From positions 2,824-66,823 of the forward strand of contig CANRHN010000003.1 of assembly GCA_947630425.1 (NCBI GenBank): a stretch of 64,000 nt of DNA, written 5' to 3'. This DNA is from an uncultured Clostridia bacterium. Lineage in GTDB: Bacteria > Bacillota > Clostridia > Christensenellales > CAG-314. Shown piece by piece: positions 1-64,000 of the stretch. The notes under the pieces were generated by a model. That model made no database searches. It was not told the origin of the DNA and saw nothing but the letters and a program-made list of their open reading frames with translations. The first letter of the stretch is position 1. Every line of letters begins with the position of its first letter. The position numbers and the translations under genes are program-made.

Positions 1-496
1 AATCCACGTTGATTTGGTAGAACACGGGGTCATTGATGAGGCAATCCAAGGCTATCACGGGAATAAAGTTTTCATCTGCCAAGCGGTGAAACTCCTGCTT
101 GGGCATGTCGAAACAAATGCAAGCGGTGGCGGCAAGCTTTGCGGCGCGCTTGTCAAGCGAGTAGTTCAGCACAATGTTCTGATTTTCGCACAGCGGATTG
201 AGGCGGTGCATAAAGTACAAAATTTCCCTCTCCGTCAGCTCCGCGGCGTTTACGGAAGAGCGTATCACATAGGTGCGCGGCTGTTCGGTGTTTAGCCCCA
301 CGGCATACGGATTGGGCGAATAGTTGAGAAAATTTATCGCCTGCCAAACCTTCTTTTTGGTCGCTTCGGAGATGTGTTGATCTTCTCTTCCGTTTACGAC
401 GTAGGAAACGGTGGCAACCGAAACGCCCGCAAGCTTGGCAACGTCACGGTTGGTGGGTTTTTTGCTTTTTTGAGGAATGTTTTCCGTTCGATTCAT
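1..496 (-). CDS. LacI/GalR-family transcriptional regulator, N-terminal part (gene continues past the left window edge)
   Basis: Absent from the ORF track because it is open at the window edge. Reverse-strand translation from ATG (496-494) reads MNRTENIPQKSKKPTNRDVAKLAGVSVATVSYVVNGREDQHISEATKKKVWQAINFLNYSPNPYA..., a LacI-type N-terminal HTH. Divergent from the GH13/sugar ABC operon. Confidence 0.8.
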   Translation of the reverse strand, partial: MNRTENIPQKSKKPTNRDVAKLAGVSVATVSYVVNGREDQHISEATKKKVWQAINFLNYSPNPYAVGLNTEQPRTYVIRSSVNAAELTEREILYFMHRLNPLCENQNIVLNYSLDKRAAKLAATACICFDMPKQEFHRLADENFIPVIALDCLINDPVFYQINVD

Positions 497-549
497 TCTT
501 CAAATATAACAAAAACGTAAAAAAAAGTCAATAGAAAAAGGAGATAACG

Positions 550-2223
550 GTGAACCGCAAGGCAATATTACACGTTCAGGACAGTCAGTTCTGCTACGCG
601 TTGGATGAGAACACGGTAGAATTACGTTTGCGCGTAGACAAAGAGGACGTTTTCGATTCGGTAAACGTCATCTACGGCAGCAAATACGATTTTTATCACA
701 AGCAGCTTGTTTCGCCCCTTGCAGAGCGTTTTTGCGACGGGAATTTTCGTTGGTATTGTTGCACGCTCAAGCTCGAGGACGTGCGCTTTGTTTATGTTTT
801 CGAGTTGGTGGAGCAGGGCAAAAGCTACTACTTTTCGGAGGACGGTCTGACGGAGAGCTACGACTTTTCCGTGTCGTACTACAACTCCTTTCAGCTGCCC
901 TTTATCAATTCGGCGGACGTGTGCAAGCCCGTAAGCTGGATGAAGAACGCCGTTTTCTACGAAATTTTCATTGACAGGTTTTACCGCGGCGATTTTTCCA
1001 AGAACGACAGCTACATAAACCTCAAATGGGGCGAAATTCCCAACCCCAAAAGCTTTGCGGGAGGGGATTTGGACGGCATAACGGACAAGCTGGACTACCT
1101 GCGCGCTTTGGGCGTCAACGCGCTGTATTTGACCCCCATATTCGCCTCCGACTCCAATCACAAGTACGACATTCACGACTACTTTGACGTGGACGCGCAA
1201 TTCGGCGGAAAGAAGGCGTTTTCCCGATTGGTGCAGGAAGCGCACAAGCGCGACATGCGAGTGGTGCTGGACGCCGTGTTCAATCATTGCAGCGAAAACG
1301 TCGCGCAGTTTAAGGACGTTTTGGAAAAGGGCAACGCTTCCGACTACTTCGATTGGTTCATAATTCATGGCGACCGCGCCGTAAAGGGCAACTTCGAGTG
1401 CTTCGGTGTGTGCGACTACATGCCCAAGTGGAACACCAGCAACCCCGATGTGCAAAATTGGCTGACGGACGTCGCGCTCTATTGGACGAAGGAATTCGGC
1501 GTGGACGGCTGGCGTTTAGACGTGGCGGACGAGGTAAGCCACAGCTTTTGGCGGCATTTTCGCGAACGCATAAAGGCGCAAAATCCCGATTGCGTGATAC
1601 TTGGCGAAAATTGGCACGACAGCTACTCCTTTTTGCACGGTGAGTTCGACGGGGTGATGAACTACTCTCTTACAAAAGCGATTACCGACTATATTGTCGA
1701 GGGCACGTCAAACGCCGAGCAGTTTGCCGAGACGCTTTCCGCGCTTTACATGCGCAACACTCAAACAGCCAACAAGCAAATGCTCAATCTGGTTGACAGT
1801 CACGACACGCACAGATTTTACACCCTGTGCGGCAAAAACATCGACAAGCTTGCGTGCGCGGTTGCGCTGATATTTTTGCACACGGGCGCGCCCTGCGTTT
1901 ACTACGGAACGGAGCTGCCTCTCGAAGGGGGCTACGACCCCGATTGTCGCAGGACGATGGATTGGAGTTCAAAAGGTCAATTGACAGAGCTGATTGCGTC
2001 CCTTTCACGGCTTCGCGCTCGCGCCGAAGTGGCGGACGGACAAATAGCCTTTGGCAGTAACGACGGCTTGTTTGTGCTGGAACGCCGCGCGGAAGGCACG
2101 TTGCGCCTTACCGTCAACGCGGGTAGCGAGGCAAAAAAATTTCTTCCGCAAGGCAAGGTTCTTTTGGCGCGCAATCTGCACGGAGAAACTCTTAAAACGG
2201 GTTTTGTTATAGAAGAATTTTAG
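550..2223 (+). CDS. GH13 alpha-amylase family enzyme, cyclomaltodextrinase/neopullulanase-like
   Basis: 557 aa. GH13 conserved regions DAVFNHC, GWRLDVADE, LGENWH and LVDSHDTHR follow a ~125-aa N-terminal domain typical of cyclomaltodextrinases. GTG start preceded by GGAG. Confidence 0.88.
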   Translation: MNRKAILHVQDSQFCYALDENTVELRLRVDKEDVFDSVNVIYGSKYDFYHKQLVSPLAERFCDGNFRWYCCTLKLEDVRFVYVFELVEQGKSYYFSEDGLTESYDFSVSYYNSFQLPFINSADVCKPVSWMKNAVFYEIFIDRFYRGDFSKNDSYINLKWGEIPNPKSFAGGDLDGITDKLDYLRALGVNALYLTPIFASDSNHKYDIHDYFDVDAQFGGKKAFSRLVQEAHKRDMRVVLDAVFNHCSENVAQFKDVLEKGNASDYFDWFIIHGDRAVKGNFECFGVCDYMPKWNTSNPDVQNWLTDVALYWTKEFGVDGWRLDVADEVSHSFWRHFRERIKAQNPDCVILGENWHDSYSFLHGEFDGVMNYSLTKAITDYIVEGTSNAEQFAETLSALYMRNTQTANKQMLNLVDSHDTHRFYTLCGKNIDKLACAVALIFLHTGAPCVYYGTELPLEGGYDPDCRRTMDWSSKGQLTELIASLSRLRARAEVADGQIAFGSNDGLFVLERRAEGTLRLTVNAGSEAKKFLPQGKVLLARNLHGETLKTGFVIEEF

Positions 2224-2232
2224 GAGGGGCTA

Positions 2233-3669
2233 ATGAAAAGAACCATTCCCGCCATAGCGGCGCACATTGCCCTGCTTGTCGCCTTGATTTGTTGTGTGGG
2301 GTTGCTTGGCAACACCGAGAACACAGAGGGCGTAAGCAAGTTTAACGGCGAGTTGGAGCATAACGTGACGTTGCGCATTTTGGAAAACGACACCGCCGTC
2401 AAGCAAGGCTATCTCGGCGAGCTGCTTGCCGCCTTCAACAAGCAGTACGCTTCCTACGGCATAAAGGCGGTGGACGCCAACATGGACCAATATACCGACC
2501 TTGCCAACGACGGTCCTTTCGGGTACGGTCCGGACGTGCTGTATCAGGCAAACGACGCGCTGATGAAGTACGTAGACAACAGGCACATCATGCCGCTGCC
2601 CACCGAAAGCATAGATTGCTTTGACACGGTGGGAGAAAAATCCTGGCAGGCTTACACGCGAAACGTGGAGGGCACAGACTATGTGTTCGGCGTGCCCGTA
2701 AACGTTCAGGGTCCGCTGTTGTACTACCGCAAGGACATGCTGCCGCAAAATTGGCAAACGGATTGGGACGACGACGGCGACGGAATTTGCGACATCGTTC
2801 AGTATTGGACGGACATGTACCGTTACTCAAAGCAGCTCAAGCAAGGTAACGAAGTAACCGCCGACGGCGCAAAAAAGTTCGGCTATATGAGGTCGTTTCT
2901 CGAGCCGTATTTTTCGGTAGGCTATCTGTACAGCTACGGCGGGTACACCTTCGGCAACAACAACACCGACCCCAAGGACATCGGTCACAGCGCGGGAGAG
3001 TCGTACAAGGGCGCGTGGGTGGTGCGGCAGTTGGCTTCCGTAATGGACGAACGGTGCATTGACGACTCCGTAACCGTCACGGCGTACTCGGCATTGGCAA
3101 GCGGAGAGTACTTTGCAACGGTTACCACTCCCGACGTTTACACGCTGTTTGTTACCGAAATGAAAAACAGGGGCTACTCCGACGAATATATAGAGGAAAA
3201 CCTTGTTACCGCAAACCTTCCGCTGTTGCCCGCAAGCGGCGACCTCGAGGACGAAAGCAAGGGCTGGGTGGAAAGCCGCATGATGGGCGGAATACAGGGC
3301 TACGCAATCAGCTCCTACACCAAAGCGCCCAACGCGGCGTTGGCGTTTGTCAACTTTGCCACAAGCTACGAGATGATTTTGCGCCGCAACGAGCTGTTGG
3401 GCATTGTGCCCGCGCGTACAGACGTGGCTTCGGCAGTGGGCGGTCTGTCCGCAATCATCAATTCCAACCTCGGCGAGGGCAACATTGTCGTTATGCCTTC
3501 CATCAGCGAGGTGGCGCAGATCTGGACGCCTTTGCAGACCTTCTTTCAGGACTTGGCAAAAGACCCCTTCCGCACCGACGGGTACAAGTACGACACTGTA
3601 AACAAAATCAAACAAAAGCTTGTTGAAGTGGACGAGCAAATTTATTCCGCCATCTTTACGTTGGCGTGA
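2233..3669 (+). CDS. Sugar (maltodextrin-type) ABC transporter substrate-binding lipoprotein
   Basis: 478 aa. Signal peptide with a Cys-containing lipobox-like segment (LLVALICCVGLL), family-1 solute-binding protein features, AGGAGG RBS. Lies between GH13 and two permease genes. Confidence 0.85.
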   Translation: MKRTIPAIAAHIALLVALICCVGLLGNTENTEGVSKFNGELEHNVTLRILENDTAVKQGYLGELLAAFNKQYASYGIKAVDANMDQYTDLANDGPFGYGPDVLYQANDALMKYVDNRHIMPLPTESIDCFDTVGEKSWQAYTRNVEGTDYVFGVPVNVQGPLLYYRKDMLPQNWQTDWDDDGDGICDIVQYWTDMYRYSKQLKQGNEVTADGAKKFGYMRSFLEPYFSVGYLYSYGGYTFGNNNTDPKDIGHSAGESYKGAWVVRQLASVMDERCIDDSVTVTAYSALASGEYFATVTTPDVYTLFVTEMKNRGYSDEYIEENLVTANLPLLPASGDLEDESKGWVESRMMGGIQGYAISSYTKAPNAALAFVNFATSYEMILRRNELLGIVPARTDVASAVGGLSAIINSNLGEGNIVVMPSISEVAQIWTPLQTFFQDLAKDPFRTDGYKYDTVNKIKQKLVEVDEQIYSAIFTLA

Positions 3670-3680
3670 GGAGGCTTCGA

Positions 3681-5111
3681 GTGACTGCAAACAATCAAAG
3701 TTTTTGGAAAAAGACCGCTCAAGGCGTAAAAGGCTTTTTTACGGATTTGGGCAAAAAAATCGCCGATTGGTTCAGGGGCGTTCCCACGCGGTGGAAAAAA
3801 CGCTTTGATTCCGTCAAGACGCTGCTTTCCAATGCCAACGGCAAGGTGATGGCTTCCTGCTTTGTTATGGGCTTGGGTCAATTGCTGTACGCTCAATGGA
3901 TCAAGGGGCTGATTTACCTTGTGGTGCAAGTCGCATTTGTGCTGTTTTTTGTGTTTGTGGGCGCAAAAGGCATAGTGGGACTGTTTACCCTCGGCACGGT
4001 GGAGGGCAACGCTTGGTACGGAGTTGAGGGGGACAACTCCGTCATTATGCTGCTGCTCGGCATTTTGTCCGTCATTGCATTGGTGCTGTACATAGCCGTG
4101 TACATTGCCAACATCAAGGACGCTTACAAAATTCAGTGTATTGTCGAGTCCTTCAAACAGCCGCCCACATTCCGTCGGGAGCTGGGCACCCTGCTCGACA
4201 AAAATTTCTACAAGGTCGCGCTTGCGCTGCCCATATTGGGAGTGTGCGTGTTTTGCATTTTGCCCATCATCTTTATGATTCTGATTGCTTTTACCAACTA
4301 CGGCGGAAAAACCGTTCCTCCGCGGCTGGTGGATTGGGTCGGGTTGGAAAATTTCGGCAAAATACTCACTCTGTCCGACTTTGCGCCCACCTTCTTCAAA
4401 ATTTTCGGTTGGAACATTTTGTGGGCGGTGCTTTCCACCTTTATCAACTATTTTGCGGGGTTGGGGTTGGCTTTGTTGCTCAATCGCAAATGCGTAAAGG
4501 GCAAAGTGTTTTGGAGATTGTTCCCCATTCTTGCCTATGCCGTGCCGGGATTTATAACTCTCATCGGCTTTAAGTTTATGTTTTCCTACGGCGGACCTAT
4601 CAACTACTACATCACAAAGGCGGGCGGCAACGCGGTGGGATTTTTGGACATAGACGCCAAGTGGCCCAGCCGAATTATAGGACTTGCCGTCAACGCTTGG
4701 TTGTGCATACCCAGCAGCATGCTGCTTGCAACGGGCATACTTTCCAACATGAACACCGATTTGTACGAGGCGGCGCGCGTGGACGGAGCAAGCAGTTGGA
4801 AGCAGTTTACCAAAATAACCCTTCCCTATGTGCTGTTTGCCACAATGCCCGTGCTGATTTCGCAATTTATCGGCAACTTCAACAACTTCGGCATTTTCTA
4901 TTTTTTGCGCGGAGGGCTGTATATAGACGGGTATTTTTTGGCAAGCGACACAGACCTGCTCATCAATTGGCTGTACAACATGTCGATCGACAACAACTAC
5001 TATTCTATCGGAGCGGCGATATCCATCGTCATATTTGTGGTCACGTCCGTCATTTCGCTCACCGTTTACGTGCTTAGCCCATCATACAAGCAGGAGGACA
5101 CCTATCAATGA
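3681..5111 (+). CDS. Sugar ABC transporter permease (MalF-like)
   Basis: Multi-TM protein with an EAA-type loop (LYEAARVDGASSWKQFTKITLP). The ORF opens at GTG 3666, but GGAGG at 3669-3674 favours the in-frame GTG at 3681. Confidence 0.85.
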   Translation: MTANNQSFWKKTAQGVKGFFTDLGKKIADWFRGVPTRWKKRFDSVKTLLSNANGKVMASCFVMGLGQLLYAQWIKGLIYLVVQVAFVLFFVFVGAKGIVGLFTLGTVEGNAWYGVEGDNSVIMLLLGILSVIALVLYIAVYIANIKDAYKIQCIVESFKQPPTFRRELGTLLDKNFYKVALALPILGVCVFCILPIIFMILIAFTNYGGKTVPPRLVDWVGLENFGKILTLSDFAPTFFKIFGWNILWAVLSTFINYFAGLGLALLLNRKCVKGKVFWRLFPILAYAVPGFITLIGFKFMFSYGGPINYYITKAGGNAVGFLDIDAKWPSRIIGLAVNAWLCIPSSMLLATGILSNMNTDLYEAARVDGASSWKQFTKITLPYVLFATMPVLISQFIGNFNNFGIFYFLRGGLYIDGYFLASDTDLLINWLYNMSIDNNYYSIGAAISIVIFVVTSVISLTVYVLSPSYKQEDTYQ

Positions 5112-5950
5112 AAAAGCTTGTCAAGCATCCCAAGCGTTTGTTCGGAGTTGCGCTTACGTACTTGCTGTTGCTTGTGGTTGCGTTTGTGTTTCTTTTCCCC
5201 ATTTTGTGGTTGGTGTTGGCGTCATTTTCCAAGAGCGGCTCACTCTACTCGTTCAAGGGGTTTTTCCCCACCGAGTACAGCTTTGACACCTTCAAAAAGC
5301 TGTTTGTCGACACGGAAATGTACAACTACCCCAGATGGTTTGCCAACACGCTGTTCATTGCGGTGATGAGCAGCTTCTTGGGCACTTTTTTGACCATTTT
5401 GACCGCCTACTGTATGTCGCGTTTTCACTTCAAAAGTCGCAAAGCATTGATGAAAACGACTCTGCTGTTGGGTATGTTCCCATCCTTTATGACAATGACG
5501 GCGGTTTACTTGCTGTGTACGCAGTTTAACCTTGTCAATCAGCATTGGGGACTTATTCTCATCTACTCGGCGGGTGCGCCTATGGGCTACCTTACGCAAA
5601 AAGGATTTTTCGACACCATTTCGATATCGGTGGACGAGGCGGCGCGCATAGACGGGGCTTCCAATTTTCAGATTTTTATCAAAATCACGCTCCCTCTTGC
5701 CAAGCCTATGATAGTGTACACCCTGCTGTCCTCCTTTGTGTGGCCTTGGAGCGATTTCATTCTGCCCAAGCTTCTGCTCAAAAACAAGGACCTTTACACG
5801 GTGGCGGTGGGTTTGATGTCGCTGGACAACACGGAATTTTCCCGCTTTGCCGCGGGCTCGGTGTTTATTGCGATACCGATAGTAATTTTCTACTTTGCGC
5901 TGTCGAAGTTTTTGATTGGCGGTCTTTCCGCAGGGGCAGTAAAGCAATAA
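5108..5950 (+). CDS. Sugar ABC transporter permease (MalG-like)
   Basis: 280 aa, six TM segments, EAA motif (VDEAARIDGASNFQIFIKITLP). ATGA overlap with the upstream permease. Confidence 0.88.
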   Translation: MKKLVKHPKRLFGVALTYLLLLVVAFVFLFPILWLVLASFSKSGSLYSFKGFFPTEYSFDTFKKLFVDTEMYNYPRWFANTLFIAVMSSFLGTFLTILTAYCMSRFHFKSRKALMKTTLLLGMFPSFMTMTAVYLLCTQFNLVNQHWGLILIYSAGAPMGYLTQKGFFDTISISVDEAARIDGASNFQIFIKITLPLAKPMIVYTLLSSFVWPWSDFILPKLLLKNKDLYTVAVGLMSLDNTEFSRFAAGSVFIAIPIVIFYFALSKFLIGGLSAGAVKQ

Positions 5951-6615
5951 GTCGCATCGGGCGACTCCGTGAAAAAAGGGCTTCGAGGTGTCGCATCGGG
6001 TATTCGCCGCAAAACGGGCTTCGCAGTGCCGCTCGCATATTCCCCGAAAAAAGGCTTCGCTCGCACTTCGCGCCCTTTAGTCGAGGGACATATTCGACTT
6101 TGCGCGAAATGCTCGTTGCAGATTATTTTTCGGGAAACATACTCGCGGCTATGGTGAATAAGGTTTGGGTGTTTTTCTTCGTAAAAATTTATTGTGAGGT
6201 GTTCGTTGCAGATTATTTTTCACGGAGTGCCCTCGCTCCCGGGTAAACAAGGTTGGGGTGGACTTCTTCGTAGAGGTGTGTAGTAAGCTTACAGCTGTTC
6301 CAAAAGCCTTCTCTTGAGGACGCAAGAGAAGGGGGACCGCAAAGGGGACCCCAACGAGTTGAGTATAACGAAACTTGTTGGGGAGAGGAACAGCTGACCG
6401 ATAGCGGAACCGACCGAGCCTTGCGCGAGGTTGGTGCTATCGAGGGAAAGCTGTGACGAGCGGTGGATGAGTTTCGACACAAAGGGGGGCTTTCCCTTTG
6501 AGAGGAAAAGTGTCGCTCTGGTATTCGCCCAAACGCAAATTTTTATTTGATATTACCTCTCGCGGAGTGTTCGACCGTCTTGTAACATTCCCGAAGTAAT
6601 AGATTTTTCTCCTAA
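5951..6615. repeat. Mosaic interspersed repeat block RB1 (gene-free)
   Basis: Starts right after the malG-like stop with GTCGCATCGGG (twice). Contains GGTATTCGCCGCAAAACGGGCTTCGC, two copies of the 36-nt GTTGCAGATTATTTTTC... motif (6115-6150, 6205-6240) and a long-form core module. The same pieces recur in the other blocks listed below. Confidence 0.9.
6307..6478 (+). repeat. Core module, long form (HP2, then HP1 arms enclosing a 119-nt insert, then the GGATGAGTTTCGAC tail)
   Basis: CCTTCTCTTG-AGGACG-CAAGAGAAGG hairpin, then GGGACCGC, a 119-nt insert (6341-6459), then GCGGTGGATGAGTTTCGAC. Near-identical copies at 36990-37160 (-) and 45883-46054 (-). Confidence 0.9.
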
Positions 6616-6616
6616 A

Positions 6617-6655
6617 CAGACAGCCGCGCAAAAAAGCGCGGTTGTCTGCATTTTG
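6617..6655 (+). terminator. Rho-independent terminator-like hairpin
   Basis: CAGACAGCCGCGC-AAAAAA-GCGCGGTTGTCTG (13-bp stem with one G.T) followed by CATTTTG. Confidence 0.6.
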
Positions 6656-6750
6656 CAGCTTGATTTTTGCTCCGACAGGCTTGCGGGGGCGGAAAAAGGC
6701 GATTTTTGAGGAAAAATATCTTCAAATGGACTTAAATGCCGCTGAATAGA

Positions 6751-6779
6751 TTGACAATAATATGAATTTATATGATAAT
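6751..6779 (+). promoter_or_regulatory. Putative sigma-70-type promoter of the ABC/Big_2 operon
   Basis: TTGACA (6751-6756), 17 nt, GATAAT (6774-6779). Confidence 0.5.
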
Positions 6780-6890
6780 AGATAGCAGACTTTACGCAAG
6801 TCGGTCGCTCGATTTTGCATACAAGAGCAAAAAATCCAAATGCTAACCGAAAGGTTACAAACAGCGAACCGACAATTCAAGAGAGGATTT

Positions 6891-7721
6891 ATGGCAAAGA
6901 ACATCAAGCAAAACGAGGCGCAAAACGTGCCGCAACAAAAGCGCGACATTCCCGTGGTGGAAATAGTCGGGTTGTGCAAAAAGTATTCCAAAAAAGCCGA
7001 CTACGCCGTTCGCGACGTCAGCTTCAGCTGCTATGCGGGAGAAATTGTGGGCTTGCTGGGACACAACGGCGCAGGCAAATCCACAACGCTCAAGTGTCTG
7101 GAGGGCATGCTCCCCTTTGAAGAGGGGGAAATACGTATCGGCGGACACGACGTCAAGCGCGAACCCATAGCCGCCAAGGCGGACATGGGCTTTGTTACCG
7201 ACAATCACGCGGTGTTCGTCAAAATGACGGGCACGGAGTACCTGTCCTTTATGGCAACGGTGTACAGAGTTCCGCAGGAGGTGCGCCGTCAGCGTTACGA
7301 GGAGTTGGAAAAGATATTCTGTCTCGGCGACGCCGTGAACAACCTTATTTCTTCCTACTCGCACGGAATGAGGCAAAAAATCTGCATGATGGGCTCGCTC
7401 ATGCACCGTCCGCATTTGTGGATTTTGGACGAACCCCTGACAGGTCTCGATCCGCGCACGATGAAGGCGGTACGCGAATTTATGAAGCAGTACGCCGCGG
7501 AAGGCAACTGCATAATTTTCAGCTCGCACGCATTGGCAAACGTGGCGCAAATCTGCGACAGGGTGGTACTCATTCGCCGCGGACAGCAAATAGACCAACT
7601 CAACATCAAGCAAATGATGAAGGACAACCCCGAATTCGACTTTGAGGGTTACTTCCTCGAGGGCGAACGTCTTGCCGCAGAGGAAATGGAGCGCAAAGCG
7701 CAAGAGGGTGACGCCAAATGA
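6891..7721 (+). CDS. ABC transporter ATP-binding protein
   Basis: Walker A GHNGAGKST, signature-like YSHGMRQK, Walker B LWILDEP. The ORF opens at 6840, but GAGAGGA followed by ATG at 6891 (MAKNIKQ...) is the better start. Confidence 0.88.
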   Translation: MAKNIKQNEAQNVPQQKRDIPVVEIVGLCKKYSKKADYAVRDVSFSCYAGEIVGLLGHNGAGKSTTLKCLEGMLPFEEGEIRIGGHDVKREPIAAKADMGFVTDNHAVFVKMTGTEYLSFMATVYRVPQEVRRQRYEELEKIFCLGDAVNNLISSYSHGMRQKICMMGSLMHRPHLWILDEPLTGLDPRTMKAVREFMKQYAAEGNCIIFSSHALANVAQICDRVVLIRRGQQIDQLNIKQMMKDNPEFDFEGYFLEGERLAAEEMERKAQEGDAK

Positions 7722-9475
7722 CAAATTCCGACGCAACTCTTGTAAGAGCGCTTCTCAAAAAACAGCGCATCGAAGCAATGTACCGTTACCGCCGCGGCAA
7801 GTTCGACGTGGTGGGCTTTTTGCTGAGCGCACTGCTCATTGCCGCAATTGTGGCGTTGTTTGTGGTGTTTTTCGGCAAATTTGTAGACATTTTTACAAGC
7901 GTAAAGGGGCTTTTCGGAGCAGAAGCGGCAAGTGGCGGCGAACCTCGCCCGGCGTTTCACTACGATCTGCGCACCTACGAGCTGCTCACTCTGATGTACG
8001 CCGTGGCGTTTTTGTTTATGTTGATAAGCGCAATTTCGCAAATCAACCGTCAAATTTTCGACGCCGACGGCGCGCGGCTGTACTCTGCCATGCCCATCGA
8101 CGCCACAAGCTTGTACATTGCCAAAGCCATCACGATCTACTTCAGCCAACTGCTTGTTTCCTTTGTGGTGGTGTTTACCGTAAACTTGACGGTGTTTTTC
8201 CGAGTTGTGACAAAGGTCGCGTTCGGTTGGCAATTTTGGGTGACAACGGTTGCAACCTGCCTTGTGTTGCCCTTGTTGACAATTGCGGTCGGTTCGCTGC
8301 TTGCGCTGCCCGTCAATTGGTTCAAGCGTTTTTTGAAGGACCGCTTTGTTCTCAACTTTTTGTTGGTAACGGCGTTGACGGGCGTTGCGTTTTGGCTGTA
8401 CTCCATTGTGCTCAATGCCGTAAGACAAATGCTGCTCGGAGACGACCTCAAGTACTTCTTTGACGAAAAGAAAATGACTGTCTTAGTCAAGCTGGTGAGC
8501 TGCATGTACCCCATCAAGTGGGTGGTGGACCTGCTTTTGGCAAACGTTCACCCTGCCGCCTCGGGCATAGGTCACAACGCGCTTGTCGCCGGTTTGGGAA
8601 TTGCCGCCGTACTCATTGTGTGCATTGCGCTTTCCCTCGTTATGCTGCGCTACATGCTTCAGCGCGCGCTTCAATCGCGCAACGTGGGCAGCAGCAACTA
8701 TATCAAGCATCACAGCAACCTGCTTGCGGGAAAAAACGGATTCTTCGCGCTGGTCAAAAAGGACTTTTTGCTCATTTTCCGCACCCCGAGCTATATGTTC
8801 AGCTACCTGTCCGTGGCAGTAATTATGCCGCTGATGGTTTACTTCTGCATGTCGGTGGGCAGCTCATTGGTCAAGGATCTGATAGGCGTCAACTTGGACG
8901 TGGAGCTTGCGCTGTTTTTGACGTTGCTGTTCGGCGCGTTGACAAACATCTTTTGCGCAACAAACGTCAGCCGTGACGGCGAAATGTTCTACTCCGTCAA
9001 GGCGTACCCGCTGGGCTACAAATCGGTGTTCTTTTCCAAAATATTTTTGTGCATGATCGTCACCGTACTTTCGCAGTTGGCAAGCGCAACGGTGCTCGCG
9101 GCTACGGGCATGGTCCGTTGGTATCAAGCGTTGTTTTTGTTCGCTACGGGCGCGGTGTTCGGCTTTGTCAACGTGTGCGTTGCCACGCGTTACGACTTTA
9201 ATCATGCGCACTTTTCCACCGACGAGGACGGCGAAATCAAGGAATCGGGCGGGGTGGTTTCCACAATCATCGTGTTCGGAATGTTGTCGGCATTCGTCGT
9301 GGGCGGCGTGCTGCTTGTCGTTCGGGTGCTGACCGAACTCAAGGAATTGTCTCTCGGTTGGCTCACCTATGTGTTGGGAATGGCAATTGCGGCAGTTTGC
9401 GCCCTGCTTGCGTACTTCTACTTTGTGGGCAGGCTGGGTAAAAAGTACTATCAATTCGAAGGAGGAGAAATTTAA
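7718..9475 (+). CDS. Multi-TM putative ABC exporter permease (ABC_export/PF16962-like)
   Basis: 585 aa with many hydrophobic helices. ATGA overlap with the ATPase gene. The N-terminus (LLKKQRIEAMYRYRRGKFD then a TM helix) resembles the putative ABC exporter family as I recall it. Confidence 0.65.
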   Translation: MTNSDATLVRALLKKQRIEAMYRYRRGKFDVVGFLLSALLIAAIVALFVVFFGKFVDIFTSVKGLFGAEAASGGEPRPAFHYDLRTYELLTLMYAVAFLFMLISAISQINRQIFDADGARLYSAMPIDATSLYIAKAITIYFSQLLVSFVVVFTVNLTVFFRVVTKVAFGWQFWVTTVATCLVLPLLTIAVGSLLALPVNWFKRFLKDRFVLNFLLVTALTGVAFWLYSIVLNAVRQMLLGDDLKYFFDEKKMTVLVKLVSCMYPIKWVVDLLLANVHPAASGIGHNALVAGLGIAAVLIVCIALSLVMLRYMLQRALQSRNVGSSNYIKHHSNLLAGKNGFFALVKKDFLLIFRTPSYMFSYLSVAVIMPLMVYFCMSVGSSLVKDLIGVNLDVELALFLTLLFGALTNIFCATNVSRDGEMFYSVKAYPLGYKSVFFSKIFLCMIVTVLSQLASATVLAATGMVRWYQALFLFATGAVFGFVNVCVATRYDFNHAHFSTDEDGEIKESGGVVSTIIVFGMLSAFVVGGVLLVVRVLTELKELSLGWLTYVLGMAIAAVCALLAYFYFVGRLGKKYYQFEGGEI

Positions 9476-12400
9476 TGAGAAAAACAGTTATTGCATTGAT
9501 GCTTGTTTTGCCAATGCTGTTTGTTTTGGTTATTTACGGCTCCTTAAGCGTAGTCAGTATTCGCATACCCGTGTCCGTCAGCGGCATACGTATTCTTGCC
9601 GACAACGAAGTGGTAAAAGACGGGGCGTTTCAGATAGACTTTACCGATCAGCAACAACACCGCATCACAGCCGAAGTAGAACCGGCAACGGCTTCCGAAA
9701 AAGGCTACGTGCTTACAAGCGACAACCCAGACGTGCTTACCGTTGGCGAGGACGGAGTGGTAAAGGCGGTGGGCGAAGGTACGGCAAACGTCACAGCCAC
9801 CAGCAAGGACAAAGGCTTTACCGACGTCATTCACGTAGCCGTCTACGCAGGACTGCCCTTTGACGTGCAATTTTCTTTGAAGGACCTCGAAGGAAACCCC
9901 GTTGCCCTTTCCTACAACAGAAGCACTCAAACCTACACAGCCAAGCAGTTGGAGACGGGCAAGTACGTATACGGCGTGGAAGTAAAGGGCGGCAGCTCCA
10001 AGGAATACAAACTTGCGGCGGATGAAGAAAATTCGGCGTTTGTGGAAAACAACGAAAGTCTGTTTTTGCCTTTCGGAGGAGAGGTCGCGTTGACGCTTTC
10101 CGTCAAAGACGCTTTCGACGTCAACACGGGTATGACCAATCAGACGCTTGAACGCCACATCAAGCTGAGTATGAAAAACGTCCTTTCCGAATCGGAAACG
10201 GGCATTGCCGTAAACGGCGTTGCGGACGGCAACACGGTACTCATGGCAAAGGAATCCAAAAAGACGACCATTTACGTGGAGTGCGAGGGAGAGCCGACAG
10301 TCGTAAGCGAAAACGCTCACGGTGGGTGCATTTCGCACGAGCAAACGAGGGCGTCGGGCAATCATCACGTGGTGGAAGTAACGGTAAACGACGGCTTTGA
10401 AGGTAACGAGTTGGAGGCTACGATCAAAGCGGACAGCAAAACCGCAAATCTCACGTTGAGCTTTGCCGACTTCGATTTCCGTTTGAATTCGGACAACCTT
10501 ATCAAACCCAAACAGGGCGGCTTCGAATCGGTGGTGCTGTTAGACACGCCTACCAGATTTTATGCCGTACCGCTGTTGGACGCACGGGACATCACCTACG
10601 ATTGGAAAGTGATTGGAGCAGATCAGACAGTAACCCCCACTGTCGGAGAAAAATCGGAAGTATGCTCAATCGATGCAAAAACCGAGGGCACATTTACCGT
10701 TTCGGTGCAGCCGATGCGCGGCGAAGAAAAAATCGGCGCAGCCAAGACGATAGAGATACATTGCACGAAGAAGGTCAGTTATGTTCTTGTTACAAACTCC
10801 ACCAAGGTGGACCTTGCCGAACGTTACACGGTAGGCGGACAAAAATACTTGCCTTCCGGCTCGTTGGGGGACAACGACAGCTATGAAATACTGAACGTGG
10901 GCATGATGCAGGGCGAAAGCAGCGCCTTCTCTAACGATTGGACACGTATCAAGGTAAAGTCGTCCAACCCCGACATTGCCGATGTGGAAACACGCGAAGG
11001 CAGAGCGTATCTTGTCCCGAAAGGCACGGGTGCGGTAACGATAACCGCCGAGTGGGAGTACAACGAGTGGTTCACTTCTTCCAACGTTGTGGGCAAGCTG
11101 GCTCTCAACGTGGTAAAGGACGCGGTGGAAGTGAACAACTACCCCGACCTCGTAAAGGCGATGGACGCAAAGCTCAAGGTGGTGCTGACCAAAAACATAA
11201 TGCTCGGCACAAATGCCGACGGTAGTCAGATGTCGAAAGCGGCGCGTCAGCAGATTATAGACGAACACCAATATCAATCCACCTACAACACGGTGTTTTA
11301 CGAAACAGACGACAAGCACGACATTAGCAATACCTTTGTAAAGTACGCGTTGGAGTTTACCAACGACGTTTACGGCAACGGATTTAACCTTGACGCGGAG
11401 TACTTTACCAACGAAATGGACGACTCGGGCAAGCCGGAATTATTTACCGGACCATTGGTGTTTGTGGAGTACAAGGGTATTGCCAAGGTGGCGGGACAGG
11501 ACAACATTGCTTACCTCATTCGCACCGACGGGGTAAAGCTGTACGGAGTAAATTTGCTTGGCTGCAGCGACGACTCCCTCAACGACAACGAGGGCAATTA
11601 CGAACTCAACCACCTGAACAACGTGGGTACAACCTTGGAAATCAACGCCGATTGCCAAATTGTCAATTGCCGTATTCGCAACGGACGCAACGTTGTGAGA
11701 GTTTACGGCGGCAACCGTGACGGCAACGCATACCAAGACAAACACTACTTTGTCACGTCCATTCCATCGACGAATTTGAGCGACGAAGAAAGGATTTTGG
11801 TCAACATAGAGGGCTGCATAATCACGCAGGGACGCGAGTTCCTTGTCAAAGTGGGCACAAACAAGGCGTTGCAGGCAGGCTCTTCTCTCGGGCAAGAACC
11901 CGTTTTGAGAGACGCCAACGGTGTTGCATACAAAGAAAACTCCTTCAATGGCAGATCGACCAGCAACAACTACGTAATTGCCGACCAAGACTTTTTCTAC
12001 AATCGTTACGTAATGACGGATCTGACACTTAAAAACAGCGTTTTGGAAACGAGCGGTCTGTTCTGCGTGGGCGTGGAAAGCAATTTCTCGGGGGCGTTGC
12101 TCTACAGCGGTGCGTCCAAATTGACGGGCGATGGGGCAAGTTACGCGCAATTGACCACAACCTGGCGTTCATCGGGAGCAACTTCCTTTGCCTCGATGTT
12201 GAGGCTTGCGGGAGACGTGCGCCTGTACGATTGGAAGGATGTAAGCCAAGTAGACAGCAGCACCCTTATCGAAGCAACGGAAGGCAGCCAATTGAGCGCG
12301 ATGATGAAATTCGACGTTTCCGCAATGCTGCAGGAGGTGGACGGTAAACCCGACTACGCCAATCTGCTGTACAAGGAAAACAACAAAACCTTTGTGCATG

Positions 12401-12696
12401 GCGGCATTGCCTTCTACGGCGGCGGACGCAACTATTCGCAGATTGATTTGTCTCAACTGAACGAGGAGTTTGTCGACCTTACGCACCTTAGCATAAACAT
12501 CGGACAGTTTGCAGGCGCAGAGAACCCCGTGGTTGCGCGACAGGCGCAGTTGCTACCTCTTGCGGCGGGCACTCACGACTTCAACTTCTGGCTGTACCCG
12601 GCGGACAGCACCAACAACTACGCCAAGCAGGTTTCCGACAAAAACAAAAACGTCGGCTACGCAGGCGTGACGAAAGTGCCGCTGTTTGCCGACTGA
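9475..12696 (+). CDS. Large N-terminally anchored surface protein with Big_2 (bacterial Ig-like) domains
   Basis: 1073 aa with one N-terminal TM/signal anchor. Big_2-like segments are YVLTSDNPDVLTVGEDGVVKAVGEGTANVTATS and SSNPDIADVETREGRAYLVPKGTGAVTITAEW. The C-terminal ~500 aa is unassigned. TAATG overlap with the permease gene. Confidence 0.7.
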   Translation: MRKTVIALMLVLPMLFVLVIYGSLSVVSIRIPVSVSGIRILADNEVVKDGAFQIDFTDQQQHRITAEVEPATASEKGYVLTSDNPDVLTVGEDGVVKAVGEGTANVTATSKDKGFTDVIHVAVYAGLPFDVQFSLKDLEGNPVALSYNRSTQTYTAKQLETGKYVYGVEVKGGSSKEYKLAADEENSAFVENNESLFLPFGGEVALTLSVKDAFDVNTGMTNQTLERHIKLSMKNVLSESETGIAVNGVADGNTVLMAKESKKTTIYVECEGEPTVVSENAHGGCISHEQTRASGNHHVVEVTVNDGFEGNELEATIKADSKTANLTLSFADFDFRLNSDNLIKPKQGGFESVVLLDTPTRFYAVPLLDARDITYDWKVIGADQTVTPTVGEKSEVCSIDAKTEGTFTVSVQPMRGEEKIGAAKTIEIHCTKKVSYVLVTNSTKVDLAERYTVGGQKYLPSGSLGDNDSYEILNVGMMQGESSAFSNDWTRIKVKSSNPDIADVETREGRAYLVPKGTGAVTITAEWEYNEWFTSSNVVGKLALNVVKDAVEVNNYPDLVKAMDAKLKVVLTKNIMLGTNADGSQMSKAARQQIIDEHQYQSTYNTVFYETDDKHDISNTFVKYALEFTNDVYGNGFNLDAEYFTNEMDDSGKPELFTGPLVFVEYKGIAKVAGQDNIAYLIRTDGVKLYGVNLLGCSDDSLNDNEGNYELNHLNNVGTTLEINADCQIVNCRIRNGRNVVRVYGGNRDGNAYQDKHYFVTSIPSTNLSDEERILVNIEGCIITQGREFLVKVGTNKALQAGSSLGQEPVLRDANGVAYKENSFNGRSTSNNYVIADQDFFYNRYVMTDLTLKNSVLETSGLFCVGVESNFSGALLYSGASKLTGDGASYAQLTTTWRSSGATSFASMLRLAGDVRLYDWKDVSQVDSSTLIEATEGSQLSAMMKFDVSAMLQEVDGKPDYANLLYKENNKTFVHGGIAFYGGGRNYSQIDLSQLNEEFVDLTHLSINIGQFAGAENPVVARQAQLLPLAAGTHDFNFWLYPADSTNNYAKQVSDKNKNVGYAGVTKVPLFAD

Positions 12697-12799
12697 CGCA
12701 CATTCCCCAAAACGCGGATTGCGACAAACGTAAAACTCGCATAGCCAATCGGCTCAAGCGAAGTAACCCGAGGCGCAGATATTCTCAACAGGAGTTGGC

Positions 12800-13651
12800 A
12801 TGATCAAGACATCTATAAGATTTTTTGAAGACATTCCGGTAAGAGCCGTCTGGAATAACGAGGATTCCAAATGGTGGTTTTGCGCCGTTGATATAGCCGA
12901 GGCACTCACTAAGAGTAAAAACCCGCGCTCCTATTGGAACACGTTGAAGCGTCGCCACAATGAGTTGTCGACAATTTGTCGACAACTCAAACTTGTTGCG
13001 CGGGACGGCAAAGCATATCTTACCGACGTGGTGGAAGCAGGCGGCGTCAACACGGTTGTTGCGCTCATTCCCGTAAAAAATCGTGAAAATTTTGTACGTT
13101 GGCTCTCGGGTATAGGCAGAACTATTGATGAAAAAAGCAAGCAAAAAGCATACGAGCTGTTTGAAAGCGGCTTGATCGGAGAAATAGAGGTTGGAACGGT
13201 CAGGGGCTTGCAGCAGATTCACGGCTACATTTTCGGCGGATTATTTGACTTTGCGGGGCAAATCCGCGGTTTGAACATTGCCAAAGGCGGCTTTGCGTTT
13301 GCACCGGCAATGTACTTAAAAGAAAATCTTGCGCTCATCGAGAAGATGCCCGAAAACACCCTTGACGATATTGTCAAAAAATATGTTGAAATGAACATTG
13401 CGCACCCGTTTATGGAAGGTAACGGGCGCAGTATGCGTATTTGGCTCGACCTTATTTTGAAAAAGAATTTACACAAATGCGTCGATTGGAGCAAAATCGA
13501 CAAGCGCGCCTATCTTGACGCTATGCGAAAAAGCCCCGTTGACACGTCGGACATTTTTCGGCTCATCGACAACGCGCTGACAGAGAAAATCGACGACCGC
13601 GAATTGTTTATGAAAGGCATTGATTACTCCTATTACTACGAGGAAGAATAA
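12800..13651 (+). CDS. Fic-family protein: Bro-N-like N-terminal domain fused to a class III (NmFic-like) Fic AMP-transferase domain
   Basis: Fic motif [12 protein letters not shown]. The core ([38 protein letters not shown] ... [10 protein letters not shown]) closely resembles Neisseria NmFic as I remember it. A C-terminal SYYYEE sits in the position of the inhibitory SxxxE(G/N) helix. The N-terminal ~115 aa ([28 protein letters not shown]) looks like a Bro-N/antirepressor-type domain. Confidence 0.8.
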
Positions 13652-13762
13652 AAACATATTTTTGCCGTTATATTTGACGATCAGCACGTTTTTTGCTTAA
13701 GTTACTTTTGTTGATATCTTACAATATAAACAAAACAAATAAAACCGTTTCGGCGCAGATTC

Positions 13763-13791
13763 TTGACAAGCGTTCTTGTCGGTGGTACAAT
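13763..13791 (+). promoter_or_regulatory. Putative promoter of the SAM riboswitch-metK unit
   Basis: TTGACA (13763-13768), 17 nt, TACAAT (13786-13791). Confidence 0.6.
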
Positions 13792-13800
13792 ACAAACAAG

Positions 13801-13950
13801 CCTATCGAGAGTGACGGAGAGACGGACTCGGTGAAGTCACAGCAACCTAAAAATTTTTACGGTTAGGTGCTAAATTCCGCGACAACAGTCGAAAGATGGG
13901 ACGGCGAATGGGGTTTTGCGCGTCTTGTCTGTTGGCAAGACGTTCTTTTT
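13801..13950 (+). promoter_or_regulatory. SAM-I (S-box) riboswitch with terminator expression platform
   Basis: CTATCGAGAGTGACGGAGAGACGGACTCGGTGAAGTCACAGCAACC ... GGTGCTAAATTCCGCGAC ... GAAAGATGGG matches the S-box core. Terminator CGTCTTG-loop-CAAGACG plus TTCTTTTT at 13921-13950. Directly upstream of metK. Confidence 0.85.
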
Positions 13951-13990
13951 GGTAAAAACCCGTTGGCGCGATAGGTAAAAAGGAGAACCT

Positions 13991-15172
13991 ATGAAGAACA
14001 CAAGACACAGATTTTTTACTTCCGAAAGCGTGACAGAGGGACATCCCGACAAAATGTGCGACCAAATTTCCGACGCCATTTTGGACGCCATACTTGCGCT
14101 TGACCCCGACGCGCGCGTTGCGTGCGAAACGGTCGTGTGTACGGGTACGGTGTTTGTGATGGGACAAATAACCACAACCGCCGTGGTGGACTACGCAAAA
14201 ATAGTGCGCGACACCGTTCGCGACATAGGCTACACTCGCGCCAAGTACGGCTTCGACGCGGACAGCTGCGGCGTCATCATCTCGCTTGACAAACAATCTC
14301 CCGACATTGCCCTCGGCGTGGACCGTTCGGACGAGTACCGCGACCGCGGCGAATTGTTGGATCTGTACGGCGCGGGCGACCAAGGAATGATGTTCGGCTA
14401 TGCGTGCAACGAAACGCCGGAATATATGCCAATGGCAATTATGCTTGCGCAAAAAATCAGCCGCAGGCTTGCCGAGGTGCGCAAGACGGGCGTGTTGGAC
14501 TACCTTCGTCCCGACGGAAAGTGTCAGGTGACGGTGGAGTACGACGGCGACAAGCCCTACCGCGTTGACACGATAGTTTTGAGTACTCAGCACGGACCGG
14601 ACGTAGACAGCGCAACCATTGCCCGCGACATGATAAACGAAGTTATACGCAAGGTTGTTCCGCTGGAGCTGTTGGACGATCAAACCAAGTACTACATCAA
14701 CCCCACGGGACGTTTTGAAATAGGCGGACCCGCGGCGGACAGCGGCTTGACGGGGCGCAAAATCATTGTTGACACCTACGGCGGCTACTGCGCGCACGGC
14801 GGCGGAGCTTTCAGCGGCAAAGATCCCACCAAAGTGGACCGTTCCGCCACCTACATGGCGCGTTATATATGCAAAAACATCGTTGCGGCAGGCATTGCGG
14901 ACAGAATACAGCTGCAAGTCAGCTACGCTATCGGTCGCAGCAAGCCCGTCAGTATCGACGTCAACACCTTCGGCACGGGCAAAATAAACGATTTTGCTCT
15001 TTCGGAAATCATTTCCGAAGAGTTTGACCTTCGCCCCCGTGCAATAATAGACAAATTTCACCTTCAACAGCCCGTTTACAAAGCGACGGCAAGCTACGGT
15101 CACTTTGGCAGAGAAGAATTTGCTTGGGAACAGCTTGACAAGGTGGACGACCTCAAAAAATATATCCATTAG
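13991..15172 (+). CDS. metK: S-adenosylmethionine synthetase
   Basis: 393 aa. [37 protein letters not shown] and [16 protein letters not shown] are MetK signatures. Confidence 0.97.
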
Positions 15173-15181
15173 GAGGCAGCT

Positions 15182-17452
15182 TTGGAACTTACCGCAAAAG
15201 GCACTGTTTCGGCTATCGTTTTCCGAAACGAAGAAAACGGCTACACCGTACTAAACCTCGAAACCACCGACGGAGACAATCTTACCTGCGTCGGCAATTT
15301 TCCCGCGCTGTCGGTGGGTGCTGTTTTGAACGTTTCGGGCAAGGTGACGGTACACAATCGTTACGGCGAACAGCTTTGCGTGGAGAGTTACACGGTATGC
15401 GATCCCACCTCGCGCGCGGGCATTGTCAAATACCTGAGCAGCGGTCTTATAAAGGGCGTAGGAGAGGTGACGGCAAACAACATCTACAACATGTTCGGTA
15501 ACGACACGTTCGGAGTTATCGAACACAACCCAATGCTGCTTTCCAACGTCAAAGGCATTTCCAAAAAAAAGGCAATGGACATTGCCAATGCCGTTGCCGA
15601 GCTAAAGCAAATGCAGGAACAAATAATGTTTTTGCAAAGCTACGGCATAACGGTCAATCTGGCGGTAAAAATTTTCAACATCTACAAAACTCAGACCAAG
15701 GCTTTGGTGCTTGACAACCCCTACCGATTGATAGACGACGTGGATGGGGTGGGATTTTTGACGGCGGACAAGATTGCTCAAAGCATGGGAGTCGAGCCTG
15801 TAAGCGAATTTCGCGTCAGGGCGGCAATTGTGTTTCAGCTGAAGGAATCCGCCGAAAAGCAGGGCAACACCTACTTGGTACTCAACGACCTTCTGAGTTC
15901 CTGCTCCGATTTGCTGGGCGTGGACCTTACCCAACACGGGCAGCTGGTGGAGGACACTCTGACAAAGCTTGTGTTAGAGCCTGCCGTAAAGCTGTTTGAG
16001 GTGGAAGGGGAGCGGTGCATTGCGCTTTTAAGGTACTACAAGCTGGAAAAAGCCATTGCCGCACGGTTGATTACCCTCAACCGCGACGCGCGCCGTATTC
16101 TTGTGGACGCAGACAGCCTTATCGGGCAGTTTGAAAGGGTCAACGGAATTTCCTTCCACGCGGGACAGCTCGGCGCAGTAAAATCGGCTCTTATAAACGG
16201 CGTAACCGTCATCACGGGCGGACCGGGAACGGGCAAAACGACGATAATCAAATGTATAGCGGAAATTTTGACGTCGCACGGAATGCGTCTGGAATTTTGC
16301 GCGCCCACAGGCAGAGCGGCAAAGCGTTTGTCCCAATCCACGGGCAGCGACGCCAAAACCATTCACCGTTTGTTGGGCTTTGAGGCGCACGGAGACAAAA
16401 TGCAGTTCAAGTACAACCGCAACAACACTCTCCCGTGCGACGTGGTGATTGTGGACGAGCTTTCCATGGTGGACGCTTCCGTCATGTACAGTCTGCTTTC
16501 CGCATTGGAAAACGGCACGCGATTGGTGCTTGTCGGGGACAAAGACCAATTGCCGAGCGTGGGCGCGGGCAACGTGCTTGCCGACATAATCCGCAGCGGG
16601 GTGATAGAGATCCGCTACCTTACGCACATCTATCGGCAGTCGGAGGACAGCCTTATTGTCACCAACGCCCACCTCATAAACCACGGCAAAATGCCGGAAA
16701 TCAACAACAGAAGCCGCGACTTTTTTGTGATGAATTTCAGCGATTTTCAGCAGGTGTCGGACACCGTTGTGGAGTTGGTCACGTCGCGTTTGCCAAAATT
16801 TACGGGGTTGCCCTCGTCGGAAATTCAAGTTTTGGGCGCGTTGAAAAGCGGCGTTGCGGGGGTGGAAAACCTCAATTTGCGTTTGCAGCAGGCACTCAAT
16901 CCGCGCATTTACGGCAAAAACGAAATCAACGTGGGACGTAACGTGTTGCGCGAGGGGGACAGGGTGATGCAAACCGTCAACAACTACGACCTTCCGTTTG
17001 TGCGTTTCGAAGAAGACGGAACTTTGTCGGACGGCACGGGCGTGTTCAACGGCGACATAGGCTTTGTGCGCCGCATAGACCGCTCCAACGGTATTATGGA
17101 AGTGCAGTTTGACGACAATCGTATCGCCACCTACACCGAGCAGGAATTGACGGATCTGCAGCTTGCCTACGCGGTGACCATTCACAAAAGTCAGGGCAGC
17201 GAGTTCGAGGTGGTAGTTGTGCCCCTCGTCAGCGGACCGCCCACCATAATCAACAAAAACCTGCTGTACACGGCAATCACGCGCGCCAAGCGGGCGGTGG
17301 TGCTGGTGGGCAGCAAAAAGGTGCTTGCCATGATGGTACACAACAACTACGTTGCGGCGCGCACAACCAATCTTTGCAGATTTTTGCAGGAAGAAAACGC
17401 CGTGATACAGCGGTTTTTCGGGAACGGAACAAAATCAAGCGATGAAGAATAG
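15182..17452 (+). CDS. recD2: ATP-dependent RecD-like DNA helicase (RecD2 family)
   Basis: 756 aa. Walker A GGPGTGKTT, helix-hairpin-helix region, C-terminal AYAVTIHKSQGSEF motif. TTG start 5 nt after AGGAGG. Confidence 0.9.
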   Translation: MELTAKGTVSAIVFRNEENGYTVLNLETTDGDNLTCVGNFPALSVGAVLNVSGKVTVHNRYGEQLCVESYTVCDPTSRAGIVKYLSSGLIKGVGEVTANNIYNMFGNDTFGVIEHNPMLLSNVKGISKKKAMDIANAVAELKQMQEQIMFLQSYGITVNLAVKIFNIYKTQTKALVLDNPYRLIDDVDGVGFLTADKIAQSMGVEPVSEFRVRAAIVFQLKESAEKQGNTYLVLNDLLSSCSDLLGVDLTQHGQLVEDTLTKLVLEPAVKLFEVEGERCIALLRYYKLEKAIAARLITLNRDARRILVDADSLIGQFERVNGISFHAGQLGAVKSALINGVTVITGGPGTGKTTIIKCIAEILTSHGMRLEFCAPTGRAAKRLSQSTGSDAKTIHRLLGFEAHGDKMQFKYNRNNTLPCDVVIVDELSMVDASVMYSLLSALENGTRLVLVGDKDQLPSVGAGNVLADIIRSGVIEIRYLTHIYRQSEDSLIVTNAHLINHGKMPEINNRSRDFFVMNFSDFQQVSDTVVELVTSRLPKFTGLPSSEIQVLGALKSGVAGVENLNLRLQQALNPRIYGKNEINVGRNVLREGDRVMQTVNNYDLPFVRFEEDGTLSDGTGVFNGDIGFVRRIDRSNGIMEVQFDDNRIATYTEQELTDLQLAYAVTIHKSQGSEFEVVVVPLVSGPPTIINKNLLYTAITRAKRAVVLVGSKKVLAMMVHNNYVAARTTNLCRFLQEENAVIQRFFGNGTKSSDEE

Positions 17453-18191
17453 ACGTTTTATCAACGCCGCCACGGAGCTGATCGCGCCCGTAAATTTCAG
17501 ATGTATCGTTTGCGGCAAGGATATATTCGACGAATCGGGCTTTTGCGCCGATTGTCTGAAGGAGCTTGTTTTCAACAACGGCAAAACCTGTTTGCGGTGC
17601 GGCGTGGCGTTGGACGGCGAGGAGGACTACTGCGGCAATTGCGCCTTTGACAAAACCTATTTCGACAAAGGCTACTCGCCTTTTTGTTACGAGGGAGCGA
17701 TCCGAAGCGTAATTTTGGACCTCAAATTCCACCAAAAGGGCGCGTATGCACGGGTGCTTGCCAAGTACCTTGCGTTTGTCGCGCTCAAGGAAAATTTGCA
17801 ATTTGACGTCGTTACTTTCGTACCCATGTCGGCAAAAAGTCTGAAAAAGCGTGGTTATAATCAAGCGCGGTTGCTTGCCGAGCAATTTTGTGATATACTG
17901 AACGTTGACGCGCTTTGCGAAACGGTAGTAAAGATACGCGACACTCAACCGCAGGAAAAGCTTTCCCGAACGGAGCGAAAAACCAACCTTACGGGCTGTT
18001 TTCGGTTCAGTCCGCAAGCCAACGTCAAGGGCAAGCGCGTTTTGCTGATTGACGACATAAAAACCACGGGCGCAACCGTCAACGAATGTGCCAAGGTTCT
18101 GAAACGACACGGAGCGACTTCCGTCATTGCTTTGACCGTCGCTTCCCGCAGAGAAAAATTCGATTACGAAAACGAACAGGAGAATTTATGA
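17442..18191 (+). CDS. comFC: ComF family protein (ComFC-like phosphoribosyltransferase-domain protein)
   Basis: 249 aa. N-terminal Cys-rich zinc-finger-like CxxC pairs and a C-terminal PRT motif VLLIDDIKTTGAT. Overlaps the recD2 end. Confidence 0.88.
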   Translation: MKNRRFINAATELIAPVNFRCIVCGKDIFDESGFCADCLKELVFNNGKTCLRCGVALDGEEDYCGNCAFDKTYFDKGYSPFCYEGAIRSVILDLKFHQKGAYARVLAKYLAFVALKENLQFDVVTFVPMSAKSLKKRGYNQARLLAEQFCDILNVDALCETVVKIRDTQPQEKLSRTERKTNLTGCFRFSPQANVKGKRVLLIDDIKTTGATVNECAKVLKRHGATSVIALTVASRREKFDYENEQENL

Positions 18192-18295
18192 AAAAAAACA
18201 GCAAATTAAGCATAAGAGCAACTATAGCAATGCTCACTTTGATTGTGTCGTTGATGGCAACCGTTATAGCAATGGCTTTGCATGTATTTTCTTAG
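18188..18295 (+). CDS. Small hydrophobic protein (35 aa, one TM)
   Basis: MKKNSKLSIRATIAMLTLIVSLMATVIAMALHVFS. AGGAG 5 nt upstream, ATGA overlap with the comFC stop. Sits in a visibly AT-rich islet. The ORF-track start at 18086 lies inside comFC and is unlikely. Confidence 0.5.
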   Translation: MKKNSKLSIRATIAMLTLIVSLMATVIAMALHVFS

Positions 18296-18304
18296 GGGCG
18301 AATT

Positions 18305-18487
18305 ATGAAATATTCTCTTAAACTAATTATACTAAGTTTAATTATGGCAATAGGAATTACTTGTGCAACCATTATATGGCTTATAAAATCCACTTCAGTA
18401 GTTTTTTATGTGGCATTAGGTATAAATTTAATTGCCATAGGAGTCATAGTAGTATGTTTAATATTTGAAGTTAAACATAATAAATAA
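18305..18487 (+). CDS. Small membrane protein (60 aa, two TM)
   Basis: MKYSLKLIILSLIMAIGITCATIIWLIKSTSVVFYVALGINLIAIGVIVVCLIFEVKHNK, with an AGGGG RBS-like sequence upstream. AT-rich compared with its neighbours. Confidence 0.5.
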   Translation: MKYSLKLIILSLIMAIGITCATIIWLIKSTSVVFYVALGINLIAIGVIVVCLIFEVKHNK

Positions 18488-18502
18488 TTTCAGGAGTAGA
18501 CT

Positions 18503-21412
18503 ATGAGAGAAAATTACGGCAGAGCCAACGTCAAGGCTCTGAAACAGCTCAAAAAAATTCTCAATCTTGTCAACGAAAAGGAGTCTGTCTACCACGGCAT
18601 GTCGGACTCCGAGTTGTCGGGACAAACGCAGCTGCTCAAGCAACGCTATCAAAATGGCGAAACGTTGGACGAGTTGTTGCCCGACGCCTACGCCGTGTGC
18701 CGAGAGGCGGCATGGCGCACGCTCGGACAGCGGCATTTCGACGTGCAGGTCATGGGCGGTATCGCTTTGCATCAGGGACGTATTTGCCAGATGGCAACAG
18801 GCGAAGGCAAAACGCTTACGGAAACGCTCCCCGCCTACCTCAACGCTTTGACGGGCAACGGCGTACACATCGTCACCGTCAACGAGTACCTTGCCAAGCG
18901 CGATATGGATTGGATGGGGCAGGTGTTCCGTTTTCTCGGTCTTACCGTCGGCGTGACCCTTTCTCAACAGGAATTCGAGGACAAAAAAGCCGCCTACTCC
19001 TGCGATATCACCTACGGCACAAACAGCGAGTTCGGCTTTGACTACCTTCGCGACAACATGGCTACCGCGCGCGAGCAATGCGTGCAACGCGGGCTTAATT
19101 TTGTCATCGTGGACGAAGTGGACAGCATTTTGATAGACGAGGCACGCACTCCGCTCATCATCAGCGGACGGGGCGACAAGCCCGGCGACGAGTACATTCG
19201 CGCAAGGGACTTTGTTGTGCGCCTGCAAAAGTCCACCAACGTGGACGCAGAGGGCAACCTCGAAGGAGAAAACGACCGTCTTGCTCGTTTTACCAAGTCC
19301 AACTCGGACGAAGAACCAAACGGCGACTACGTTGTGGACGAAAAGAACCGCAGCGTGCGTTTGACGGACAGAGGCGTCAAAAAGGCGGAGCTGTACTACA
19401 AGGTGGAAAACCTTTCCTCGCCGGAAAACACCGAAATCAACCACTATATCAACAACGCGCTGCACGCGCACGCTTTGATGAACAAAGGCGTGGACTACAT
19501 CGTGGAAAAGGGCAAAGTCATCATCGTAGACAATTTTACGGGTCGCAAAATGGAGGGCAGACGCTTTTCCAACGGCTTGCATCAGGCAATCGAGGCAAAG
19601 GAAAGGGTTACGATCCAATCCGAGGACAAGACGATTGCAACCATCACCTTGCAAAACTACTTCCGTCTTTATCACAAAATGAGCGGCATGACGGGTACTG
19701 CCAAAACGGAAGAAAAGGAATTCAACACCATTTACAACGTGGACGTGGTGGTCATTCCCACCAACAAGCCCGTCATCAGAATTGACTACGACGATCAGTT
19801 CTACATGACGAACGAGGGCAAACTGCGCGCCATAGTAAAGAAAATTCAGGAGTGTCACGAACACGGGCAGCCCGTGCTGGTGGGTACAACAAGCGTGGAA
19901 AAGAGCATTGCGCTTGCCCGTCGCTTAAAGGACAGCGGCGTTACCAACAAGGAAGTGGTGACGTTGCTCAACGCCAAGTCGGACGAGGAAAAGGAAGCGC
20001 TTGCCATTGCCAAGGCGGGCATGCCCGGCAACATCACCATCGCCACCAACATGGCAGGCAGAGGAACGGACATTCTGTTGGGCGGCGGCGACCCCGTACC
20101 TTTGGCAAAGGAAGAATTCCGTCGCACAATGAAGCAACGCTATCGTCAGTCGGAAAAGGACAACGCGGTTGTGGAGCAAAAGGTAAACGAGGCGTTGGAG
20201 GCGGCGTTGTCGGACAGAACGGACTCCTTTGCCGAGGAGTGCCGTCGCACCTACAAGGAGTTTTACGATCGTTACGCCGAAGAGTTCAAGCAAAACAGGC
20301 AAAAGGTGTTGGACGCGGGCGGACTGTTTGTCATCGGTACCGAGCGTCACGAGGCGCGCCGTATTGACGATCAGCTGCGCGGACGTGCCGGACGTCAGGG
20401 CGACCCGGGAGCAAGCATGTTCTTTGTGTCTGCCGAGGACGACATGATACGCGTTTTCGGCGGCGATATGCTTCAGCGCACAATGATGTTTTTGCATTTC
20501 GACGAGGACGCGCCCGTTGTGTCGCGAATGATCACTCGCATAGTGGAAAGCGCGCAAAAACGCATCGAGGGCATGCACTTTTCCGCACGTAAAAACGTGT
20601 TGCAGTACGACGACGTAAACAACCAACAGCGCAAGGTCATCTACAAGGAACGCGACCGTATTCTCGACAACGAAGAAATTCACGGCGACATTCTCGCCAT
20701 GGTGCCCGATTACGCCCGTTATGCCCTTGCCGAAGCCTGCGACAGCAACGAAAACGTCGGCGATTGGGATCTCGACAAGGTAAACAAGGTGTTGGAGGGC
20801 TTTTTCATCAACGAAGAGGACAAACCGTTGGTGACGGACGGGAATCTTGTAAGCGCGCGCCACGTTTGCGACCTGCTATGCGACCGTCTGACCGACTTTT
20901 TCAACCAACGTCTTGCGGAAGCGGGCGACGGCGCCAAGTACTACTATCAATTGGAGCGCGACGTGCTTTTGCGCACAATGGACAAGCTGTGGATGGACCA
21001 CATCGACGCGCTGGACGAATTGCGCAAGGGCGTGGGTTTGCAGGCGATCGGTCAACACGACCCCCTTTCCGTCTACAAAAAGGAAGCCTACGACATGTTT
21101 GAAAATCTCAACGAGCAAATAAAGGTGCAATCGTTGCGTAGGCTTATGCGCTATCGCGTGCGTCCCGAGCTTGTTCGCGAACAGGAAAACGTCAATTCCG
21201 AAAAGAAACTCAACGGTCCTTGCCCTTGCGGAAGCGGCAAAAAGTACAAAAACTGCTGCTATCTCAAGGATTTGGCAAAACAGCAGCAAAATTCCGAAGG
21301 CGAGCAGGAAAACCGTCCGCTCACCAAGCAGGAAATGTACGCTCTGAAACGTCAGCAACGCAAGTCGGACAAGGAACTGCAAAAAATTTCCAACCCCAAT
21401 TTACGAAAATAA
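18503..21412 (+). CDS. secA: Preprotein translocase ATPase SecA
   Basis: 969 aa. MATGEGKTL Walker A, DEVDSILIDEARTPLIIS, TNMAGRGTDI and the C-terminal zinc motif CPCGSGKKYKNCC, followed by an extra ~50-aa tail. Confidence 0.97.
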   Translation: MRENYGRANVKALKQLKKILNLVNEKESVYHGMSDSELSGQTQLLKQRYQNGETLDELLPDAYAVCREAAWRTLGQRHFDVQVMGGIALHQGRICQMATGEGKTLTETLPAYLNALTGNGVHIVTVNEYLAKRDMDWMGQVFRFLGLTVGVTLSQQEFEDKKAAYSCDITYGTNSEFGFDYLRDNMATAREQCVQRGLNFVIVDEVDSILIDEARTPLIISGRGDKPGDEYIRARDFVVRLQKSTNVDAEGNLEGENDRLARFTKSNSDEEPNGDYVVDEKNRSVRLTDRGVKKAELYYKVENLSSPENTEINHYINNALHAHALMNKGVDYIVEKGKVIIVDNFTGRKMEGRRFSNGLHQAIEAKERVTIQSEDKTIATITLQNYFRLYHKMSGMTGTAKTEEKEFNTIYNVDVVVIPTNKPVIRIDYDDQFYMTNEGKLRAIVKKIQECHEHGQPVLVGTTSVEKSIALARRLKDSGVTNKEVVTLLNAKSDEEKEALAIAKAGMPGNITIATNMAGRGTDILLGGGDPVPLAKEEFRRTMKQRYRQSEKDNAVVEQKVNEALEAALSDRTDSFAEECRRTYKEFYDRYAEEFKQNRQKVLDAGGLFVIGTERHEARRIDDQLRGRAGRQGDPGASMFFVSAEDDMIRVFGGDMLQRTMMFLHFDEDAPVVSRMITRIVESAQKRIEGMHFSARKNVLQYDDVNNQQRKVIYKERDRILDNEEIHGDILAMVPDYARYALAEACDSNENVGDWDLDKVNKVLEGFFINEEDKPLVTDGNLVSARHVCDLLCDRLTDFFNQRLAEAGDGAKYYYQLERDVLLRTMDKLWMDHIDALDELRKGVGLQAIGQHDPLSVYKKEAYDMFENLNEQIKVQSLRRLMRYRVRPELVREQENVNSEKKLNGPCPCGSGKKYKNCCYLKDLAKQQQNSEGEQENRPLTKQEMYALKRQQRKSDKELQKISNPNLRK

Positions 21413-21414
21413 CA

Positions 21415-22509
21415 ATGATTCAGATAGACGAACTTAAACTTAATATAAAACAGCTGCAGCAAAAGCTCAACGGCATAGGGGAAAGTCTCGACCTGCCCAA
21501 GCTGCGCGAGGAGCTGGGCTCTCTCACCGAACAGCAGCACAAAGCGGACTTTTGGGAAAACATCAAAAACGCCCAACAGGTAAGTCAGCGCGCCAAAAGC
21601 ATAGAGAACAAAATTACCTCTTACGAAAAGCTGTGCAAACGCCTTGCCGACGTCAACGACCTTGTGGAGCTGTGCGAAAGCGACGAGGCGTTGTTGGAAG
21701 AAACGGCTGCCGAGCTTGGGCAAATAGACATCGACGTAAACGAAATGCACGTTGCCACCTTGCTTTCGGGAAAATTCGACTCTAACAACGCCATTTGCAC
21801 GCTGCATGCGGGCGCAGGCGGCACGGAAGCTCAGGATTGGGTGCAGATGCTGTACCGAATGTACACCCGTTACTGCGAACGGCGCGGCTACAAGCTGACG
21901 GAGCTGGACTACCTTGACGGCGAGGAAGCGGGTATCAAATCCGTAACCTTCAAGGTGGAAGGGGAAAACGCGTACGGCTACCTCAAGGCGGAAAAGGGCG
22001 TTCACCGTTTGGTGCGCATTTCTCCCTTCGACGCCAACAAACGCCGTCACACCAGCTTTGCAAGCCTCGAGGTGATGCCGGAGCTGCAAACGGACAGCGA
22101 AATCGTCATCGACGACAAGGACTTGAAAATAGACACCTACCGCAGCAGCGGCGCGGGCGGACAGCACGTCAACAAGACGGAGAGCGCGATCCGCATTACG
22201 CACCTTCCCACGGGCATAGTGGTGTCCTGCCAAAACGAGCGCAGTCAAATCCAGAACCGCGAACAGGCAATGAACATGCTGCGGAGCAAGCTTGCCGAGC
22301 TTAAGGAACGGGAGCAGATGGAAGAGGCGGCCGCCATCAAGGGAGAAATAAAAAAGATAGAATGGGGTAGCCAAATCCGTTCTTACGTGTTTTGTCCCTA
22401 CACTTTGGTAAAGGACCACCGCACCAATTTTGAAAACTCCAACGTGTTGGACGTGATGGACGGAAACATTCAACCGTTTATCGAAGACTATCTTACAAAG
22501 GCAATTTGA
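21415..22509 (+). CDS. prfB: Peptide chain release factor 2 (single frame, no programmed frameshift)
   Basis: SPF (RISPFDA) and GGQ (SGAGGQHVNKTESA) motifs. ATG at 21415 is 3 nt after the secA stop. The ORF-track start at 21220 lies inside secA. Confidence 0.93.
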   Translation: MIQIDELKLNIKQLQQKLNGIGESLDLPKLREELGSLTEQQHKADFWENIKNAQQVSQRAKSIENKITSYEKLCKRLADVNDLVELCESDEALLEETAAELGQIDIDVNEMHVATLLSGKFDSNNAICTLHAGAGGTEAQDWVQMLYRMYTRYCERRGYKLTELDYLDGEEAGIKSVTFKVEGENAYGYLKAEKGVHRLVRISPFDANKRRHTSFASLEVMPELQTDSEIVIDDKDLKIDTYRSSGAGGQHVNKTESAIRITHLPTGIVVSCQNERSQIQNREQAMNMLRSKLAELKEREQMEEAAAIKGEIKKIEWGSQIRSYVFCPYTLVKDHRTNFENSNVLDVMDGNIQPFIEDYLTKAI

Positions 22510-22512
22510 CAA

Positions 22513-23358
22513 ATGAAAACACTGCTTAGACAATTTTACACGGGCGAACGGGCAATGTTTGCCGTAAACGACCTGCATTTTGAGGAATGTACCTTTGACG
22601 CGGGAGAATCGCCCTTAAAGGAAAGCTCGGGTTTGCTCATAGACCGATGTTTGTTCAAATGGAAGTACCCTCTTTGGTACTGCAACGACGTAACCGTCAA
22701 CGACAGCACATTTTTCGACATGTCGCGCGCGGGCATTTGGTACACAAACAACATCACCTTCAACAACTGCGTGGTGCAGTCTCCCAAAAATTTTCGCCGC
22801 TCGACATTCGTTACGCTCAACAACGTGGATTTGCCCAACGCCGCGGAAACGCTTTGGAATTGTTCCGACGTCACCTTGGAAAACGTAACCGCGCAGGGAA
22901 CGTATTTTGCAATGGGCTGTAAGCGTATCAAAGCCAACAACCTTGTGCTTACGGGCGACTACTGCTTTGACAGCGCGGAGGACGTGGTGCTGCACAACTG
23001 CAAACTGCTCAGCAAAGACAGCTTTTGGAATTGCCGCAATGTTACCGTGTACGACAGCTTCATTTCCGGAGAGTATCTTTGTTGGAACGCTCACAACGTC
23101 ACCCTTGTCAACTGCACATTGGAAAGCTTGCAAGGCTTGTGCTACGTGGAAAACCTCAAGCTGGTAAACTGCACTCTGCTCAACACCACGCGCGCGTTCG
23201 AGTACAGCACCGTGGACGCCACCGTTAGGGGGCACATCGACAGCGTTGTTAACCCGTCGGGCGGCAAGATAGTCGCCGACAGCATAGGCGAGCTTACGCT
23301 GGATGAGCGTTATATAGACCCGACCAAGACCGAAGTGGTCACAGCGGAGAAAAAATGA
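22513..23358 (+). CDS. DUF3737-like beta-helix repeat protein
   Basis: 281 aa. TGERAMFAVNDLHFEECTFDAGESPLKES...FKWKYPLWYCNDVTVNDS...AGIWYTNNITFNNC matches my memory of the DUF3737 family. Confidence 0.7.
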   Translation: MKTLLRQFYTGERAMFAVNDLHFEECTFDAGESPLKESSGLLIDRCLFKWKYPLWYCNDVTVNDSTFFDMSRAGIWYTNNITFNNCVVQSPKNFRRSTFVTLNNVDLPNAAETLWNCSDVTLENVTAQGTYFAMGCKRIKANNLVLTGDYCFDSAEDVVLHNCKLLSKDSFWNCRNVTVYDSFISGEYLCWNAHNVTLVNCTLESLQGLCYVENLKLVNCTLLNTTRAFEYSTVDATVRGHIDSVVNPSGGKIVADSIGELTLDERYIDPTKTEVVTAEKK

Positions 23359-24542
23359 CAAATTTCGACAAAACGGTCAATCGTCGCAACACCGATTCTC
23401 TTAAATGGAACGTGGACGAGGGCGAATTGCCCATGTGGGTGGCGGACATGGATTTTCCCACCGCACCCTGCGTTACCGAGGCTGTAGTCGCCAAGGCAAA
23501 GCGCGGAGTGTTCGGCTACGAGGAAGTGCCCGCAAGGTGGTTTGACGCTTACGTAAATTGGTGGAAAACGCGACACGGCTGGGAAATGAACAAAAATTGG
23601 CTGTGCTTTGTGACGGGCGTTGTGCCCGCTATCACAAGTTGCGTCAAAAGTCTGTCAAAGGAGGGCGACGGCGTTTGCGTGATGACGCCCGTCTACGACA
23701 TATTTTTTCATTCGATAGAAAACACCGGCAGAAAGGTGGTGGAAAGTCTCCTTGAGTACGACGGCAGAACCTACCGCATAGACTTTGACAACCTCGAAAG
23801 GTTGTTGGCTTTGCCCAACGTTTCGCTGTTGATACTGTGCAATCCGCACAACCCCGTGGGGCGCGTGTGGAGCAAAGAGGAGCTTGCAAGGGTGGGAGAG
23901 CTGTGCGCACGGCACGGCGTGACGGTAATTTCCGACGAAATTCATTGCGACCTTACCGAGCCCGACGCGGACTATGTTCCGTTTGCCTCTGCGTCACCCG
24001 TCTGCGCCGAAATTTCCGTAACCGCCATTTCCGCAAGCAAGGCGTTCAATCTTGCGGGTATGCAGTCGGCGGCGGTCGCCGTTCCCGACGAAAAACTGCG
24101 CGAAAAGGTGGTGCGCCACCTCAACTACGACGAGGTTGCCGAGCCAAACAGCTTTGCCTGCGTTGCAACGGTGGCGGCTTTTACCGAGGGAGAGCAGTGG
24201 TTGGAAGAGCTGCGAGCTTACCTTTCCGAAAACAGAAAGACCGTTTTGCGTTTTCTTTCGGAGCAGCTGCCGCAGCTTAAAGCGGTGGAACAACAGGCGA
24301 CCTACCTGCTGTGGGTGGATTGTTCGGCAATCACCGACGACTCGCAGTCTCTTTGCAATCACATTCGCCATCAAACGGGACTGTATCTCAACTGCGGCGC
24401 AAAGTACCGAGGAAACGGCAACAGCTTTGTGCGTATCAACGTGGCTTGTCCGCGCGCAACGCTCAATGACGGTTTGCAACGGTTGCGCAAAGGCATATTG
24501 AGTTTTGTTCCGACCAAACGCGAGGCGGTCGGATGGACTTGA
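23355..24542 (+). CDS. patB: MalY/PatB-family PLP-dependent C-S lyase (cystathionine beta-lyase-like aminotransferase)
   Basis: 395 aa. N-terminal FDKTVNRRNTDSLKW, the SASKAFNLAG lysine region and LCNPHNPVGRVW are class I/II aminotransferase MalY/PatB features. The last 11 codons lie inside the 254-bp repeat. Confidence 0.85.
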   Translation: MTNFDKTVNRRNTDSLKWNVDEGELPMWVADMDFPTAPCVTEAVVAKAKRGVFGYEEVPARWFDAYVNWWKTRHGWEMNKNWLCFVTGVVPAITSCVKSLSKEGDGVCVMTPVYDIFFHSIENTGRKVVESLLEYDGRTYRIDFDNLERLLALPNVSLLILCNPHNPVGRVWSKEELARVGELCARHGVTVISDEIHCDLTEPDADYVPFASASPVCAEISVTAISASKAFNLAGMQSAAVAVPDEKLREKVVRHLNYDEVAEPNSFACVATVAAFTEGEQWLEELRAYLSENRKTVLRFLSEQLPQLKAVEQQATYLLWVDCSAITDDSQSLCNHIRHQTGLYLNCGAKYRGNGNSFVRINVACPRATLNDGLQRLRKGILSFVPTKREAVGWT

Positions 24543-24762
24543 CACTCCTCAAGAAAAGAAATAGAAGCTATTTAGAAAATTTTTCAATAAAAAGGGGCAG
24601 ACACCTCTGTGCTTGGTGTCTGCGCCATCGTGACCCTACGGGCGCGTTGCGCCGCCTCGGTCGGACTACTAAGGAAGCCGCTGCACGCGGCTTCATTTTT
24701 TAGACTTAGCTGGGGGTCTTGCCCCAGCACCCCCAAGTTTGGCTGCAATCTCGGTACACGCC
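24509..24762 (+). repeat. Left copy of a perfect 254-bp inverted repeat (partner 37286-37539)
   Basis: Base-by-base comparison of 24509-24762 with the reverse complement of 37286-37539 showed no mismatch. Includes the patB 3-prime end, the hairpin GCAGACACC/GGTGTCTGC, a terminator and CTGGGGGTCTTGCCCCAG. Confidence 0.9.
24674..24701 (+). terminator. Rho-independent terminator downstream of patB (part of a repeated terminator module)
   Basis: GAAGCCGC-TGCAC-GCGGCTTC followed by ATTTTTT. The same GTCGGACTACTAAGGAAGCCGCTGCACGCGGCTTC occurs at 37347-37385 (-) and 51223-51257 (-). Confidence 0.85.
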
Positions 24763-25060
24763 GTCGTCACAACACTCGCTTGACGTTACCATTCGTGCAA
24801 GCACGAACAGTACCAACGTCGCTCGGTTGTTCCTCTCCCACCCAAGTTTCATTCTTCAACTTGTGTGGGGTCCCTGTGTGCAGACGGAATTTTCGCTTTT
24901 CCCGCTACTACGGACGAAACGTCCGTCTCCGCGCGCGAAAATTCCGAGTTAATATAGAAGTCGGCTTCTATATGTGTTTTTCTTCATGTTTGAATATTGG
25001 TTTTTTTAGTCTTTTTTTTTGACTTTTTGCCATAAAAAATAGCTTCCCTTTCGAGATGAA
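24763..25060. repeat. Mosaic repeat block RB2
   Basis: Degenerate fragment of the long-form insert (24818-24878), GCAGACGGAATTTTCGC...GGACGAAACGTCCGTCTCCGCGCGCGAAAATTCCGAG, the palindrome ATATAGAAG-TCGG-CTTCTATAT (24952-24973) and a T-rich tail. It is colinear with the reverse complement of 50960-51180. Confidence 0.85.
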
Positions 25061-25111
25061 TTCGGTAAAACAAAAATCGCCGCAGCAAGCGACGACTTTT
25101 TTTATGCACGG

Positions 25112-26335
25112 TCAGTGCGGCAATTTCTTTTGACCTTGATTGTGGCGTATCAACTGAAACACGGTAAAAAACATTCCGATGATTATGTAGCTGTAGTAGC
25201 TGAGGAAACGCCAGCTGAACACCGTCCAGAACAGCGCGCCGCTGCTCAAGGTGGTAAGCGCAAACATAAACGCGCTTTCCACCGCTCCGGAGTTGCCGGG
25301 GGTAGGCACAATCATTGCGCTCATCTGCGCGTACACGTTCAGCGTCATAATTTCCAACATCAGCTCCCAACCGGGGGTAACGGCAGGTCCACCCAAAGCC
25401 ACAACAACAAAGTAGGGCAACATCATGGAAATGAAGGGCTCGGCAATGCACAGCAGGGCAAGCGCAAGAGAGTAGAGGGGGCGTTTTATCATGGAGAGGA
25501 ACGCCGCCACAAAATCGTTTACGGCTTTTTTGCCCCGAGTCATGTTGCCCTCGATGTCCTTTACAATTTTCAGTTTGTGTCCTATTTTAAGAACGCCGCG
25601 CGTGACAGCCCACGTCATTTTGGGGAACACAGCGCAACTGAGTATAAGCAGCGGAAGCGCGCAATTGACGGCAAATCCGATCCAACCGCCCGCAACAAGC
25701 CAATTGCGTTGCGCCTCGTCCGCCACGCGCACCGTCAGCACGTCGCGTTTTAGCAGCATCAGCAAAAAGCATATCGTCAGCCACATCGTCATGTTAAAGG
25801 CAAATTTTATAAAAATTATCGCCGAGGCTTCGCCGCCGCCGACGCCCTTTTTGTGGAGTTGGTAAATTTGCATGGGCTGACCGCCGCTGCTGAAGGGCGT
25901 AATGTTGTCGTAGTACTTGCCCAACAGGCAGACGGACAGCGCAGTCCCGAACCCCGCCTTGGTGCGATTTGCTCTCATAATAACAACGTACTTGAGAGTA
26001 TCCAAAATTATCATTGCGCACAAAGCACACAACGAAAGCACAAGGTACTTGACGTTGACTTCGGAAAAGACTTCCTTAAACGTTTTTTGACTGCCGAGGT
26101 CGTTGCTGCTTGCAAAACTGTACATCAGGTACACGGCAAGAGCAATGCTCATCACAAAAAATATATTGCCCCAAATGCGCGGCTTTTTTTGCGGAAGCTC
26201 GTTACCGTTGCGCTTGGCTTTGGTGCGCTTGACGTTTTCCAAGGCAAGGTAGACAATTATCACCCATTCGGCAATTACAACGGTGATCAGCAGCCAAAAA
26301 ATATCGGGGAGCGTTGTTTGCAGTAAAAGCGTCAT
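25112..26335 (-). CDS. Lysylphosphatidylglycerol-synthase TM-region (flippase-like, UPF0104) family membrane protein
   Basis: Polytopic membrane protein with the PFSSGGQPMQ motif typical of LPG_synthase_TM. The ORF opens with TTG at 26356. ATG at 26335 (MTLLLQ...) with GAGGG upstream is preferred. Confidence 0.75.
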   Translation of the reverse strand: MTLLLQTTLPDIFWLLITVVIAEWVIIVYLALENVKRTKAKRNGNELPQKKPRIWGNIFFVMSIALAVYLMYSFASSNDLGSQKTFKEVFSEVNVKYLVLSLCALCAMIILDTLKYVVIMRANRTKAGFGTALSVCLLGKYYDNITPFSSGGQPMQIYQLHKKGVGGGEASAIIFIKFAFNMTMWLTICFLLMLLKRDVLTVRVADEAQRNWLVAGGWIGFAVNCALPLLILSCAVFPKMTWAVTRGVLKIGHKLKIVKDIEGNMTRGKKAVNDFVAAFLSMIKRPLYSLALALLCIAEPFISMMLPYFVVVALGGPAVTPGWELMLEIMTLNVYAQMSAMIVPTPGNSGAVESAFMFALTTLSSGALFWTVFSWRFLSYYSYIIIGMFFTVFQLIRHNQGQKKLPH

Positions 26336-26599
26336 CTTTCGTGTCCCTCGAATCAATGTGCAACCGTTGAGTTGTGCGTGTAAAGTGTTTTCATGCGTTG
26401 CGTTTGTTTGCTCAATCTGTTTGTGACGGGTTGCAAGCGGTCTTTACGTTAAAGACCACACTTATGTAATTATAACACAAATTCCTTTCCAATGCAATGT
26501 TTTTTGAGCAAACGCCGCCGCTGTAGCGGTGGTTTTGAACACATTTTTGCGGCGCAGGTATATTTTCAAAAAAATTTGAAAAAATTTTAGAAAAAAGTA

Positions 26600-26627
26600 T
26601 TGACAAATCTCAACAGTGTGGTATAAT
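26600..26627 (+). promoter_or_regulatory. Promoter of hsp20
   Basis: TTGACA (26600-26605), 16 nt, TGgTATAAT extended -10 (TATAAT at 26622-26627). Confidence 0.75.
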
Positions 26628-26628
26628 G

Positions 26629-26655
26629 TTAGCAGTCGAACGGGAAGAGTGCTAA
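26629..26655 (+). promoter_or_regulatory. CIRCE operator (HrcA binding site)
   Basis: TTAGCAGTC-N9-GAGTGCTAA versus the consensus TTAGCACTC-N9-GAGTGCTAA (one mismatch). Immediately downstream of the -10 box. Confidence 0.8.
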
Positions 26656-26724
26656 CAATCAAAACACAAGATTGCCAAACACTTCCGCCGCGACCCTACA
26701 AAATCAAAAAAAGGAGATTTTACC

Positions 26725-27129
26725 ATGAAAAACTATATGACCACTCACAGAAACAACGATCTTTTCGACGAGGCTATTGACAGCTTTTTCCGTCCCTTCT
26801 ATGTGGACAGCGATTCCACTTTTATGAAAACGGACATCAAGGAAACGGACAAGGACTACGTTTTGGACGTGGAAATGCCCGGTCTTGAAAAAAAGAACAT
26901 CAGCCTCAAGTATGAAAGCGGTTACGTAACCATTTCCGCCAAAAAAGAGGAGCGCGAGGAGGAAGGCAAGTACCTTCGCCGCGAACGCGCCACAAGCTAT
27001 TCTCGCAGCTACTACATGGGCGACGTGGACGAAAAGCAGATCAAAGCCAAGTATGAAAACGGCGTTTTGACCGTGACCGTTCCCAAGGATCGTCCCGAAG
27101 AAGTCAAGCATCAAATCAACATTGACTGA
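26725..27129 (+). CDS. Hsp20/alpha-crystallin family small heat-shock protein
   Basis: 134 aa. The alpha-crystallin domain pattern (DIKETDKDYVLDVEMPGLEKKNISL...ENGVLTVTVPK) is typical of Hsp20. Confidence 0.92.
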   Translation: MKNYMTTHRNNDLFDEAIDSFFRPFYVDSDSTFMKTDIKETDKDYVLDVEMPGLEKKNISLKYESGYVTISAKKEEREEEGKYLRRERATSYSRSYYMGDVDEKQIKAKYENGVLTVTVPKDRPEEVKHQINID

Positions 27130-27156
27130 TTGAATACAACTCCTCCTTCTGTTAAA

Positions 27157-27201
27157 GCAAGCCCCCCGTTTGTCTTTGTGATGAACGGGGGCTTGTTTTT
27201 T
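27157..27201 (+). terminator. Rho-independent terminator of hsp20
   Basis: GCAAGCCCCCCGTT-loop-AACGGGGGCTTG followed by TTTTTT. Confidence 0.85.
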
Positions 27202-27204
27202 CGC

Positions 27205-27412
27205 TTGGGTATTCGCCGCAAAACGGGCTTCGCTTCGGGCTACGCCCTCGTTGCAGATTGTTTTGCGTGCGAACACCCGCGCTCCCTGTTGAACAAGGTT
27301 GGGGGTGTACCTCTTCGTAGGAGTGTGTAGCAAGCTTACAGCTGTTCCAAAAGCCTTCTCTTGAGGACGCAAGAGAAGGGGGACCGCCGAACGGCGGTGG
27401 ATGAGTTTCGAC
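27205..27412 (+). repeat. Mosaic repeat block RB3 (composite unit ending in a short core module)
   Basis: GGTATTCGCCGCAAAACGGGCTTCGC, GTTGCAGATTGTTTTGCGTGCGAACACCCGCGCTCC (27251-27286), TGTTGAACAAGGTTGGGGGTGT, CTTCGTAGGAGTGTGTAGCAAGCTTACAGCTGTTCCAAAAG, then the core module at 27354-27412. Confidence 0.9.
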
Positions 27413-27470
27413 ACATAGGATTACTCATAAGAGGAGAAGTGGCGTAGCGACGAAGTTTCGCTTTTCATTT

Positions 27471-27585
27471 GCAGCAAAACCGAAGCAAAACCGAAGCGAA
27501 ATCGAAGCAAAACGTAAGCAAAATCGAAGCAAAATCGAAGCGAAATCGAAGCAAAACCGAAGCAAAACCGAAGCAAAACCGAAGC
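27471..27585. repeat. Tandem repeat, 11-nt unit x10 (GAAGCAAAACC and variants)
   Basis: Read directly: GCAGCAAAACC GAAGCAAAACC GAAGCGAAATC GAAGCAAAACG TAAGCAAAATC GAAGCAAAATC GAAGCGAAATC GAAGCAAAACC x3. The unit is not a multiple of 3. Confidence 0.95.
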
Positions 27586-27669
27586 TAATGTAAATGATAA
27601 TGAAAATGGTAATGATAATGTTAATGTAAACGAGAGTGAGAATGAAAATGAAAATGAAAACGAAAATGC
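27586..27669. repeat. Tandem repeat, 6-nt unit x14 (TAATGT/AAATGA/GAATGA...)
   Basis: Read directly. Contiguous with the 11-mer array. There is no start codon after the in-frame TAA at 27515 on the + strand. Confidence 0.9.
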
Positions 27670-27833
27670 TTTTCGGAGTGTGAGTAGAAGAGGCTTCGCC
27701 TTTTAGGCGCATACGCGCACTCGCACACCGGACGAAGGGGTGGGGGTTGCGGTGGTGAAAAACACAGTGTGCGCTGTGTGCATAGCTGTCTTTGAGGCGC
27801 AAGCTCAAGCAACAAAATTGGTGATAGCAAAAC

Positions 27834-27863
27834 TTGACTTTGCTTTTTTCAGAGGTGTATAAT
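27834..27863 (+). promoter_or_regulatory. Putative promoter of the RND-cls operon
   Basis: TTGACT (27834-27839), 18 nt, TATAAT (27858-27863). Confidence 0.6.
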
Positions 27864-27933
27864 ATAATTGTAAGAAAAGTTGCAATGGGCAAGATCCATT
27901 GCGGCTGAAAAGAGTTTCTCATAGGGGTGAAGT

Positions 27934-30900
27934 GTGAATTCTCTCATCAAAACATCTATCAAACGGACGGTAACGGTGTGCGTGCTGGTAATTGTGTTGA
28001 TGGCTGCGGGCGTGCTGGCAACGCTCGACATGCCTACCAACCTGTTGCCCAACATCAAGCTGCCCATGGTAGGAATTTCCGTGGTGTACCCCGGTGCAAG
28101 CGCGCAAAGCGTGGAAAACGGCGTAACCGATCCGTTGCAAAGGGCGTTGCAAACGGTTTCCGGCATTACCGAGCTGCAAACAACCTCTTACGACAACGTT
28201 TCCGTTGCCATTCTCACCTTCGACTACGGCACAGACATCGACGAAAAAATTTCCGACATCGAGGACGCTTTTGCCTCCGTTTCTCTTCCCGAAGGCTGTC
28301 AGACTCCCGCCTACACCAAAATAGACATGAACGGCACTGCAACGGCAACTGTCGCCCTCTACAATTCGGCAAACGACTTGGACGCGCTTGCCGCCGACGC
28401 CGACGCGCTTGCCGCGCAACTTAAGGGCATAGAGGGCGTTGGCTCTGTCAACGTTCTCGGCACTCCCGAAAAGCAGCTGCGTATCACCGCGCTCGACGGG
28501 CTGGATCTGACGGCGCTGCTCATTGTGCAGGCGCTTTCAAGCGAAAACCTCAACATTCCGCTCGGCTCGATAATGCAGGACGGCACGACCGTTTCCATTC
28601 GCAACGCTTCCGACGCAACAAGCGTGTTGGACGTGATGCGCTTGCCCGTACAGTTGAGCTTGGGCAGCGAAATGTTTTTGCGGCTCAACAACGCCAAAAC
28701 ATTGCTGCAGGTGATGGAAAACAGCACCTACAATCAGCTCGGTCAGCTTTACACGCTGTATGCCGTGTTGCCTTTGTTCGATCCGCAAAACAGCAAAACG
28801 GACGAGGAATTGGCAAACACGGTTTCCGGCTCGGCGTTTGTACCCCAAAACGCCAAAGCTCTCATCACGCCGCAGCTTGTTCACCTTATGCGTTCGGGCA
28901 ACTTTTACTCGGCGGCAGACCCGAGCGAGCCCGAAGGCGTGGATAACATCTCGTCGGAGTGCGTTTTGGGCAAGGTGCTTGCCGTAAAAAGGGCGCACGT
29001 AAACGCAGACGGCGACCCCGTGTACAGCGGCAACAGGGATGTCGTTGTCACCGTCAACGAACAAGGCAAGCGCACGGCAAAATTCGGCGAAAGGGAAATT
29101 CTCGTTGACAGCTTCGGCTACCTTGTAGACGAAAACGGCAACCCCGTCAACGAGCAGGGGGAAATTTTGACCCTGACCGACGACGAAATCGCCCAAAGGT
29201 ACAACGAGTACGGCAGCTACACTGTGCTTGACGACGCCGAGGCGGTGGAGCTGTGCAACGCGCTCGGTCTGAACGACGGTTTGGGTATCGACGTCACGCA
29301 GGACATTGTGCGCTTTGTGCGTACCTGCAGCTTCGGCGGCAAAGAAACGCCCGTTTTGGACGAGAACGGCGCAGACACGGGAGAAACTCAACTTGTCTTT
29401 CCCGAAAGCATTGTTGTGCCCCTTGCATATATCGGGCGCGTGGAGCTAAGAGACAATTCCTTGGCATACGCCGAGTACAACGGACTTGCCGCCGTCACGA
29501 TAGAGGTCTACGCCGTTGCCGACGCCAACACCACCGACGTGGTGGAAGCGGTAAACAAAATCATTGACAAAACAAGCTCGTCGAGCAAGGTGCTGTTGTT
29601 GGACGACAAGGCGCAGTTCATCAACGACAGCATAGGCAACGTGCTTAGCAGTATCATCATCGGCGGAGTGCTGGCTGTGTTGGTGATATACCTGTTTGTG
29701 CGCAAGGTGGGTTCGTCGCTTGTTGTAAGCATCACAATGCCGCTGTCGGTGTTGGTTGCGCTTTGCGGACTGTGGGTGATGAACATCAGCCTCAATCTGG
29801 TGTCTCTCGGCGGACTTGCCGTGGGTATCGGAATGCTAGTCGACAACAGCATAGTGGTGTTGGAAAGCATCACCAAACGGCGGGACAGGGGCGAAAGCGT
29901 TTACGACGCGTGTTTGAACGGCACAAAGGAAGTGGCGGGCAGTCTGTTTGCGTCCACATTGACAAACGTGTGCGTGTTTTTCCCCATTTTGTTCGTCAAG
30001 GGCTTGACGAAGGAAATTTTTTACGACCTTGTGTGGGCGGTGCTGTTCTCCATTGTGATGTCCCTCATTGTGGCTGTCACCGTGATACCGTCCCTTTACC
30101 ACCTCATCTACCGCAAAGGACCTCGCAAACGCTACAAGAAAAACCCCGACGGCACGCGTACGGAAATTGCTTCTTACGAAGAAAGAGAACCTCGTCTGCG
30201 CACCCCCGAAAGCACTCCCGAAGCTTGCGCTCAAACGGTTGCCGAAAACGGCAAAGCCAAACGCAAGGCGCGCGCTCCCAAAAACAAGCTTACCATCAGC
30301 CGCATGGAAAGCGGCTACGGCAAGGTGCTTTCCAAGCTGCTCACCAAACGCGTGTTGGTGTGCGCGGTTGCGCTTGCGGTGTTCGGCTTGAGCATAGGCT
30401 TGGTGTTTACCACGGGAACGGAATTTTTGCCGAGCGTAGACAAAGGCGTCATAGAGGTAGATGTCGATTTTGACACGTCAACGACCCTTGCCGACGCGCA
30501 GGCTGCGGGCAAAACGGTTGCCGACGCCATTCGCGAGCATTACGGCGACAAATTACAGTACGTGTCCGTCACTGTGGGCGAGCAGGGCTTGCTTGCAACG
30601 AGCAACAGCGCGGTGATACGTATTCGCACCACAAAGCAGCTCAAAACCGCCCAAACGGTGCAGGAAATACGCAAACTTGTTGCCTCAAAGGACATTGCGG
30701 CAAAGAGCGTCACCGTGCGGGAAATGGACGGCGTGGTTGCCGAGGTGACGGGCGGAATGTCCGGACAATCGGTGCAATTGTTGGGTAACGACCCCGAAGC
30801 GTTACGCCTTGCCGCCGCCAAGGTGCGAGAGGAGCTGCTCAAAACCGACCCCGCGCACATCGTTTCGGCGGTAGACAACACCCCCGCAATGAACACAGAG

Positions 30901-31902
30901 TACTCGTTGAGCTTCGACCGCATGTTGTGTGCGGAACGGGGCGTGGACTACCAAACGGCGGTGATGCTGTTGCGCGTGGGTTTGAGCGGCTACACTGCGG
31001 CAAACATCGAATTGGATAGCAAACAGCTTGCCGTTACCGTGCAGTTGGAGGAAGCGGAAGCCATGGACCGCGTTTGCAACATCGTGGTGGGCTTCGGTCC
31101 GGACGGAGCGGTCAAGCTGAAGGACGTGCTTAAGCGTGCGCCCGACGGAGCTTTGTACACCGCAAACGTCGTTGCCTCTTCCATACACAAACAAAACGGC
31201 AAGTATGCAACCTCGGTGGATTTGGAAATTTACGACATAGACAGCGGCTCTGCCGGAAAGCTGATAAAAAAGACCGTCAACAATGTGTTGAAGGATTTTG
31301 ACGGCGTGGAGTACGTTGAGGGCGGCGTTTCGAGCTACCTCAACGACGCGTTCGACGGTTTGGTTGTTGCGCTCGTTGTGGCGTTTGTGCTGCTTTACAG
31401 CGTGATGGCTTGTCAATTTGAAAGCCTTGTCAAGCCCTTCATCGTCATCATGTCCATACCCTTCAGCTTTACGGGCGGTTTTCTCGCGCTTGCGATTTGC
31501 GGCGTTACGCTCAACGTTGTGTCCTTTGTGGGACTGATAATGCTTATGGGCGTCATTGTCAACGGCGCAATCGTCATGATAGACAAAATCGACTCCCTGA
31601 TTGCCGAAGGAATGACTCCGCAGCAAGCGGTGGTGGAAGGGTGCAAATCCCGTCTGCGCCCGATACTTATGACCACGCTTACCACGGTGCTTGCGCTTGT
31701 GCCCCTTGCTCTCGGGCTGGGCAACGGCGGAGAGTTGATGCAGCCCATGGGAATTGTGGTGCTGGGCGGCTTGCTGTTGGGTACAACGGTGACGTTGGGG
31801 CTCATTCCCTGTTTCTACTGCCTTGTAAAGCGTATTCGCTTTGACAAGGCAAAGGTGGAGCAACAAGACTCGAGAGGTGACAATGAAGAAAAAATATCGT
31901 AG
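27934..31902 (+). CDS. RND-superfamily efflux transporter permease (AcrB/HAE1-like) with enlarged first extracytoplasmic loop
   Basis: 1322 aa. The N-terminus (TVTVCVLVIVLMAAGVLATLDMPTNLLPNIKLPMVGISVVYPGASAQSVENGVTDPLQ) and the two 5-6-helix TM bundles are typical of the AcrB family. GTG start. Confidence 0.88.
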   Translation: MNSLIKTSIKRTVTVCVLVIVLMAAGVLATLDMPTNLLPNIKLPMVGISVVYPGASAQSVENGVTDPLQRALQTVSGITELQTTSYDNVSVAILTFDYGTDIDEKISDIEDAFASVSLPEGCQTPAYTKIDMNGTATATVALYNSANDLDALAADADALAAQLKGIEGVGSVNVLGTPEKQLRITALDGLDLTALLIVQALSSENLNIPLGSIMQDGTTVSIRNASDATSVLDVMRLPVQLSLGSEMFLRLNNAKTLLQVMENSTYNQLGQLYTLYAVLPLFDPQNSKTDEELANTVSGSAFVPQNAKALITPQLVHLMRSGNFYSAADPSEPEGVDNISSECVLGKVLAVKRAHVNADGDPVYSGNRDVVVTVNEQGKRTAKFGEREILVDSFGYLVDENGNPVNEQGEILTLTDDEIAQRYNEYGSYTVLDDAEAVELCNALGLNDGLGIDVTQDIVRFVRTCSFGGKETPVLDENGADTGETQLVFPESIVVPLAYIGRVELRDNSLAYAEYNGLAAVTIEVYAVADANTTDVVEAVNKIIDKTSSSSKVLLLDDKAQFINDSIGNVLSSIIIGGVLAVLVIYLFVRKVGSSLVVSITMPLSVLVALCGLWVMNISLNLVSLGGLAVGIGMLVDNSIVVLESITKRRDRGESVYDACLNGTKEVAGSLFASTLTNVCVFFPILFVKGLTKEIFYDLVWAVLFSIVMSLIVAVTVIPSLYHLIYRKGPRKRYKKNPDGTRTEIASYEEREPRLRTPESTPEACAQTVAENGKAKRKARAPKNKLTISRMESGYGKVLSKLLTKRVLVCAVALAVFGLSIGLVFTTGTEFLPSVDKGVIEVDVDFDTSTTLADAQAAGKTVADAIREHYGDKLQYVSVTVGEQGLLATSNSAVIRIRTTKQLKTAQTVQEIRKLVASKDIAAKSVTVREMDGVVAEVTGGMSGQSVQLLGNDPEALRLAAAKVREELLKTDPAHIVSAVDNTPAMNTEYSLSFDRMLCAERGVDYQTAVMLLRVGLSGYTAANIELDSKQLAVTVQLEEAEAMDRVCNIVVGFGPDGAVKLKDVLKRAPDGALYTANVVASSIHKQNGKYATSVDLEIYDIDSGSAGKLIKKTVNNVLKDFDGVEYVEGGVSSYLNDAFDGLVVALVVAFVLLYSVMACQFESLVKPFIVIMSIPFSFTGGFLALAICGVTLNVVSFVGLIMLMGVIVNGAIVMIDKIDSLIAEGMTPQQAVVEGCKSRLRPILMTTLTTVLALVPLALGLGNGGELMQPMGIVVLGGLLLGTTVTLGLIPCFYCLVKRIRFDKAKVEQQDSRGDNEEKIS

Positions 31903-33421
31903 CTACATGCCGCTGCGCTTTGTGCTGAACATGCTGCTGATTTTGATAGAAACGGCGTTGGTGATGACAATTGTGGTACTCATCTCCATTCGCAACCAAT
32001 ATTCTTTCATTGCGGAGCTTGTCACGCAGCTGGTGGTTGCCGTCGTCATCATTGCAAGCAACGACAACCCCGACTACAAAGTGCCTTGGGTGTTTTTTGT
32101 GCTGGTGCTGCCCGTTATAGGGTTTATGTTTTACTTTATGTTCTACTCGCGCAGACTCAGCCCCATGCAAAGGCGCAGACTGCGGCAGTTTTGGAGTGAC
32201 GAAGGCAATTTGAAGGACAGCCCCGACTGCATGCGTTTGCAGGCGGAAAGCGAGGAGGCATATTCGCAGGCGCTTTTGCTCAAAAAACTTTCCAAGGCGC
32301 ACATCTACACGGATACCGTCGTTACCTACTTTCCCCTCGGCGACAAGCTCTTTCCCGCGTTGCTGGAGGACCTCAAAAGGGCGCAAAGCTTCATCTTTTT
32401 GGAGTTTTTCATAATTCAACAGGGAGAAATGTGGAACGCCATATTGGACGTTCTCAAACAAAAGGCAAGTCAGGGCGTGGACGTGAGGGTGGCTTACGAC
32501 GACATCGGTTGTATGCGCACTCTGCCCGGCGACTACTTCAAACGCCTGAACAAAATGGGCGTCAAATGCGTCACGTTTGCTCGGCTGCGCGCTCAAGCCA
32601 ACAACAAATTCAACAACCGCAACCACCGCAAAATTGCCGTCATAGACGGCAGAGTGGGCTACACGGGCGGCATTAACCTTGCGGACGAGTATATAAACAG
32701 GCGCAGACGTTTCGGGCATTGGAAGGACGTGGGCGTGCGTCTGGAAGGCAACGCCGTCAACGAATTGACGCGTTTGTTCCTTGCCGACTACCTTTCCAAC
32801 GCGCCCGCCAAGCAGGCCTCCAAGGAAAACGCCGAACGGTTTTTCCTGACGGAGGAACGTCCCACGCGCGAGGGGTACGTTGTTCCCTTCGGCGACGGAC
32901 CCAAGCCCATCTACGACAGACAGGTAGTCAAGCTTGCCATTATGAATTTGCTCGGGCAAGCCAAAAATCACGTGTACATGATGACGCCTTACCTTATCAT
33001 AGACAACGAGCTGACGCAGGCGATAGAAAACGCCGCCCTGCGCGGTGTGGACGTCAAGCTGATAACTCCGCACATTCCCGACAAAAAATTGGTGTTTACA
33101 ATGACGCGCAGCTACTACAAAAGACTGATGAACGCCGGCGTGAGCATTTACGAGTACACGCCGGGGTTTGTACACGCAAAAATGTACCTTGCCGACGGCG
33201 AAACGGCTATGATCGGCACTGCCAATCTCGACTACAGGTCGCTTGTTCACCATTTTGAAAACGTGGTGTGGATGTTCAGAGTGCCCGCCATTGCGGACAT
33301 GGAGTCGGATTTTGCCGATACGCTCGACAAGTGTACGGAAGTGGACGAGGAAATGGCGGCGCAGCATTTGCCCGGCAGGTTCGTCCGAGCCATTGTAAAG
33401 ATATTTGCGCCATTGCTGTAA
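31883..33421 (+). CDS. cls: Cardiolipin synthase (PLD superfamily)
   Basis: Two HKD motifs (NHRKIAVIDGRVGYTGGINLADEY and FVHAKMYLADGETAMIGTANLDYRS) and N-terminal TM helices. ATG at 31883 (MKKKYRSY) after GAGAGG. Overlaps the RND gene end by 20 nt. Confidence 0.9.
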   Translation: MKKKYRSYMPLRFVLNMLLILIETALVMTIVVLISIRNQYSFIAELVTQLVVAVVIIASNDNPDYKVPWVFFVLVLPVIGFMFYFMFYSRRLSPMQRRRLRQFWSDEGNLKDSPDCMRLQAESEEAYSQALLLKKLSKAHIYTDTVVTYFPLGDKLFPALLEDLKRAQSFIFLEFFIIQQGEMWNAILDVLKQKASQGVDVRVAYDDIGCMRTLPGDYFKRLNKMGVKCVTFARLRAQANNKFNNRNHRKIAVIDGRVGYTGGINLADEYINRRRRFGHWKDVGVRLEGNAVNELTRLFLADYLSNAPAKQASKENAERFFLTEERPTREGYVVPFGDGPKPIYDRQVVKLAIMNLLGQAKNHVYMMTPYLIIDNELTQAIENAALRGVDVKLITPHIPDKKLVFTMTRSYYKRLMNAGVSIYEYTPGFVHAKMYLADGETAMIGTANLDYRSLVHHFENVVWMFRVPAIADMESDFADTLDKCTEVDEEMAAQHLPGRFVRAIVKIFAPLL

Positions 33422-33637
33422 CGCTGACGCTTCCGACCAAACGTGTGTCGCTCGGGCAACTCCGTGAAAAAAGGGCTTCGCTCACACCTCGCGCCCTTTA
33501 GTCGTGGAACATAAAAGACTTTGCGCGAGGTGTTCGTTGCAGATTATTTTTCACGGAGTACCCTCGCTCCTTGGTATATAAGGTTTGGGTGTACCACTTC
33601 GTAGGAGTGTATAGCAATTTTACAGCTGTTCCAAAAG

Positions 33638-33696
33638 CCTTCTCTTGAGGACGCAAGAGAAGGGGGACCGCCGAACGGCGGTGGATGAGTTTCGAC
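33638..33696 (+). repeat. Core module, short form
   Basis: CCTTCTCTTGAGGACGCAAGAGAAGGGGGACCGCCGAACGGCGGTGGATGAGTTTCGAC. Confidence 0.92.
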
Positions 33697-33794
33697 ACAA
33701 AATAAATATTTCGTCCCTTTTCCCCTTCGGGGACTTCCCCTCTCGAAGGGGAAGCTATAATTTCCTGATAGCAAGCTAACAGCTGTTCTAAAAG

Positions 33795-33853
33795 CCTTCT
33801 CTTGAGGACGCAAGAGAAGGGGGACCGCCGAACGGCGGTGGATGAGTTTCGAC
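33795..33853 (+). repeat. Core module, short form
   Basis: Identical 59-nt sequence to 33638-33696. Confidence 0.92.
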
Positions 33854-33885
33854 TCAAAGGGACGAAGTGAGAGTATTTCGCAAAA

Positions 33886-34020
33886 GGGGACCCCAACGAG
33901 TTGAGTATAACGAAACTTGTTGGGGAGAGGAACAGCCGACTGTTAGCGGAACCGACCGAGCATTGCGCGAGGTTGGTACTATCGAGGGAAAGCTGTGACG
34001 AGCGGTGGATGAGTTTCGAC
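33886..34020 (+). repeat. Long-form insert plus tail (lacks HP2 and the left HP1 arm)
   Basis: GGGGACCCCAACGAGTTGAGTATAACGAAACTTGTTGGGGAGAGGAACAGCCGAC...GTGACGAGCGGTGGATGAGTTTCGAC. Confidence 0.9.
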
Positions 34021-34137
34021 ACACAGGAGCTTCCCCTCGATGGTTGAATAGAGACGAAACGTCCGTCTCCGCGCGCGAAAATTCCGAGTTTGTTTTGACA
34101 GCTTGTTTCTTAACATATTCTGCAACTGCATACAAAG

Positions 34138-34193
34138 CCTTCTCTTGAGGACGCAAGAGAAGGGGGACCGCGACGCGGTGGATGAGTTTCGAC
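34138..34193 (+). repeat. Core module, short form with variant HP1 (ACCGC-GAC-GCGGT)
   Basis: CCTTCTCTTGAGGACGCAAGAGAAGGGGGACCGCGACGCGGTGGATGAGTTTCGAC. Confidence 0.9.
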
Positions 34194-34492
34194 ACAAAGG
34201 AGCTTCCCCACGAGAATGGAAGTCTCGCAAATGGGTTTCCTGCGCCCCGGGGGAGGACCGCAACGCTCGGTACACGCCCGAGGTTGCGGGAAATTAGTTT
34301 GAATTTTCGACCACATGCGGGGCGGTAAACGTTATTTTTGTGCAAAAGTGCAAAAAAGTATTGAAAATTATTGGATTTTGTAGTATTGTATTACTGACAT
34401 AATATATAAGGGGAGTTTGCCCGTTTTTCCTTTTTTGCGCGAAAAACTCGGCATGGCGGCAAAACGCCCTTCCCCGTTGCAAAGGAGCAGCA

Positions 34493-36046
34493 ATGAACAA
34501 TTTTCCCAAATGGCTGAACACGGCAGTTTTTTATCAGGTGTACCCGCAAAGCTTTTGCGACGGCAACGGCGACGGTATAGGAGACCTGAACGGGCTTGTT
34601 TCCGAGCTTGACTACATCTCGAACACGGGCTTCAATGCAATCTGGCTCAACCCCTGCTTCGATTCTCCCTTCAAGGACGCAGGGTACGACGTCAAAAACT
34701 ACTTTAAGGTTGCGCCGCGCTATGGCACAAACGACGACCTTGTGCGGCTTTTCAAGGAAGCGCACAATCGCGGCATGCACGTAATTTTGGACCTTGTGCC
34801 CGGACACACCTCCGACAAATGCCGTTGGTTCAAGCAGAGCGCAAAGCCAACGCGCAACAGGTACAGCGACCGCTACATTTGGACCAACAGCGGCTGGGCG
34901 CGTCCCGAGGGCTACAATTGGGTGACGGGCAACGCCGACCGTAACGGCACGTACATGCTCAATTTCTTTCTCAATCAGCCCGCCTTGAACTACGGCTTCA
35001 ATGTGGTAACAGACCCCGATTGGCAAATTTCCTACCGAGACAAGCGCGTCAAGCCCACTCTGGAAGCCATGAAAAAGGTTATGCGCTTTTGGCTGGACAA
35101 GGGCGCGGACGGCTTCCGCGTAGACATGGCGGACAGCCTTGTCAAAAACGACCCCGACAAAACGGCGACGGCTTGGCTGTGGCGCAAGGTTCGCGCAATG
35201 CTTGACAGACACTACCCCGAAGCGGTGTTGGTTTCCGAGTGGTGCAACGCGCCCGTTGCCATCAACAAGGCAAGGTTTCACTGCGACTTTTTGCTCAATC
35301 ACGGAAACAAGCTGACGGACTACGCCTTTTACAAGCGGGACAAAGAGGGCAAAAGCACGGCTTACTTTTGCAAAACGGCGCACGTTTCGGCTAAAAACAT
35401 GTTGAGCGTTTACCTTCGCGAGTTGAACCAAACGCGCAACAACGGCTATATCAGCGTGATAAGCGGCAATCACGACGTGGAACGACTGAGCTACTTTTTG
35501 GACGACAGCGAAAGGCGCGTTGCGTTTGCGTTTTTGCTTACGTTGCCCGGTGTGCCCTTTGTGTACTACGGCGACGAGATAGGCATGCGTTACATTCCGC
35601 AGCAATCCAAGGAAGGCGGTTTTCACCGCACGGGAAGCAGAACCCCGATGCAGTGGGACGACGCTCTGCCCAACATGGGCTTTTCCACGGCAAAGGCAAA
35701 CAAGCTGTACCTCGATGTAGACAGAACTCCCGACGCGCCCTCTGCGGCTGGGCAAATGCGGGACAAGTCCTCTCTTTGGAACGAGGTCCACACCTTGTTG
35801 GAGCTTCGCCGCACTCAAACGGATCTGCAGTCCGACGGAGAATTGGAAGTGACGGAGTGCGGTGAGAACGGCGTTTTGTGTTACCGCCGCGGACAACATA
35901 CCTATGTTGCAATCAACCCGACGGACGAGGAGAGGAAACTTTCCGACGTTGTGGGCAGCAAACGACTGTTTGAAATCGGACGCGCAACGGACGGCGACGG
36001 CTTTGCCTTGCTTGCGCCCCAAACGGTTGTCGTTTTTGAAAAATAA
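34493..36046 (+). CDS. GH13 alpha-amylase family enzyme (alpha-glucosidase/oligo-1,6-glucosidase-like)
   Basis: 517 aa. YQVYPQSFCDGNGDGIGDLNG, DLVPGHTS, GFRVDMADS, VSEW and SGNHDVERL are GH13 regions. Confidence 0.85.
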   Translation: MNNFPKWLNTAVFYQVYPQSFCDGNGDGIGDLNGLVSELDYISNTGFNAIWLNPCFDSPFKDAGYDVKNYFKVAPRYGTNDDLVRLFKEAHNRGMHVILDLVPGHTSDKCRWFKQSAKPTRNRYSDRYIWTNSGWARPEGYNWVTGNADRNGTYMLNFFLNQPALNYGFNVVTDPDWQISYRDKRVKPTLEAMKKVMRFWLDKGADGFRVDMADSLVKNDPDKTATAWLWRKVRAMLDRHYPEAVLVSEWCNAPVAINKARFHCDFLLNHGNKLTDYAFYKRDKEGKSTAYFCKTAHVSAKNMLSVYLRELNQTRNNGYISVISGNHDVERLSYFLDDSERRVAFAFLLTLPGVPFVYYGDEIGMRYIPQQSKEGGFHRTGSRTPMQWDDALPNMGFSTAKANKLYLDVDRTPDAPSAAGQMRDKSSLWNEVHTLLELRRTQTDLQSDGELEVTECGENGVLCYRRGQHTYVAINPTDEERKLSDVVGSKRLFEIGRATDGDGFALLAPQTVVVFEK

Positions 36047-36055
36047 GGAGGAAGC

Positions 36056-36904
36056 ATGAGTAACAAACCAATCGTTGCGCTTATATACGACTTCGACAAC
36101 ACCCTTTCCACGCGCGATATGCAGGAATTTACCTTCATTCCCGCGTTGGGAATGTCTCCGCAGGAATTTTGGTCCAAGTGCGACCAAATTTCGCACGAAC
36201 GCAGCATGGACCATATTTTGGCGTACATGTACCTTATGGCGCAAAAAGCGCGGGAAAAGGGCATAAGCATCACGCCGGAGGCATTGCGCGCCATGGGCAA
36301 GGACGTTCAGTTTTTCGACGGAGTGGAAACTTGGTTCAAACGCATAAACGATTTTGGCGCAAGCGTCGGGCTGGAGGTGCGGCACTATATCATCTCTTGC
36401 GGACTTAAGGCAATGATAGAGGGCTGCCCGATCGGTCATGAGTTTTACAACATCTTTGCCTGCGACTACGTATACGACGAAAACGGTCAGGTGATGTGGC
36501 CCGGCGTTGCCATCAACTACACAAGCAAAACGCAATTTCTTTACCGCATAAACAAGGGCGTAGAGGACGTGGGCGAACACAAAAAGCTCAACATGTACAT
36601 GCCCGCAGGCGAACGCGTTGTGCCCTTTGAAAACATGATCTACATCGGCGACGGACTTACCGACGTGCCCAGCATGAAGCTTACGCGCAGTCGCGGAGGC
36701 TATGCCGTGGGCGTTTACCGCAACCCCGAGGACGCCACCTACCTTGTAAAAGAAGATCGCGTGGATTTCTATGTGGAAGGCAACTACACCGAAAACAGCG
36801 CAATGGACGTGGCAATCAAGGCGATATTGAACCGTATCAGCGCGCGTATTCGCTTCAAAGAGCTGTCGGAAAACAGCTACAAATCGGCAATAACCAAGAA
36901 GTAG
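36056..36904 (+). CDS. HAD-superfamily hydrolase
   Basis: 282 aa. Motif I YDFDNTL near the N-terminus and motif IV-like YIGDGLTDVP. 9 nt downstream of the GH13 gene. Confidence 0.75.
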   Translation: MSNKPIVALIYDFDNTLSTRDMQEFTFIPALGMSPQEFWSKCDQISHERSMDHILAYMYLMAQKAREKGISITPEALRAMGKDVQFFDGVETWFKRINDFGASVGLEVRHYIISCGLKAMIEGCPIGHEFYNIFACDYVYDENGQVMWPGVAINYTSKTQFLYRINKGVEDVGEHKKLNMYMPAGERVVPFENMIYIGDGLTDVPSMKLTRSRGGYAVGVYRNPEDATYLVKEDRVDFYVEGNYTENSAMDVAIKAILNRISARIRFKELSENSYKSAITKK

Positions 36905-37285
36905 CCCAAACCGCAAAAAAAACACCCTCGACCTTGTTCAACAGGGAGCGAGGGTGTTCGCATACAAAACGATCCGGAATATCGGGCATGTCGAAACTCA
37001 TCCACCGCTCGTCACAGCTTTCCCTCGATAGCACCAACCTCGCACAAGGCTCGGTCGGTTCCGCTATCGGTCGGCTGTTCCTCTCCCCAACAAGTTTCGT
37101 TATACTCAACTCGTTGGGGTCCCCGTTATAGCCCCCTTCTCTTGCGTCCTCAAGAGAAGGCTTGGTATGCAGTTGCAGAATATGTTAAGAAACAAGCTGT
37201 CAAAACAAACTCGGTATTTTCGCGCGCGGAGACGGACGTTTCGTCCGTAGTAGCGGGAAAAGCGAAAATTCCGTCTGCAATCGCG
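36905..37285 (-). repeat. Mosaic repeat block RB5
   Basis: Hairpin AACACCCTCG...CGAGGGTGTT with an A8/T8 run, a long-form core module at 36990-37160 (-), and GACGAAACGTCCGTCTCCGCGCGCGAAAATACCGAG in reverse orientation. Confidence 0.9.
36990..37160 (-). repeat. Core module, long form
   Basis: GTCGAAACTCATCCACCGC, then the insert, then CCTTCTCTTGCGTCCTCAAGAGAAGG read on the + strand. Confidence 0.9.
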
Positions 37286-37539
37286 GGCGTGTACCGAGAT
37301 TGCAGCCAAACTTGGGGGTGCTGGGGCAAGACCCCCAGCTAAGTCTAAAAAATGAAGCCGCGTGCAGCGGCTTCCTTAGTAGTCCGACCGAGGCGGCGCA
37401 ACGCGCCCGTAGGGTCACGATGGCGCAGACACCAAGCACAGAGGTGTCTGCCCCTTTTTATTGAAAAATTTTCTAAATAGCTTCTATTTCTTTTCTTGAG
37501 GAGTGTCAAGTCCATCCGACCGCCTCGCGTTTGGTCGGA
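37286..37539 (-). repeat. Right copy of the perfect 254-bp inverted repeat (includes an orphan 34-nt copy of the patB 3-prime end)
   Basis: The reverse complement is identical to 24509-24762. The spurious ORF 37506..37733 (-) ends in PTKREAVGWT exactly like patB. Confidence 0.9.
37347..37374 (-). terminator. Terminator copy within the right inverted repeat
   Basis: Reverse complement of the 24674-24701 hairpin plus T-run. Confidence 0.7.
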
Positions 37540-37628
37540 GTATCCTTTTTTGGTGCAATTTCGACAGAAATTGCGCCTTTTTTACGTCCGTTGTGCGCTA
37601 CAATGGTGGGTGACAACGGAGGTTCATA

Positions 37629-38480
37629 ATGTACTGCAAACGCATACTCATTTTGCAACAGACCAACGCGCGCTTTGCCGAAAGGGGCAGGGAGCTGTGC
37701 GGCTTGGTCAAGCTGGTAAACAACGGCAAGCAATCAACGGACGTTACGGTGTTTGTCACCAATGCCGACGTGCGTATGTTGGGAGAGTGGTGGCTGCTGC
37801 TCTCTTTCGATCGCGTGCCGCAAGCGGTTCAGCTTGACACCCTCGACAACTGCACTTTTTCCTTGCCGTTGCAGCCGTTGGAAAAAGTCAGCTGTCTGTT
37901 GGTAAAAAGAGAGGACAGGTGCTTCGAGGCGGCGCGCGCATACCTCGGCGACAACGCTTGCGACGCTCTCTACCGTCAGATGGACGCGCTGTGTCGCACA
38001 CCCCTCGACGCGGCAAGCAGTCCTTACGAGCAGTTTGTGGCTTCCACCGAAAACTTTTACGGCAAAGTGGACGTGGAAAAGCTCAAACTCAAGGCGGACA
38101 GCCGATACAAAAGCGTCTCCGACTACAGCAACGCTTTTGAACGGTTCTATGCCGCGGGCGCGCACTCCGACTACTACGAAAGCGTCAAGGCGGAAATCGG
38201 CAAGGTGTTTGTGGAATTTCCGCCCTACTATCCGCTTATTCGCAAGTACCGAGAGGCGTTTTTTGTGCGCATAGATTTTCCCAAGTCGGACAAGTACTTT
38301 GTGTTGGGCGTTTTGCAAAAGGAAGGGCGTATTCGCTACATCTGCTACGGCTTGCCCGCCGAGCGCGACGGCGTTACCGACAAGGACTTTGTTTACGTAG
38401 AAAACGCTCCGACGGCGTTTTGGATGCTGTTTCAGGACGCCGATTCGGGGCAAATTTCCGCGATAAACGGGTTGGTTTAG
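37629..38480 (+). CDS. Hypothetical protein (283 aa)
   Basis: GGAGG RBS and coding-like composition. I recognise no motif. Confidence 0.6.
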   Translation: MYCKRILILQQTNARFAERGRELCGLVKLVNNGKQSTDVTVFVTNADVRMLGEWWLLLSFDRVPQAVQLDTLDNCTFSLPLQPLEKVSCLLVKREDRCFEAARAYLGDNACDALYRQMDALCRTPLDAASSPYEQFVASTENFYGKVDVEKLKLKADSRYKSVSDYSNAFERFYAAGAHSDYYESVKAEIGKVFVEFPPYYPLIRKYREAFFVRIDFPKSDKYFVLGVLQKEGRIRYICYGLPAERDGVTDKDFVYVENAPTAFWMLFQDADSGQISAINGLV

Positions 38481-38531
38481 AAATATTTGTATTTATTGCG
38501 CGTCGATCCAAACAGATTGGCGCAAAATTGT

Positions 38532-38560
38532 TGCAATTTTTATGTTTTTGTACTATAATC
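38532..38560 (+). promoter_or_regulatory. Putative promoter of the lipoprotein gene
   Basis: TTGCAA (38532-38537), 17 nt, TATAAT (38555-38560). Confidence 0.6.
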
Positions 38561-38593
38561 TATCTCGTATGTACTTACTTAAGGAGTAGTGTA

Positions 38594-40099
38594 ATGAAAA
38601 ACGCAACAGTGAAAAAATCACTTATACTTGTTGTCGCGCTTTTGCTTTGCGTAACGGTGATGTTTGCCGCCTGCACAGACGATGACTTTACGAAAGTTGA
38701 AAACCCGCAGACCGCAGCTCCCGAAGGCAACGGCGGCATTGCGGTGGCTTACGGCGATTGGCTGTACTATATCAACGGCTACACTGCCGACGTAACGGCG
38801 GACAACACCTACAGCGACGACGTGCTTACCTCACCGCGCGTGGGATCGGTTGTGCGCATCAAGCTTGCCGCTTTGGAAGGAATTTTTGAAATTCAGGACG
38901 ACAAAAACAAGACTTCTACGCAAAAGACGGAAGAAATTGCCGACTATGTTCGCAAAAACGCGCAAACGGTTGTGCCCAGATTTTACTACAGCGGCAACAC
39001 AACGACAACGCAATTTACGGGACTGTACATCTTTAATGACAGGCTGTACATCACCACGCCCAACGACGAACTGACCGCGGGCGGCGACAAGCAGACAAGT
39101 CAGCTTGTGCTTGCAAGCTACAAAATGGACGGCTCTGACGAAAAGCGTCACTATGTTTTTGAGGATAACACCGTTCAAATTTGCCTGACGGAAGCGGACG
39201 GCAATGTGGTAGCCACCTATCTTACGGGAAACAAGCTGTACAAGCTGGACGTAGCTGCGGGAAAGAGTACCGAAGTTACCGTCAACGGCGAAGATGAAGG
39301 TAAGGGCGTGGATAATGCCATCAACGGCACTCCCGTTTGGGACGTTGCGGGCAAATGCTTGTTCTTTATCGACAAGATGTACAACATCGGCAAGCTCAGC
39401 TTCGGCGCGGACAAGTACGACATAATCCTCAAAAACGAGGGCGAAGTAAAGGTTCACGAGCACGACGGCGTAAAGCAGGCAGAAGCGGGCAAAATCAGCT
39501 ACACGCTTACCGCCGCAAACCTCGGTCAGGTCTACTACACCAAGAGCGATTCCGACGCGCCCAGCTCCGTCAACGGTGCCAGGCTGTACTATGCCAAGGA
39601 CGCAACCGACAACAAATTGGTCGCTCTCAACACAACGATTTCTTCCGGTATCGTTTGGAAGGACGGCAGAGTGGTAACGTCAAGTACCGTAAAGAGCAGT
39701 AACCCCGACGACAACAGCACCTACTACAAGCTGGAGATAACCAAAAACGCCACGGGCGAAAAGGAAAGCATTTTGATTCCTGCGGCAAACGACAGCTCCA
39801 TAACGCTTAGCCGTATCGAGGGCGACACGTTGTACTACACAGCCAACAGCGTCAGCTACAGGCTTGATTTGAGCGCGACAAAACGTACCCCCGTTGCCTA
39901 TGCAAAGAGTCTCGGCGCAGCGGCAGGTTGGGCTGTTCCCGACTTTGTGGACGTCACAAGCGGCGAAAACACAATTCACTATGTGATCACGGCAACCTCG
40001 GGCGGCGACTTGACTGTGACGAAGTTCGACCCGAGCGACCCCAACAAAACGCAAAGCTCTCCCTCGCTTTTGCTTGCGTCCAAGCAAGACGAAAACTGA
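38594..40099 (+). CDS. Lipoprotein with DUF5050-like beta-propeller repeats
   Basis: AAGGAG RBS. Signal peptide with lipobox (VTVMFAAC). Recurrent LYY/LYI blades (GDWLYYINGY, DRLYITTPND, GNKLYKLD, GQVYYTKSD, GARLYYAKD, GDTLYYTANS). The ORF-track start at 38420 is unlikely. Confidence 0.7.
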   Translation: MKNATVKKSLILVVALLLCVTVMFAACTDDDFTKVENPQTAAPEGNGGIAVAYGDWLYYINGYTADVTADNTYSDDVLTSPRVGSVVRIKLAALEGIFEIQDDKNKTSTQKTEEIADYVRKNAQTVVPRFYYSGNTTTTQFTGLYIFNDRLYITTPNDELTAGGDKQTSQLVLASYKMDGSDEKRHYVFEDNTVQICLTEADGNVVATYLTGNKLYKLDVAAGKSTEVTVNGEDEGKGVDNAINGTPVWDVAGKCLFFIDKMYNIGKLSFGADKYDIILKNEGEVKVHEHDGVKQAEAGKISYTLTAANLGQVYYTKSDSDAPSSVNGARLYYAKDATDNKLVALNTTISSGIVWKDGRVVTSSTVKSSNPDDNSTYYKLEITKNATGEKESILIPAANDSSITLSRIEGDTLYYTANSVSYRLDLSATKRTPVAYAKSLGAAAGWAVPDFVDVTSGENTIHYVITATSGGDLTVTKFDPSDPNKTQSSPSLLLASKQDEN

Positions 40100-40174
40100 G
40101 CCGACCCCTGTGCGGCGGTTGATTGCTTGCTACTGCGTAACGCATGCGCAATCAACGGTTAGATTTACAACATT

Positions 40175-40213
40175 TAAGATACCGACTTCTCCGTCTGAAG
40201 TCGGTATCTTTTT
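40175..40213 (+). terminator. Rho-independent terminator
   Basis: AAGATACCGACTTC-TCCGTCT-GAAGTCGGTATCTT followed by TTTTG. Confidence 0.88.
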
Positions 40214-40242
40214 GTGTTAAGGGTCTTTTTTGCGCGCAGTTG

Positions 40243-40271
40243 TTGCAATTTGGCGGCGTGTGCGCTACAAT
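40243..40271 (+). promoter_or_regulatory. Putative promoter of the riboswitch-DUF4430 unit
   Basis: TTGCAA (40243-40248), 17 nt, TACAAT (40266-40271). Confidence 0.6.
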
Positions 40272-40279
40272 ATACTCAA

Positions 40280-40512
40280 GATCGTTATGGCGCGGGTTGC
40301 GCATGCTGAGCGCATTTGCGGGGAAACAACGTGCAAATCGTTGACAGTCCCGCTGAGGTAAAGTGTTGCCTGTTGCCAAGGCAGCAAACAAGTCCTAACG
40401 CCCGACCGCGCCGAAAAGCACTTCTTCGACGAAAGACAGCGCTTTTGTGTGTTCGACGTTTTTCCAAGTGAACGTCGTCATTCTTGTGCTGTCCGAAAGA
40501 CGGCATTTTTTT
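40280..40512 (+). promoter_or_regulatory. Probable cobalamin riboswitch with terminator
   Basis: GGGAAACAACGTGCAAATCGTTGACAGTCCCGCTGAGGTAA (40321-40361) resembles the GGGAA..GGTG.AAATCC...C.G.CCCGC..CTG core. There is a weaker B12-box-like AAGTCCTAACGCCCGACC. Terminator TGCTGTC-CGAAA-GACGGCA plus T7 at 40487-40512. The downstream genes fit B12 uptake. Confidence 0.55.
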
Positions 40513-40561
40513 GTTTTGCGAGGCGTGCTTGCGGTCTACTACAAAAAAAGGAGACAAAACA

Positions 40562-41059
40562 ATGAAAAGAACAAAACTGTTGACGTGGATTTTGACAGTG
40601 GCGATTATCGTTGCGGCAAGCATGGCGTTGGTCGCCTGCGTAGACAAGCCGCAAGTCAAGCAATTGACGGAACTTACTTTGCCGCAGCTTGACGACGATC
40701 AAATGGCTGTCATCATCAAAAACGGCGAAAAGGACTACACAAGCTACACGGTAACGCTCACCGACCAACTCAAAACGGGCGAGGACGTGTTGAACTATCT
40801 GGCGGAGAAAGCCGACCTGCATGTCGATTGGAAAGAGAGCGCGTACGGCAAGTACATCAACGAGATAGGCGGTGCAAAATTGCATGAAACAAACGAATAC
40901 GTTGCTGTCTTTACCAGCGTGGCAGGAGACAAAAGCACGGAAGCGGGCGCTTTGTCCTATCAAATAGGCGACATTACCGTAGTGTATGCGGGCAAGGGCA
41001 TTTCGGAGCTGTCCGTAGAAGCGGGCGCGGTGATCTACTTTGAGATAGTTACCTACTGA
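40562..41059 (+). CDS. DUF4430 (transcobalamin-like) lipoprotein
   Basis: AGGAG RBS and lipobox MALVAC. YGKYINEIGG ... YVAVFTS ... EAGAVIYFEIVTY follows the DUF4430 pattern. Confidence 0.75.
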   Translation: MKRTKLLTWILTVAIIVAASMALVACVDKPQVKQLTELTLPQLDDDQMAVIIKNGEKDYTSYTVTLTDQLKTGEDVLNYLAEKADLHVDWKESAYGKYINEIGGAKLHETNEYVAVFTSVAGDKSTEAGALSYQIGDITVVYAGKGISELSVEAGAVIYFEIVTY

Positions 41060-41060
41060 C

Positions 41061-41771
41061 GTGAAAAAGAACTCATCAAAAACAAAATATAACGCCGCGC
41101 TCATTGCCGTTTCCGCAATGTATGCGGCGTTGATAGTGGGCGGCAAGGAAGCGCTTGCGGTGTTGCCCAACGTAGAGGTGGTAACGCTGCTTGTCGCCAC
41201 CTGCGCCTACGTGTGGGGAGCGGCGGCGGTGTTTCCTGCCGTAAACGTGTTTGTGGCGGTGGATATGGCAATATGGGGTGTGAATACTTGGATCATATCC
41301 TACTTTGTCCATTGGAATTTTGTTGCATTGTGCTTTTGGCTGCTGAGCAAAATTCGCTACAGGCACAAAGCCGTCGAGGTGACCGTCGTAACGGCGGCGG
41401 CAGTGGCGTTGACGGTGCTTTTCGGCGTGCTGACCTCGTTTGTCGACGTGCTTGTGGGCTACACGGGCAAGGGCTTTTTTGCCGACTTCGACAACGTTTT
41501 TGCGCGCTTCGCCGTGATGTACGTCAACGGGGTCTACTTTTATGTCACGCAGACGGTGTGCAATCTTGTGTTGTTTTCAACGGCTTTTTTGCCCCTTGTC
41601 AGGCTCAACGTCAAGGCAAAGCTGCGCTTGCTCGGAGAGGAGACGGCAACGCCGAGCTCCGACGGGGAAGCCATCGAGAAAAACGCGCGGGCAGACGGTT
41701 CTGCGCAGGAAAACCCCGCCGCAAAATCCGTTGCCGATACCTCTTCGGGCGACGATACCGACCTCAAATAG
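41061..41771 (+). CDS. ECF-transporter S-component-like membrane protein (possible cobalamin-specific, CbrT-like)
   Basis: 236 aa, about six TM helices. GTG start 1 nt after the upstream stop. Context (B12 riboswitch plus DUF4430) suggests the substrate. The acidic, low-complexity C-terminal tail is unusual. Confidence 0.55.
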   Translation: MKKNSSKTKYNAALIAVSAMYAALIVGGKEALAVLPNVEVVTLLVATCAYVWGAAAVFPAVNVFVAVDMAIWGVNTWIISYFVHWNFVALCFWLLSKIRYRHKAVEVTVVTAAAVALTVLFGVLTSFVDVLVGYTGKGFFADFDNVFARFAVMYVNGVYFYVTQTVCNLVLFSTAFLPLVRLNVKAKLRLLGEETATPSSDGEAIEKNARADGSAQENPAAKSVADTSSGDDTDLK

Positions 41772-41863
41772 ATTGACAAACAGCCACGAATAAACTATAC
41801 TAAAAAATGAAGGTAAAAACGTAATTCGTACCACTTGACGACAAGATTTGATTGGCTTTGGTA

Positions 41864-41919
41864 GTCGAAACTCATCCACCGCGTCGCGGTCCCCCTTCCC
41901 TTGCATCCTCAAGGGAAGG
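41864..41919 (-). repeat. Core module, short variant (HP2 CCTTCCCTTG/CAAGGGAAGG)
   Basis: GTCGAAACTCATCCACCGCGTCGCGGTCCCCCTTCCCTTGCATCCTCAAGGGAAGG, followed by CTAAGTGCGGCGAA. Confidence 0.9.
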
Positions 41920-42056
41920 CTAAGTGCGGCGAATGGTACTTGTCTCTTACATCGTTAAGGGTGGCATCAAAAGCCACAATGTGTTCTATGGAACAAGTGT
42001 CGATGGTTTGAGATAAGTTCGTTCGTAAGGAGCAAGTCGGCAACTGTTCAATCAAG

Positions 42057-42113
42057 CCTTCTCTTGAGGACGCAAGAGAAGGTGTCACCGTCAGGTGACG
42101 AATGAGTTTCGAC
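42057..42113 (+). repeat. Core module, short form with replaced HP1 (GTCACC-GTCA-GGTGAC)
   Basis: CCTTCTCTTGAGGACGCAAGAGAAGGTGTCACCGTCAGGTGACGAATGAGTTTCGAC. Ends 26 nt before the DUF559 ATG. Confidence 0.88.
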
Positions 42114-42139
42114 CTACAAAACCAACAAAATTCAGCACC

Positions 42140-42505
42140 ATGATTGTTCGTCATAGCAACAGGCTCACAAAAATTTCTCAAACATTGCGAAGGAACATGA
42201 CCAAAGAAGAAAAACATCTTTGGTACGATTACTTCAAGTTGTTGAACATCACAGTACACAGACAATATGTGATAGAAGATTTTGTGGCGGATTTTTACAT
42301 TCCGTGTGCCAATATTGTGGTGGAGTTGGACGGTAGCCAACACTACGAACCGAGTATGGTCTTGCAAGACGCCATTCGTACAGAACGTATGGAACGGTAT
42401 GGATTGACGGTTGTGCGCTTTCCAAACAATGCGATAAATTATAATTTTCGCAATGTGTGCGAATATTTGAACACATTGATAGCAAAGAGCAATCGGCTAC
42501 AATAG
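42140..42505 (+). CDS. DUF559 (Vsr-like) endonuclease-domain protein
   Basis: 121 aa. LRRNMTKEEKHLW...FVADFYIPCANIVVELDGSQH...DAIRTERMERYGLTVVRFPNN fits the DUF559 pattern. The ORF-track GTG at 42095 lies inside the repeat module, so ATG at 42140 is preferred. No obvious SD. Lower G+C than neighbours by eye. Confidence 0.8.
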   Translation: MIVRHSNRLTKISQTLRRNMTKEEKHLWYDYFKLLNITVHRQYVIEDFVADFYIPCANIVVELDGSQHYEPSMVLQDAIRTERMERYGLTVVRFPNNAINYNFRNVCEYLNTLIAKSNRLQ

Positions 42506-42560
42506 TCGAAACTCATCCACCGCGTCGCGGTCCCCCTTCCCTTGCGTCGTCAAGGGAAGG
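42505..42560 (-). repeat. Core module, short variant; first base is the last base of the DUF559 stop codon
   Basis: TA-GTCGAAACTCATCCACCGCGTCGCGGTCCCCCTTCCCTTGCGTCGTCAAGGGAAGG, then CTAAGTGCGGCGAA. Confidence 0.9.
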
Positions 42561-42650
42561 CTAAGTGCGGCGAACGATTTTCTTTCCTTCGTCGTAGCTT
42601 TTACAGTGTAGCACCGAACTGTAGTTACACGCTTGGAACTGCTACCATTC

Positions 42651-42739
42651 AGCTGTTCCTCTCCCCAACAAGTTTCGTTATACTCAACTCGTTGGGGTCC
42701 CCTTTGCGGTCCCCCTTCCCTTGCGTCGTCAAGGGAAGG
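42651..42739 (-). repeat. Truncated long-form module with variant HP2
   Basis: AGCTGTTCCTCTCCCCAACAAGTTTCGTTATACTCAACTCGTTGGGGTCCCCTTTGCGGTCCCCCTTCCCTTGCGTCGTCAAGGGAAGG, then CTAAGTGCGGCGAA. Confidence 0.88.
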
Positions 42740-42813
42740 CTAAGTGCGGCGAACGGCAGTAAACCTCGCTTGCAATTTTCAACATCACGCAAATACTCAT
42801 TTGGGAGAAAAAT

Positions 42814-44250
42814 ATGTCAGACAAACAGTTTGTAAAAGAAATTGCCGATATAAACACGGATTTTACGCAGTGGTACACCGACGTGGTACTCAAAACGCAG
42901 CTTGTGGACTACGGTCCCGTCAAGGGCACAATGGTAATTCGTCCCTACGGCTACGCCATTTGGGAGAACATTCAGCGCGAGTTGGACGCTCGTTTCAAGG
43001 CGACGGGACACCAAAACGCCTACTTCCCCATGCTCATTCCCATGAGCTTGCTCAACAAGGAAGCGGAACACGTCGAGGGCTTTGCGCCCGAGGTGGCGGT
43101 TGTAAACGTTGCCGGCGGCGAACAGCTTGCCGAACCCGTTGTTATTCGCCCCACCAGCGAAACCATCATTTGCAGCATGTACTCCAAGTGGATCAACAGT
43201 TACCGCGATTTGCCCCTCAAGCTCAATCAATGGGCAAACGTGGTGCGTTGGGAAAAGACCACCCGTCCGTTTTTGCGCACGTCGGAGTTTTTGTGGCAGG
43301 AAGGTCACACGATCCACGCCACGCGCGAGGAATCATTGAAGGAAACCATCGACATGCTGCACCTTTACCAAGATTTTGCGCGTGAAGTGCTTGCCATGCC
43401 CACGTTTATCGGACAAAAGAGCGAAAAGGAAAAGTTTGCCGGAGCCGAGGCGACCTTTGGTATGGAAGCCATGATGCTGGACGGCAAGAGCTTGCAAGCG
43501 GGCACAACTCACCATTTCGGGCAAAAGTTCAGCCGCGCCTACGACATACAATTCCTCGACAAGGACGGCACGCACAAGTACGTGTGGCAATCAAGCTGGG
43601 GCGTAAGCACGCGTCTCATCGGCGGACTTATCATGGCGCACGGCGACCAACGCGGACTTGTTTTGCCGCCGAAGGTCGCGCCCGTTCAGGTTGTCGTCAT
43701 TCCCGTTGCCGCGCACAAGGAAGGCGTGCTTGACAAGGCGGCGGAAGTTGCCGAGCAACTCAAAGCAAAGGGCTTGCGCGTGGAATTGGACGTTCGCGAT
43801 CAGTCCCCGGGGTGGAAGTTCAACGAATGGGAAATGAAAGGCGTGCCTCTCCGCGTGGAGATTGGTCCGCGCGACATAGAAAACGGCGTTGCCACCTGCT
43901 CTCGCCGCGACACCTTGGAAAAGTTTACCTTGCCGCTTGACGGAATTGCCGACAGCGCGGTCGCGCTCCTCGACGAGATACAAACCCACATGTACAACAA
44001 ATCGCTTGCTTTCCGCGACAGTCACGTCAAGCTTGCGCACAACATGGACGAGCTGGGCGACATACTCGACTCCAAGTGCTTTGCAAAGGTGGTGTGGGAC
44101 AAAGACCCCGCTTGCGAAGCGGCTTTCAAGGAGCGTTTTCAGGCGACAGTGCGCGTGATGTTGGATGAACCGCCCTTCCAAAATGTTTGCACCTGCTGCG
44201 GAAAAAGCGGCAATGATTTGACCGTTGCGATAGTGGCAAGAGCGTATTAG
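42814..44250 (+). CDS. proS: Proline--tRNA ligase (archaeal/eukaryote-like short form)
   Basis: 478 aa. FTQWYTDVVLKTQLVDYGPVKGTMVIRPYGYAIWE, class II motifs and the C-terminal zinc-binding-domain-like tail are typical of type II ProRS. Confidence 0.93.
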   Translation: MSDKQFVKEIADINTDFTQWYTDVVLKTQLVDYGPVKGTMVIRPYGYAIWENIQRELDARFKATGHQNAYFPMLIPMSLLNKEAEHVEGFAPEVAVVNVAGGEQLAEPVVIRPTSETIICSMYSKWINSYRDLPLKLNQWANVVRWEKTTRPFLRTSEFLWQEGHTIHATREESLKETIDMLHLYQDFAREVLAMPTFIGQKSEKEKFAGAEATFGMEAMMLDGKSLQAGTTHHFGQKFSRAYDIQFLDKDGTHKYVWQSSWGVSTRLIGGLIMAHGDQRGLVLPPKVAPVQVVVIPVAAHKEGVLDKAAEVAEQLKAKGLRVELDVRDQSPGWKFNEWEMKGVPLRVEIGPRDIENGVATCSRRDTLEKFTLPLDGIADSAVALLDEIQTHMYNKSLAFRDSHVKLAHNMDELGDILDSKCFAKVVWDKDPACEAAFKERFQATVRVMLDEPPFQNVCTCCGKSGNDLTVAIVARAY

Positions 44251-44288
44251 TGTCGCCCAGACGCGCGGCGTTCGGTAAAATTTGCAAC

Positions 44289-44321
44289 AAAAAAACTCGG
44301 TCTGTTGAACCGAGTTTTTTT
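44289..44321. terminator. Bidirectional terminator between proS and the FMN-binding paralog
   Basis: AAAAAAACTCGGT-CTGTTGA-ACCGAGTTTTTTT. Confidence 0.85.
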
Positions 44322-44343
44322 GTGCATTGATGTTTGTGGTCAA

Positions 44344-44754
44344 TTACTTGATTTTGCTCAAAGCGTTTTGAACAGCAGCAATGATACGAGCGGAAGATTG
44401 TGTAGCGCCTGTAATGTGAGGTACGCCGTCACCAACAGTTTGGGTGGTTTCATTTACCGTTACCGTCCAACCTTTGACAGTGTCAACTTTTTGTCCTACA
44501 AGTTTTTCACTGATCCAATTTTTATAAGCTGCTTCCGCTTTTGTGAAACCAAGGTCGCCGTCGTGTTCTCCCTCTTTCCAACCGGTAGAAGTACGAACCC
44601 AGCCCGTATCCTCATCGGTGTACAACTTAACAGCCTTGATAACGCCGTTCTTTACGGTTACGTCAACCTTTGTTCCATAGTGAGTAGTCCATGCTGTATA
44701 ATCGACAGAACCGGTAACCGTTTGTTCTTTGCCGCAAGCAGCGAGAACGCACAC
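44344..44754 (-). CDS. FMN-binding-domain lipoprotein paralog with lost canonical start (possible pseudogene)
   Basis: C-terminal ITGATQSSARIIAAVQNALSKI is an FMN_bind signature. The signal-peptide codons continue upstream to 44799 but are preceded by an in-frame TAA where the paralog has ATGAAAAAA. The only in-frame start is GTG at 44754 (MCVLAACGK). Confidence 0.6.
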   Translation of the reverse strand: MCVLAACGKEQTVTGSVDYTAWTTHYGTKVDVTVKNGVIKAVKLYTDEDTGWVRTSTGWKEGEHDGDLGFTKAEAAYKNWISEKLVGQKVDTVKGWTVTVNETTQTVGDGVPHITGATQSSARIIAAVQNALSKIK

Positions 44755-45072
44755 AGCGGAAACTACGAGTACTACTGCGAGTGCAATAACAAGTACTTAT
44801 TGTAGGCAAATTGTGCGACAAAGCGCGTTTATTATTGATATTTCTGCAAAATGTGATAGTTGTATAAATAAAATTTATATTATGCAAAAAAAATTCAATT
44901 GAAAAACGACTTGAATTTGTTTGGCTTATCGGGCGTTATGTGTTATAATTACGCTGACAAATGTGTGGAAAGTTCAAAAAAACGAACAAAAAAGCCACTT
45001 AAAAACAGATTTCAAAGCATTTTTGCTGTGAAATAAACAAAAAAATAAATTTTTTGAAGGAGAAACAAAAAC

Positions 45073-45591
45073 ATGAAAAAAGTACTTGTTATTGCACTCG
45101 CAGTAATCATGGTAGTAGCGGCTGTTTCTGTTCTTGCTGCTTGCGGCAAAGAGCAAACGGTTGAGGGTGAATATACCTACAAATACAGTGACACTCTTTC
45201 TTATGGTGTCAAAGTAAAAGTTACCGTGAAGGGCGATGTCATCAAAAAGGTGGAAGTCACTTCCACAGACACAGCTACATACACCAATCTTTCTCCAAAT
45301 TGGACGACAGACTACACAGTTGGCGGAGAGAACACAGAAGGCAGACAAGCCTGGATTGACAAGCACGAAGACTTCATTGCAAGCTTTGCCGGAATGTCGG
45401 TTTCAGATATCAACAAAATCAAAGTTGCTACAGACACCGAAACCAACCCTGACGCTCACACCGTTCAAGGACAACCCAAAGCCGGCGGTATTACAGTTGT
45501 TCCCGACGGACTCCAAGTTGTTGCGAAAGCTACGCAATCCAGCGGACGTTTGATCCTTGCTGTTCAAAACGCTCTTAGCAAACTCAAATAA
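45073..45591 (+). CDS. FMN-binding-domain lipoprotein (motif AKAT in place of S/T-GAT)
   Basis: 172 aa. MKKVLVIALAVIMVVAAVSVLAAC lipoprotein signal. C-terminal VVAKATQSSGRLILAVQNALSKLK. AAGGAG RBS. Confidence 0.8.
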   Translation: MKKVLVIALAVIMVVAAVSVLAACGKEQTVEGEYTYKYSDTLSYGVKVKVTVKGDVIKKVEVTSTDTATYTNLSPNWTTDYTVGGENTEGRQAWIDKHEDFIASFAGMSVSDINKIKVATDTETNPDAHTVQGQPKAGGITVVPDGLQVVAKATQSSGRLILAVQNALSKLK

Positions 45592-45610
45592 TTGAGAACA
45601 TCAATGCACA

Positions 45611-45642
45611 AAAAAACTCGGTTCCACAAACCGAGTTTTTTT
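45611..45642 (+). terminator. Rho-independent terminator (duplicate of the 44289-44321 hairpin)
   Basis: AAAAAAACTCGGTT-CCACAA-ACCGAGTTTTTTT. Confidence 0.85.
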
Positions 45643-46971
45643 GTATATTCCGACCAAAGTGGAGCGAGGGTACTCCGTGAAAAATAATCTGCAAGACTTT
45701 TAGAACAACCGTTAGTTTGCTATCAGGAAATTATAGCTTCCCCACGAGTGTGGGCGTGGTGCGTAAAGCCAATCACCACAGTGTGGTGTTGGTAGCAGCC
45801 ACGCGCTCGCCGCTACTGACTTACCGCGGCGAGCGGTCCTTGTTGTCCCCGAAGGGGAAAAGGGACGAAATATTTACTTTGTGTCGAAACTCATCCACCG
45901 CTCGTCACAGCATTCCCTCGATAGCACCAACCTCGCGCAAGGCTCGGTCGGTTCCGCTATCGGTCGGCTGTTCCTCTCCCCAACAAGCTTCGTTATACTC
46001 AACTCGTTGGGGTCCCCTTTGCGGTCCCCCTTCTCTTGCGTCCTCAAGAGAAGGCTTTGTATGCGGCTTTTAGCTTGCTACACACAAAATAGTTGTGCCC
46101 ACTCGAAAGGGAAAGCTTATATGGTTATACGAAAATAAACATCGTCCCTATCGTCTGCTTTCGCAGACACTTCCCCACTCGTGGGGAAGCTACGCCTCTG
46201 TGACATACCTTGTTTCAAAACAAAATGTTTTAATTAAAGTTTCAACATTGTTATACTTTGCGCAACAAAGCAGATTATATCCGTGGCACAAACACAGAGC
46301 GAGTGTGTTCACCGAAAAATAATCTGCAGAGGTGCAATTAAGCATATATTCTTTTTTTGGATAAGTGGGAGCAAGTGCGTTGCGCAACAAAACAATCTGC
46401 AACTAACTACACTTTTCAACACAGCCGCGAGTGTGTTTCCCGAAAAATAATCTGCAGCGAGTACTTCATAATAAAAAACACACCAACCTTGTTTAACACA
46501 GGAGTGCGGGTGTTCGCATGCAAAACAATCTGCAACGAGGGCGTAGCCCGAAGCGAAGCCCGTTTTGCAGCGAATACCCAAGCGACATGCGAAGCCCTTT
46601 TTTCGGGGAATATACGAGCGGCACTGCGAAGCCATTTTGCGGCGATTGCTTGAGTTAAAGTTTTTTACGCTCTTGAAACTTGCCGTTACGAAGAAAAACA
46701 CCCCCGACCTTATTTAACAGGGAGCGAGGGTGTTCGCACGCAAAACAATCTGCAACGCACTACTACGAAGAAGTACACCCCAACCTTATTTACCCGGACG
46801 CGAGGGTACTCCGTGAAAAATAATCTGCAACGAACGCCTCACAATAAATTTTTACGAAGAAAAACACCCCCGACCTTATTTAACAGGGAGCGAGGGTGTT
46901 CGCACGCAAAACAATCTGCAACGAGGGCGTAGCCCGAAGCGAAGCCGTTTTGCGGCGAATACCCGATGCGA
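45643..46971. repeat. Mosaic repeat block RB8 (1.3 kb, gene-free)
   Basis: TCCGACCAAA at 45649-45658. Long-form core module at 45883-46054 (-). Eight copies of the 36-nt motif in reverse orientation (45661-45695, 46297-46330, 46374-46402, 46422-46458, 46501-46536, 46721-46756, 46796-46831, 46887-46922). Ends with CCCGATGCGAC abutting the mscS stop. Confidence 0.9.
45883..46054 (-). repeat. Core module, long form
   Basis: GTCGAAACTCATCCACCGCTCGTCACAGC...GGGGTCCCCTTTGCGGTCCCCCTTCTCTTGCGTCCTCAAGAGAAGG. Confidence 0.9.
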
Positions 46972-47937
46972 CTATCCTTTGTGTACCACAACCTGCGGGA
47001 AGGGTATGTCTATGCCGTTTGCGTCAAACATGTTTTTGACGGCGGCGTTCAGCTCGCGCGTGGCGTCAAAAATGTCCGATTCCTTGCAGTGGCAGGTAAA
47101 TTGCAGCGTAACTCCGCTTGCGCCCAGCGTGGCGACGCCGTTGTACGCAACGCTGTCCGTGGCGTGTTCCACCTTGAGGCTGCCGACATGCTTTTTTATG
47201 ATTTTTTCCACCTCGGGCAGCTTTGCGCCGTAGTCCACGTCGATGAGCGTTTTGGCAACGGACAAATCGGTGTCGTGGTTGACAATGCCGCGCAAATCGC
47301 TGTTGTTGATGATTTTGACGTTGCCTGCGGCTTTCAGCTTGGTGGTGCGCACGCCGATAGATACCACTTCGCCGCGGTAGTCTCCGACTGTTACCCAATC
47401 GCCCACATTGAATTCGTTTTCAAACACAATGAACAAGCCCGCAACAATGTCGGCAATCAGGCTTTGCATACCCAAGCCTACAACAAGAGTAAGCACTCCC
47501 GCTCCGGTAATCAAAGCGGTGGTGTCCACTCCGAACGCGGAAAGGACGATTATCACCGAAACAATGGCGGTCAGCCAATTCAGCAGGTTGCATATAAGGC
47601 TGGAAACCGTAACTCCGCGCGGAGTTTTGCCGAAGGAGAGACGAATACATATTACCGCCACGGTTACGACAAACAGCAATATGGTAACGGACTGAATACT
47701 TTTGGCGAGAACGGGCACAAATTTAAGCACCTTGTCAAAAAACAGCACGCCCGTTTTCGGCTCGACAAAGGGACTTTTTTCGGGGTCGGAGCTGAACAGC
47801 CAAGTGTAGAACACGTAGCTCAGCACGGTGACTGCAATCATCAAGACAAGCACCGTAAGGCGCGCCGGACTGATTGTGCGTATTTTCTTTTTGATACGTT
47901 CGTTTTCTTCGCGTAAATTTTGATTTACTTTAGACAT
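46972..47937 (-). CDS. Mechanosensitive ion channel (MscS family)
   Basis: 321 aa from ATG 47937 (AAGGAGG RBS at 47945-47951 on the minus strand). TM helices followed by DWVTVGDYRGEVVSIGVRTTKLK, the MscS beta-domain signature. The ORF-track start at 48072 is unlikely. Confidence 0.88.
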   Translation of the reverse strand: MSKVNQNLREENERIKKKIRTISPARLTVLVLMIAVTVLSYVFYTWLFSSDPEKSPFVEPKTGVLFFDKVLKFVPVLAKSIQSVTILLFVVTVAVICIRLSFGKTPRGVTVSSLICNLLNWLTAIVSVIIVLSAFGVDTTALITGAGVLTLVVGLGMQSLIADIVAGLFIVFENEFNVGDWVTVGDYRGEVVSIGVRTTKLKAAGNVKIINNSDLRGIVNHDTDLSVAKTLIDVDYGAKLPEVEKIIKKHVGSLKVEHATDSVAYNGVATLGASGVTLQFTCHCKESDIFDATRELNAAVKNMFDANGIDIPFPQVVVHKG

Positions 47938-48140
47938 TTTGAAACCTCCTTGTTTACGACAAACAATTATACACCCCATTTCCGCATTATGCAACCGTAA
48001 AAGGGCTTGTTCGTTGTCGAAAAGCGCGTAAAGGGGCGGAATTTTTTTGTTTGCCTTGCCTTTGCGCGGCAAGGGGAATATGTCGCTTCACCGCTTGCCA
48101 AAATGCGCCAAATATAGTAAAATTGAGACATCGAAAGGTT

Positions 48141-50219
48141 ATGAAAAAGTCTGTTTGTTTGCTGATTTCAATATTGCTTGTCATGGCGCTGTGTGCGGCT
48201 TGTCGGGGCACGCCGAACGCTGCTTACGGCGATGTCGTACCGTACAGTCAAACGGACTCGGACAGAGAAACGCTCTTTCCTTTCCAAGCGGACAACGGCG
48301 ACAAGCTGTCTATGCTAAACGTGACGAGCAATGGCAGCAACGTTGGGGTATATTTCGGCGGAGCGTACTTCAGCGCGGCGGGCATACCCATAGATATGTA
48401 CGTGTACACAAATCCGACTCACGACCTTGGTTTCAACGTCAACGGCAGCGCGCTTACGAGTGCGCAAACGGCAGAGCGCGAAACGTTGGTTCAGCTGTTC
48501 AAAAGGGTACACAGCTTTATACGCGAGGTGGACGATCTGGCAAACACAAGCTACGACGGCAGCAACGAAAGCGTGCCCACGTCCGACGTGTACAAGTACA
48601 ACAACATCGAAAAATTCGGTCGTCAAACCGCGGACGGCTACGTGTTGCAAATAGACGAACACACATACGAAATGCTAAAAATTGCGCAGGAGATGTACAC
48701 GGCAACGGAGGGGGCGTTTAACCCTGCCGTTTACCGTTTGGTGGATCTGTGGGGCTTTTCCTCCCGTGTTTACAGCAACGCAATTTACGACTCTTCCTTT
48801 TACACCATGCCTTACGACAGAAAAGTCGGCGCGGACGTGTTTTTCAGCAGAGACACGGGCGGCGGCTACCCATTGCCCGACCAAAAGTACGTCAAGGCGT
48901 TTTCCGACCCCGCTTTTACGGATTTTTCCGACAAAGCGGTGCATTTGTCTCTGGAGAACGGCAACTTTTACGTTACCAAAAGGGTTGAACCCGTAACCGT
49001 AGACGGCGTCAGCTACTCGCAGTGGATCGACCTCGGCGGCATTGCCAAGGGCTATGTTGTGGACTGTATCAGGGCGATGATGCGCGAAGAAGGCTTTGAC
49101 AGGGTAAGCGTCAACGCCGGCGGCAGCAGCATGGGCTACGGCAAGGGATACGACGGCAAAAGCTTCGATCTCGGCATAGAAAGCGCGTTCAACATGTACT
49201 TTTCCTTTGCGAGCATTTGTGTTGCCGACTGCAGCGTTTCCACAAGCGGACAGTACGTGCGCAAGTACTATGTTGACGGCGTGGAGTACTCTCACATTCT
49301 GGACGGCGTGAGCGGCGAGCCTGCGCAAACGGGCGTCAAGGCGGTGACGGTTGTTGTGCCCGACGGCGAAATGTACGGCGCGGCAAAAAGCGACTGTCTT
49401 ACGACGGCGTTGACGGTGATGGGCAGGACGGGCATTGTGGACTATGCCAACTATCTGAAGGAAAATGGACTTGACATAAAAATCGTGGTGCAGTACGAAA
49501 CGTTGGACGGCAAAAAACAGCTGTTGACAAATTGCACGACAGACGAGCTTGTAAGTCAGGACGGCGAGCTTGAGCAATTGGGCTGGGCGTTGAAGTTGGA
49601 CGAAAACGGCGTTTTCTACTACGACGCAAACGCGCAATTCAAGGGCAAAACGGACGTTTACAAGGTGCTGCTCATTGTTTTGGGCTGCCTGTTGGGCGCG
49701 GCGTTGATTGCGCTGGTAATTTACCACTTTGTAAAGGGGCGCAACCGCACGCTTTCCAACGTTCGGCACGCCAAAAAGGACAAGCCCTTCAGAATGGGCG
49801 ACTTGGCAGTGTACGTTGTTGTGGCGTTGGTAATTGTGGTGCTGTTTTGCGTGTTCGTGTTCGACTCGGACAAAAACGCCGTGCAATTGGTAACGGTGAT
49901 AGACGAACAAACGGGAGAAACGCTGTTTGTGTACAACCCTGTCAGAAACGAGCTTGTACAAAACGACGACAACTTTCGCAATTGGAAGATAGAAGTGAAG
50001 TCCTCCGCAAACGGCGTGACGGTGCGTTTCAGCTGCGAAATGGATGGCGAGGAACGCTTTAACGAGCTGAAAATTACACGCGGCAACGACTTTTCCGTAA
50101 AGATGATTGATTCCCGTTGCGGCTATCATCAGGATTGCGTCAAAAACTTTCCCGCCCTTACCAAACCGAACGGAGCAATTGTGTGTAGCCCCAACAGGCT
50201 AAAGGTGGTGACGGCATGA
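48141..50219 (+). CDS. apbE: FAD:protein FMN transferase (ApbE) lipoprotein fused through two TM helices to a NusG domain II-like (DUF1312) module
   Basis: Lipobox LCAAC. ApbE motifs GAFNPAVYRLVDLWGF, DLGGIAKGYVVD, VNAGGSSMG and HILD. Then two hydrophobic helices and the C-terminal CGYHQDCVKNFPAL...IVCSPNRLKVV pattern typical of NusG_II proteins. Confidence 0.8.
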   Translation: MKKSVCLLISILLVMALCAACRGTPNAAYGDVVPYSQTDSDRETLFPFQADNGDKLSMLNVTSNGSNVGVYFGGAYFSAAGIPIDMYVYTNPTHDLGFNVNGSALTSAQTAERETLVQLFKRVHSFIREVDDLANTSYDGSNESVPTSDVYKYNNIEKFGRQTADGYVLQIDEHTYEMLKIAQEMYTATEGAFNPAVYRLVDLWGFSSRVYSNAIYDSSFYTMPYDRKVGADVFFSRDTGGGYPLPDQKYVKAFSDPAFTDFSDKAVHLSLENGNFYVTKRVEPVTVDGVSYSQWIDLGGIAKGYVVDCIRAMMREEGFDRVSVNAGGSSMGYGKGYDGKSFDLGIESAFNMYFSFASICVADCSVSTSGQYVRKYYVDGVEYSHILDGVSGEPAQTGVKAVTVVVPDGEMYGAAKSDCLTTALTVMGRTGIVDYANYLKENGLDIKIVVQYETLDGKKQLLTNCTTDELVSQDGELEQLGWALKLDENGVFYYDANAQFKGKTDVYKVLLIVLGCLLGAALIALVIYHFVKGRNRTLSNVRHAKKDKPFRMGDLAVYVVVALVIVVLFCVFVFDSDKNAVQLVTVIDEQTGETLFVYNPVRNELVQNDDNFRNWKIEVKSSANGVTVRFSCEMDGEERFNELKITRGNDFSVKMIDSRCGYHQDCVKNFPALTKPNGAIVCSPNRLKVVTA

Positions 50220-50767
50220 AAAACAAAACCAACTTTTTCTCCGCGCGCCGTATCGCGCTGCTGTCCGTTTTGACAGCAATGGGACTGATAATGTTTATGG
50301 TGGAAAGTTTGTTTCCGCCGCTGTTTTTGCCGGGGGCGAAAATGGGGCTTTCCAACATCTTTTCGCTGCTTGCGCTGTTTGTGCTTGGACCGACGGAAGC
50401 GTTTATACTTGTAATTGTGCGCACAACATTGGGCAGCGTGTTTACGGGCAACGTGTCAACGCTTATTTACAGCATGACGGCGGGACTGACGTCCGTTGCC
50501 GTGTCTACGTTGTTGGTGGAATTTGTCTACCCGCGTATCAGCATAGTTTCCGTTTCCGTGGTGGCGGCGGTGATGCACAATTTGGCGCAAAACGTTGTGT
50601 TCTGTTTGGTAAGCAACACTCCCGAAATGTTTGCATATATGCCTTGGCTTGCGCTTATAGGCGTTGTGGCGGGCATTATCGTCGGCTTTGCGGTGTGGTT
50701 TGTTTTGCGAACCGTGCCCACCAAGCTGTTTGTCGGCGTTTCGGATTTTGACGAAAATCAATCGTGA
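50216..50767 (+). CDS. Gx transporter family (heptaprenyl diphosphate synthase component I-like) membrane protein
   Basis: 183 aa. ARRIALLSVLTAMGLIMFMVESLFPP...PGAKMGLSNIFSLLALFVLGP matches the Hpre_diP_synt_I/Gx family. ATGA overlap with apbE. Confidence 0.78.
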   Translation: MKNKTNFFSARRIALLSVLTAMGLIMFMVESLFPPLFLPGAKMGLSNIFSLLALFVLGPTEAFILVIVRTTLGSVFTGNVSTLIYSMTAGLTSVAVSTLLVEFVYPRISIVSVSVVAAVMHNLAQNVVFCLVSNTPEMFAYMPWLALIGVVAGIIVGFAVWFVLRTVPTKLFVGVSDFDENQS

Positions 50768-50841
50768 GAGCGACACGCAATTAAAAAAAACGCTGCCACC
50801 TTTTCTTCATTGCGCAACAAAGCAGATAAAATGTACAAAGA

Positions 50842-50873
50842 AGGCTTCCCTATACAGAGAAGCCTGTTTTTTT
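50842..50873 (+). terminator. Rho-independent terminator
   Basis: AGGCTTC-CCTATACAGA-GAAGCCT, then G and TTTTTTT. Confidence 0.8.
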
Positions 50874-50879
50874 GCCAGA

Positions 50880-51397
50880 AACAAAGCCGTTTTGCGACGA
50901 ATACCCGCGCTTCTTGTTGAACAAGGTCTGGAATTTTGATTTGAACTGTTTGTTTTGAGACAAAGTTTGTCTCGGGGAAGCTATTTTTTTATGGTAAAAA
51001 GTCAAAAAAAGACTAAGAAACAAATGTTCAAACGTGAAAGTAATCAAATATAGAAGCCGACTTCTATATTAACTCGGTGTTTTCGCGCGCGGAGACGGAC
51101 GTTTCGTCCGTAGTAGCGGAAAAAGCGAAAATTCCGTTTGCAAGTGGCGACCTGCGCGGCACTTGCAATCCACCCCGGGGGTGCTGGGGGTACGGGAGAC
51201 CCCAGCGAAGGTCAAATTAAAAGAAGCCGCGTGCAGCGGCTTCCTTAGTAGTCCGACTTTGGCGACGCTTCGCGCACGAAGTGGCAGTATCGTGAGAACT
51301 TACCCAAAGACGGAAATATGGTAAATGGGAAGAATCGACTTTTACGGAGAAACCGATTTGTAAAGCGAACGATACGCTCGCCAAACGTTTGGTCGGA
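50880..51397 (-). repeat. Mosaic repeat block RB9
   Basis: On the minus strand it starts with TCCGACCAAA (51388-51397) directly after the MFS stop. It contains the terminator module, CTGGGG...CCCCAG, GGACGAAACGTCCGTCTCCGCGCGCGAAAA, the palindrome ATATAGAAG-CCGA-CTTCTATAT (51048-51069) and GGTATTCGTCGCAAAACGGC. Colinear with RB2. Confidence 0.88.
51217..51243 (-). terminator. Terminator of the MFS gene (repeat-borne)
   Basis: GAAGCCGC-TGCAC-GCGGCTTC followed by TTTTAA on the minus strand. Confidence 0.7.
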
Positions 51398-53116
51398 TTA
51401 GTCGTCGCCGCCCGAAAGCATTTCCAATTTGGACTTGGGCGTGACGGGCTTGCTGTCGCCGTGGCGAACAAACAGCATCGTCACAAAGGACGCGGCGGCG
51501 AATATCGCGCCGTAGGGGAACAAAATGGACATCGTGCCGAACGCGTCCATCAGCGCGCCGGAGAGTATCGGGGTGATGACCTGCGCCGCCATGGAAGCGG
51601 TGTAGTAGTAGCCCGTGTATTTGCCGATGTTGCCGCCCTTGGAAAGTTCCACGACCATCGGGAAGCTGTTGACGTTTATCGTTGCCCAACCAATGCCCGC
51701 CAACGCAAACAGCAGCCACAGCAGCCAAGAGGGGCTGGCAGCGGTGATGAATATCGCTCCGAAAAACGCCGCCGTCAGCATTACAATGCCGCCCAAAATG
51801 GACTTTTTGCGCCCGATTTTGCTTGCGATGATACCCACAGGCACGTAAGCTACTATTGCCGCACCCTGCGCGATCATCAGCGTGGTGTTGTAGTCCTTGT
51901 TGAGCACGTTAAGCGCGTACACGCTGTACTTGCTTGTAATGGCGTTGTAGCCTGTAAACCAAAGCGCAACGGATGCAAGTATCAGTATAAGCGAGCGCAG
52001 TCTGCCCTTGTCGAGCTTTGTTTGCGCGGACTGTTCCTCCGCGGGCTGCTCATTTGCCTCTTGTTCGTCCAACAACGCTTGCTGTTGGAGCATTTCGCCG
52101 TTCCAACGCTTTTCCTTTACAGTCAGCACAAACACGATGAGCGCAGCCAACATGATACCGCACACCGCCAACACAAACCAAGTGTATTTCATCATCTGAT
52201 TTGCCACCTTGCCCGTGCCGAACAGCATGCCGAGTACCAACACCAACAATCCGCCCGCCGTGCCCATCAGATTGATTATGGCGTTGCCCTTGCTCCTTAG
52301 AGGCTTGACGGTGACGTCGGGCATCAGCGCGACGGCAGGGCTGCGGAAGGTTGCCATTGCCACCAACAACGCAAGCAACACAATGATGTAAACAACCAAG
52401 ATCCACCAATTTGCTTGGGTAACGCCCTTTGCAAACTGCGCTTCGGCGTCGGAAACGAGGGAGGAGTAGGCGTTGGTGGTGCGAGCGGTGACGGGACTTC
52501 CGTCGTCGGCGTACACCAGCTTGTTGTTTTCCGTTTTGCACAAGCGGTAGTTTTCTTCCGCGTCCTTGGTGGGTTTGGAGTAAACGTACACGGTGTCGTA
52601 GTCAAGTTCGTTTTTGTACCAATCTCGCACAGTTGCCTGTTCCTCTTGGGACAGCTCGTCGAATGTCTTGTTGTAGTACACCTTTGCGGCATAGTCCCAC
52701 ACTTTGTAGCTTTCGGGGACGTCCTTGTTGGTGATGTTGTGGTACTCGCGGTTTTCCACAACGTAGTTTGTACTCCAATATGTCTCTTTTGAACCGTCGG
52801 AAAGTTTCTTTAGTTGCGCGTTGTCTACAAAGCTCAATCCCACAAAGCAAACTATCGCCGCGATTGCGCCTATCACAATGAAGGGCGTGCGCTTGCCAAA
52901 GCGCGTTTCCTTTTTGTCGGAGAGCGCGCCGAACAGCGGCAGCATAAACAATGCCAGCACGTTGTCGAGGGACATGATGACGCCCGACCAAGTTTGATCC
53001 AATCCGAACTTGTTGGTGAGCATCAACGGTACAATGGTGTCGTATGCTTGCCAAAATGCGGAAATGAGAAAGAATGCAAAGCCTACAAGAATTGTGCGTT
53101 TGTAATTTAATTTCAT
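51398..53116 (-). CDS. MFS transporter (GPH/SLC45-like) with a ~140-aa hydrophilic insertion
   Basis: 572 aa from ATG 53116 (MKLNYKRTILVGFAFFLISAFW). GALSDKKETRFGKRTPF is typical of the glycoside-pentoside-hexuronide/SLC45-like branch. The ORF-track start at 53182 is unlikely. Confidence 0.8.
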   Translation of the reverse strand: MKLNYKRTILVGFAFFLISAFWQAYDTIVPLMLTNKFGLDQTWSGVIMSLDNVLALFMLPLFGALSDKKETRFGKRTPFIVIGAIAAIVCFVGLSFVDNAQLKKLSDGSKETYWSTNYVVENREYHNITNKDVPESYKVWDYAAKVYYNKTFDELSQEEQATVRDWYKNELDYDTVYVYSKPTKDAEENYRLCKTENNKLVYADDGSPVTARTTNAYSSLVSDAEAQFAKGVTQANWWILVVYIIVLLALLVAMATFRSPAVALMPDVTVKPLRSKGNAIINLMGTAGGLLVLVLGMLFGTGKVANQMMKYTWFVLAVCGIMLAALIVFVLTVKEKRWNGEMLQQQALLDEQEANEQPAEEQSAQTKLDKGRLRSLILILASVALWFTGYNAITSKYSVYALNVLNKDYNTTLMIAQGAAIVAYVPVGIIASKIGRKKSILGGIVMLTAAFFGAIFITAASPSWLLWLLFALAGIGWATINVNSFPMVVELSKGGNIGKYTGYYYTASMAAQVITPILSGALMDAFGTMSILFPYGAIFAAASFVTMLFVRHGDSKPVTPKSKLEMLSGGDD

Positions 53117-53378
53117 AAAAAACCTTTTTTGAAACGGTCTTGCTCGTAAATTGCCGATGTGCGCGTTTGCGCAAGATAACAATGCTTCTTTTACTATTAT
53201 ATATTAAAAACCGTCCTTTGTAAATACGCTTTTAAAATTCCCTTTGCAATTGCGTTTTGCGCTTGTGCGCTCGACAAAAATTTTCAAATAGAGTGCCTTT
53301 GTATGCGCGGCGACAGCCATTTTGCGTTTTGTCGTGGCATACAATGTAGCGTAAAATTTTGTCGGGAGGCAACAAATT

Positions 53379-54527
53379 GTGACAAAGTGGAAAACCGTCA
53401 AGCAGCCGTCGTCGGGGCAGAAAAAAGAAAAAAACACCAAAAAACAGCACATGGGGTCGAAAAAAGGCAAGCTTCGCCTGATTTTGCCCATCGTTTTGGT
53501 GGTGGCAATGGCAGTCGGCGCGCTCGTTTGGGCGTTGCCGCATCTGCCCGTCAAGCCCCAAACGCAAAACAGCGCGAGCTTTAAGGGTGTGGTGGAGATG
53601 TGGAACGTGGAAACCTTCGAAGGCGGCGTAGGCAGCCGCGAATCCTGGTTGGTGGGTCGCGCAGCCAAATTCGAAAAGCAAAACGCCGGCTTGTACGTGC
53701 ATGTCACCACGCTGAACGTCGAACAGCTCCGCTCCAAATTGGAGCAGGGAGAAAACTTCGATATGGTCTGCTTTTCCCGAGGGGCGGGCGCGCTCCTTCA
53801 AAGCAGACTGTGCGCAGCGGACGTTGACGTTGGCGCGGTCAAAAACAATTTTGCCCTTTCGGGACAGGTAGGCGGCTTGCAGTACGCGGTTCCTCTCTAT
53901 GCGGGGGCTTACTGCCTGTTTGCCCGTGCCGAAATGCTTTCCGCAGACCGTTTGGTGCAAGGCGCGCTTTCTCAAACTTACGAGCGCAAGGTGGGCAAAA
54001 CCACCGTCACGCTTGCGCCACTTGTTTGCGGCTTTACCCCCTACAACAGCCCTTTGTCCGCTTTGGCAATGTCCGGCGGACAGGGCAAGGCGCAGCTGCA
54101 GAGCGAGCTTACGCAGTACGAGGCTTACGAGCAGTTTCTCGCCAACCGCACGGCGGTAACGCTGTTGGGCACGCAAAGAGACATGTACCGACTGTCCCAA
54201 AGAGAAGCCAACGGCAAAATAGAAGCCCTTGCCTTTGCGCCCCTCGGCGGTTACACCGATTTGGTACAGTACGTGGGTATAGGCGTTACGGACGCGGAAA
54301 AATCCGCCGCGTGCAACAGCTTTTTACAATATCTTTTGCAGGAAGAAACGCAGTCGTCGCTTACGGAGTTGAGCCTGTTTTCCGTGTTGCAGCAGAGCTT
54401 TTACACCTCCGACAGATACCGCGAATCGGAAGCGTTGCTGCCTCAAGCCTACGTGCCCAACGTGTTCGGCGACGCGGAAGCGATTGCGCGTCAACGCCAA
54501 ACGGCGATAGACACTCTGGCGGTGTGA
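53379..54527 (+). CDS. Membrane-anchored hypothetical protein, weakly solute-binding-protein-like
   Basis: 382 aa. Basic N-terminus, one TM helix, then a pattern reminiscent of family-1 SBPs (VEMWNVETFEGG...FEKQNAGLYVHVTTL...FDMVCF). GTG start after GGGAGG. Function uncertain. Confidence 0.5.
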   Translation: MTKWKTVKQPSSGQKKEKNTKKQHMGSKKGKLRLILPIVLVVAMAVGALVWALPHLPVKPQTQNSASFKGVVEMWNVETFEGGVGSRESWLVGRAAKFEKQNAGLYVHVTTLNVEQLRSKLEQGENFDMVCFSRGAGALLQSRLCAADVDVGAVKNNFALSGQVGGLQYAVPLYAGAYCLFARAEMLSADRLVQGALSQTYERKVGKTTVTLAPLVCGFTPYNSPLSALAMSGGQGKAQLQSELTQYEAYEQFLANRTAVTLLGTQRDMYRLSQREANGKIEALAFAPLGGYTDLVQYVGIGVTDAEKSAACNSFLQYLLQEETQSSLTELSLFSVLQQSFYTSDRYRESEALLPQAYVPNVFGDAEAIARQRQTAIDTLAV

Positions 54528-54528
54528 T

Positions 54529-55440
54529 ATGGACGCAATTTGGAACGAACTGCTCTTAAAGCTCGGCAAATGGCGCGTCGAAGCTCGTTCCGACATGAGC
54601 TTCGACCAATTGACCACCTTCGGCACGGGCGGCAAAATTCGTCTGACGGTCTTTCCCGACACAAAGCGCAAACTTGTCAAAACGGCGCGTTTGTTGCGCA
54701 AGCTGTCCGTGCGGAGCGTGGTGGTGGGCAGGGGAAGCAACGTGCTTGCCTCCGACGATTTTTTCGACGGCGTTGTCGTGGTTACAACCAAACTTAACGG
54801 TTTTCGTCTGCGCGGCAGCACCGTACTCGCTCAATGCGGAGCGTCCTCTGCAGCCATTGCCGCCGCGTGCGCAAAAAGGGGACTTGCCGACGGCGAATTT
54901 CTTGCCTGTCTGCCCGCGACGGTGGGCGGCTCGACGGTGGGCAATGCGGGCTGCTTCGGTCAGGACATGGCGCGCATTGTCAAACGGGTAACGGTGTTGG
55001 CAAACGGAAGGGTGCGACGCGTAAAAAGGGAGCAATGTCGTTTTGCCAAGCGTGAAAGCGTGTTCAAGCACGTCGATTGGGTCATTCTCGAGGTCAAATT
55101 GCACTTTACGCGCAGCACACCCGAGCTTGTCGGCGAAAAAATTGCAAACATGCGCCGTCGCAAGGCGCAAACGCAGCCGCTTGGCGCGCGTTCGGCAGGG
55201 TGCGTGCTTTTTCACGACAGCGTTGCGGTGTCGGCTCTTGTGGACGAAATGGGTCTGAAGGGCTTTCGTATGGGCGGCGCGGCGGTGTCAACAAAACACG
55301 CGGGTTTTGTTCTAAACATTGACAAATCCACCTCTTTGGATATATACTTATTGATACGGTATCTTAAGTCGGAATTGTTGACGCGCTACGGAATTTGCGC
55401 CAAAACAGAGCTTGCTCTCATCAATTTTACGGAAAAATGA
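54529..55440 (+). CDS. murB: UDP-N-acetylenolpyruvoylglucosamine reductase
   Basis: 303 aa. TTFGTGGKIR, VVGRGSNVL and GNAGCFG are MurB/FAD-binding motifs. Confidence 0.92.
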   Translation: MDAIWNELLLKLGKWRVEARSDMSFDQLTTFGTGGKIRLTVFPDTKRKLVKTARLLRKLSVRSVVVGRGSNVLASDDFFDGVVVVTTKLNGFRLRGSTVLAQCGASSAAIAAACAKRGLADGEFLACLPATVGGSTVGNAGCFGQDMARIVKRVTVLANGRVRRVKREQCRFAKRESVFKHVDWVILEVKLHFTRSTPELVGEKIANMRRRKAQTQPLGARSAGCVLFHDSVAVSALVDEMGLKGFRMGGAAVSTKHAGFVLNIDKSTSLDIYLLIRYLKSELLTRYGICAKTELALINFTEK

Positions 55441-56378
55441 CATTTTCTCAAAGCGTAAAAAACGAAATATTCAAATCCGTTCGTAACGTCAAAAGCTGTT
55501 GCGCGACGTCCTTTTTGACTGCCGTGCTGAAGTCGATGGGCACGCTTACGCTCGAGCATGCGGGCTACTCGTTTGTTGCGGAAAGCGACAACCGCGATTT
55601 CCTTGCGTTGTGCGCGCTGCTTGCGCGCGAACACCTTAAAACGGACTCGCAGTTGACAAGCTACCGCACGTCCAAAGGGACGGAGATGTTTTCTTGCAAA
55701 TTTCCCGCTTCGTTGGGGGAAAAGTTGGGGCTTGTCACGCGGGAAGAGGGCATGCTGAACTTTGCCGACGTGCGGACGCTTTTGCCCAACTTGTCCTGTT
55801 GCCGCCGCGCCTTTATGCAGGGGCTGTTTGTTTCCTGCGGTTCGGTGGTCATACCGCAAACGGAGCAGTTGACGGACAACGCAAAAGCCAAGTACCACCT
55901 CGAGCTGCGCTTTACCGATCCGGAATTTGCAAATGCGGTTGCCGAAAGCTACTCTTTGGCGCAATTCAGACAAATGCCCCGCAAAAACCACACCGTGCTG
56001 TACCTGAAGGACAGCGAGCGCATAGCGGACTTTTTGGTGTACGTCAATGCCACGCGCGCCAAGCTGGATCTGGAAAACGTGATCATCACTCGCAGTATGC
56101 GCAACGACATGAACAGGCAAAACAATTGCGAAGTCGCCAACATAGAAAAAACCGTTGCGGCGTCCGCCAAACAGCTGAAAGCGATAGAAGTTTTGCGTAG
56201 CGGCGGAGCGTTTGACTCCTTGCCCGACAATCTGAAGGAAATCGCTTTGTTGCGCGAAGCCTCGCCCGAGGCAACGCTGGAAGAAATTGCCGCTCAGTTG
56301 CACGTGTCGAAAAGCGGCGCAAATCACCGTTTTGCAAAGCTCGCGGAGCTTGCCGAAAAACAAAGGAAAACAAAATGA
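55437..56378 (+). CDS. whiA: DNA-binding protein WhiA
   Basis: 313 aa from ATG 55437 (ATGA overlap with murB). MTFSQSVKNEI...CC..SFLTAVLKSMG, LAGLIDADG-like repeats and a C-terminal HTH (VSKSGANHRFAKL). Confidence 0.9.
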   Translation: MTFSQSVKNEIFKSVRNVKSCCATSFLTAVLKSMGTLTLEHAGYSFVAESDNRDFLALCALLAREHLKTDSQLTSYRTSKGTEMFSCKFPASLGEKLGLVTREEGMLNFADVRTLLPNLSCCRRAFMQGLFVSCGSVVIPQTEQLTDNAKAKYHLELRFTDPEFANAVAESYSLAQFRQMPRKNHTVLYLKDSERIADFLVYVNATRAKLDLENVIITRSMRNDMNRQNNCEVANIEKTVAASAKQLKAIEVLRSGGAFDSLPDNLKEIALLREASPEATLEEIAAQLHVSKSGANHRFAKLAELAEKQRKTK

Positions 56379-59300
56379 AACCGTTTGTACATTTGCATTT
56401 ACACACCGAATACAGCCTTTTGGACGGCGCGACACGCATAGACGAGCTGCTTGCCCGTTGCAAGGAGTTGAACATGCCCGCCGTAGCCGTCACCGACCAC
56501 GGCAACATGTACTGCGCTTGGAAGTTTTTGAAAGCAGCCAAAGCCGCCCACATCAAGCCTATCATCGGGTGCGAGTTTTACATGTGCGAAAATCTCCACA
56601 ACGTCGGCTTTGAAAACAAGGAATACTTTCACCTGATACTGCTTGCCAAAAACAACACGGGTTACTACAACCTTTGCCGCCTGAATTCCATAGCCTTTGT
56701 GGAGGGCTTCTACTACAAGCCTCGTATCGATTTTGAAACGCTCAAAACCTACTCGGAGGGGCTTGTGTGTCTTTCGGCGTGCATTGCGGGACAGCTTCCC
56801 CGTTTGCTGCTTGCCGACCGCCTCGACGAAGCGCGGGAGCTTGCCATGCAGTACAAGGAGCTGTTTGGCGAGGACTACTACATCGAAATTCAGCGTCACG
56901 GCATAGCGGAAGAGGACGAGGTCATGCCTCAACTTGTGCAGCTTGCGCGGGAGCTTGACATAAAAATCGTCGTCACCAACGACGTTCACTATCTGAACAG
57001 AGAGGACGCGGAAATTCAGGACGTGATGATGTGCGTTCAGATGGGAAAGTACATTGACGACACGGACAGAATGAAGTTTCAGGGAGAGGAATTTTACCTG
57101 AAGGACTACGACGAAATGGCTATGCTTTTCCCCAATCTGCCCGACGCCATGGAAACCACCTTGGAAATAGCGGAAAAGTGCAACGTAAATTTCGGCAAGG
57201 AAAAGCTGCTTCCCCTCTACACTCCCCCGCACGGAATGTCTTCGCAGGAATATTTGTGGCAATTGGTGGAAGAGGGGCTTGCCAAAAAGTACCCCAACCC
57301 GACAGAGGAAATTCTTGACCGTATCAAGTACGAATACGACGTTATTTGTCGTATGGGCTTTGTGGACTACTACCTCATCGTGTGGGATTTTATAAACTAC
57401 GCCAAGACCAACGGTATTCCCGTCGGACCGGGGCGCGGTAGCGGAGCGGGCAGCGTCATTGCTTACCTTATCGGTATCACCGAGGTTGAGCCCTTCCGTT
57501 ACAATCTGATGTTCGAACGCTTTTTGAACCCCGAGCGTAAATCCATGCCCGACTTCGACGTGGACTTTTGCATGGATCGCCGAGGCGAGGTGATAGACTA
57601 CGTTCACCGCAAGTACGGCAACGACAACGTGTGCCAAATTGTCACCTTCGGCACGATGGCGGCAAAAAACGCCATCAGAGACGTTGCGCGCGTGATGCGC
57701 TTCCCCATCAGCGAATCCAACCGTCTGGCAAAAATGGTGCCGGACAACTTCAAGTACACCTTGCGCCACCTGTTGGGGCTTGTTCCATACAAAAAGAAGG
57801 AGGACGCCTACGTCTCCGAGGAACTGCAGCGCGCCTACAACGACCCCAACACCCACAAGCTGATAGACATTGCAATGCGCATAGAAGGCTCGCCCCGACA
57901 AACGGGCATGCACGCCGCGGGCGTTGTCATCTGCCGCGAAAAGGTAAGCGATCACGTTCCCCTTCAGACAAACGGCGGCTCTTTGGCAAAGGGCGGCATT
58001 GTCACAACGCAGTACACCATGACGGAAGTGGAAGAACTGGGACTGCTGAAAATGGACTTTTTGGGACTCCGCACCTTGACGGACATCAAAAAAGCCTGCG
58101 ACTACATTTTGGAGGACCACGGCGTAAAGGTGGAGTTCGGCGCGGACAACTACGACGACCCCAACGTGTTCAACCTTATTTCCGGCGGCGACACGATGTG
58201 CATATTCCAGCTTGAAAGCGGCGGCATGTGCGACCTTATGCGCAAAATGAAGCCCGCCCATTTGGAAGAAATTATCGCAGGTATCAGCCTTTACCGCCCC
58301 GGACCCATGCAGTACATAGGCGACTACATCGACTGCAAGTTTGACAAAAGCAAAATCAAGTACCTGCACCCCTCGATGGAATCCATTCTTGCCGTGACAA
58401 ACGGGTGCATTGTCTATCAGGAGCAGGTGATGCAGCTTGTACAGAAGCTCGCGGGATTTTCCATGGCTTTGGCGGACAACGTTCGCTACGCCATGAGCAA
58501 AAAGAAGGCGCAGATGATGAAAGACCTTGGCGAGCTGTTTGTACACGGCGGCACTTGGACCAACGGCGAAACCGTCCCCGGCTGCGTAAAAAACGGCATT
58601 CCCGAGGAGATCGCGCTGGAAATTTACAAGCAGCTGGACGATTTTTCGCAGTACGCGTTCAACAAATCGCACGCCACCTGCTATGCGTACGTCACCTATC
58701 AGACGGCGTGGCTCAAAAACTACTACCCCGTGGAATTTATATGCGCGTTGCTCAACAATCGCATAAACGACATTTCGCAGATAAAAAAATATATGGCTTA
58801 CGCCAAATCTCAGGGTATCGAGGTGCTTCCGCCGGACATCAACAAGAGCCGCGACGAGTTCCGCGTGGAAAACGGAGCAATTCGTTTCGGCTTGGGCGGC
58901 ATACGCAACATCGGCGTGGGCGTTGTAAAAAAATTGGTCGCGGAGCGTGAGCGCAACGGCGAATTTAAGGATATGCAGGATCTGTTCGAGCGTTGCTACG
59001 AGACGGACGAAAACAACCCTAACGAAAAAATCAGTTTTATCAACAAGCGTATGGTGGAAAACTTTATCAAGGGCGGAGCTTTCGACTGCTTTGGAAGGAC
59101 GCGCGCGGACATGCTGCAATACTACGGCGAGGAGTACACCGACGCCGCCGAAAGCGTCAAAACGCGTCTGACGGGGCAAATGTCTATTTTCGATTTGGCG
59201 CCCGACATCAAAACAAGCTCCCGCCCCTCGCACAAGCAACTGAAGGAGTTCGGCAAGGAAATTCTGTACACTTACGAAAACGAAGTGCTGGGAGTGTACA

Positions 59301-59935
59301 TGACGGGTTCGCCTTTGGACGACTACGACGAAATTGCCCGCCGCTACGCCTTTGACTTTGACACATCCGAAACAATGGCTTACGTACCCGAGGGTTCGGA
59401 GGACGGCGAGCCTGTTCGTCCGCAAGTCAACAAACGCTTTGTCACCACGGGCGGCATTTTGCGCAACATTCGCGTAACCGTGGGCAAGGACAATCAGCGG
59501 TTGGCTTTCGGCGTGTTGGAGGACAAGTACGACACCATAGAAGTGGGACTGTACGGCGCAAATTACGAAAAGTACAAGGGGCTGTTTGCCGAGGACGCAT
59601 TCCTTGTGGTGCGCGGCAGCCTCACCGAGTCTCGCGACGCCTACAAAATAAATGTGCGGGAAATCATCAACCCCCGCGCCGACGAGCAGAAGGAAGTTGT
59701 CGCAACCGAACGTCCGCACAACCTTACGTTGTGGCTCAAAATGGAAGAGCGCGACGAGGACAAGTACGCGCGCGTGATTGAAACGCTGCAACGCTACGAG
59801 GGAGACGTTCCCGTCAAAATAAAGATCGAGGGCGTGTCCTACCAAATGGAAACGCGCGTTCGCAACTGCCCCGGAGTCACCTACGAGCTGGCGGGCATTT
59901 TGGGGGAAAAGAACGTGATTTTCTTCGAAAAATAG
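56375..59935 (+). CDS. dnaE: DNA polymerase III alpha subunit (DnaE type)
   Basis: 1186 aa. PHP domain FVHLHLHTEYSLLDG, polymerase core GPGRGSGAGS and FERFLNPERKSMPDFDVDF. Confidence 0.97.
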   Translation: MKPFVHLHLHTEYSLLDGATRIDELLARCKELNMPAVAVTDHGNMYCAWKFLKAAKAAHIKPIIGCEFYMCENLHNVGFENKEYFHLILLAKNNTGYYNLCRLNSIAFVEGFYYKPRIDFETLKTYSEGLVCLSACIAGQLPRLLLADRLDEARELAMQYKELFGEDYYIEIQRHGIAEEDEVMPQLVQLARELDIKIVVTNDVHYLNREDAEIQDVMMCVQMGKYIDDTDRMKFQGEEFYLKDYDEMAMLFPNLPDAMETTLEIAEKCNVNFGKEKLLPLYTPPHGMSSQEYLWQLVEEGLAKKYPNPTEEILDRIKYEYDVICRMGFVDYYLIVWDFINYAKTNGIPVGPGRGSGAGSVIAYLIGITEVEPFRYNLMFERFLNPERKSMPDFDVDFCMDRRGEVIDYVHRKYGNDNVCQIVTFGTMAAKNAIRDVARVMRFPISESNRLAKMVPDNFKYTLRHLLGLVPYKKKEDAYVSEELQRAYNDPNTHKLIDIAMRIEGSPRQTGMHAAGVVICREKVSDHVPLQTNGGSLAKGGIVTTQYTMTEVEELGLLKMDFLGLRTLTDIKKACDYILEDHGVKVEFGADNYDDPNVFNLISGGDTMCIFQLESGGMCDLMRKMKPAHLEEIIAGISLYRPGPMQYIGDYIDCKFDKSKIKYLHPSMESILAVTNGCIVYQEQVMQLVQKLAGFSMALADNVRYAMSKKKAQMMKDLGELFVHGGTWTNGETVPGCVKNGIPEEIALEIYKQLDDFSQYAFNKSHATCYAYVTYQTAWLKNYYPVEFICALLNNRINDISQIKKYMAYAKSQGIEVLPPDINKSRDEFRVENGAIRFGLGGIRNIGVGVVKKLVAERERNGEFKDMQDLFERCYETDENNPNEKISFINKRMVENFIKGGAFDCFGRTRADMLQYYGEEYTDAAESVKTRLTGQMSIFDLAPDIKTSSRPSHKQLKEFGKEILYTYENEVLGVYMTGSPLDDYDEIARRYAFDFDTSETMAYVPEGSEDGEPVRPQVNKRFVTTGGILRNIRVTVGKDNQRLAFGVLEDKYDTIEVGLYGANYEKYKGLFAEDAFLVVRGSLTESRDAYKINVREIINPRADEQKEVVATERPHNLTLWLKMEERDEDKYARVIETLQRYEGDVPVKIKIEGVSYQMETRVRNCPGVTYELAGILGEKNVIFFEK

Positions 59936-59964
59936 CACATGGGGTCAAAAAAATCAAAATTTTC

Positions 59965-59993
59965 GGGACGCACTTTGAAATGCGTCCCTTTTT
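59965..59993 (+). terminator. Rho-independent terminator of dnaE
   Basis: GGGACGCA-CTTTGAAA-TGCGTCCC followed by TTTTT. Confidence 0.88.
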
Positions 59994-60047
59994 AACGACT
60001 ACGTCAAATACAATCAAAAGAATTTTGTCGGCAAAGTACAAATAGAT

Positions 60048-60076
60048 TTGCATAAAATATAATTTTGTACTATAAT
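60048..60076 (+). promoter_or_regulatory. Putative promoter of the ABC exporter pair
   Basis: TTGCAT (60048-60053), 17 nt, TATAAT (60071-60076). Confidence 0.6.
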
Positions 60077-60149
60077 ATACGAAATATTACTTAGTTGTTT
60101 GCGCCTTTGTTCTTCGGGGAAGAAGAACGGGACGAAAGGGGGCAAAAAT

Positions 60150-62009
60150 TTGATAAGAAAACTTTTGAAAGGTGCAAAGGGCTACGAAGTTCCGTCCGTT
60201 TTTACCGTACTGTTGGTGTTGTGCGAAACGGCATTGGAAGTGGTGTTGCCCATTTTTATGGCAAACATTCTCAACACCATGCAGCTTTTTGCGGTAGACA
60301 AGGAGTTGAAGGGCTTGACGTCGGCAATGACCGTCTTTGATTTTCAGGGCGGCACGCACGCCTTAAAGACCTATGCCGCCGGCACGCTTGTGTTGGGAGA
60401 CAAAAGCATTTTGCTTAACACCGTGTACAGCTACGGCATTTTGATGGTGGTTTGCGCTGTGTTGTCTTTGACGTTCGGCAGTTTGGCAGGTTGGCTATGC
60501 GCCGTTGCCGGCGCGGGCTTTTCCAAAAACATGCGCGCTCGGTTGTTTGACAAAATTCAGGGCTTCAGCTTTGCAAACGTAGACAAATTCAGCACGGCAA
60601 GCCTTGTCACGCGTTCCACGACGGACGTGAACAATGCTCAAAACGCCTTTATGATGATCATTCGCACCGTCATTCGCGCGCCCGCAATGCTTGTTTTCAG
60701 CACGGTGATGGCGTTCAAAACCGAACCGAAAATGGCGTGGGTGTTCCTCGGGGCGATACCGGCATTGGGCTTGGTGATGTTCCTCATTGCCACGCGCGTA
60801 CACCCGCTGTTCAAAGCCATGCTCAAACGCTACGACAAGATGAACGCCGACGTGCAGGAGGATTTGGTTGCTATACGCGTCGTCAAAGCGTTTGTGAGAG
60901 AGGACTACGAGGAGCAAAAGTACCGCGAATCGACAGAGCAGGTGCGTAAGGCGCAGCTCAAAGCGGAAAAATTGATGATTTTGATGAACCCGCTTACCAG
61001 CCTTATAATGTACGCGACGATCATCGGCTTGCTCATCATCGGCGGCAAAGATATAGCCGTGGGCAACATGCAGGGCGGCACGCTTACCGCCATGATGAAC
61101 TACTGCACGCAGATACTCAGCAGCGTGATGATGATATGCTTCATTGCGGTGCAGCTTGTAATGTCCCGCGCCAGCATCGACCGTATTTACGAGGTGTTGG
61201 AAACGGATTCCACGATCAAGGACGGCGAACAGAGCGACAAAACCGTCAACAGCGGCAGCATAGAGTTTCAAAGCGTCGATTTCAGCTACTCCGACAATGC
61301 CGAAAACCTCACTTTGGAAAACATCAATCTTTCCATTGCCCCCGGCGAAACGGTAGGTATCATCGGCGGCACGGGCGACGGCAAAAGCAGTCTGGTACAG
61401 CTTATACCCCGTTTCTACGACGTGTTCAACGGGCGTGTGCTTGTGGACGGCACGGACGTGAGGGACTACTCTCTGTACAACCTGCGCGAGGGCGTGTCGA
61501 TGGTGCTGCAAAAGAACGTGCTGTTCAGCGGCACGATACGGGAAAACCTTCTGTGGGGCAACAAGGACGCCACGCAGGAGGAAATAGAGGCAGCTTGCAA
61601 GGCGGCTTGCGCGCACGACTTTATCATGTCTTTCCCCGACGGGTACGAAACGGACCTCGGTCAGGGCGGCGTAAACGTTTCCGGCGGACAAAAACAGCGT
61701 CTGTGCATTGCGCGCGCTCTGCTCAAAAAACCCAAAATTATGATTTTGGACGACTCTACCAGCGCGGTAGACACGGCAACGGACGCGCAGATACGCAAGG
61801 GACTCAAAGAGCTTTCCGCCGATATGACCACGATCATAATCGCTCAACGCCTGTCCTCTGTGGAAGATTGCGACAAGATAGTAATTTTGGACGACGGCAA
61901 AATCAACGCCGTGGGCACTCACGACGAATTGCTTGCCACCAACTCCATTTACCGCGAAATTTACCGCTCGCAACAAAAAGGGGCGGCGGAACAAATGGAA
62001 AATCAGTGA
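60150..62009 (+). CDS. ABC transporter ATP-binding/permease protein (type I exporter half-transporter)
   Basis: Six-helix TMD plus NBD (GGTGDGKSS, VSGGQKQR, IMILDDSTSAVD). The ORF opens at ATG 60099. The in-frame TTG at 60150 after GAAAGGGGG gives the usual LIRKLLKGAKGY N-terminus. Start uncertain. Confidence 0.88.
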   Translation: MIRKLLKGAKGYEVPSVFTVLLVLCETALEVVLPIFMANILNTMQLFAVDKELKGLTSAMTVFDFQGGTHALKTYAAGTLVLGDKSILLNTVYSYGILMVVCAVLSLTFGSLAGWLCAVAGAGFSKNMRARLFDKIQGFSFANVDKFSTASLVTRSTTDVNNAQNAFMMIIRTVIRAPAMLVFSTVMAFKTEPKMAWVFLGAIPALGLVMFLIATRVHPLFKAMLKRYDKMNADVQEDLVAIRVVKAFVREDYEEQKYRESTEQVRKAQLKAEKLMILMNPLTSLIMYATIIGLLIIGGKDIAVGNMQGGTLTAMMNYCTQILSSVMMICFIAVQLVMSRASIDRIYEVLETDSTIKDGEQSDKTVNSGSIEFQSVDFSYSDNAENLTLENINLSIAPGETVGIIGGTGDGKSSLVQLIPRFYDVFNGRVLVDGTDVRDYSLYNLREGVSMVLQKNVLFSGTIRENLLWGNKDATQEEIEAACKAACAHDFIMSFPDGYETDLGQGGVNVSGGQKQRLCIARALLKKPKIMILDDSTSAVDTATDAQIRKGLKELSADMTTIIIAQRLSSVEDCDKIVILDDGKINAVGTHDELLATNSIYREIYRSQQKGAAEQMENQ

Positions 62010-62019
62010 GGTGAGGACA

Positions 62020-64000
62020 GTGCTAAAATTCAGTAACGGTCAAATTGCATTGCTGGTTATACTGTGTGTGCTGATAGTAGTGCAGTTTATAATAATAGGT
62101 TATCTACTTATAAAAAAACGCCGCAAACACGATAGACTTTTCGAAAAATCGCAGGCTAAACAACAAAAATTGCATCGCGCAAGAAACATCAAAGGAACAT
62201 TGGGCAGATTGTTAGGCTACCTTAAGCCCTTCAAGTGGCGCATGGTGGTGGTGTTTTTGTGCGTGTTTGTACAAAGCATTGCCAACGTTTTGGCAACGTC
62301 GCTGCTCAAGCCGCTCATCAACGGCTTGGCAATGAACGCTCAATCGCCGGACGAGGTTGCCCTTACGGGCTTGGATTTCATAGACAAGTACGCCATTTCG
62401 GGCGAAAAATTGACATACCTCGGCGCGGTAGTGGGGCTTATGGCGGCGGTATACGTGTTTGCTTTGCTCTCCAACTACCTGTCCAACCGTTTGTTGATCG
62501 CCGTTTCCACCTCTACGATCAAGCGTTTGCGCGACGAGCTGTTCACGCACATGCAGTCATTGCCCGTAAAGGTGTTTGACGGCACAACTCACGGCGAATT
62601 GATGAGTCGCTACACCAACGATATCGACATGATGAACGAGTTTATTGCCCGCGCTTTGCCGCAATTTGTCAGCAGTTTTGTTACCATTTTGGGCGTGTTT
62701 ACGGTGATGTTCGTGATGGAGTGGAGATTGGCGTTGGTAATGGTGGGCATGCTGATTGTGATGGGCATTCTCGTCAAGGTGATCGGCGGACGCTCCAAAA
62801 AGAACTTTGTGGCGCAGCAAGCGGCGGTGGGCAAGCTCAACGGCTACATCGAGGAGATGACGGAAGGGCAAAAGGTGGTAAAGGTGTTTAACCACGAAAA
62901 GATCGCCGCAGAAGAATTTGAAAAAATCAACGGTCATTGGGCGACGGTTTCGACGCGCGCCAACAGCTACGCCAACATCATGGGACCGATAATGAACAAC
63001 ATGTCCCACTTCTTCTACGCGGGAATTGCCATTTTCGGCGCGCTGATAGCCGTCCAATCCGGCAACGCCCTCAACTATGTGGGCACAATTGCGGCATTTT
63101 TGCTGTACGTGCGTACGATCACAATGCCCATACAGCAAGTTTCTCAACAAATCAATTTGCTGTTTATGGCGGTTGCGGGCGGCGAACGCGTGTTTGCGCT
63201 TATGGATACGCCTGCGGAAACGGACGAGGGCTACGTAACGTTGGTAAACGCCATTGTCGACGAACAGGGCAACATCACCGAGAGCGAAGCGCGCACAGGT
63301 CATTGGGCTTGGAAGCATCCTCACGGCGACGGTACGGTTACCTATACGGAGCTGAAGGGCGACGTGGTGTTCGAGGACGTAACTTTCGGCTACGAGGAAG
63401 GCAAAACGGTACTGCACGACGTGTCGCTGTACGCCCACCCGGGGCAAAAGATAGCCTTTGTGGGCAGCACGGGCGCGGGCAAAACCACCATAACCAACCT
63501 TATCAACAGGTTCTACGACGTGCCCGACGGCAAAATTCGCTACGACGGTATCAACATCAACAAAATCAAAAAAGCCGATTTGCGACGTTCGCTTGCAATG
63601 GTGCTGCAGGACACGCACCTGTTTACGGGCACGGTTTTAGACAACATTCGCTACGGACGGTTGGACGCCACCGACGAGGAATGCGTCGCGGCAGCCAAGT
63701 CGGCAAACGCGCACCAATTCATCAAGCACCTGCCCGAGGGCTACAACACAATGCTCACGCGCGACGGCGAAAACCTTTCGCAGGGACAGCGACAGCTGAT
63801 TGCCATTGCCCGAGCCGCCGTTGCCGATCCGCCCGTGCTGATATTGGACGAGGCGACAAGCAGTATCGACACGCGTACCGAATGGCTCATCGAAAAGGGC
63901 ATGGACGCGCTTATGGAAGGGCGCACGACGTTTGTGATCGCGCACCGACTTTCCACCGTGCGCAACAGCGACGCCATAATGGTGCTGGAGCATGGCGTTA
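62020..64000 (+). CDS. ABC transporter ATP-binding/permease protein, partner half-transporter (3-prime end beyond the window)
   Basis: Not in the ORF track because it is open at the window edge. My translation gives ...LGRLLGYLKPFKWRMVVVFLC... TMD and an NBD with GSTGAGKTT, LSQGQRQL and VLILDEATSSID. Start GTG 62020 (or 62011), or possibly the in-frame TTG at 62170. Confidence 0.85.
   Translation, partial: MLKFSNGQIALLVILCVLIVVQFIIIGYLLIKKRRKHDRLFEKSQAKQQKLHRARNIKGTLGRLLGYLKPFKWRMVVVFLCVFVQSIANVLATSLLKPLINGLAMNAQSPDEVALTGLDFIDKYAISGEKLTYLGAVVGLMAAVYVFALLSNYLSNRLLIAVSTSTIKRLRDELFTHMQSLPVKVFDGTTHGELMSRYTNDIDMMNEFIARALPQFVSSFVTILGVFTVMFVMEWRLALVMVGMLIVMGILVKVIGGRSKKNFVAQQAAVGKLNGYIEEMTEGQKVVKVFNHEKIAAEEFEKINGHWATVSTRANSYANIMGPIMNNMSHFFYAGIAIFGALIAVQSGNALNYVGTIAAFLLYVRTITMPIQQVSQQINLLFMAVAGGERVFALMDTPAETDEGYVTLVNAIVDEQGNITESEARTGHWAWKHPHGDGTVTYTELKGDVVFEDVTFGYEEGKTVLHDVSLYAHPGQKIAFVGSTGAGKTTITNLINRFYDVPDGKIRYDGININKIKKADLRRSLAMVLQDTHLFTGTVLDNIRYGRLDATDEECVAAAKSANAHQFIKHLPEGYNTMLTRDGENLSQGQRQLIAIARAAVADPPVLILDEATSSIDTRTEWLIEKGMDALMEGRTTFVIAHRLSTVRNSDAIMVLEHGV

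What the first reader, a model, noticed from the sequence alone, without database searches (positions are those of the whole stretch)
24509..24762. Perfect 254-bp inverted repeat (24509-24762 vs 37286-37539) containing the patB 3-prime end and flanking a 12.5-kb segment
I compared the two copies base by base and saw no mismatch, whereas other members of the repeat family differ by several percent. The repeat starts 34 nt inside patB (codons for VPTKREAVGWT plus stop). The right copy is therefore a duplicated gene fragment, not just an independent insertion of a mobile module. Identity ends exactly where the left copy carries an extra ~115-bp fragment (24763-24878). Similarity resumes after it, at GCAGACGGAATTTTCGC.... 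The enclosed 12.5 kb holds membrane and stress functions: an LPG-synthase-TM protein, hsp20, RND-cls, and GH13-HAD. Such a repeat is a substrate for RecA-mediated inversion and may mark a recent inversion-duplication. It could also be a metagenomic assembly artefact at a repeat.
Basis: seen in the sequence. Interest (0 to 1): 0.65.

Follow-up and report, generated by a model that had tools for sequence, protein, structure and literature searches.

The report
Twin copies of a dispersed repeat
The perfect 254-bp inverted repeat is real, but it is two freshly copied members of an abundant hairpin-rich intergenic repeat family in a rabbit-gut Clostridia-like bacterium. It is not a duplicated piece of patB, and the 12.5 kb between the copies still lies in its ancestral orientation.

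Summary
Bases 24509-24762 and 37286-37539 are 254 nt and 100% complementary. Similarity resumes after a 116-nt nested module in the left copy.

The interpretation mostly fails.
- **The "patB 3' end" is a repeat module.** PatB homologues stop 2-3 residues after ...GILSF, exactly where the repeat begins. K-mer depth puts this ~46-nt module at about 40-58x the unique depth in four rabbit-gut metagenomes, with several different flanks. Another strain ends PatB with a different module and a different tail.
- **The 12.5-kb segment is core chromosome in ancestral orientation.** The two nearest relatives keep patB-LPGsynthase(-)-hsp20 and patB-hsp20-RND-HAD-orf37629 in the same order and strands. GC skew and gene strand bias are unbroken. 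None of the 33 predicted genes is a recombinase or transposase.
- **Three of the four junctions are not assembly artefacts.** Both outer junctions and the left inner junction recur at 99.9-100% in independent ENA assemblies.
- **The right copy is polymorphic among ~99%-identical strains.** Three alleles exist: the full cluster, a cluster lacking 291 nt, and an "empty" 122-nt spacer.

Best reading: a recently copied or converted pair of composite MITE/BOX/BIME-like elements, one of which supplies patB's tail, stop codon and terminator. Inversion between them is possible in principle but unevidenced. Interest is low.

The parts
24509..24762 (+). Left copy of the perfect 254-nt repeat (modules A1+A2+B). 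It overlaps the last 34 nt of patB.
   Evidence: The outer junction recurs in L001/L002 and the inner junction in L093, all at 100%.
37286..37539 (-). Right copy of the 254-nt repeat, reverse-complemented. It lies in the HAD-orf37629 spacer, 90 nt upstream of the orf37629 start codon.
   Evidence: The outer junction recurs in L085/L086/L087. The copy is absent from the L088 strain type and from the 'empty' L083/L084 alleles.
24509..24554 (+). Module A1: hairpin CCGACC-N11-GGTCGG plus a second small hairpin. It encodes the PatB tail (V)PTKREAVGWT and the stop codon. High copy number.
   Evidence: Depth is 41-58x the unique flank in X5, X6, X3 and X7. Several unrelated flanks abut position 24510 (loose ends). 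Hairpin fold. The motif is found only in the two copies within the window.
24555..24604 (+). Module A2: AT-rich, low-copy core of the unit.
   Evidence: The 65-nt unitig 24551-24615 has depth 19.3/22.9 against unique depth 19/24 in X5/X6. That is about one copy in strains that lack the right copy.
24605..24762 (+). Module B: three hairpins including a terminator-like stem-loop (24674-24694 followed by ATTTTTT). CCGCCTCGGTCGGA at 24652-24665 is the inverted partner of the A1 5' end, which closes a 157-nt sub-unit bounded by terminal inverted repeats (TIRs).
   Evidence: Depth is roughly 20-67x unique. Terminator scan. Whole-unit fold: -99.3 kcal/mol, z = -4.6, pairing bases 1-7 and 14-20 with 24652-24665. 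A module boundary at 24664 appears as a loose end and a joint.
24763..24878 (+). 116-nt hairpin module nested between B and C in the left copy only. The right copy has CGCGAT here.
   Evidence: About 80%-identical relatives lie at 37067-37123, 33887-33939, 6345-6392, 42654-42701 and 45960-46016. The B-CGCGAT-C junction without the insert is present at about 4-6x unique depth. Fold z = -3.4.
24879..24950 (+). Module C, left copy: a 12-bp perfect stem CGGAATTTTCGC/GCGAAAATTCCG enclosing the GGACG-AAAC-GTCC hairpin. The most abundant module.
   Evidence: 72 nt with one mismatch to 37208-37279. Depth is 84-158x unique. Fold.
37208..37279 (-). Module C, right copy.
36915..37207 (.). Remainder of the right-hand repeat cluster, made of other family modules. 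It lies between the HAD stop codon and the right copy.
   Evidence: Confirmed by L089/L091/L092. Absent from the L083/L084 empty alleles.
50975..51257 (-). Third, diverged and partial member (B'-C-D; 82-89% identical) between two convergent genes.
23355..24542 (+). patB-like class I/II aminotransferase gene. Its last 11 codons and stop codon are supplied by module A1.
   Evidence: Pfam Aminotran_1_2. C-terminal comparison with 12 homologues. Strain variant P0003 has a different tail.
37552..37577 (+). Native terminator-like hairpin downstream of HAD. It lies outside the repeat cluster and is retained in the empty allele.
40100..40129 (+). Related module (GCCGACC...CGGCGGTTGATTGC) starting directly after the orf38420 stop codon. 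It is the same type that ends patB in strain SRR29273041.

Best explanation
The two arms are sibling copies of one composite, non-coding, hairpin-rich repeat. Its layout is A1-A2-B, then C after a short linker, about 332 nt in all. It belongs to a lineage-specific family of modular intergenic repeats that fills about 7% of this window and sits at gene 3' ends.

The two copies lie in opposite orientation at two different repeat-prone 3' intergenic sites of a conserved core region. The left copy landed in the last codons of patB. It now supplies patB's 11-residue tail, its stop codon and the only terminator-like hairpin downstream. The right copy sits in a nested repeat cluster inserted between the HAD stop codon and HAD's native terminator.

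Their perfect identity reflects a recent event. This was either copying of the unit from one site to the other or gene conversion between them. It was not duplication of patB sequence and not an inversion. The 116-nt module was nested into the left copy, or lost from the right copy, afterwards.

Shown here: composition, copy number, junctions, strain polymorphism, ancestral synteny. Inferred: the copying mechanism and its direction.
For: - The repeat is perfect, and 254 nt is the longest pair in the window. Other family pairs have a median identity of 90%.
- Module depths relative to the unique flank: A1 41-58x, B roughly 20-67x, C 84-158x, A2 about 1x in strains lacking the right copy.
- Different unrelated flanks abut position 24510 in the metagenomes.
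- PatB homologues end ...SFER*...LFQKR*...SFRSI*. The window has ...SF|VPTKREAVGWT*.
- Strain SRR29273041 has ...GILS|YSDHTCGG*, encoded by another module whose relative sits directly after the orf38420 stop codon.
- Synteny: L003 has secA-prfB-DUF3737-patB-hsp20-RND-HAD-orf37629-orf38420, all on +. L004 has patB-LPGs(-)-hsp20(+). Both match the window.
- GC skew is +0.047 / +0.028 / +0.033 for the left flank, segment and right flank. 31 of 33 predicted genes are on the + strand.
- No recombinase or transposase domain was found in any predicted gene.
- Independent assemblies reproduce the left outer junction (L001/L002), the left inner junction (L093) and the right outer junction (L085-L087) at 99.9-100%.
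- The HAD-orf37629 spacer has three alleles among ~99%-identical strains: 724 nt in the window, 291 nt shorter in L088 and runs X5-X7, and 122 nt in L083/L084.
- The modules fold into strong hairpins. One is terminator-like.
Against: - No read or independent contig spans a whole copy, so the interior identity and the right inner junction (37286) rest on the submitted assembly alone.
- No target-site duplication was found, and no autonomous parent element was seen. The transposition mechanism is therefore unproven.
- Depth ratios come from metagenomes and could include related co-resident strains or species.
- The 'empty' allele still carries 15 nt identical to part of A1 (CCGACCGCCTCGCGT). The polarity of insertion versus deletion at the right site is therefore not settled.
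Confidence: 0.8

Rival explanations
1. Recent inversion-duplication. A rearrangement inverted the 12.5-kb segment and copied the patB 3' end with its downstream sequence to the far breakpoint.
For: The repeat is perfect, lies in inverted orientation and overlaps the patB ORF end.
Against: - The order and strand of all flanking and internal genes match relatives L003 and L004.
- GC skew and gene strand bias show no reversal.
- The 'patB' part is a module at about 50x depth, and homologues lack it.
- The right site exists in strains with and without the copy, yet flanking order is unchanged.
Confidence: 0.03
2. Assembly or polishing artefact. One copy, or the perfect identity of the two, was created by an assembler threading through a high-copy repeat graph or by consensus polishing with multi-mapping reads.
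For: - The family is high-copy.
- All short-read contigs break inside module B.
- No independent contig bridges a whole copy or the right inner junction.
- One contig end (L086) has a single mismatch inside the right copy.
Against: - Unique-flank-to-repeat junction sequences are reproduced 55-186 nt into the repeat in five independent ENA assemblies, and 63 nt from the left inner side.
- Only about 12 nt are shared at the alternative right junction, too few to mislead a k-mer graph.
- The large-scale order agrees with relatives.
Confidence: 0.1
3. A functional invertible segment. The repeats are recombination sites for programmed, reversible inversion of the membrane/stress gene block.
For: Inverted repeats flank a gene block, and 254 bp of perfect homology would suffice for RecA-dependent exchange (general knowledge).
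Against: - No invertase or recombinase gene lies in or near the block, or anywhere in the 64 kb.
- The arms are ordinary family members present at dozens of sites.
- Strains lacking one arm exist.
- Inversion would put 5 of the 6 genes head-on to the prevailing strand bias.
- A single orientation is seen in relatives.
Confidence: 0.03

Closest known systems
Pneumococcal BOX / RUP / SPRITE repeats (Croucher et al. 2011, PMC3049150)
   Same: - Small, non-coding, highly structured modular repeats in a Firmicute.
- They occur in clusters, nest into one another, are restricted to one lineage and are often co-transcribed with neighbouring genes. Insertions differ between strains and can modify genes.
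- All of these behaviours are seen here.
   Different: - No sequence relationship was shown.
- The modules here are GC-rich, and at least four clusters start at or inside a stop codon.
- Turnover looks fast: three alleles at one site among ~99%-identical strains. Croucher et al. describe slow turnover.
REP/BIME mosaic elements of enterobacteria and bacterial MITEs in general (review: Delihas 2011, PMC3184786)
   Same: - Intergenic position downstream of genes, stem-loop modules combined in mosaics, and tens to hundreds of copies.
- One sub-unit (24509-24665) has 14-nt imperfect terminal inverted repeats.
   Different: - No GTAG-type REP head and no RAYT or IS200/IS605 gene was seen.
- No target-site duplications were found.
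- Membership of any specific family is untested.
Coxiella QMITE1/QMITE2 (Wachter et al. 2018, PMC5896051)
   Same: About 50 copies per genome, 150-400 bp, lying in 3' UTRs or overlapping annotated ORFs and so contributing peptide sequence. Module A1 similarly contributes the PatB tail.
   Different: The QMITEs have direct repeats at their ends, and one has sigma-70 promoters. Neither was found here.
Inverted-repeat-flanked invertible segments (invertons, shufflons)
   Same: A pair of inverted repeats brackets a gene block.
   Different: There is no recombinase and no evidence of a second orientation. The arms are generic dispersed repeats and one arm is missing in some strains.

Membership tests
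MITE (non-autonomous transposable element) | Small (under ~500 bp), non-coding, multi-copy and dispersed | tested here: met
   The composite is 254-332 nt. Module depth is 40-158x unique, with many different flanks. Ten clusters lie in the 64 kb.
MITE (non-autonomous transposable element) | Terminal inverted repeats | tested here: inconclusive
   Sub-unit 24509-24665 is closed by TCCGACC..GAGGCGG / CCGCCTCGGTCGGA (7+7 bp with a 6-nt bulge). Module C has a 12-bp perfect stem. The full 254-nt arm has no TIR of its own.
MITE (non-autonomous transposable element) | Target-site duplication flanking insertions | tested here: not met
   No direct repeat flanks either copy or the cluster when compared with the empty allele.
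MITE (non-autonomous transposable element) | Presence/absence polymorphism at orthologous sites | tested here: met
   Three alleles of the HAD-orf37629 spacer. Two different modules occur at the patB 3' end.
MITE (non-autonomous transposable element) | Cognate autonomous IS with matching ends | not testable with these tools
   No transposase lies in the window. The rest of the genome is not available. The module patterns are absent from genome contigs and metagenome contigs.
BOX/BIME-type mosaic modular repeats | Distinct hairpin modules combined in variable order and nested in clusters | tested here: met
   A1, A2, B, the 116-nt module, C, D and others recombine differently at 24.5, 27.2, 33.5, 37.0, 42, 46 and 51 kb. 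Hairpin folds.
BOX/BIME-type mosaic modular repeats | Sequence homology to the named families | not tested
   No reference sequences were available. Rfam has no match above threshold.
Programmed invertible segment (inverton/shufflon) | Adjacent site-specific recombinase | tested here: not met
   Pfam scans of all 33 predicted genes found none.
Programmed invertible segment (inverton/shufflon) | Both orientations present in a population | not testable with these tools
   Only Logan unitigs were available and none spans 254 nt. Relatives show one orientation.
Inverted segmental duplication of a gene end | The duplicated stretch is derived from the gene (homologous to orthologues' 3' ends) | tested here: not met
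   Orthologues align only to residue ~384 and stop 2-3 residues later in the closest homologues (L003, L004, L006, L014). The stretch is a module at about 50x depth. Another strain has a different tail.

The most novel reading that the evidence does not exclude
The modules could form an actively mobile, self-nesting hairpin-element system. It would preferentially land at or in stop codons and terminator regions, and would swap C-terminal tails and terminators between strains. Supporting hints: three alleles at one site and two different PatB tails at ~1-2.5% nucleotide divergence, and modules starting exactly at stop codons at 5951, 40100 and 46972. The mobilising enzyme would be unidentified, act in trans and leave no target-site duplication (for example a single-strand hairpin-dependent mechanism). 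In the strains that carry it, the 254-bp twin pair would also permit occasional RecA-mediated flipping of the 12.5-kb block.
Probability: 0.2. Interest if true: 0.5.

Novelty: new member of a known kind. Interest (0 to 1): 0.25.

Why it matters
- **Annotation.** A perfect inverted repeat overlapping a gene end need not be a rearrangement scar. Here the gene end itself is repeat-derived.
- **Biology.** This is a well-documented case, in an uncultured gut Clostridia lineage, of a high-copy modular repeat family. The family rewrites protein C-termini, donates terminators, and varies between strains that are ~99% identical.
- **Practical use.** Such families break short-read assemblies, can mislead orientation calls, and give handy strain markers.
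- **Scope.** It does not open a new mechanism.

Tried and rejected
- **Rfam.** The gathering scan of the whole window found only a SAM riboswitch. The E-value scan of 24400-25150 gave only chance-level hits, so the unit is not a known structured RNA.
- **Pattern searches.** Exact patterns for module C in genome contigs and module A1 in metagenome contigs gave 0 hits. The family could not be traced outside rabbit-gut data.
- **Orientation test.** Only Logan unitigs exist for all 26 runs found, with no raw reads. They break at repeat edges, so orientation cannot be phased.
- **Source-like sample.** The S1 runs have only 3-4x depth, with gaps at the right junction, so they are uninformative.
- **RNA evidence.** One RNA run holds 4% of the words, which is not usable.
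- **Promoters.** The promoter scan of both repeat regions found none. I dropped the idea that the right copy donates a promoter to orf37629.
- **Relatives.** The repeats do not occur in L003/L004.
- **Look-up.** The first look-up of the LPG-synthase protein with the TTG start failed. It succeeded with the ATG start at 26335.
- **Integron attC or CRISPR origin.** I considered both from the sequence and rejected them. There is no conserved attC core and no regular spacing.

Full report
**Observation.** The window holds a perfect inverted repeat with arms 24509-24762 and 37286-37539: 254 nt, 100% complementary, 12,523 nt apart. The left arm starts at the third base of patB codon 385, so it includes the last 34 nt of the ORF with its TGA. 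Identity stops at 24762/37286. The left copy then has 116 nt (24763-24878) where the right copy has CGCGAT. Similarity resumes for 72 nt with one mismatch (24879-24950 versus 37208-37279). A self-BLAST of the window finds 51 repeat pairs of at least 60 nt with a median identity of 90.3%. Only two are perfect, and this is the longest.

**Context.** The window is core chromosome of an uncultured Clostridia-like bacterium from rabbit gut metagenomes.
- The genes are housekeeping and 31 of 33 lie on the + strand. They include metK behind a SAM riboswitch, recD2, comF, secA, prfB, DUF3737, patB, proS, murB, whiA and dnaE.
- No predicted gene is a transposase or recombinase.
- About 4.4 kb (7%) of the window is repeated DNA, and all of it is in intergenic clusters.

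**Anatomy of the arm.** K-mer depth of Logan unitigs from four metagenomes, compared with the adjacent unique patB flank, dissects the arm as follows (mirrored).

| Module | Coordinates | Depth relative to unique flank |
|---|---|---|
| A1 | 24509-24554 | 41-58x |
| A2 | 24555-24604 | low copy; its 65-nt unitig is about 1x in X5/X6 |
| B | 24605-24762 | roughly 20-67x |
| 116-nt module | 24763-24878 | roughly 3-40x |
| C | 24879-24950 | 84-158x |

- Several unrelated sequences abut position 24510 in these data (loose ends). The outer edge of the arm is therefore the end of a dispersed module, not an arbitrary breakpoint in patB.
- The 254 nt fold far better than shuffles (-99.3 kcal/mol, z = -4.6).
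- The A1 5' end (TCCGACC..GAGGCGG) pairs with CCGCCTCGGTCGGA at 24652-24665. This delimits a 157-nt sub-unit bounded by terminal inverted repeats (TIRs). Its 3' edge, 24664, is also a module boundary in other copies.
- B carries a terminator-like hairpin, GAAGCCGCTGCACGCGGCTTC followed by ATTTTTT.
- C is a 12-bp perfect stem around a small hairpin.
- The B-CGCGAT-C junction without the 116-nt module occurs at about 4-6x unique depth. The left copy is therefore the one interrupted by a nested module.

**The patB tail is repeat-derived.**
- In the tblastn comparison, most homologues (about 60 of the 80 kept loci, including the two closest) align only to query residues 377-385, and 14 reach at most 388-393. 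Of the 12 C-termini read, the closest end 2-3 residues after the conserved ...G-I-x-x-F: L006 ...GILSFER*, L003 ...GIKLFQKR*, L004 ...GIESFRSI*.
- The window has ...GILSF|VPTKREAVGWT*.
- A strain about 97.5% identical (Logan SRR29273041, protein P0003) has ...GILS|YSDHTCGG*. That tail is encoded by a different module, TCCGACCACACGTGCGGCGGTTGATTGCTTG. A relative of this module sits directly after the orf38420 stop codon at 40100.
- Other modules also begin exactly at stop codons, at 5951 and 46972.
- So the repeat supplies the tail. The right copy is not a patB fragment.

**No inversion.**
- The nearest genomes keep the window's order and strands. L003 has secA-prfB-DUF3737-patB-hsp20-RND-HAD-orf37629-orf38420. 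L004 has patB-LPGs(-)-hsp20(+).
- These relatives lack the repeats entirely.
- GC skew is positive and similar in the left flank, segment and right flank: +0.047, +0.028, +0.033. Cumulative skew rises smoothly.
- The segment is ancestral core, not an island, and is in its ancestral orientation.

**Assembly.**
- Independent low-coverage ENA assemblies reproduce three junctions at 99.9-100%: the left outer junction (L001/L002, to 24677/24694), the left inner junction (L093, 24700-27255) and the right outer junction (L085/L086/L087, from 37485/37456).
- On the right inner side, L089/L092 reach 37260/37270.
- No contig bridges module B. The interior and the junction at 37286 therefore rest on the submitted contig.

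**Strain polymorphism.** The HAD-orf37629 spacer has three alleles among strains about 99% identical in the flanks.
- The window has 724 nt.
- A form 291 nt shorter lacks A1-A2-B and half of C (L088/L090 and runs X5-X7).
- A 122-nt 'empty' form occurs in two strains that themselves differ by 1% (L083/L084).
- The empty form keeps the native HAD terminator (37552-37577) and 15 nt identical to part of A1. Polarity is therefore not fully settled.
- In the X5/X6 strains A2 is about single-copy while the patB junction is intact. Those strains have the left copy only and hence no inverted repeat.

**Interpretation.** The arms are sibling copies of a composite member of a modular repeat family resembling BOX, BIME or MITE elements. 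Precedents include pneumococcal BOX/RUP/SPRITE, which cluster, nest into one another and modify genes (PMC3049150), and the Coxiella QMITEs, which overlap ORF ends (PMC5896051). Perfect identity against a 90% family background, together with the strain polymorphism, points to a recent copy or gene-conversion event. The direction and the enzyme are inferred, not shown. Homologous exchange between the arms remains possible in strains with both copies, from general knowledge of RecA substrates. Nothing here indicates that it has happened or that it is programmed.

**Verdict.** It is a new member of a known kind, and interest is low.

Noticed in passing
window 27462-27610: A tandem array of about 13 copies of an 11-nt unit (AGCAAAACCGA and variants) lies between hsp20 and the RND transporter gene. 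It sits inside a 165-aa minus-strand ORF with no significant Pfam match (one chance-level hit, DAD, E = 0.0076, below cut-off). An 11-nt period is not a multiple of 3. It could be a contingency or bending tract.
   Followed up: no
window 5951, 40100, 46972 (and 24509): Repeat modules begin exactly at or inside stop codons of the neighbouring genes: TAA|GTCGCATCGGG, TGA|GCCGACC, and TA(G)TCGCATCGGG on the minus strand. This suggests insertion targeted at stop codons or terminators, or strong trimming by selection.
   Followed up: partly
window 36905-37628; loci L083, L084, L088, L090: The HAD-orf37629 spacer has three structural alleles (724, about 433 and 122 nt) among strains ~99% identical. 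The 291-nt difference has its end points in the AAACG loops of two hairpins.
   Followed up: partly
locus L096 (Logan SRR29273041) versus window 24500-24545: PatB has strain-specific C-terminal tails (VPTKREAVGWT versus YSDHTCGG), each encoded by a different repeat module joined at the same codon.
   Followed up: yes
window 44287-45644: The nested inverted repeats here are explained by two divergently arranged paralogous small lipoprotein genes: 44347-44796 on the minus strand and 45058-45588 on the plus strand. Both have signal peptides with ...LAACGKEQTV, and one has a weak FMN_bind hit. This is a genuine inverted gene duplication.
   Followed up: partly
window 34391-36925 minus strand: An 844-aa open frame runs antisense to GH13+HAD and has no Pfam match. 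It is almost certainly a shadow ORF, but it is unusually long.
   Followed up: no
window 13799-13902: A SAM (S-box) riboswitch (69.9 bits) lies upstream of metK at 13991-15172.
   Followed up: no
window 21220-22509: The prfB (RF-2) reading frame overlaps the secA end. The best tblastn matches start at residue 17-45, which is compatible with the usual programmed +1 frameshift. The site was not examined.
   Followed up: no
window 12800-13651: A Bro-N + Fic/DOC domain protein lies in an otherwise housekeeping neighbourhood.
   Followed up: no
window 37629-40099: orf37629 (283 aa) and orf38420 (559 aa) have no Pfam match. Both are conserved next to HAD in relative L003, at 72% and 41% identity.
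   Followed up: no

Follow-up and report, generated by a model that had tools for sequence, protein, structure and literature searches.

The repeats described as BoxC, PIT elements or TMECO (Bachellier et al. 1999; Hoyne et al. 2000; Holder et al. 2015, PMC4666352) have been recognized in E. coli since the 1990s and are present in hundreds of genomes, and neither their function nor their means of spread has been found (PMC4666352). They are intrastrand-triplex repeats composed of a pyrimidine block, a loop, the complementary purine block, a second loop and a mirror purine block, in which T is allowed opposite A. They are multi-copy and strictly intergenic, have no strand bias, exist as solo copies and inverted pairs, and occupy variable loci. 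TMECO loci are unusually rearranged, and a mobility gene was not found near them (PMC4666352). In the REP/REPIN-RAYT systems short palindromic, intergenic, multi-copy repeats that also form inverted doublets accompany a single-copy enzyme gene bracketed by inverted repeats, and the type of repeat co-diversifies with the enzyme. MITEs and autonomous insertion sequences (e.g. Correia) have structured terminal inverted repeats around a one-gene unit, with shorter gene-less copies that retain the same ends and internal remnants, inserted between genes and within operons.

A family of repeats in a 64-kb stretch of Clostridia DNA, referred to here as the window, shares all these features of BoxC/PIT/TMECO. 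Its module is of their Y-block/R-block/mirror-R design, with a second loop longer than that of TMECO: the first loop is 6 nt (3 to 6 nt in TMECO) and the second is a 17- to 20-nt stretch that itself contains a hairpin, or measures about 135 nt when it carries a 115-nt insert (3 nt in TMECO). Since the published triplex search (ITxF) was limited to loops of 1 to 6 nt (PMC4666352), this form would be missed by it. The blocks are 9 nt long and G/C-rich in TMECO and 10 nt long and A/T-richer in the window module, which, unlike TMECO, has four extra invariant bases, CGAC. In addition, no gene association has been reported for TMECO, whereas the window module is associated with a DUF559 gene.

The initial annotation did not recognize the family and compared it to REP, BIME and Correia elements. 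The comparison is apt in that this is a dense, structured, interspersed repeat family, and the kind had already been described as the three-block design of BoxC/PIT/TMECO (PMC4666352). The features of the REP/REPIN-RAYT systems listed above also recur here, as do those of MITEs, and both sets of systems differ from this one in other respects. The GTAG or CGTC tetranucleotide that marks the foot of the imperfect REP palindrome of 20 to 40 bp is absent, the conserved flank being a 14-nt tail that appears to provide a third, triplex-forming block, and the gene encodes a PD-(D/E)xK nuclease of the DUF559 family rather than an HUH/Y1 transposase. Unlike MITEs and insertion sequences, the gene-bearing cassette has no recognized transposase, no clean target-site duplication could be read, and many of the copies stand alone as single ends or form direct arrays. 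DUF559 is not known as a transposase family.

The repeat family in the window

The tail GGATGAGTTTCGAC is present in 11 copies in the window (10 exact and one with a single mismatch) against 0.42 expected, and at least 11 copies were reached in none of 100 shuffles of the window. A search with nhmmer and a covariance model identified 12 copies, of which 7 are complete short modules, 3 are long forms and 2 are partial (Table 1). The family is thus real, structured and interspersed, as first proposed, with 12 members instead of 13 or more. All 12 are intergenic, as are the 4.4 kb of repeats in the window without exception; 7 are on the + strand and 5 on the − strand, equivalent to 7 sense and 5 antisense with respect to + strand genes. 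What had been listed as a degenerate copy near 24818 is a match to the insert alone (24823-24874, 81%), and the copies at 33886 and 42651, taken as ordinary ones, are partial (33883-34020 on + and 42641-42741 on −). The four tails in the cls-to-amylase gap do end at 33696, 33853, 34020 and 34193, with spacings of 157, 167 and 173 nt, and the mosaic of blocks filling the intergenic gaps was borne out, with nearly every base of 33445-34213 repeated elsewhere in the window.

A 19-mer scan of a genome collection returned two related rabbit-gut Clostridia MAGs and otherwise chance matches; a scan of metagenomes returned two chance matches, located in a coding region. No match was found in plasmids, phages or viral contigs, and exact searches with the cls and proS proteins were likewise negative.

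Table 1. Location of repeat modules and associated features in the window.
Feature	Position	Strand	Remarks
Long form: HP2, HP1 stem ACCGC/GCGGT around a two-hairpin insert of about 115 nt, tail	6305-6478	+	Fold of −76.9 kcal/mol, z = −7.0
Solo short module	27351-27412	+	nhmmer/covariance model
Mosaic array in the cls-to-amylase gap	33445-34213	+	3 short modules, 1 insert-plus-tail copy, other repeated blocks
Short module	33635-33696	+	nhmmer/covariance model; 9 of 10 purine-motif triads valid, tail against R-arm
Parts of the module at 33635-33696	Y-arm 33638-33647, loop, R-arm 33654-33663, GGG, HP1 33667-33682, tail/third strand 33683-33696		
Short module	33792-33853	+	nhmmer/covariance model
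Partial copy lacking HP2: L insert, HP1 3' arm and tail	33883-34020	+	94-96% identity to long-form inserts
Short module, HP1 ACCGC/GCGGT	34135-34193	+	nhmmer/covariance model
Long form, HP1 5' arm degenerate	36990-37162	−	Covariance model; orthologous L009 gap much shorter
Promoter-like site TTGACA-17-TATACT	41773-41801	+	Upstream of cassette and proS, conserved in L014; consensus match only
Solo right end, consisting of the short module 41864-41921 and some 48 nt more	41816-41921	−	82% identity to L009 2-68
Left end of DUF559 cassette, HP1 GTCACC/GGTGAC, tail GAATGAGTTTCGAC towards gene	42054-42113	+	Covariance model
Predicted DUF559 (Vsr-like PD-(D/E)xK) nuclease, 121 aa	42140-42505	+	PF04480, E 1.7e-18
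Right end of DUF559 cassette, tail towards gene	42505-42562	−	Covariance model
Truncated long form: HP2 and 5' half of insert, without tail	42641-42741	−	Covariance model, window self-comparison
Long form	45883-46056	−	Covariance model

Architecture of the module and predicted triplex

The pyrimidine arm (CCTTCTCTTG) pairs with the purine arm (CAAGAGAAGG) on one strand to form the hairpin HP2, and the tail, GGATGAGTTT, mirrors the HP2 purine arm. Preservation of the hairpins through compensatory changes, proposed at the outset, was confirmed: HP2 is paired in 100% of the cells of the alignment, relatives included, with four pairs changed on both sides and only one G-U pair, and its covariation score was reached by none of 500 shuffles. 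The HP2 variant CCTTCCCTTG/CAAGGGAAGG is indeed found in three copies, and the alternative HP1, GTCACC/GGTGAC, in the copy at 42054. The low figure for HP1 in the covariance-model alignment (58% paired) reflects the presence of two HP1 types whose pairing is in different registers; each copy read singly forms a hairpin. HP1 can be considered an unusually large second loop that would bring the tail back to HP2, and it tolerates the nested insert of about 115 nt present in the long forms.

Rather than the free-standing sequence tag for which it had been taken, the tail is, by triad count, a predicted triplex third strand: it could lie on the purine arm in a purine-motif arrangement (G.G-C, A.A-T and T.A-T triads). 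The triplex was assessed, on modules parsed by hand, by counting valid triads under the triad rules; a mechanical triplex finder also recovers the modules. Nine of 10 triads are valid in the window consensus and 151 of 172 in 19 module types across genomes, with a sharp peak at this register. When tails were permuted among modules none of 5000 permutations reached 151 valid triads, and inside two sub-groups the numbers were 1 and 4 of 5000. Tail and HP2 change together: CCTCCCTT/AAGGGAGG is found with GGAGGGAT, GCCCCCTT/AAGGGGGC with TGGGGGAT, CCCCCCTT/AAGGGGGG with GGGGGGAT, CTTTCTCTTG/CAAGAGAAAG with GAATGAGTTT and, in Shinella, CCTTCTCCCC/GGGGAGAAGG with GGATGAGGGG. Three observations argue against the triplex. 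In three window copies the tail is unchanged where HP2 changed, leaving 8 of 10 triads; the last four bases of the tail, CGAC, are invariant yet lie outside the triad register; and the ends of the L017 cassette keep the tail with an HP2 that is not pyrimidine/purine, so that at these ends the role of third strand alone cannot account for the tail.

A DUF559 gene between inverted modules

The statement in the initial annotation that the window lacks a transposase is correct for the 40 ORFs scanned, in which no transposase domain was detected, including that of a Y1 (HUH) RAYT flanked by repeats. It overlooked a DUF559 gene located between two modules, and the recommended search for such a gene adjoining modules finds it in the window itself. 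The gene (42140-42505) is flanked by inverted modules with their tails directed inward, defining a one-gene cassette of about 0.5 kb (42054-42562), and its stop codon overlaps the right-end tail. About 48 nt beside the solo module at 41864-41921 resemble the 3' untranslated region that the DUF559 cassette has in relatives.

The PF04480 match scores 66.9 bits against a cut-off of 20.6, and the product also matches PDB 3hrl (E 2e-6). An AlphaFold model (pLDDT 85) has as best fold match the homing endonuclease I-Bth0305I (3r3p), followed by 3hrl, with Vsr (1vsr) in 18th place. The predicted catalytic residues D51, E62, D64 and H68, which form a D...ExD...H motif, are invariant in 40 homologues. 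The gene is under purifying selection; the ORF is intact and dN/dS against L014 is 0.12. DUF559 has in common with Vsr and the Vsr-fold homing endonucleases such as I-Bth0305I the fold, the catalytic motif and a selfish, insertion-like distribution; unlike those endonucleases its gene is outside any intron or intein and bracketed by repeats.

Association of DUF559 with triplex repeats across genomes

The cassette arrangement was also found in L014-16, L017, L028, L031, L036, L041, L044, L045 and L046. In a sample of only 18 DUF559 loci from Clostridia, Deinococcus, Proteobacteria (including E. coli ycjD) and Cyanobacteria, the mechanical finder located triplex motifs at 2.78 per kb within 250 nt of DUF559 and at 0.145 per kb elsewhere, a difference of about 19-fold, and 14 of the 18 loci have a motif near the gene. 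Flanking inverted repeats with a score of at least 20 accompany 9 of 17 DUF559 genes and 1 of 99 genes taken as controls (p = 3e-8), and the type of repeat tracks the clade of the DUF559 protein. The E. coli member, ycjD, adjoins genuine TMECO copies. In E. coli TMECO is found at 1 to 29 places per genome; Salmonella is reported to be devoid of it. Clades differ in how the third block is oriented to the gene, which is proximal in Clostridia and Sphingomonas and distal in Deinococcus, and this counts against the origin proposed below. DUF559 genes were previously found to be 14-fold enriched among genes located between inverted repeats (PMC9881135); no paper found in our literature search linked DUF559, YcjD or COG2852 to repeats, and the motif strings were not found there either.

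Derivatives of the cassette and gain of arrays

Gene-bearing and gene-less copies have common terminal inverted repeats in two cases, the cassette and doublet of L028 and the L017 cassette with the L004 doublet. The L028 doublet (12640-12790) has HP2, the right HP1 and a piece of the 5' UTR in common with the cassette of the same genome, and that of L004 has retained from the L017 cassette the final 9 nt of the ORF together with the 3' UTR. By these remnants the gene-less inverted doublets resemble cassettes that have undergone internal deletion. Inverted pairs are many in relatives, while the window has only the one around DUF559.

At a syntenic MAG locus, L009, the 0.9-kb array gap corresponds to about 90 nt of orthologous DNA comprising a stop codon, a terminator hairpin and a promoter; here sequence comparison indicates that array gain was lineage-specific. 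Over the 8 kb of L009, modules are present at the cassette only, and many are present in the window lineage, which suggests that the cassette came first. No clean target-site duplication could be read; CAAA/ACAAA flanks recur, and these are not independent because they are part of larger repeated blocks.

Origin and spread of the repeats

The most likely explanation is that these are DNA-level selfish repeats derived from the ends of DUF559 cassettes. Solo modules, arrays and the gene-less inverted doublets of relatives would all descend from such ends, and we infer that DUF559 mobilizes them. The nuclease may recognize the folded module, by its structure and tail sequence, on transiently single-stranded DNA, and may nick it; repair or replication could then copy the module, spreading the ends in trans much as a RAYT would spread REP/REPIN or a transposase its MITEs. 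A single-domain nuclease of 121 aa is alone incapable of strand transfer, which argues against mobilization by DUF559. The modules of the window lineage, mostly solo and in the same orientation, also weigh against this explanation, since a doublet-based mechanism leaves that pattern unexplained. Taken as a whole, that is, a triplex-class repeat, cassette ends with DUF559, derived solos, arrays and doublets, and spread by the nuclease, we consider this account probable. Its extension, in which DUF559 proteins (YcjD family, Vsr fold) are the partner enzymes of BoxC/PIT/TMECO-type repeats across phyla, with the cassette as the autonomous form and solos and doublets as non-autonomous progeny recognized as folded DNA, is proposed tentatively, at somewhat less than even chances.

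Alternatively, DUF559 could be a passenger, a free-standing, homing-type nuclease gene that copies only itself into pre-existing triplex repeats or doublets, the repeats being multiplied by template switching at triplex-stalled forks or by an unlinked enzyme. The homing endonuclease as best structural match, the location of the gene exactly between inverted modules with its end overlapping a tail, and the ratio of one DUF559 gene to 12 modules in the window are compatible with this, as are the block that TMECO poses to polymerases in vitro and its occurrence at unstable loci (PMC4666352). We nevertheless think it unlikely: the doublets retain ORF-end and UTR pieces, as deleted cassettes rather than virgin targets would, and the restriction of L009 modules to the cassette, against many in the window lineage, also opposes it.

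Less probable still is that the repeats are structural elements of DNA maintained by the host, such as replication or recombination pause sites or nucleoid organizers, with DUF559 as a housekeeping triplex-processing nuclease. Such repeats occur widely and are strongly conserved (PMC4666352), and DUF559 is under purifying selection and usually present in one or few copies. However, this would leave the bracketing of the gene by inverted modules unexplained, the cassettes interrupt conserved operons (paaD/paaZ, sufB/sufC and CODH/ACS), close relatives differ in whether they have the arrays, and published tests revealed no promoter, terminator or regulatory role (PMC4666352).

DNA or RNA

The hairpins had been attributed to selection on structure in RNA or single-stranded DNA. 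The structural part of this proposal stands, and the alternatives can be narrowed towards DNA on account of the two orientations, the lack of G-U pairs in the short module and the agreement with triad rules. The two strands of the short modules fold about equally; in the long form at 6305-6478 the complementary strand is 17 kcal/mol less stable when folded. RNA is said to be unable to form purine-motif triplexes (PMC4666352). The expectation that the family is not in Rfam was correct: a scan with the Rfam 15 covariance models, hammerhead included, gave no match at gathering score anywhere in the window, and none with E up to 10 in 33400-34400.

That the module works as an RNA (a terminator, mRNA stabilizer or small RNA), with its hairpins kept for that, is therefore highly improbable: folds are stronger than those of shuffles (short form, z = −3.2; long form, z = −7.0), the insert folds far better on one strand, using G-U pairs, and the complementary strand has HP2 followed by CTTTTGG, a weak terminator-like site, but modules lie in both orientations to transcription, have no T-run after them on their own strand, no Rfam match and, in the short form, no G-U pairs, while the covariation of tail and HP2 obeys triad rules that are not those of an RNA structure and the inverted arrangement around a gene has no RNA rationale.

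Four other identities were rejected. The boxes of a hammerhead ribozyme (CUGAUGAG...CGAAAC in some tails) are not arranged around stem II on one strand, and Rfam gave no match. As intrinsic terminators the modules have marginal consensus matches only, on the strand opposite to most copies. In the case of a type III toxin-antitoxin repeat array, a toxin gene adjoining the array is absent, and its units do not repeat one sequence head to tail. A match to Gut-1 RNA in L034 is an unrelated UGAAA-hairpin motif.

Implications

The mirror-tail triplex design of the module, the DUF559 cassette in the window and the general association of DUF559 with triplex repeats are new relative to the initial annotation. 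The window variant indicates that triplex motifs are able to carry a long, structured second loop, and as existing triplex searches would miss this form, the true extent of the class may far exceed what has been catalogued. The association extends from gut Clostridia to E. coli K-12 (ycjD) and makes DUF559, a very large protein family, a candidate enzyme for the triplex repeat class, giving both the family and the repeats a testable hypothesis in a tractable organism. If DUF559 proteins are the partner enzymes of these repeats, this would explain the genomic instability reported at BoxC/PIT/TMECO loci, and the cassette would belong to a new class of elements, mobile or self-propagating, that rely on a PD-(D/E)xK nuclease together with a DNA triplex.

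Structure and distribution of the module

The 14-nt tail GGATGAGTTTCGAC closes a repeat of about 57 nt, here called the module, which consists of a pyrimidine/purine hairpin (HP2), GGG, a second hairpin (HP1) and the tail. It is found in the 64 kb as ten exact copies and one with a single mismatch, against a chance expectation of 0.42, and 11 copies were reached in none of 100 shuffles. Copies were delimited using nhmmer and a covariance model trained on 18 copies. The window includes seven complete short modules (58-62 nt each), two partial copies, and three long forms (about 174 nt), whose HP1 stem ACCGC/GCGGT is closed around a two-hairpin insert of about 115 nt, the L insert; the predicted fold of the long form has -76.9 kcal/mol (z = -7.0). 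The repeats total 4.4 kb, all intergenic. These results bear out the repeat family described in the initial annotation, and the four tails that it placed in the gap 33432-34290 end exactly at 33696, 33853, 34020 and 34193, while its degenerate copy near 24818 matches within the insert only. HP2 is paired in all cells of a 17-sequence alignment, with a single G-U and both-sided changes at four pairs, as expected from the claim that hairpins are kept while their sequences change.

The HP2 of the window module pairs a pyrimidine arm CCTTCTCTTG with a purine arm CAAGAGAAGG, and the tail GGATGAGTTT mirrors this purine arm, with T facing A at three positions; nine of ten triads (third-strand base on a paired HP2 base pair) are valid. 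BoxC/PIT elements are purine-motif intrastrand triplexes of the form CCCTCNCCC-N3-6-GGGNGAGGG-N3-GGGNGAGGG (PMC4666352), and by its sequence the window module is a predicted variant of this BoxC/PIT/TMECO kind. When the tails of 19 module types, sampled across all the loci, are read in register 0, 151 of 172 triads prove valid; other registers give 3-6 of 8-10. When tails were permuted among modules the observed total was reached in 0 of 5000 permutations, and in 1 and 4 of 5000 within two sequence sub-groups. Therefore the tail co-varies with HP2, which explains why within one genome the hairpins had appeared to vary beside a seemingly fixed tail. In three copies HP2 changed without a matching tail change, at the ends of the L017 cassette the tail is kept with a non-Y/R HP2, and CGAC in the tail is invariant though it lies beyond the triad register.

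Four arguments favor DNA as the form in which the module acts: short modules have no G-U pairs and fold about equally well on both strands; seven copies are sense and five antisense to the flanking genes; the modules gave no Rfam match and no convincing terminator; and, according to the literature, RNA does not form purine-motif triplexes (PMC4666352). The initial observation is confirmed, and its interpretation, selection on structure in RNA or single-stranded DNA, is partly supported. The L insert, by contrast, contains G-U pairs, and its fold on the module strand is 14-18 kcal/mol more stable than on the complement. In a diverged copy from another MAG (L017), which lies beside rather than inside a module, both hairpins are kept through compensatory change. 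The insert probably belongs to a distinct family of structured repeats, which may act as single-stranded DNA or RNA.

A DUF559 gene between inverted modules

The only DUF559 gene of the window, a 121-aa ORF missed in the initial overview, lies between two inverted modules in the order module (+), 26 nt, ORF, module (-). Both tails are directed at the ORF, whose stop codon overlaps the right one. The protein (PF04480, E 1.7e-18) is related to PDB 3hrl; the best fold match of its AlphaFold model (pLDDT 85) is the Vsr-fold homing endonuclease I-Bth0305I, followed by 3hrl, with Vsr at rank 18. The catalytic D, ExD and H are invariant in 40 homologues, and dN/dS against a 91%-identical homologue is 0.12. 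The cassette may be located in the proS leader.

The surroundings are an ordinary chromosomal stretch with genes almost all on the + strand, including metK, recD2, secA, prfB, proS, murB, whiA, dnaE and transporters. None of the 40 ORFs scanned has a transposase domain, in agreement with the earlier statement that the window has no transposase. Other interspersed repeat families fill several gaps and are also present in L017. Two predicted ORFs that overlap repeats have no Pfam match and for these reasons may not be genes.

Features of the window and of comparison loci (L numbers); positions are those of the window unless a locus or genome is named
Feature	Position	Strand	Remarks
L insert	6341-6458		nested in module second loop
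L insert	33883-33996		in insert-plus-tail partial copy
L insert	37012-37127	-	nested in module second loop
L insert	45905-46020	-	nested in module second loop
L insert, partial	42641-42705
L insert, partial	24823-24874
L insert, diverged copy	L017 ~1266-1400
Cassette	42054-42562
DUF559 ORF	42140-42505
Promoter-like TTGATA-16-TACAAT	42476-42503		within ORF 3' end, directed out to proS
Promoter-like TTGACA-17-TATACT	41773-41801		stronger; upstream of cassette; conserved in L014
Fic/Bro-N domain gene	12800-13651		just upstream of SAM riboswitch/metK
SAM riboswitch (RF00162, 69.9 bits)	13799-13902		ahead of metK
Tandem array, ~13 copies of 11-nt AGCAAAACCGA	27462-27610		just downstream of solo module
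Other interspersed repeats, e.g. GAGCGAGGGTGTTCG...AAAATAATCTGCAAC	24509-25048, 36915-37539, 44287-46972, 50975-51281
Predicted ORFs overlapping repeats	44305-44805, 45073-45591
Palindromic family TGTCATCCTGAGCG...CGAAGGATC...	L028 7310-7390, 8950-9030		flanks polysaccharide deacetylase gene
Gut-1 RNA (RF01706, 52.5 bits)	L034 3691-3766	-	beside ZMP/ZTP riboswitch, Oscillospiraceae-like contig; unrelated to modules
ycjD and repeats (L035/L040)	MG1655 1351039-1351760

Association of DUF559 genes with triplex repeats

Genomic context was compared for DUF559 homologues of gut Clostridia (91, 68, 59, 57, 56, 53 and 51% identity) and for a wider sample at 27-36% identity from Deinococcus, Sinorhizobium, Shinella, Sphingomonas, Photobacterium, E. 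coli and three cyanobacteria. Flanking inverted repeats, scored per gene by Smith-Waterman, reached 20 or more at 9 of 17 DUF559 genes vs 1 of 99 neighbouring control genes (control median 8.5; Fisher's exact p = 3e-8), and an inverted pair or a module directly adjoins most of the remaining DUF559 genes. The sole high-scoring control was the L028 polysaccharide deacetylase gene, flanked by a different palindromic family. The type of flanking repeat tracks the DUF559 protein clade, and conserved operons hosting cassettes include paaD/paaZ, sufB/sufC and the CODH/ACS cluster. A mechanical triplex finder required a perfect 8-nt Y/R hairpin, a third block with no more than one bad triad and a second loop not exceeding 25 nt. 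Up to 250 nt from DUF559 genes it detected 2.78 motifs per kb, vs 0.145 per kb elsewhere in the same loci; 14 of 18 DUF559 loci were positive, and the four negatives hold motifs failing the strict settings only. In a published screen DUF559 genes were 14-fold enriched among genes between inverted repeats (PMC9881135). Numerous close homologues lie on very short contigs (0.5-2 kb), a pattern that assembly breaks at gene-flanking repeats would produce.

In E. coli the 3' end of ycjD, a DUF559 gene, overlaps a BoxC/TMECO triplex repeat that matches published TMECO sequences, with a second copy about 160 nt downstream. The ycjD 3' end and the repeat are partly duplicated in MG1655. Among 5,426 E. 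coli genomes, the median number of places with this repeat is 16 per genome.

Apparent deletion derivatives and lineage-specific arrays

One genome (L028) harbors both a gene-bearing cassette and a 150-nt gene-less inverted doublet, which have in common HP2, the right HP1 and a 5' UTR piece; the left HP1 of the doublet keeps its loop with a compensatory change of the stem. The L004 doublet retains the final 9 nt of the ORF and the entire 3' UTR of the L017 cassette. Because of these remnants, the doublets look like internally deleted cassettes.

A genome-collection scan found the exact tail elsewhere only in two MAGs of uncultured Clostridia, both from the rabbit gut. One of these contains locus L009, which is syntenic with window 32873-42486 (70-76% nucleotide identity). 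Between cls and the amylase gene L009 has about 90 nt, made up of a stop codon, a terminator hairpin and a promoter, vs about 915 nt in the window, the gap holding the 36990 long form is also short, and modules occur in those 8 kb only around one small gene. Therefore the window arrays are lineage-specific gains; solo direct arrays predominate in the window lineage.

Possible mechanism and relation to known systems

Beyond the established features of this system (three-block design, covariation, cassette, cross-phylum link, apparent deletion derivatives and lineage-specific gains), we propose that the DUF559 nuclease would recognize and nick folded modules where the DNA is transiently single-stranded, and that repair or replication would then carry copies of the cassette ends to new sites. 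A 121-aa nuclease cannot carry out strand transfer, which speaks against this mechanism, as do the invariant CGAC, the exceptions to tail-HP2 covariation and the predominance of solo direct arrays in the window lineage; no target-site duplication was readable at the window copies, which sit inside larger repeated blocks. In the main rival explanation, the repeats multiply by another route and DUF559 is their homing-type passenger.

The module shares the block logic and genomic behavior of BoxC/PIT/TMECO elements but differs from TMECO in its second loop, which is long and structured; the published triplex search, allowing loops of 1-6 nt (PMC4666352), would miss this form. The module-cassette system would work similarly to REP/REPIN with RAYT, although without a Y1 transposase or GTAG tag, and to a MITE with its parent element, although without a recognized transposase. 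The 2015 survey explicitly saw no mobility function near TMECO (PMC4666352), and our literature search found no published link of DUF559, YcjD or COG2852 to these repeats. While the kind of repeat is already known, the long-loop variant and the association with DUF559 genes appear to be new. The finding connects a large protein family without known function with a long-known class of orphan repeats, a link that is testable in E. coli K-12.

Follow-up and report, generated by a model that had tools for sequence, protein, structure and literature searches.

A predicted DUF559 nuclease gene and its inverted flanking repeats form a compact cassette conserved across Clostridia

Described repeat families and related nucleases

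To our knowledge, DUF559 is a very large protein family to which no function has been assigned and which includes YcjD of E. coli; one word-indexed search returned 2766 proteins at E <= 1e-5, and more than 590 DUF559 loci are present in species-representative genomes. Nicking, rather than strand transfer, is the activity known for the Vsr fold. I-Bth0305I, a Vsr-like homing endonuclease encoded in a group I intron of a phage gene, is larger; it has an additional DNA-binding region and homes into the allele that lacks the intron. Bacterial intrastrand triplex repeats of the BoxC/PIT/TM type were reportedly the subject of work by Hoyne and Maher in 2000. These repeats (Holder et al, 2015) were first described in the 1990s; TM oligonucleotides from E. 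coli form a triplex in vitro, and BoxC/TM loci are unstable and prone to rearrangement (PMC4666352). The authors never found remnants of a transposase or integrase nearby, and ycjD/DUF559 goes unmentioned in their account (PMC4666352).

Two further systems concern repeats that fold as hairpins or palindromes. In RAYT/REP systems, a nuclease-type gene of low or single copy number is flanked by inverted copies of a dispersed, structured repeat (PMC3116915, PMC3337134, PMC2817692). The CGTC REPs (Di Nocera et al, 2013) are stand-alone palindromes, mostly in head-to-head dimers, that were described from Proteobacteria and a few further phyla but not from Firmicutes; they were reported without a dedicated transposase (PMC3733652).

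The insert in the proS leader

The locus described here belongs to an uncultured Clostridia bacterium and lies within a 64-kb stretch of DNA that was analysed as a whole (the window). An insert of about 1 kb in the leader of proS holds a DUF559 gene and four repeat modules (M1 to M4), out of 12 modules in the entire window. The context gene proS (42814-44250, + strand) encodes a class II prolyl-tRNA synthetase (Pfam tRNA-synt_2b, HGTP_anticodon and ProRS-C_1) and is syntenic in the related contigs L086-L090. The insert now parts it from a promoter-like site, TTGACA-17-TATACT (41773-41801, + strand; 11/12 in a promoter scan), and the same TTGACA-N17-TATACT stands directly 5' of proS in two relatives with an empty site, L087 and L089. 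When the orthologous spacers between the membrane-protein gene and proS were checked for the cassette in five related contigs, as a first-pass annotation of this DNA had proposed, they measured 38-117 nt and held neither gene nor modules; no modules were found across 12-20 kb of these contigs. Empty sites were seen only in distant relatives (74-79% amino acid identity in the neighbouring gene), and therefore no clean junction could be read. No target-site duplication was evident at the window insert or among three paralogous cassettes, and in one sub-clade a promoter-like direct repeat of about 28 nt lies on both sides of the cassette. The window's own species is absent from the species representatives, where the best match is 66%, and a metagenome scan for the window-type head gave 13 single chance matches in coding DNA and zero modules. 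The 236-aa membrane protein encoded upstream had no Pfam match, leaving its ECF-S label unconfirmed.

The intact 121-aa ORF at 42140-42505 (+ strand) matches the Pfam profile of DUF559 (PF04480) at E 1.2e-22, with 80.3 bits against a cut-off of 20.6 and 104 of the 109 profile positions covered; its only other Pfam match, a weak one, is to MTES_1575. It is the sole DUF559 gene in the window, as tblastn found no second copy there. The AlphaFold2 model (pLDDT 78.5, pTM 0.71) gave best Foldseek matches to 3HRL (TMt 0.79), 3R3P, which is I-Bth0305I (0.78), and Vsr (1VSR, 1CW0), with further matches to RNA-binding RAP-type proteins; 3HRL was also the match by sequence in the PDB (E 2e-6). D51, E62, D64, Q67 and H68 do not vary among 28 homologues, and the window ORF has all five (D..ELDG.QH), so that the conserved acidic and histidine residues are intact within a Vsr-like fold. 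Taken together, sequence and model identify the ORF as a gene for a Vsr-fold PD-(D/E)xK protein with predicted nuclease activity. Its likeness to the I-Bth0305I type (Vsr-like, EDxHD) lies in the catalytic fold (Foldseek E 2e-4, TM 0.64-0.78; only the catalytic domain was matched) and in the selfish-gene lifestyle of such homing endonucleases (PMC3239194). In contrast to I-Bth0305I, the ORF is a bare domain that sits in an intergenic region between structured repeats, and Rfam gave no intron or intein context around it. Two remarks of the first-pass annotation were borne out: G+C is lower in the ORF (40.2%; GC3 47.5%) than in proS (55.1%; GC3 68.9%) or the window (51.5%), and no Shine-Dalgarno (SD) sequence precedes the ATG. 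An N-terminal extension or uORF beginning in the head was discarded for lack of conservation between the window and L002.

The gene is bracketed by two modules whose heads face it. M2, on the left (42054-42113, - strand; fold z -4.6), consists of hairpin A (42057-42082), hairpin B (GTCACC-GTCA-GGTGAC, 42084-42099) and a head that forms the module end, ...GAATGAGTTTCGAC (42100-42113). M3, on the right (42505-42574, + strand), begins with the head GTCGAAACTCATCC (42505-42518), followed by hairpin B (42519-42531), hairpin A (42535-42560) and a tail to 42574. Its first G is also the last base of the TAG stop codon (42503-42505), just as had been claimed from the first reading. As an inverted pair, M2 and M3 (42054-42113 against 42505-42564) are identical at 46 of 61 positions, which upholds the inverted bracket, and a repeat search of the pair returned 27-nt arms at 74%. 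M1 (41864-41933, + strand) is a short form with a variant hairpin; its parts are the head GTCGAAACTCATCC (41864-41877), hairpin B (ACCGC-GTC-GCGGT, 41878-41890), hairpin A (CCTTCCCTTG/CAAGGGAAGG, 41894-41919) and a tail reaching 41933. It folds as DNA into two hairpins with a free head (z -4.95) and forms a tail-to-tail composite with M2. M1 is missing from L002, a relative of about 87% identity, and M2 is conserved in L001-L004. The headless M4 (42649-42755, + strand) is made up of the 3' part of a long-form insert (42649-42705), GCGGT, hairpin A (42714-42739) and a tail; 93 nt of it match 6305-6397 at 97%, and further matches are the long forms at 37074-37162 and 45967-46056. The direct repeat of about 70 nt that had been noticed is likewise real: the 72-nt stretch at 41862-41933 is 97% identical to 42503-42574, and a 50-nt copy of the 3' half, with 100% identity, lies at 42706-42755.

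A model built solely on flanks from other species, with the window's clade left out (R1), ranked the four modules of the locus as its top four matches in 64 kb: M2 with the best (E 0.007), then M4 (42697-42742, E 0.023), M3 (42516-42563, E 0.031) and M1 (41875-41922, E 0.035). Eleven of its 12 matches in the window are members of the repeat family. A 46-nt core pattern had 3 matches against 0 in 100 shuffles. The head motif GTCGAAACTCATC occurred 14 times with at most two mismatches (1.66 expected), and 11 of these, with at most one mismatch, are module heads. The other modules of the window are gene-less relatives of the cassette ends. Among them are short forms, tandem copies and long forms, in which the loop of hairpin B carries an insert, and their arrangement is tandem or tail-to-tail, never head-to-head.

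None of the window's 39 large ORFs encodes a transposase (DDE, HUH, serine/tyrosine or Y1 family) or an integrase, and the window contains no tRNAs. No Rfam family covered the modules, either in the window or at five other loci, and a CRISPR-DR36 match was due to chance (E 3.9). By eye, GTCGAAAC has neither a CUGAUGA core nor a spacer array, and a hammerhead or CRISPR reading was rejected. Hairpin A was not scored as an intrinsic terminator because no T-run follows it in the window.

Module structure and distribution of the cassette

Each module consists of a head, a small hairpin B whose sequence varies, and a hairpin A with one pyrimidine and one purine arm. The head, which reads GTCGAAACTCATCC in the window and ATCCCTCCGTC in the consensus, covaries with the purine arm in parallel (mirror) register, with three-way covariation at three positions and (C,G,C)/(T,A,T) triples at two. 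The score for the latter was z 12.9, and doubly changed cells numbered 24, where shuffles gave 5.7 and slid registers 0-1, although shuffle statistics overstate independence in related sequences such as these. A generic scan favoured the parallel over the antiparallel register in 317 cases and the reverse in 96, and all 84 modules scored at least 6/7 on the triplex rule. Read directly, the window consensus (GGATGAG against GAGAAGG) gave 7/7 and the gene-flanking copies 6/7. The first-pass annotation had taken the modules for hairpins and missed this mirror-repeat signature of intrastrand triplex elements.

From the covariation and the literature on related E. coli repeats, we infer that the head, on the strand where it is rich in purines, could fold back onto hairpin A and form a purine-motif intrastrand triplex of class II, with G.G-C, A.A-T and T.A-T as the proposed triads. 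Such a triplex works in DNA, not RNA (PMC4666352). As the main form, the purine motif on the opposite strand is likelier than a pyrimidine-motif (C+.G-C) triplex, since A-T pairs are faced by A and not by T alone, and in view of a pH argument (PMC4666352). Antiparallel Watson-Crick pairing of head and purine arm accounted for at most 0.58 of positions, against 0.72 for the parallel register. Nor is the head a direct repeat of the pyrimidine arm, as T shifts opposite ways in the blocks (ATCCTCCC with CCCTCCTT). The modules share with BoxC/PIT/TM the block order of pyrimidine arm, purine arm and reverse-Hoogsteen block (class II), triads of the C-G-G type with T-A-A or T-A-T, and an intergenic, interspersed occurrence with inverted pairs of two sub-types. 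However, the second loop, of 1-6 nt under the ITxF rule, is replaced in the Clostridial modules by hairpin B of 12-25 nt, or by about 125 nt in the window's long form, which has a further insert of about 110 nt. Hairpin B and its flanks in Clostridia (..C-CGTC-A[stem-loop-stem]T-GCCA-CC..) also resemble the CGTC REPs in the CGTC tag, the stem starting with A/T, the loop of 3-5 nt and the CCA tail. We regard this likeness in sequence as a lead; CGTC REPs differ in not being part of a larger triplex module, and in the window it is CATCC rather than CGTC that stands before hairpin B.

The same arrangement was found well beyond the window. DUF559 loci were taken from 80 species; 77 of them, each from a different Clostridia species, were testable and were compared with 1225 control positions. 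An inverted-repeat score of at least 30 was reached by 70% of the loci and 0.16% of the controls, and about 30% of loci had no clear inverted pair. These terminal inverted repeats are inverted module pairs of 50-60 nt. By nhmmer, flanking pairs were head-to-head in 47 cases and otherwise oriented in 4, and C/T-rich hairpins, at 0.13 per kb elsewhere, rose to 6.2 per kb beside the gene, where their distances were stereotyped. At L005, an independent locus adjoining galK that carries the window's module type, the bracket recurs as a near-perfect inverted pair of about 90 nt in which GATGAGTTTCGAC and GTCGAAACTCATC face the gene. Neighbouring genes fell into 131 clusters for 145 ORFs, indicating independent insertions, and no transposase, integrase or HUH gene adjoined the cassettes. 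In one MAG with three paralogous cassettes, similarity stops at the modules on the 3' side. Protein and upstream non-coding module diverge in step (Mantel rho 0.31; 0 of 2000 permutations). The DUF559 gene and its module pair thus form a compact cassette of about 0.5 kb, conserved across Clostridia and polymorphic in its insertion. The idea that the repeat family includes the gene as an autonomous member, or carries it as cargo, is supported, as all three tests named in the first-pass annotation gave favourable results. Modules are nested within the loops of hairpin A at some loci, which hints at a structured target.

The link between DUF559 and modules extends to Deinococcus, where heads face outward, and to Sphingomonas, Sinorhizobium, Shinella and Photobacterium. 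In other phyla DUF559 separates sufB from sufC, or paaD from paaZ, with modules alongside, and module density is 2.3 per kb near DUF559 against 0.22 per kb elsewhere. In E. coli, ycjD lies about 165 nt from a BoxC/PIT/TM-type repeat, and its stop codon falls inside a degenerate repeat. The order fabI-BoxC-ycjD-sapF is contiguous in 62% of E. coli genomes, and the others lose synteny just before BoxC. O157 was dismissed as a clean empty ycjD site, as a different island is present there.

Possible origins of the cassette and their meaning

The arrangement recalls the RAYT/REP-REPIN system (REPtron), in which the gene is likewise flanked by inverted copies of a dispersed repeat, repeats occur as singlets, inverted doublets and clusters, and lineage-specific repeat sequence tracks the gene. 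In contrast to the REPtron, the enzyme here is a 120-aa Vsr-fold PD-(D/E)xK protein and not an HUH Y1 (IS200/IS605-like) transposase, the repeat is a two-hairpin module that has a mirror-repeat (triplex) head in place of a GTAG head, and the stop codon and often the SD of DUF559 lie inside modules. On balance we favour, if by no great measure, a compact selfish cassette of the RAYT/REPIN kind whose nuclease acts on its own modules. The nuclease would recognise and nick its own folded modules, or the hairpin-A loops at target sites, and host replication or repair would then copy cassettes, doublets and single modules into new intergenic sites; RAYT transposases with REP/REPIN repeats would be the functional analogue. 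The association, the unit character of the cassette, its insertion polymorphism and the triplex-type covariation are observed; both the cleavage of modules by the DUF559 protein and the spread caused by it are what we infer. In favour of this reading, 24 gene-less head-to-head doublets with spacers of 2-105 nt keep the cassette's asymmetry of left and right types. Against it stand the lack of an evident target-site duplication, the roughly 30% of loci with no clear pair, the tandem or tail-to-tail order of the window's other modules and the outward heads of Deinococcus. Many genomes with the cassette have few or no solo modules within 20 kb, and therefore the presence of the gene alone does not yield proliferation. 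The window's copy may be poorly expressed, since it lacks an SD and its flanks are only 75% alike.

It is also conceivable, if rather unlikely, that the gene was domesticated along with its own cis elements. The modules would then be the expression unit of DUF559, with a 5' leader that carries the SD (GGAGGGAT) and a 3' structure that includes the stop codon and stabilises or terminates the transcript. The host would use the protein, for example to process or repair triplex or hairpin DNA or to bind RNA like the Vsr-like RAP/FASTK domains, and decay of the cassette, not nuclease-driven copying, would have left the solo modules and doublets. Indeed, the upstream head does form the SD; the downstream head, complementary to it, is read in frame as E/Q-S-L, and the stop codon sits in the loop of hairpin A; many loci have two flanking modules only, and the RAP-type Foldseek matches point the same way. 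RAYTs, too, have been argued to be domesticated (PMC5581495). However, modules also stand in tandem arrays and as dozens of solo copies (L075, L076 and the window), they are nested in hairpin loops and found in both orientations, gene-less copies keep the mirror rule, the window's heads contain no SD, and the purine-motif triplex belongs to DNA rather than RNA (PMC4666352). Less probable again is that the doublet is a MITE moved by another, unlinked enzyme, with DUF559 as cargo or a hitch-hiker (such as a free-standing homing nuclease or an addiction gene) that settled between the heads. Doublets do exist without the gene, with spacers down to 2 nt; the gene at L075 has its own promoter and is only loosely bracketed, and no transposase chemistry is known for the Vsr fold. 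Against this, neither the 64-kb window nor the DNA adjoining the cassettes offers a transposase, integrase or HUH gene, DUF559 is central in lineages with quite different module sequences, other phyla included, and protein and module diverge together; published searches around the E. coli triplex repeats also gave no mobility gene (PMC4666352). That a horizontally acquired small gene simply landed in a repeat-rich spacer might be suggested by the density of modules (12 in the window, four in this spacer), but is refuted by comparison, as the same architecture recurs at L005 and in about 50 other species against strong controls, and we give it practically no credence.

A broader proposal, which we put forward tentatively and as somewhat doubtful, is that in DUF559 proteins the intrastrand-triplex repeats of bacteria have their missing partner enzymes; these repeats would include the Clostridial modules, the rhizobial RIME-like repeats beside DUF559 and possibly BoxC/PIT/TM with YcjD in E. 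coli. Together they would make up a new class of mobile element, in which a Vsr-fold nuclease of about 120 aa recognises triplex-plus-hairpin ends and drives cassettes, doublets and single modules across many phyla.

Since the unit of DUF559 and repeat recurs in dozens of other bacteria, the predicted nuclease is the first candidate partner enzyme for triplex-forming bacterial repeats. The physical link yields a hypothesis that is directly testable in a model organism, as YcjD against BoxC in E. coli. For annotation, the odd C-terminal tails of many DUF559 proteins are module-encoded, and the cassette accounts for DUF559 genes within conserved operons. If the partnership is true, it would tie DUF559, a family with no assigned function, to BoxC/PIT/TM, repeats with no known enzyme or route of spread. 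It would also be a second gene-repeat partnership of the RAYT/REPIN type, structurally unrelated to the first, and would provide a natural protein that may recognise triplex DNA.

The DUF559 gene and its modules at proS

The first-pass annotation had placed a 121-aa DUF559 gene between two inverted repeat modules, and this arrangement is borne out. The ORF at 42140-42505 (+) matches Pfam DUF559 (E 1.2e-22) and is the only DUF559 gene within the 64-kb window. Each module comprises a head, a variable hairpin B and a hairpin A with a pyrimidine and a purine arm. The upstream module ends GAATGAGTTTCGAC at 42100-42113, with the ATG 26 nt further on, while the downstream one opens with GTCGAAACTCATCC at 42505, its first G being shared with the TAG stop codon; read as an inverted pair, they are identical at 46 of 61 positions. 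The ~70-nt variant unit described in direct repeat was also recovered (41862-41933 and 42503-42574, 97%), as was the recurrence of its 3' half at 42706-42755 (100%).

The impression of low G+C proved correct (40.2%, GC3 47.5%, versus 55.1%, GC3 68.9%, for proS), and no Shine-Dalgarno sequence precedes the ORF. The catalytic residues, which it had been proposed to check, are intact: D51, E62, D64, Q67 and H68 are invariant among the 28 homologues compared. An AlphaFold2 model (pLDDT 78.5) matched the DUF559 structure 3HRL, the catalytic domain of I-Bth0305I, a homing endonuclease, and E. coli Vsr. Further matches were to mitoribosomal proteins of RAP type and to the 5hmC-specific PvuRts1I and AbaSI. 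The gene looks functional despite the absent Shine-Dalgarno sequence. A 13-codon upstream ORF (42102-42143, +) begins in the head of the left module, its ATG following AGGTGA, and its TGA overlaps the DUF559 ATG (ATGA); the overlap could allow translational coupling without a Shine-Dalgarno sequence. This frame relation is not conserved, differing in the related contig L002.

In three contigs about 87% identical to the window (L002-L004), the order of left module, gene and right module is kept, adjoining proS. The outer module at 41864-41933 is missing from them, and a complete tail-to-tail composite separates their gene from proS, which indicates that modules turn over quickly. A comparison of orthologous pre-proS spacers, also suggested by the annotation, yielded five related contigs without the cassette, in which the membrane protein next door is 74-79% identical. 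Their spacers of 38-117 nt have the same TTGACA-N17-TATACT promoter as the window and contain neither gene nor modules, and modules are absent throughout 12-20 kb of these contigs. The gene-less, module-less spacers show that the window carries a ~1-kb insertion, which parts the proS promoter (41773-41801) from the ribosome-binding site of proS. At an independent locus, in a rabbit-gut MAG (L005), a DUF559 gene whose product is 68% identical adjoins galK. A near-perfect inverted repeat of ~90 nt brackets this gene, with ...GATGAGTTTCGAC and GTCGAAACTCATC... as the ends that face it.

A recurrent cassette in Clostridia

The prediction that DUF559 genes elsewhere would have module flanks was examined at 80 loci (44-66% identity) from different Clostridia species, obtained in one genome-collection scan. 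We aligned the 150 nt upstream of each gene to the reverse complement of the 150 nt downstream. An inverted-repeat score of at least 30 was reached by 70% of 77 loci versus 0.16% of 1225 shifted control positions, although clean flanks are missing at about 30% of loci and, the sequences being related, such statistics overstate independence. Within 120 nt of the gene, the density of perfect C/T-rich hairpins is 6.2 per kb, and their distances are stereotyped; elsewhere the density is 0.13 per kb. By a module HMM, 47 gene-flanking pairs are head-to-head and four are arranged otherwise. Chance adjacency of gene and modules is excluded by these data. The contexts are unrelated, since the 145 ORFs that immediately neighbour the loci fall into 131 clusters. 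Three paralogous cassettes in one MAG are shared from a promoter-like motif through left module, ORF and right module, and diverge beyond. No target-site duplication was evident at the window insertion or among these paralogues.

In the Clostridia loci the upstream head carries the Shine-Dalgarno sequence (GGAGGGAT). The downstream head is translated in frame as E/Q-S-L and the stop codon often lies inside the hairpin-A loop, which accounts for variable protein tails such as ESLRQSATDTSL and QSLSQLR. Divergence of the non-coding upstream module tracks that of the protein (Mantel rho 0.31; 0/2000 permutations). In one sub-clade (L008, L013, L014, L017, L022, L027, L032 and L060), ACG or ATA replaces the ATG start at about 9992-10001 and the ORFs are intact; a toxic nuclease may here be started from a very weak codon, or the copies may be translationally silent. 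The ORF of L044 has an in-frame stop. In a sub-clade with L015, L033, L041, L044, L048, L059 and L074, direct copies of a promoter-like motif, TGGCATCYAGATTATACAGTCTTTATA (TTGGCA-N17-TTATAT), flank the cassette, one ~60-110 nt upstream of it and one 5-40 nt downstream; in L041 a further module pair begins after the motif. The motif might be a target, a promoter that the cassette carries or a site for tandem cassettes.

Modules without a gene

The head GTCGAAACTCATC marks 11 copies in the window, a region of core chromosome (SecA, DnaE, WhiA, MurB, proS). In the short form (~58 nt), the head is followed by a small hairpin B (ACCGC..GCGGT) and then by hairpin A, which has 10 bp (CCTTCTCTTG-N6-CAAGAGAAGG). 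A structured insert of ~110 nt in the hairpin-B loop (ACCGC|...|GCGGT) distinguishes the long form (~172 nt), which is otherwise the same module. Long-form copies or parts of the insert lie at 36990-37160 (+), 45883-46054 (+), 6307-6478 (-) and 42649-42705 (+). The insert may be a second nested element, and a related one is present in L005 around 1210-1370. Away from the gene there are four short and four long copies (one long copy truncated), all intergenic: 6307-6478, 27354-27412, 33638-33696, 33795-33853, 34008-~34130 and 34138-34193 on the minus strand, and 36990-37160 and 45883-46054 on the plus strand. Four form a tandem run at 33.6-34.2 kb, and none of the eight is arranged head-to-head. 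Longer shared flanks, for example CGAAGGGGAAAAGGGACGAAATATTTA ahead of two heads, suggest larger composite units. As single-stranded DNA, modules fold into two hairpins and a free head (fold z -4.2 to -5.0).

Rfam gave no match to the window modules. A covariance model built only from the DUF559 flanks of other species, and run over the whole window without filters, ranked the four modules of the locus first (E 0.007-0.035); 11 of its 12 window matches are members of the repeat family. The model found 297 copies across the 83 loci, while the empty-site relatives gave none. By this measure the window's repeat family is part of the general family of DUF559-flanking modules.

Head-to-head doublets without a gene, 24 in number with spacers of 2-105 nt (e.g. 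...GGAGGGATA-cg-TATCCCCCAG... at L036 16651-16747), retain the left-type/right-type asymmetry found around the gene. Some genomes contain module arrays (L075, L076). At several loci a second module is nested within the hairpin-A loop of the first in the same orientation, as also in one of three paralogous cassettes of one genome. Nested modules were noted upstream (L074 9900-10000, L028 5790-5885, L080 7170-7253) and downstream (L007, L021, L023, L080), the latter with composite protein tails such as ...DTSRESPSQLR. Doublets, arrays and nesting characterise an element that proliferates and has a structured target.

Other features of the window include a SAM riboswitch (RF00162; 13799-13902, +; 69.9 bits) and, in otherwise housekeeping surroundings, a Fic/DOC domain protein with an N-terminal Bro-N domain (12800-13648, +). 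Two divergent paralogous small lipoprotein-like genes, at 44344-44754 (-) and 45073-45591 (+), share the ends ACGKEQTV... ATQSS.R.I.AVQNALSK.K; the former has a weak FMN_bind match, and a long-form module lies directly downstream of the latter.

Triplex grammar and the proposed role of the nuclease

Alignment of 84 flanking modules gave the consensus AATCCCTCCGTCA-[hairpin B]-TGCCACCTCCCTTTAGGCAAGGGAGGCTT. Of the eight pairs in hairpin A, three have compensatory changes. Between head and purine arm there is covariation in parallel register: ATCCCTCC with AAGGGAGG, ATCCCCCA with AAGGGGGC and ATCCTCCC with AAGGAGGG. The triples at each position are (C,G,C) or (T,A,T), rarely (A,A,T). All 84 modules obey the rule at no fewer than six of seven positions (head-shuffle z 12.9). 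Doubly changed cells number 24, compared with 5.7 +/- 1.8 in shuffles (0 of 500 as high) and 0-1 in slid registers, and in a motif-free scan of all loci parallel beat antiparallel by 317 to 96. Because A besides T is allowed opposite A-T pairs, the better fit is the purine motif, with G.G-C, A.A-T and T.A-T triads, on the strand whose head is purine-rich. The window consensus module satisfies the mirror rule at 7/7 positions (GGATGAG versus GAGAAGG) and the copies flanking DUF559 at 6/7. With a pyrimidine block, a purine block and a reverse-Hoogsteen block, the modules have the published class II arrangement and, at the level of sequence, carry the grammar of class II triplex elements.

Established intrastrand triplex repeats are known as BoxC, PIT or TM: they are backed by CD and NMR, have class II geometry, form inverted pairs of type A with type B, occur in >260 genomes and mark unstable loci (PMC4666352). 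Those authors state that a transposase or integrase was never found nearby, and ycjD/DUF559 goes unmentioned (PMC4666352). Later intrastrand-triplex literature added no partner protein, and of 25 papers mentioning DUF559, none of the 22 listed deals with repeats.

Outside Clostridia, tblastn on chromids and plasmids retrieved DUF559 genes (27-36% identity). Triplex-type modules with the same mirror rule and quite different sequences (CCCCCTCT/GGGGGAGA, CCCCACCCC/GGGGAGGGG, CCCCTCATCC/GGGGAGAAGG) adjoin the gene in Sphingomonas, Deinococcus, Sinorhizobium, Shinella and Photobacterium. Modules lie on both sides of the gene where it interrupts conserved operons on plasmids, between sufB and sufC in Sphingomonas (L113 1483-1893) and between paaD and paaZ in Deinococcus (L111 1471-1824), the Deinococcus heads facing outward, not inward. 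The Sinorhizobium gene adjoins a RIME-like repeat, the Shinella module is strikingly window-like (CCTTCTCCCC..GGGGAGAAGG-hairpin-GATGAGGGGG), and tandem units follow the Photobacterium gene. Across 20 such loci, viral contigs among them, modules occur at 2.3 per kb close to the gene and at 0.22 per kb elsewhere. In E. coli K-12 (L091, NC_000913.3 1351041-1351840), the stop codon of the DUF559 gene ycjD lies in a degenerate pyrimidine/purine hairpin and a BoxC/TM repeat follows ~165 nt downstream, a proximity with an estimated chance of ~0.2% given 23 BoxC copies in 4.6 Mb (PMC4666352). Synteny with fabI is lost ~40 nt ahead of the ycjD-side BoxC in 38% of 5426 E. coli genomes. A perfect 17-bp hairpin spans the ycjD Shine-Dalgarno sequence and GTG start, and a duplicated piece of the gene's own 3' end precedes the BoxC/TM repeat.

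The Clostridial consensus module also contains, around hairpin B, CGTC, a stem starting A/T, a 3-5-nt loop, the stem and CCA, and so resembles the grammar of CGTC-tagged REPs of alpha-proteobacteria. CGTC-tagged REPs include Neisseria dRS3 and Rickettsia RPE-4/6 and reportedly lack a dedicated transposase (PMC3733652); 3HRL comes from N. gonorrhoeae.

Two rival explanations bear on what the nuclease does. The modules might be cis elements of a domesticated DUF559 gene. Alternatively, the mobile unit might be a MITE that another enzyme moves, with DUF559 as its passenger; among the window's 39 large ORFs there is no transposase, integrase or HUH protein. The closest functional analogue of the DUF559 cassette is the RAYT/REPIN system. 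The window gene, with a module on either side, exemplifies a conserved, widespread cassette that inserts at unrelated intergenic sites, and the repeats of the window are related to the cassette ends but lack the gene. We infer that the DUF559 nuclease would bind or cut the folded modules, and that this activity would spread or maintain them.
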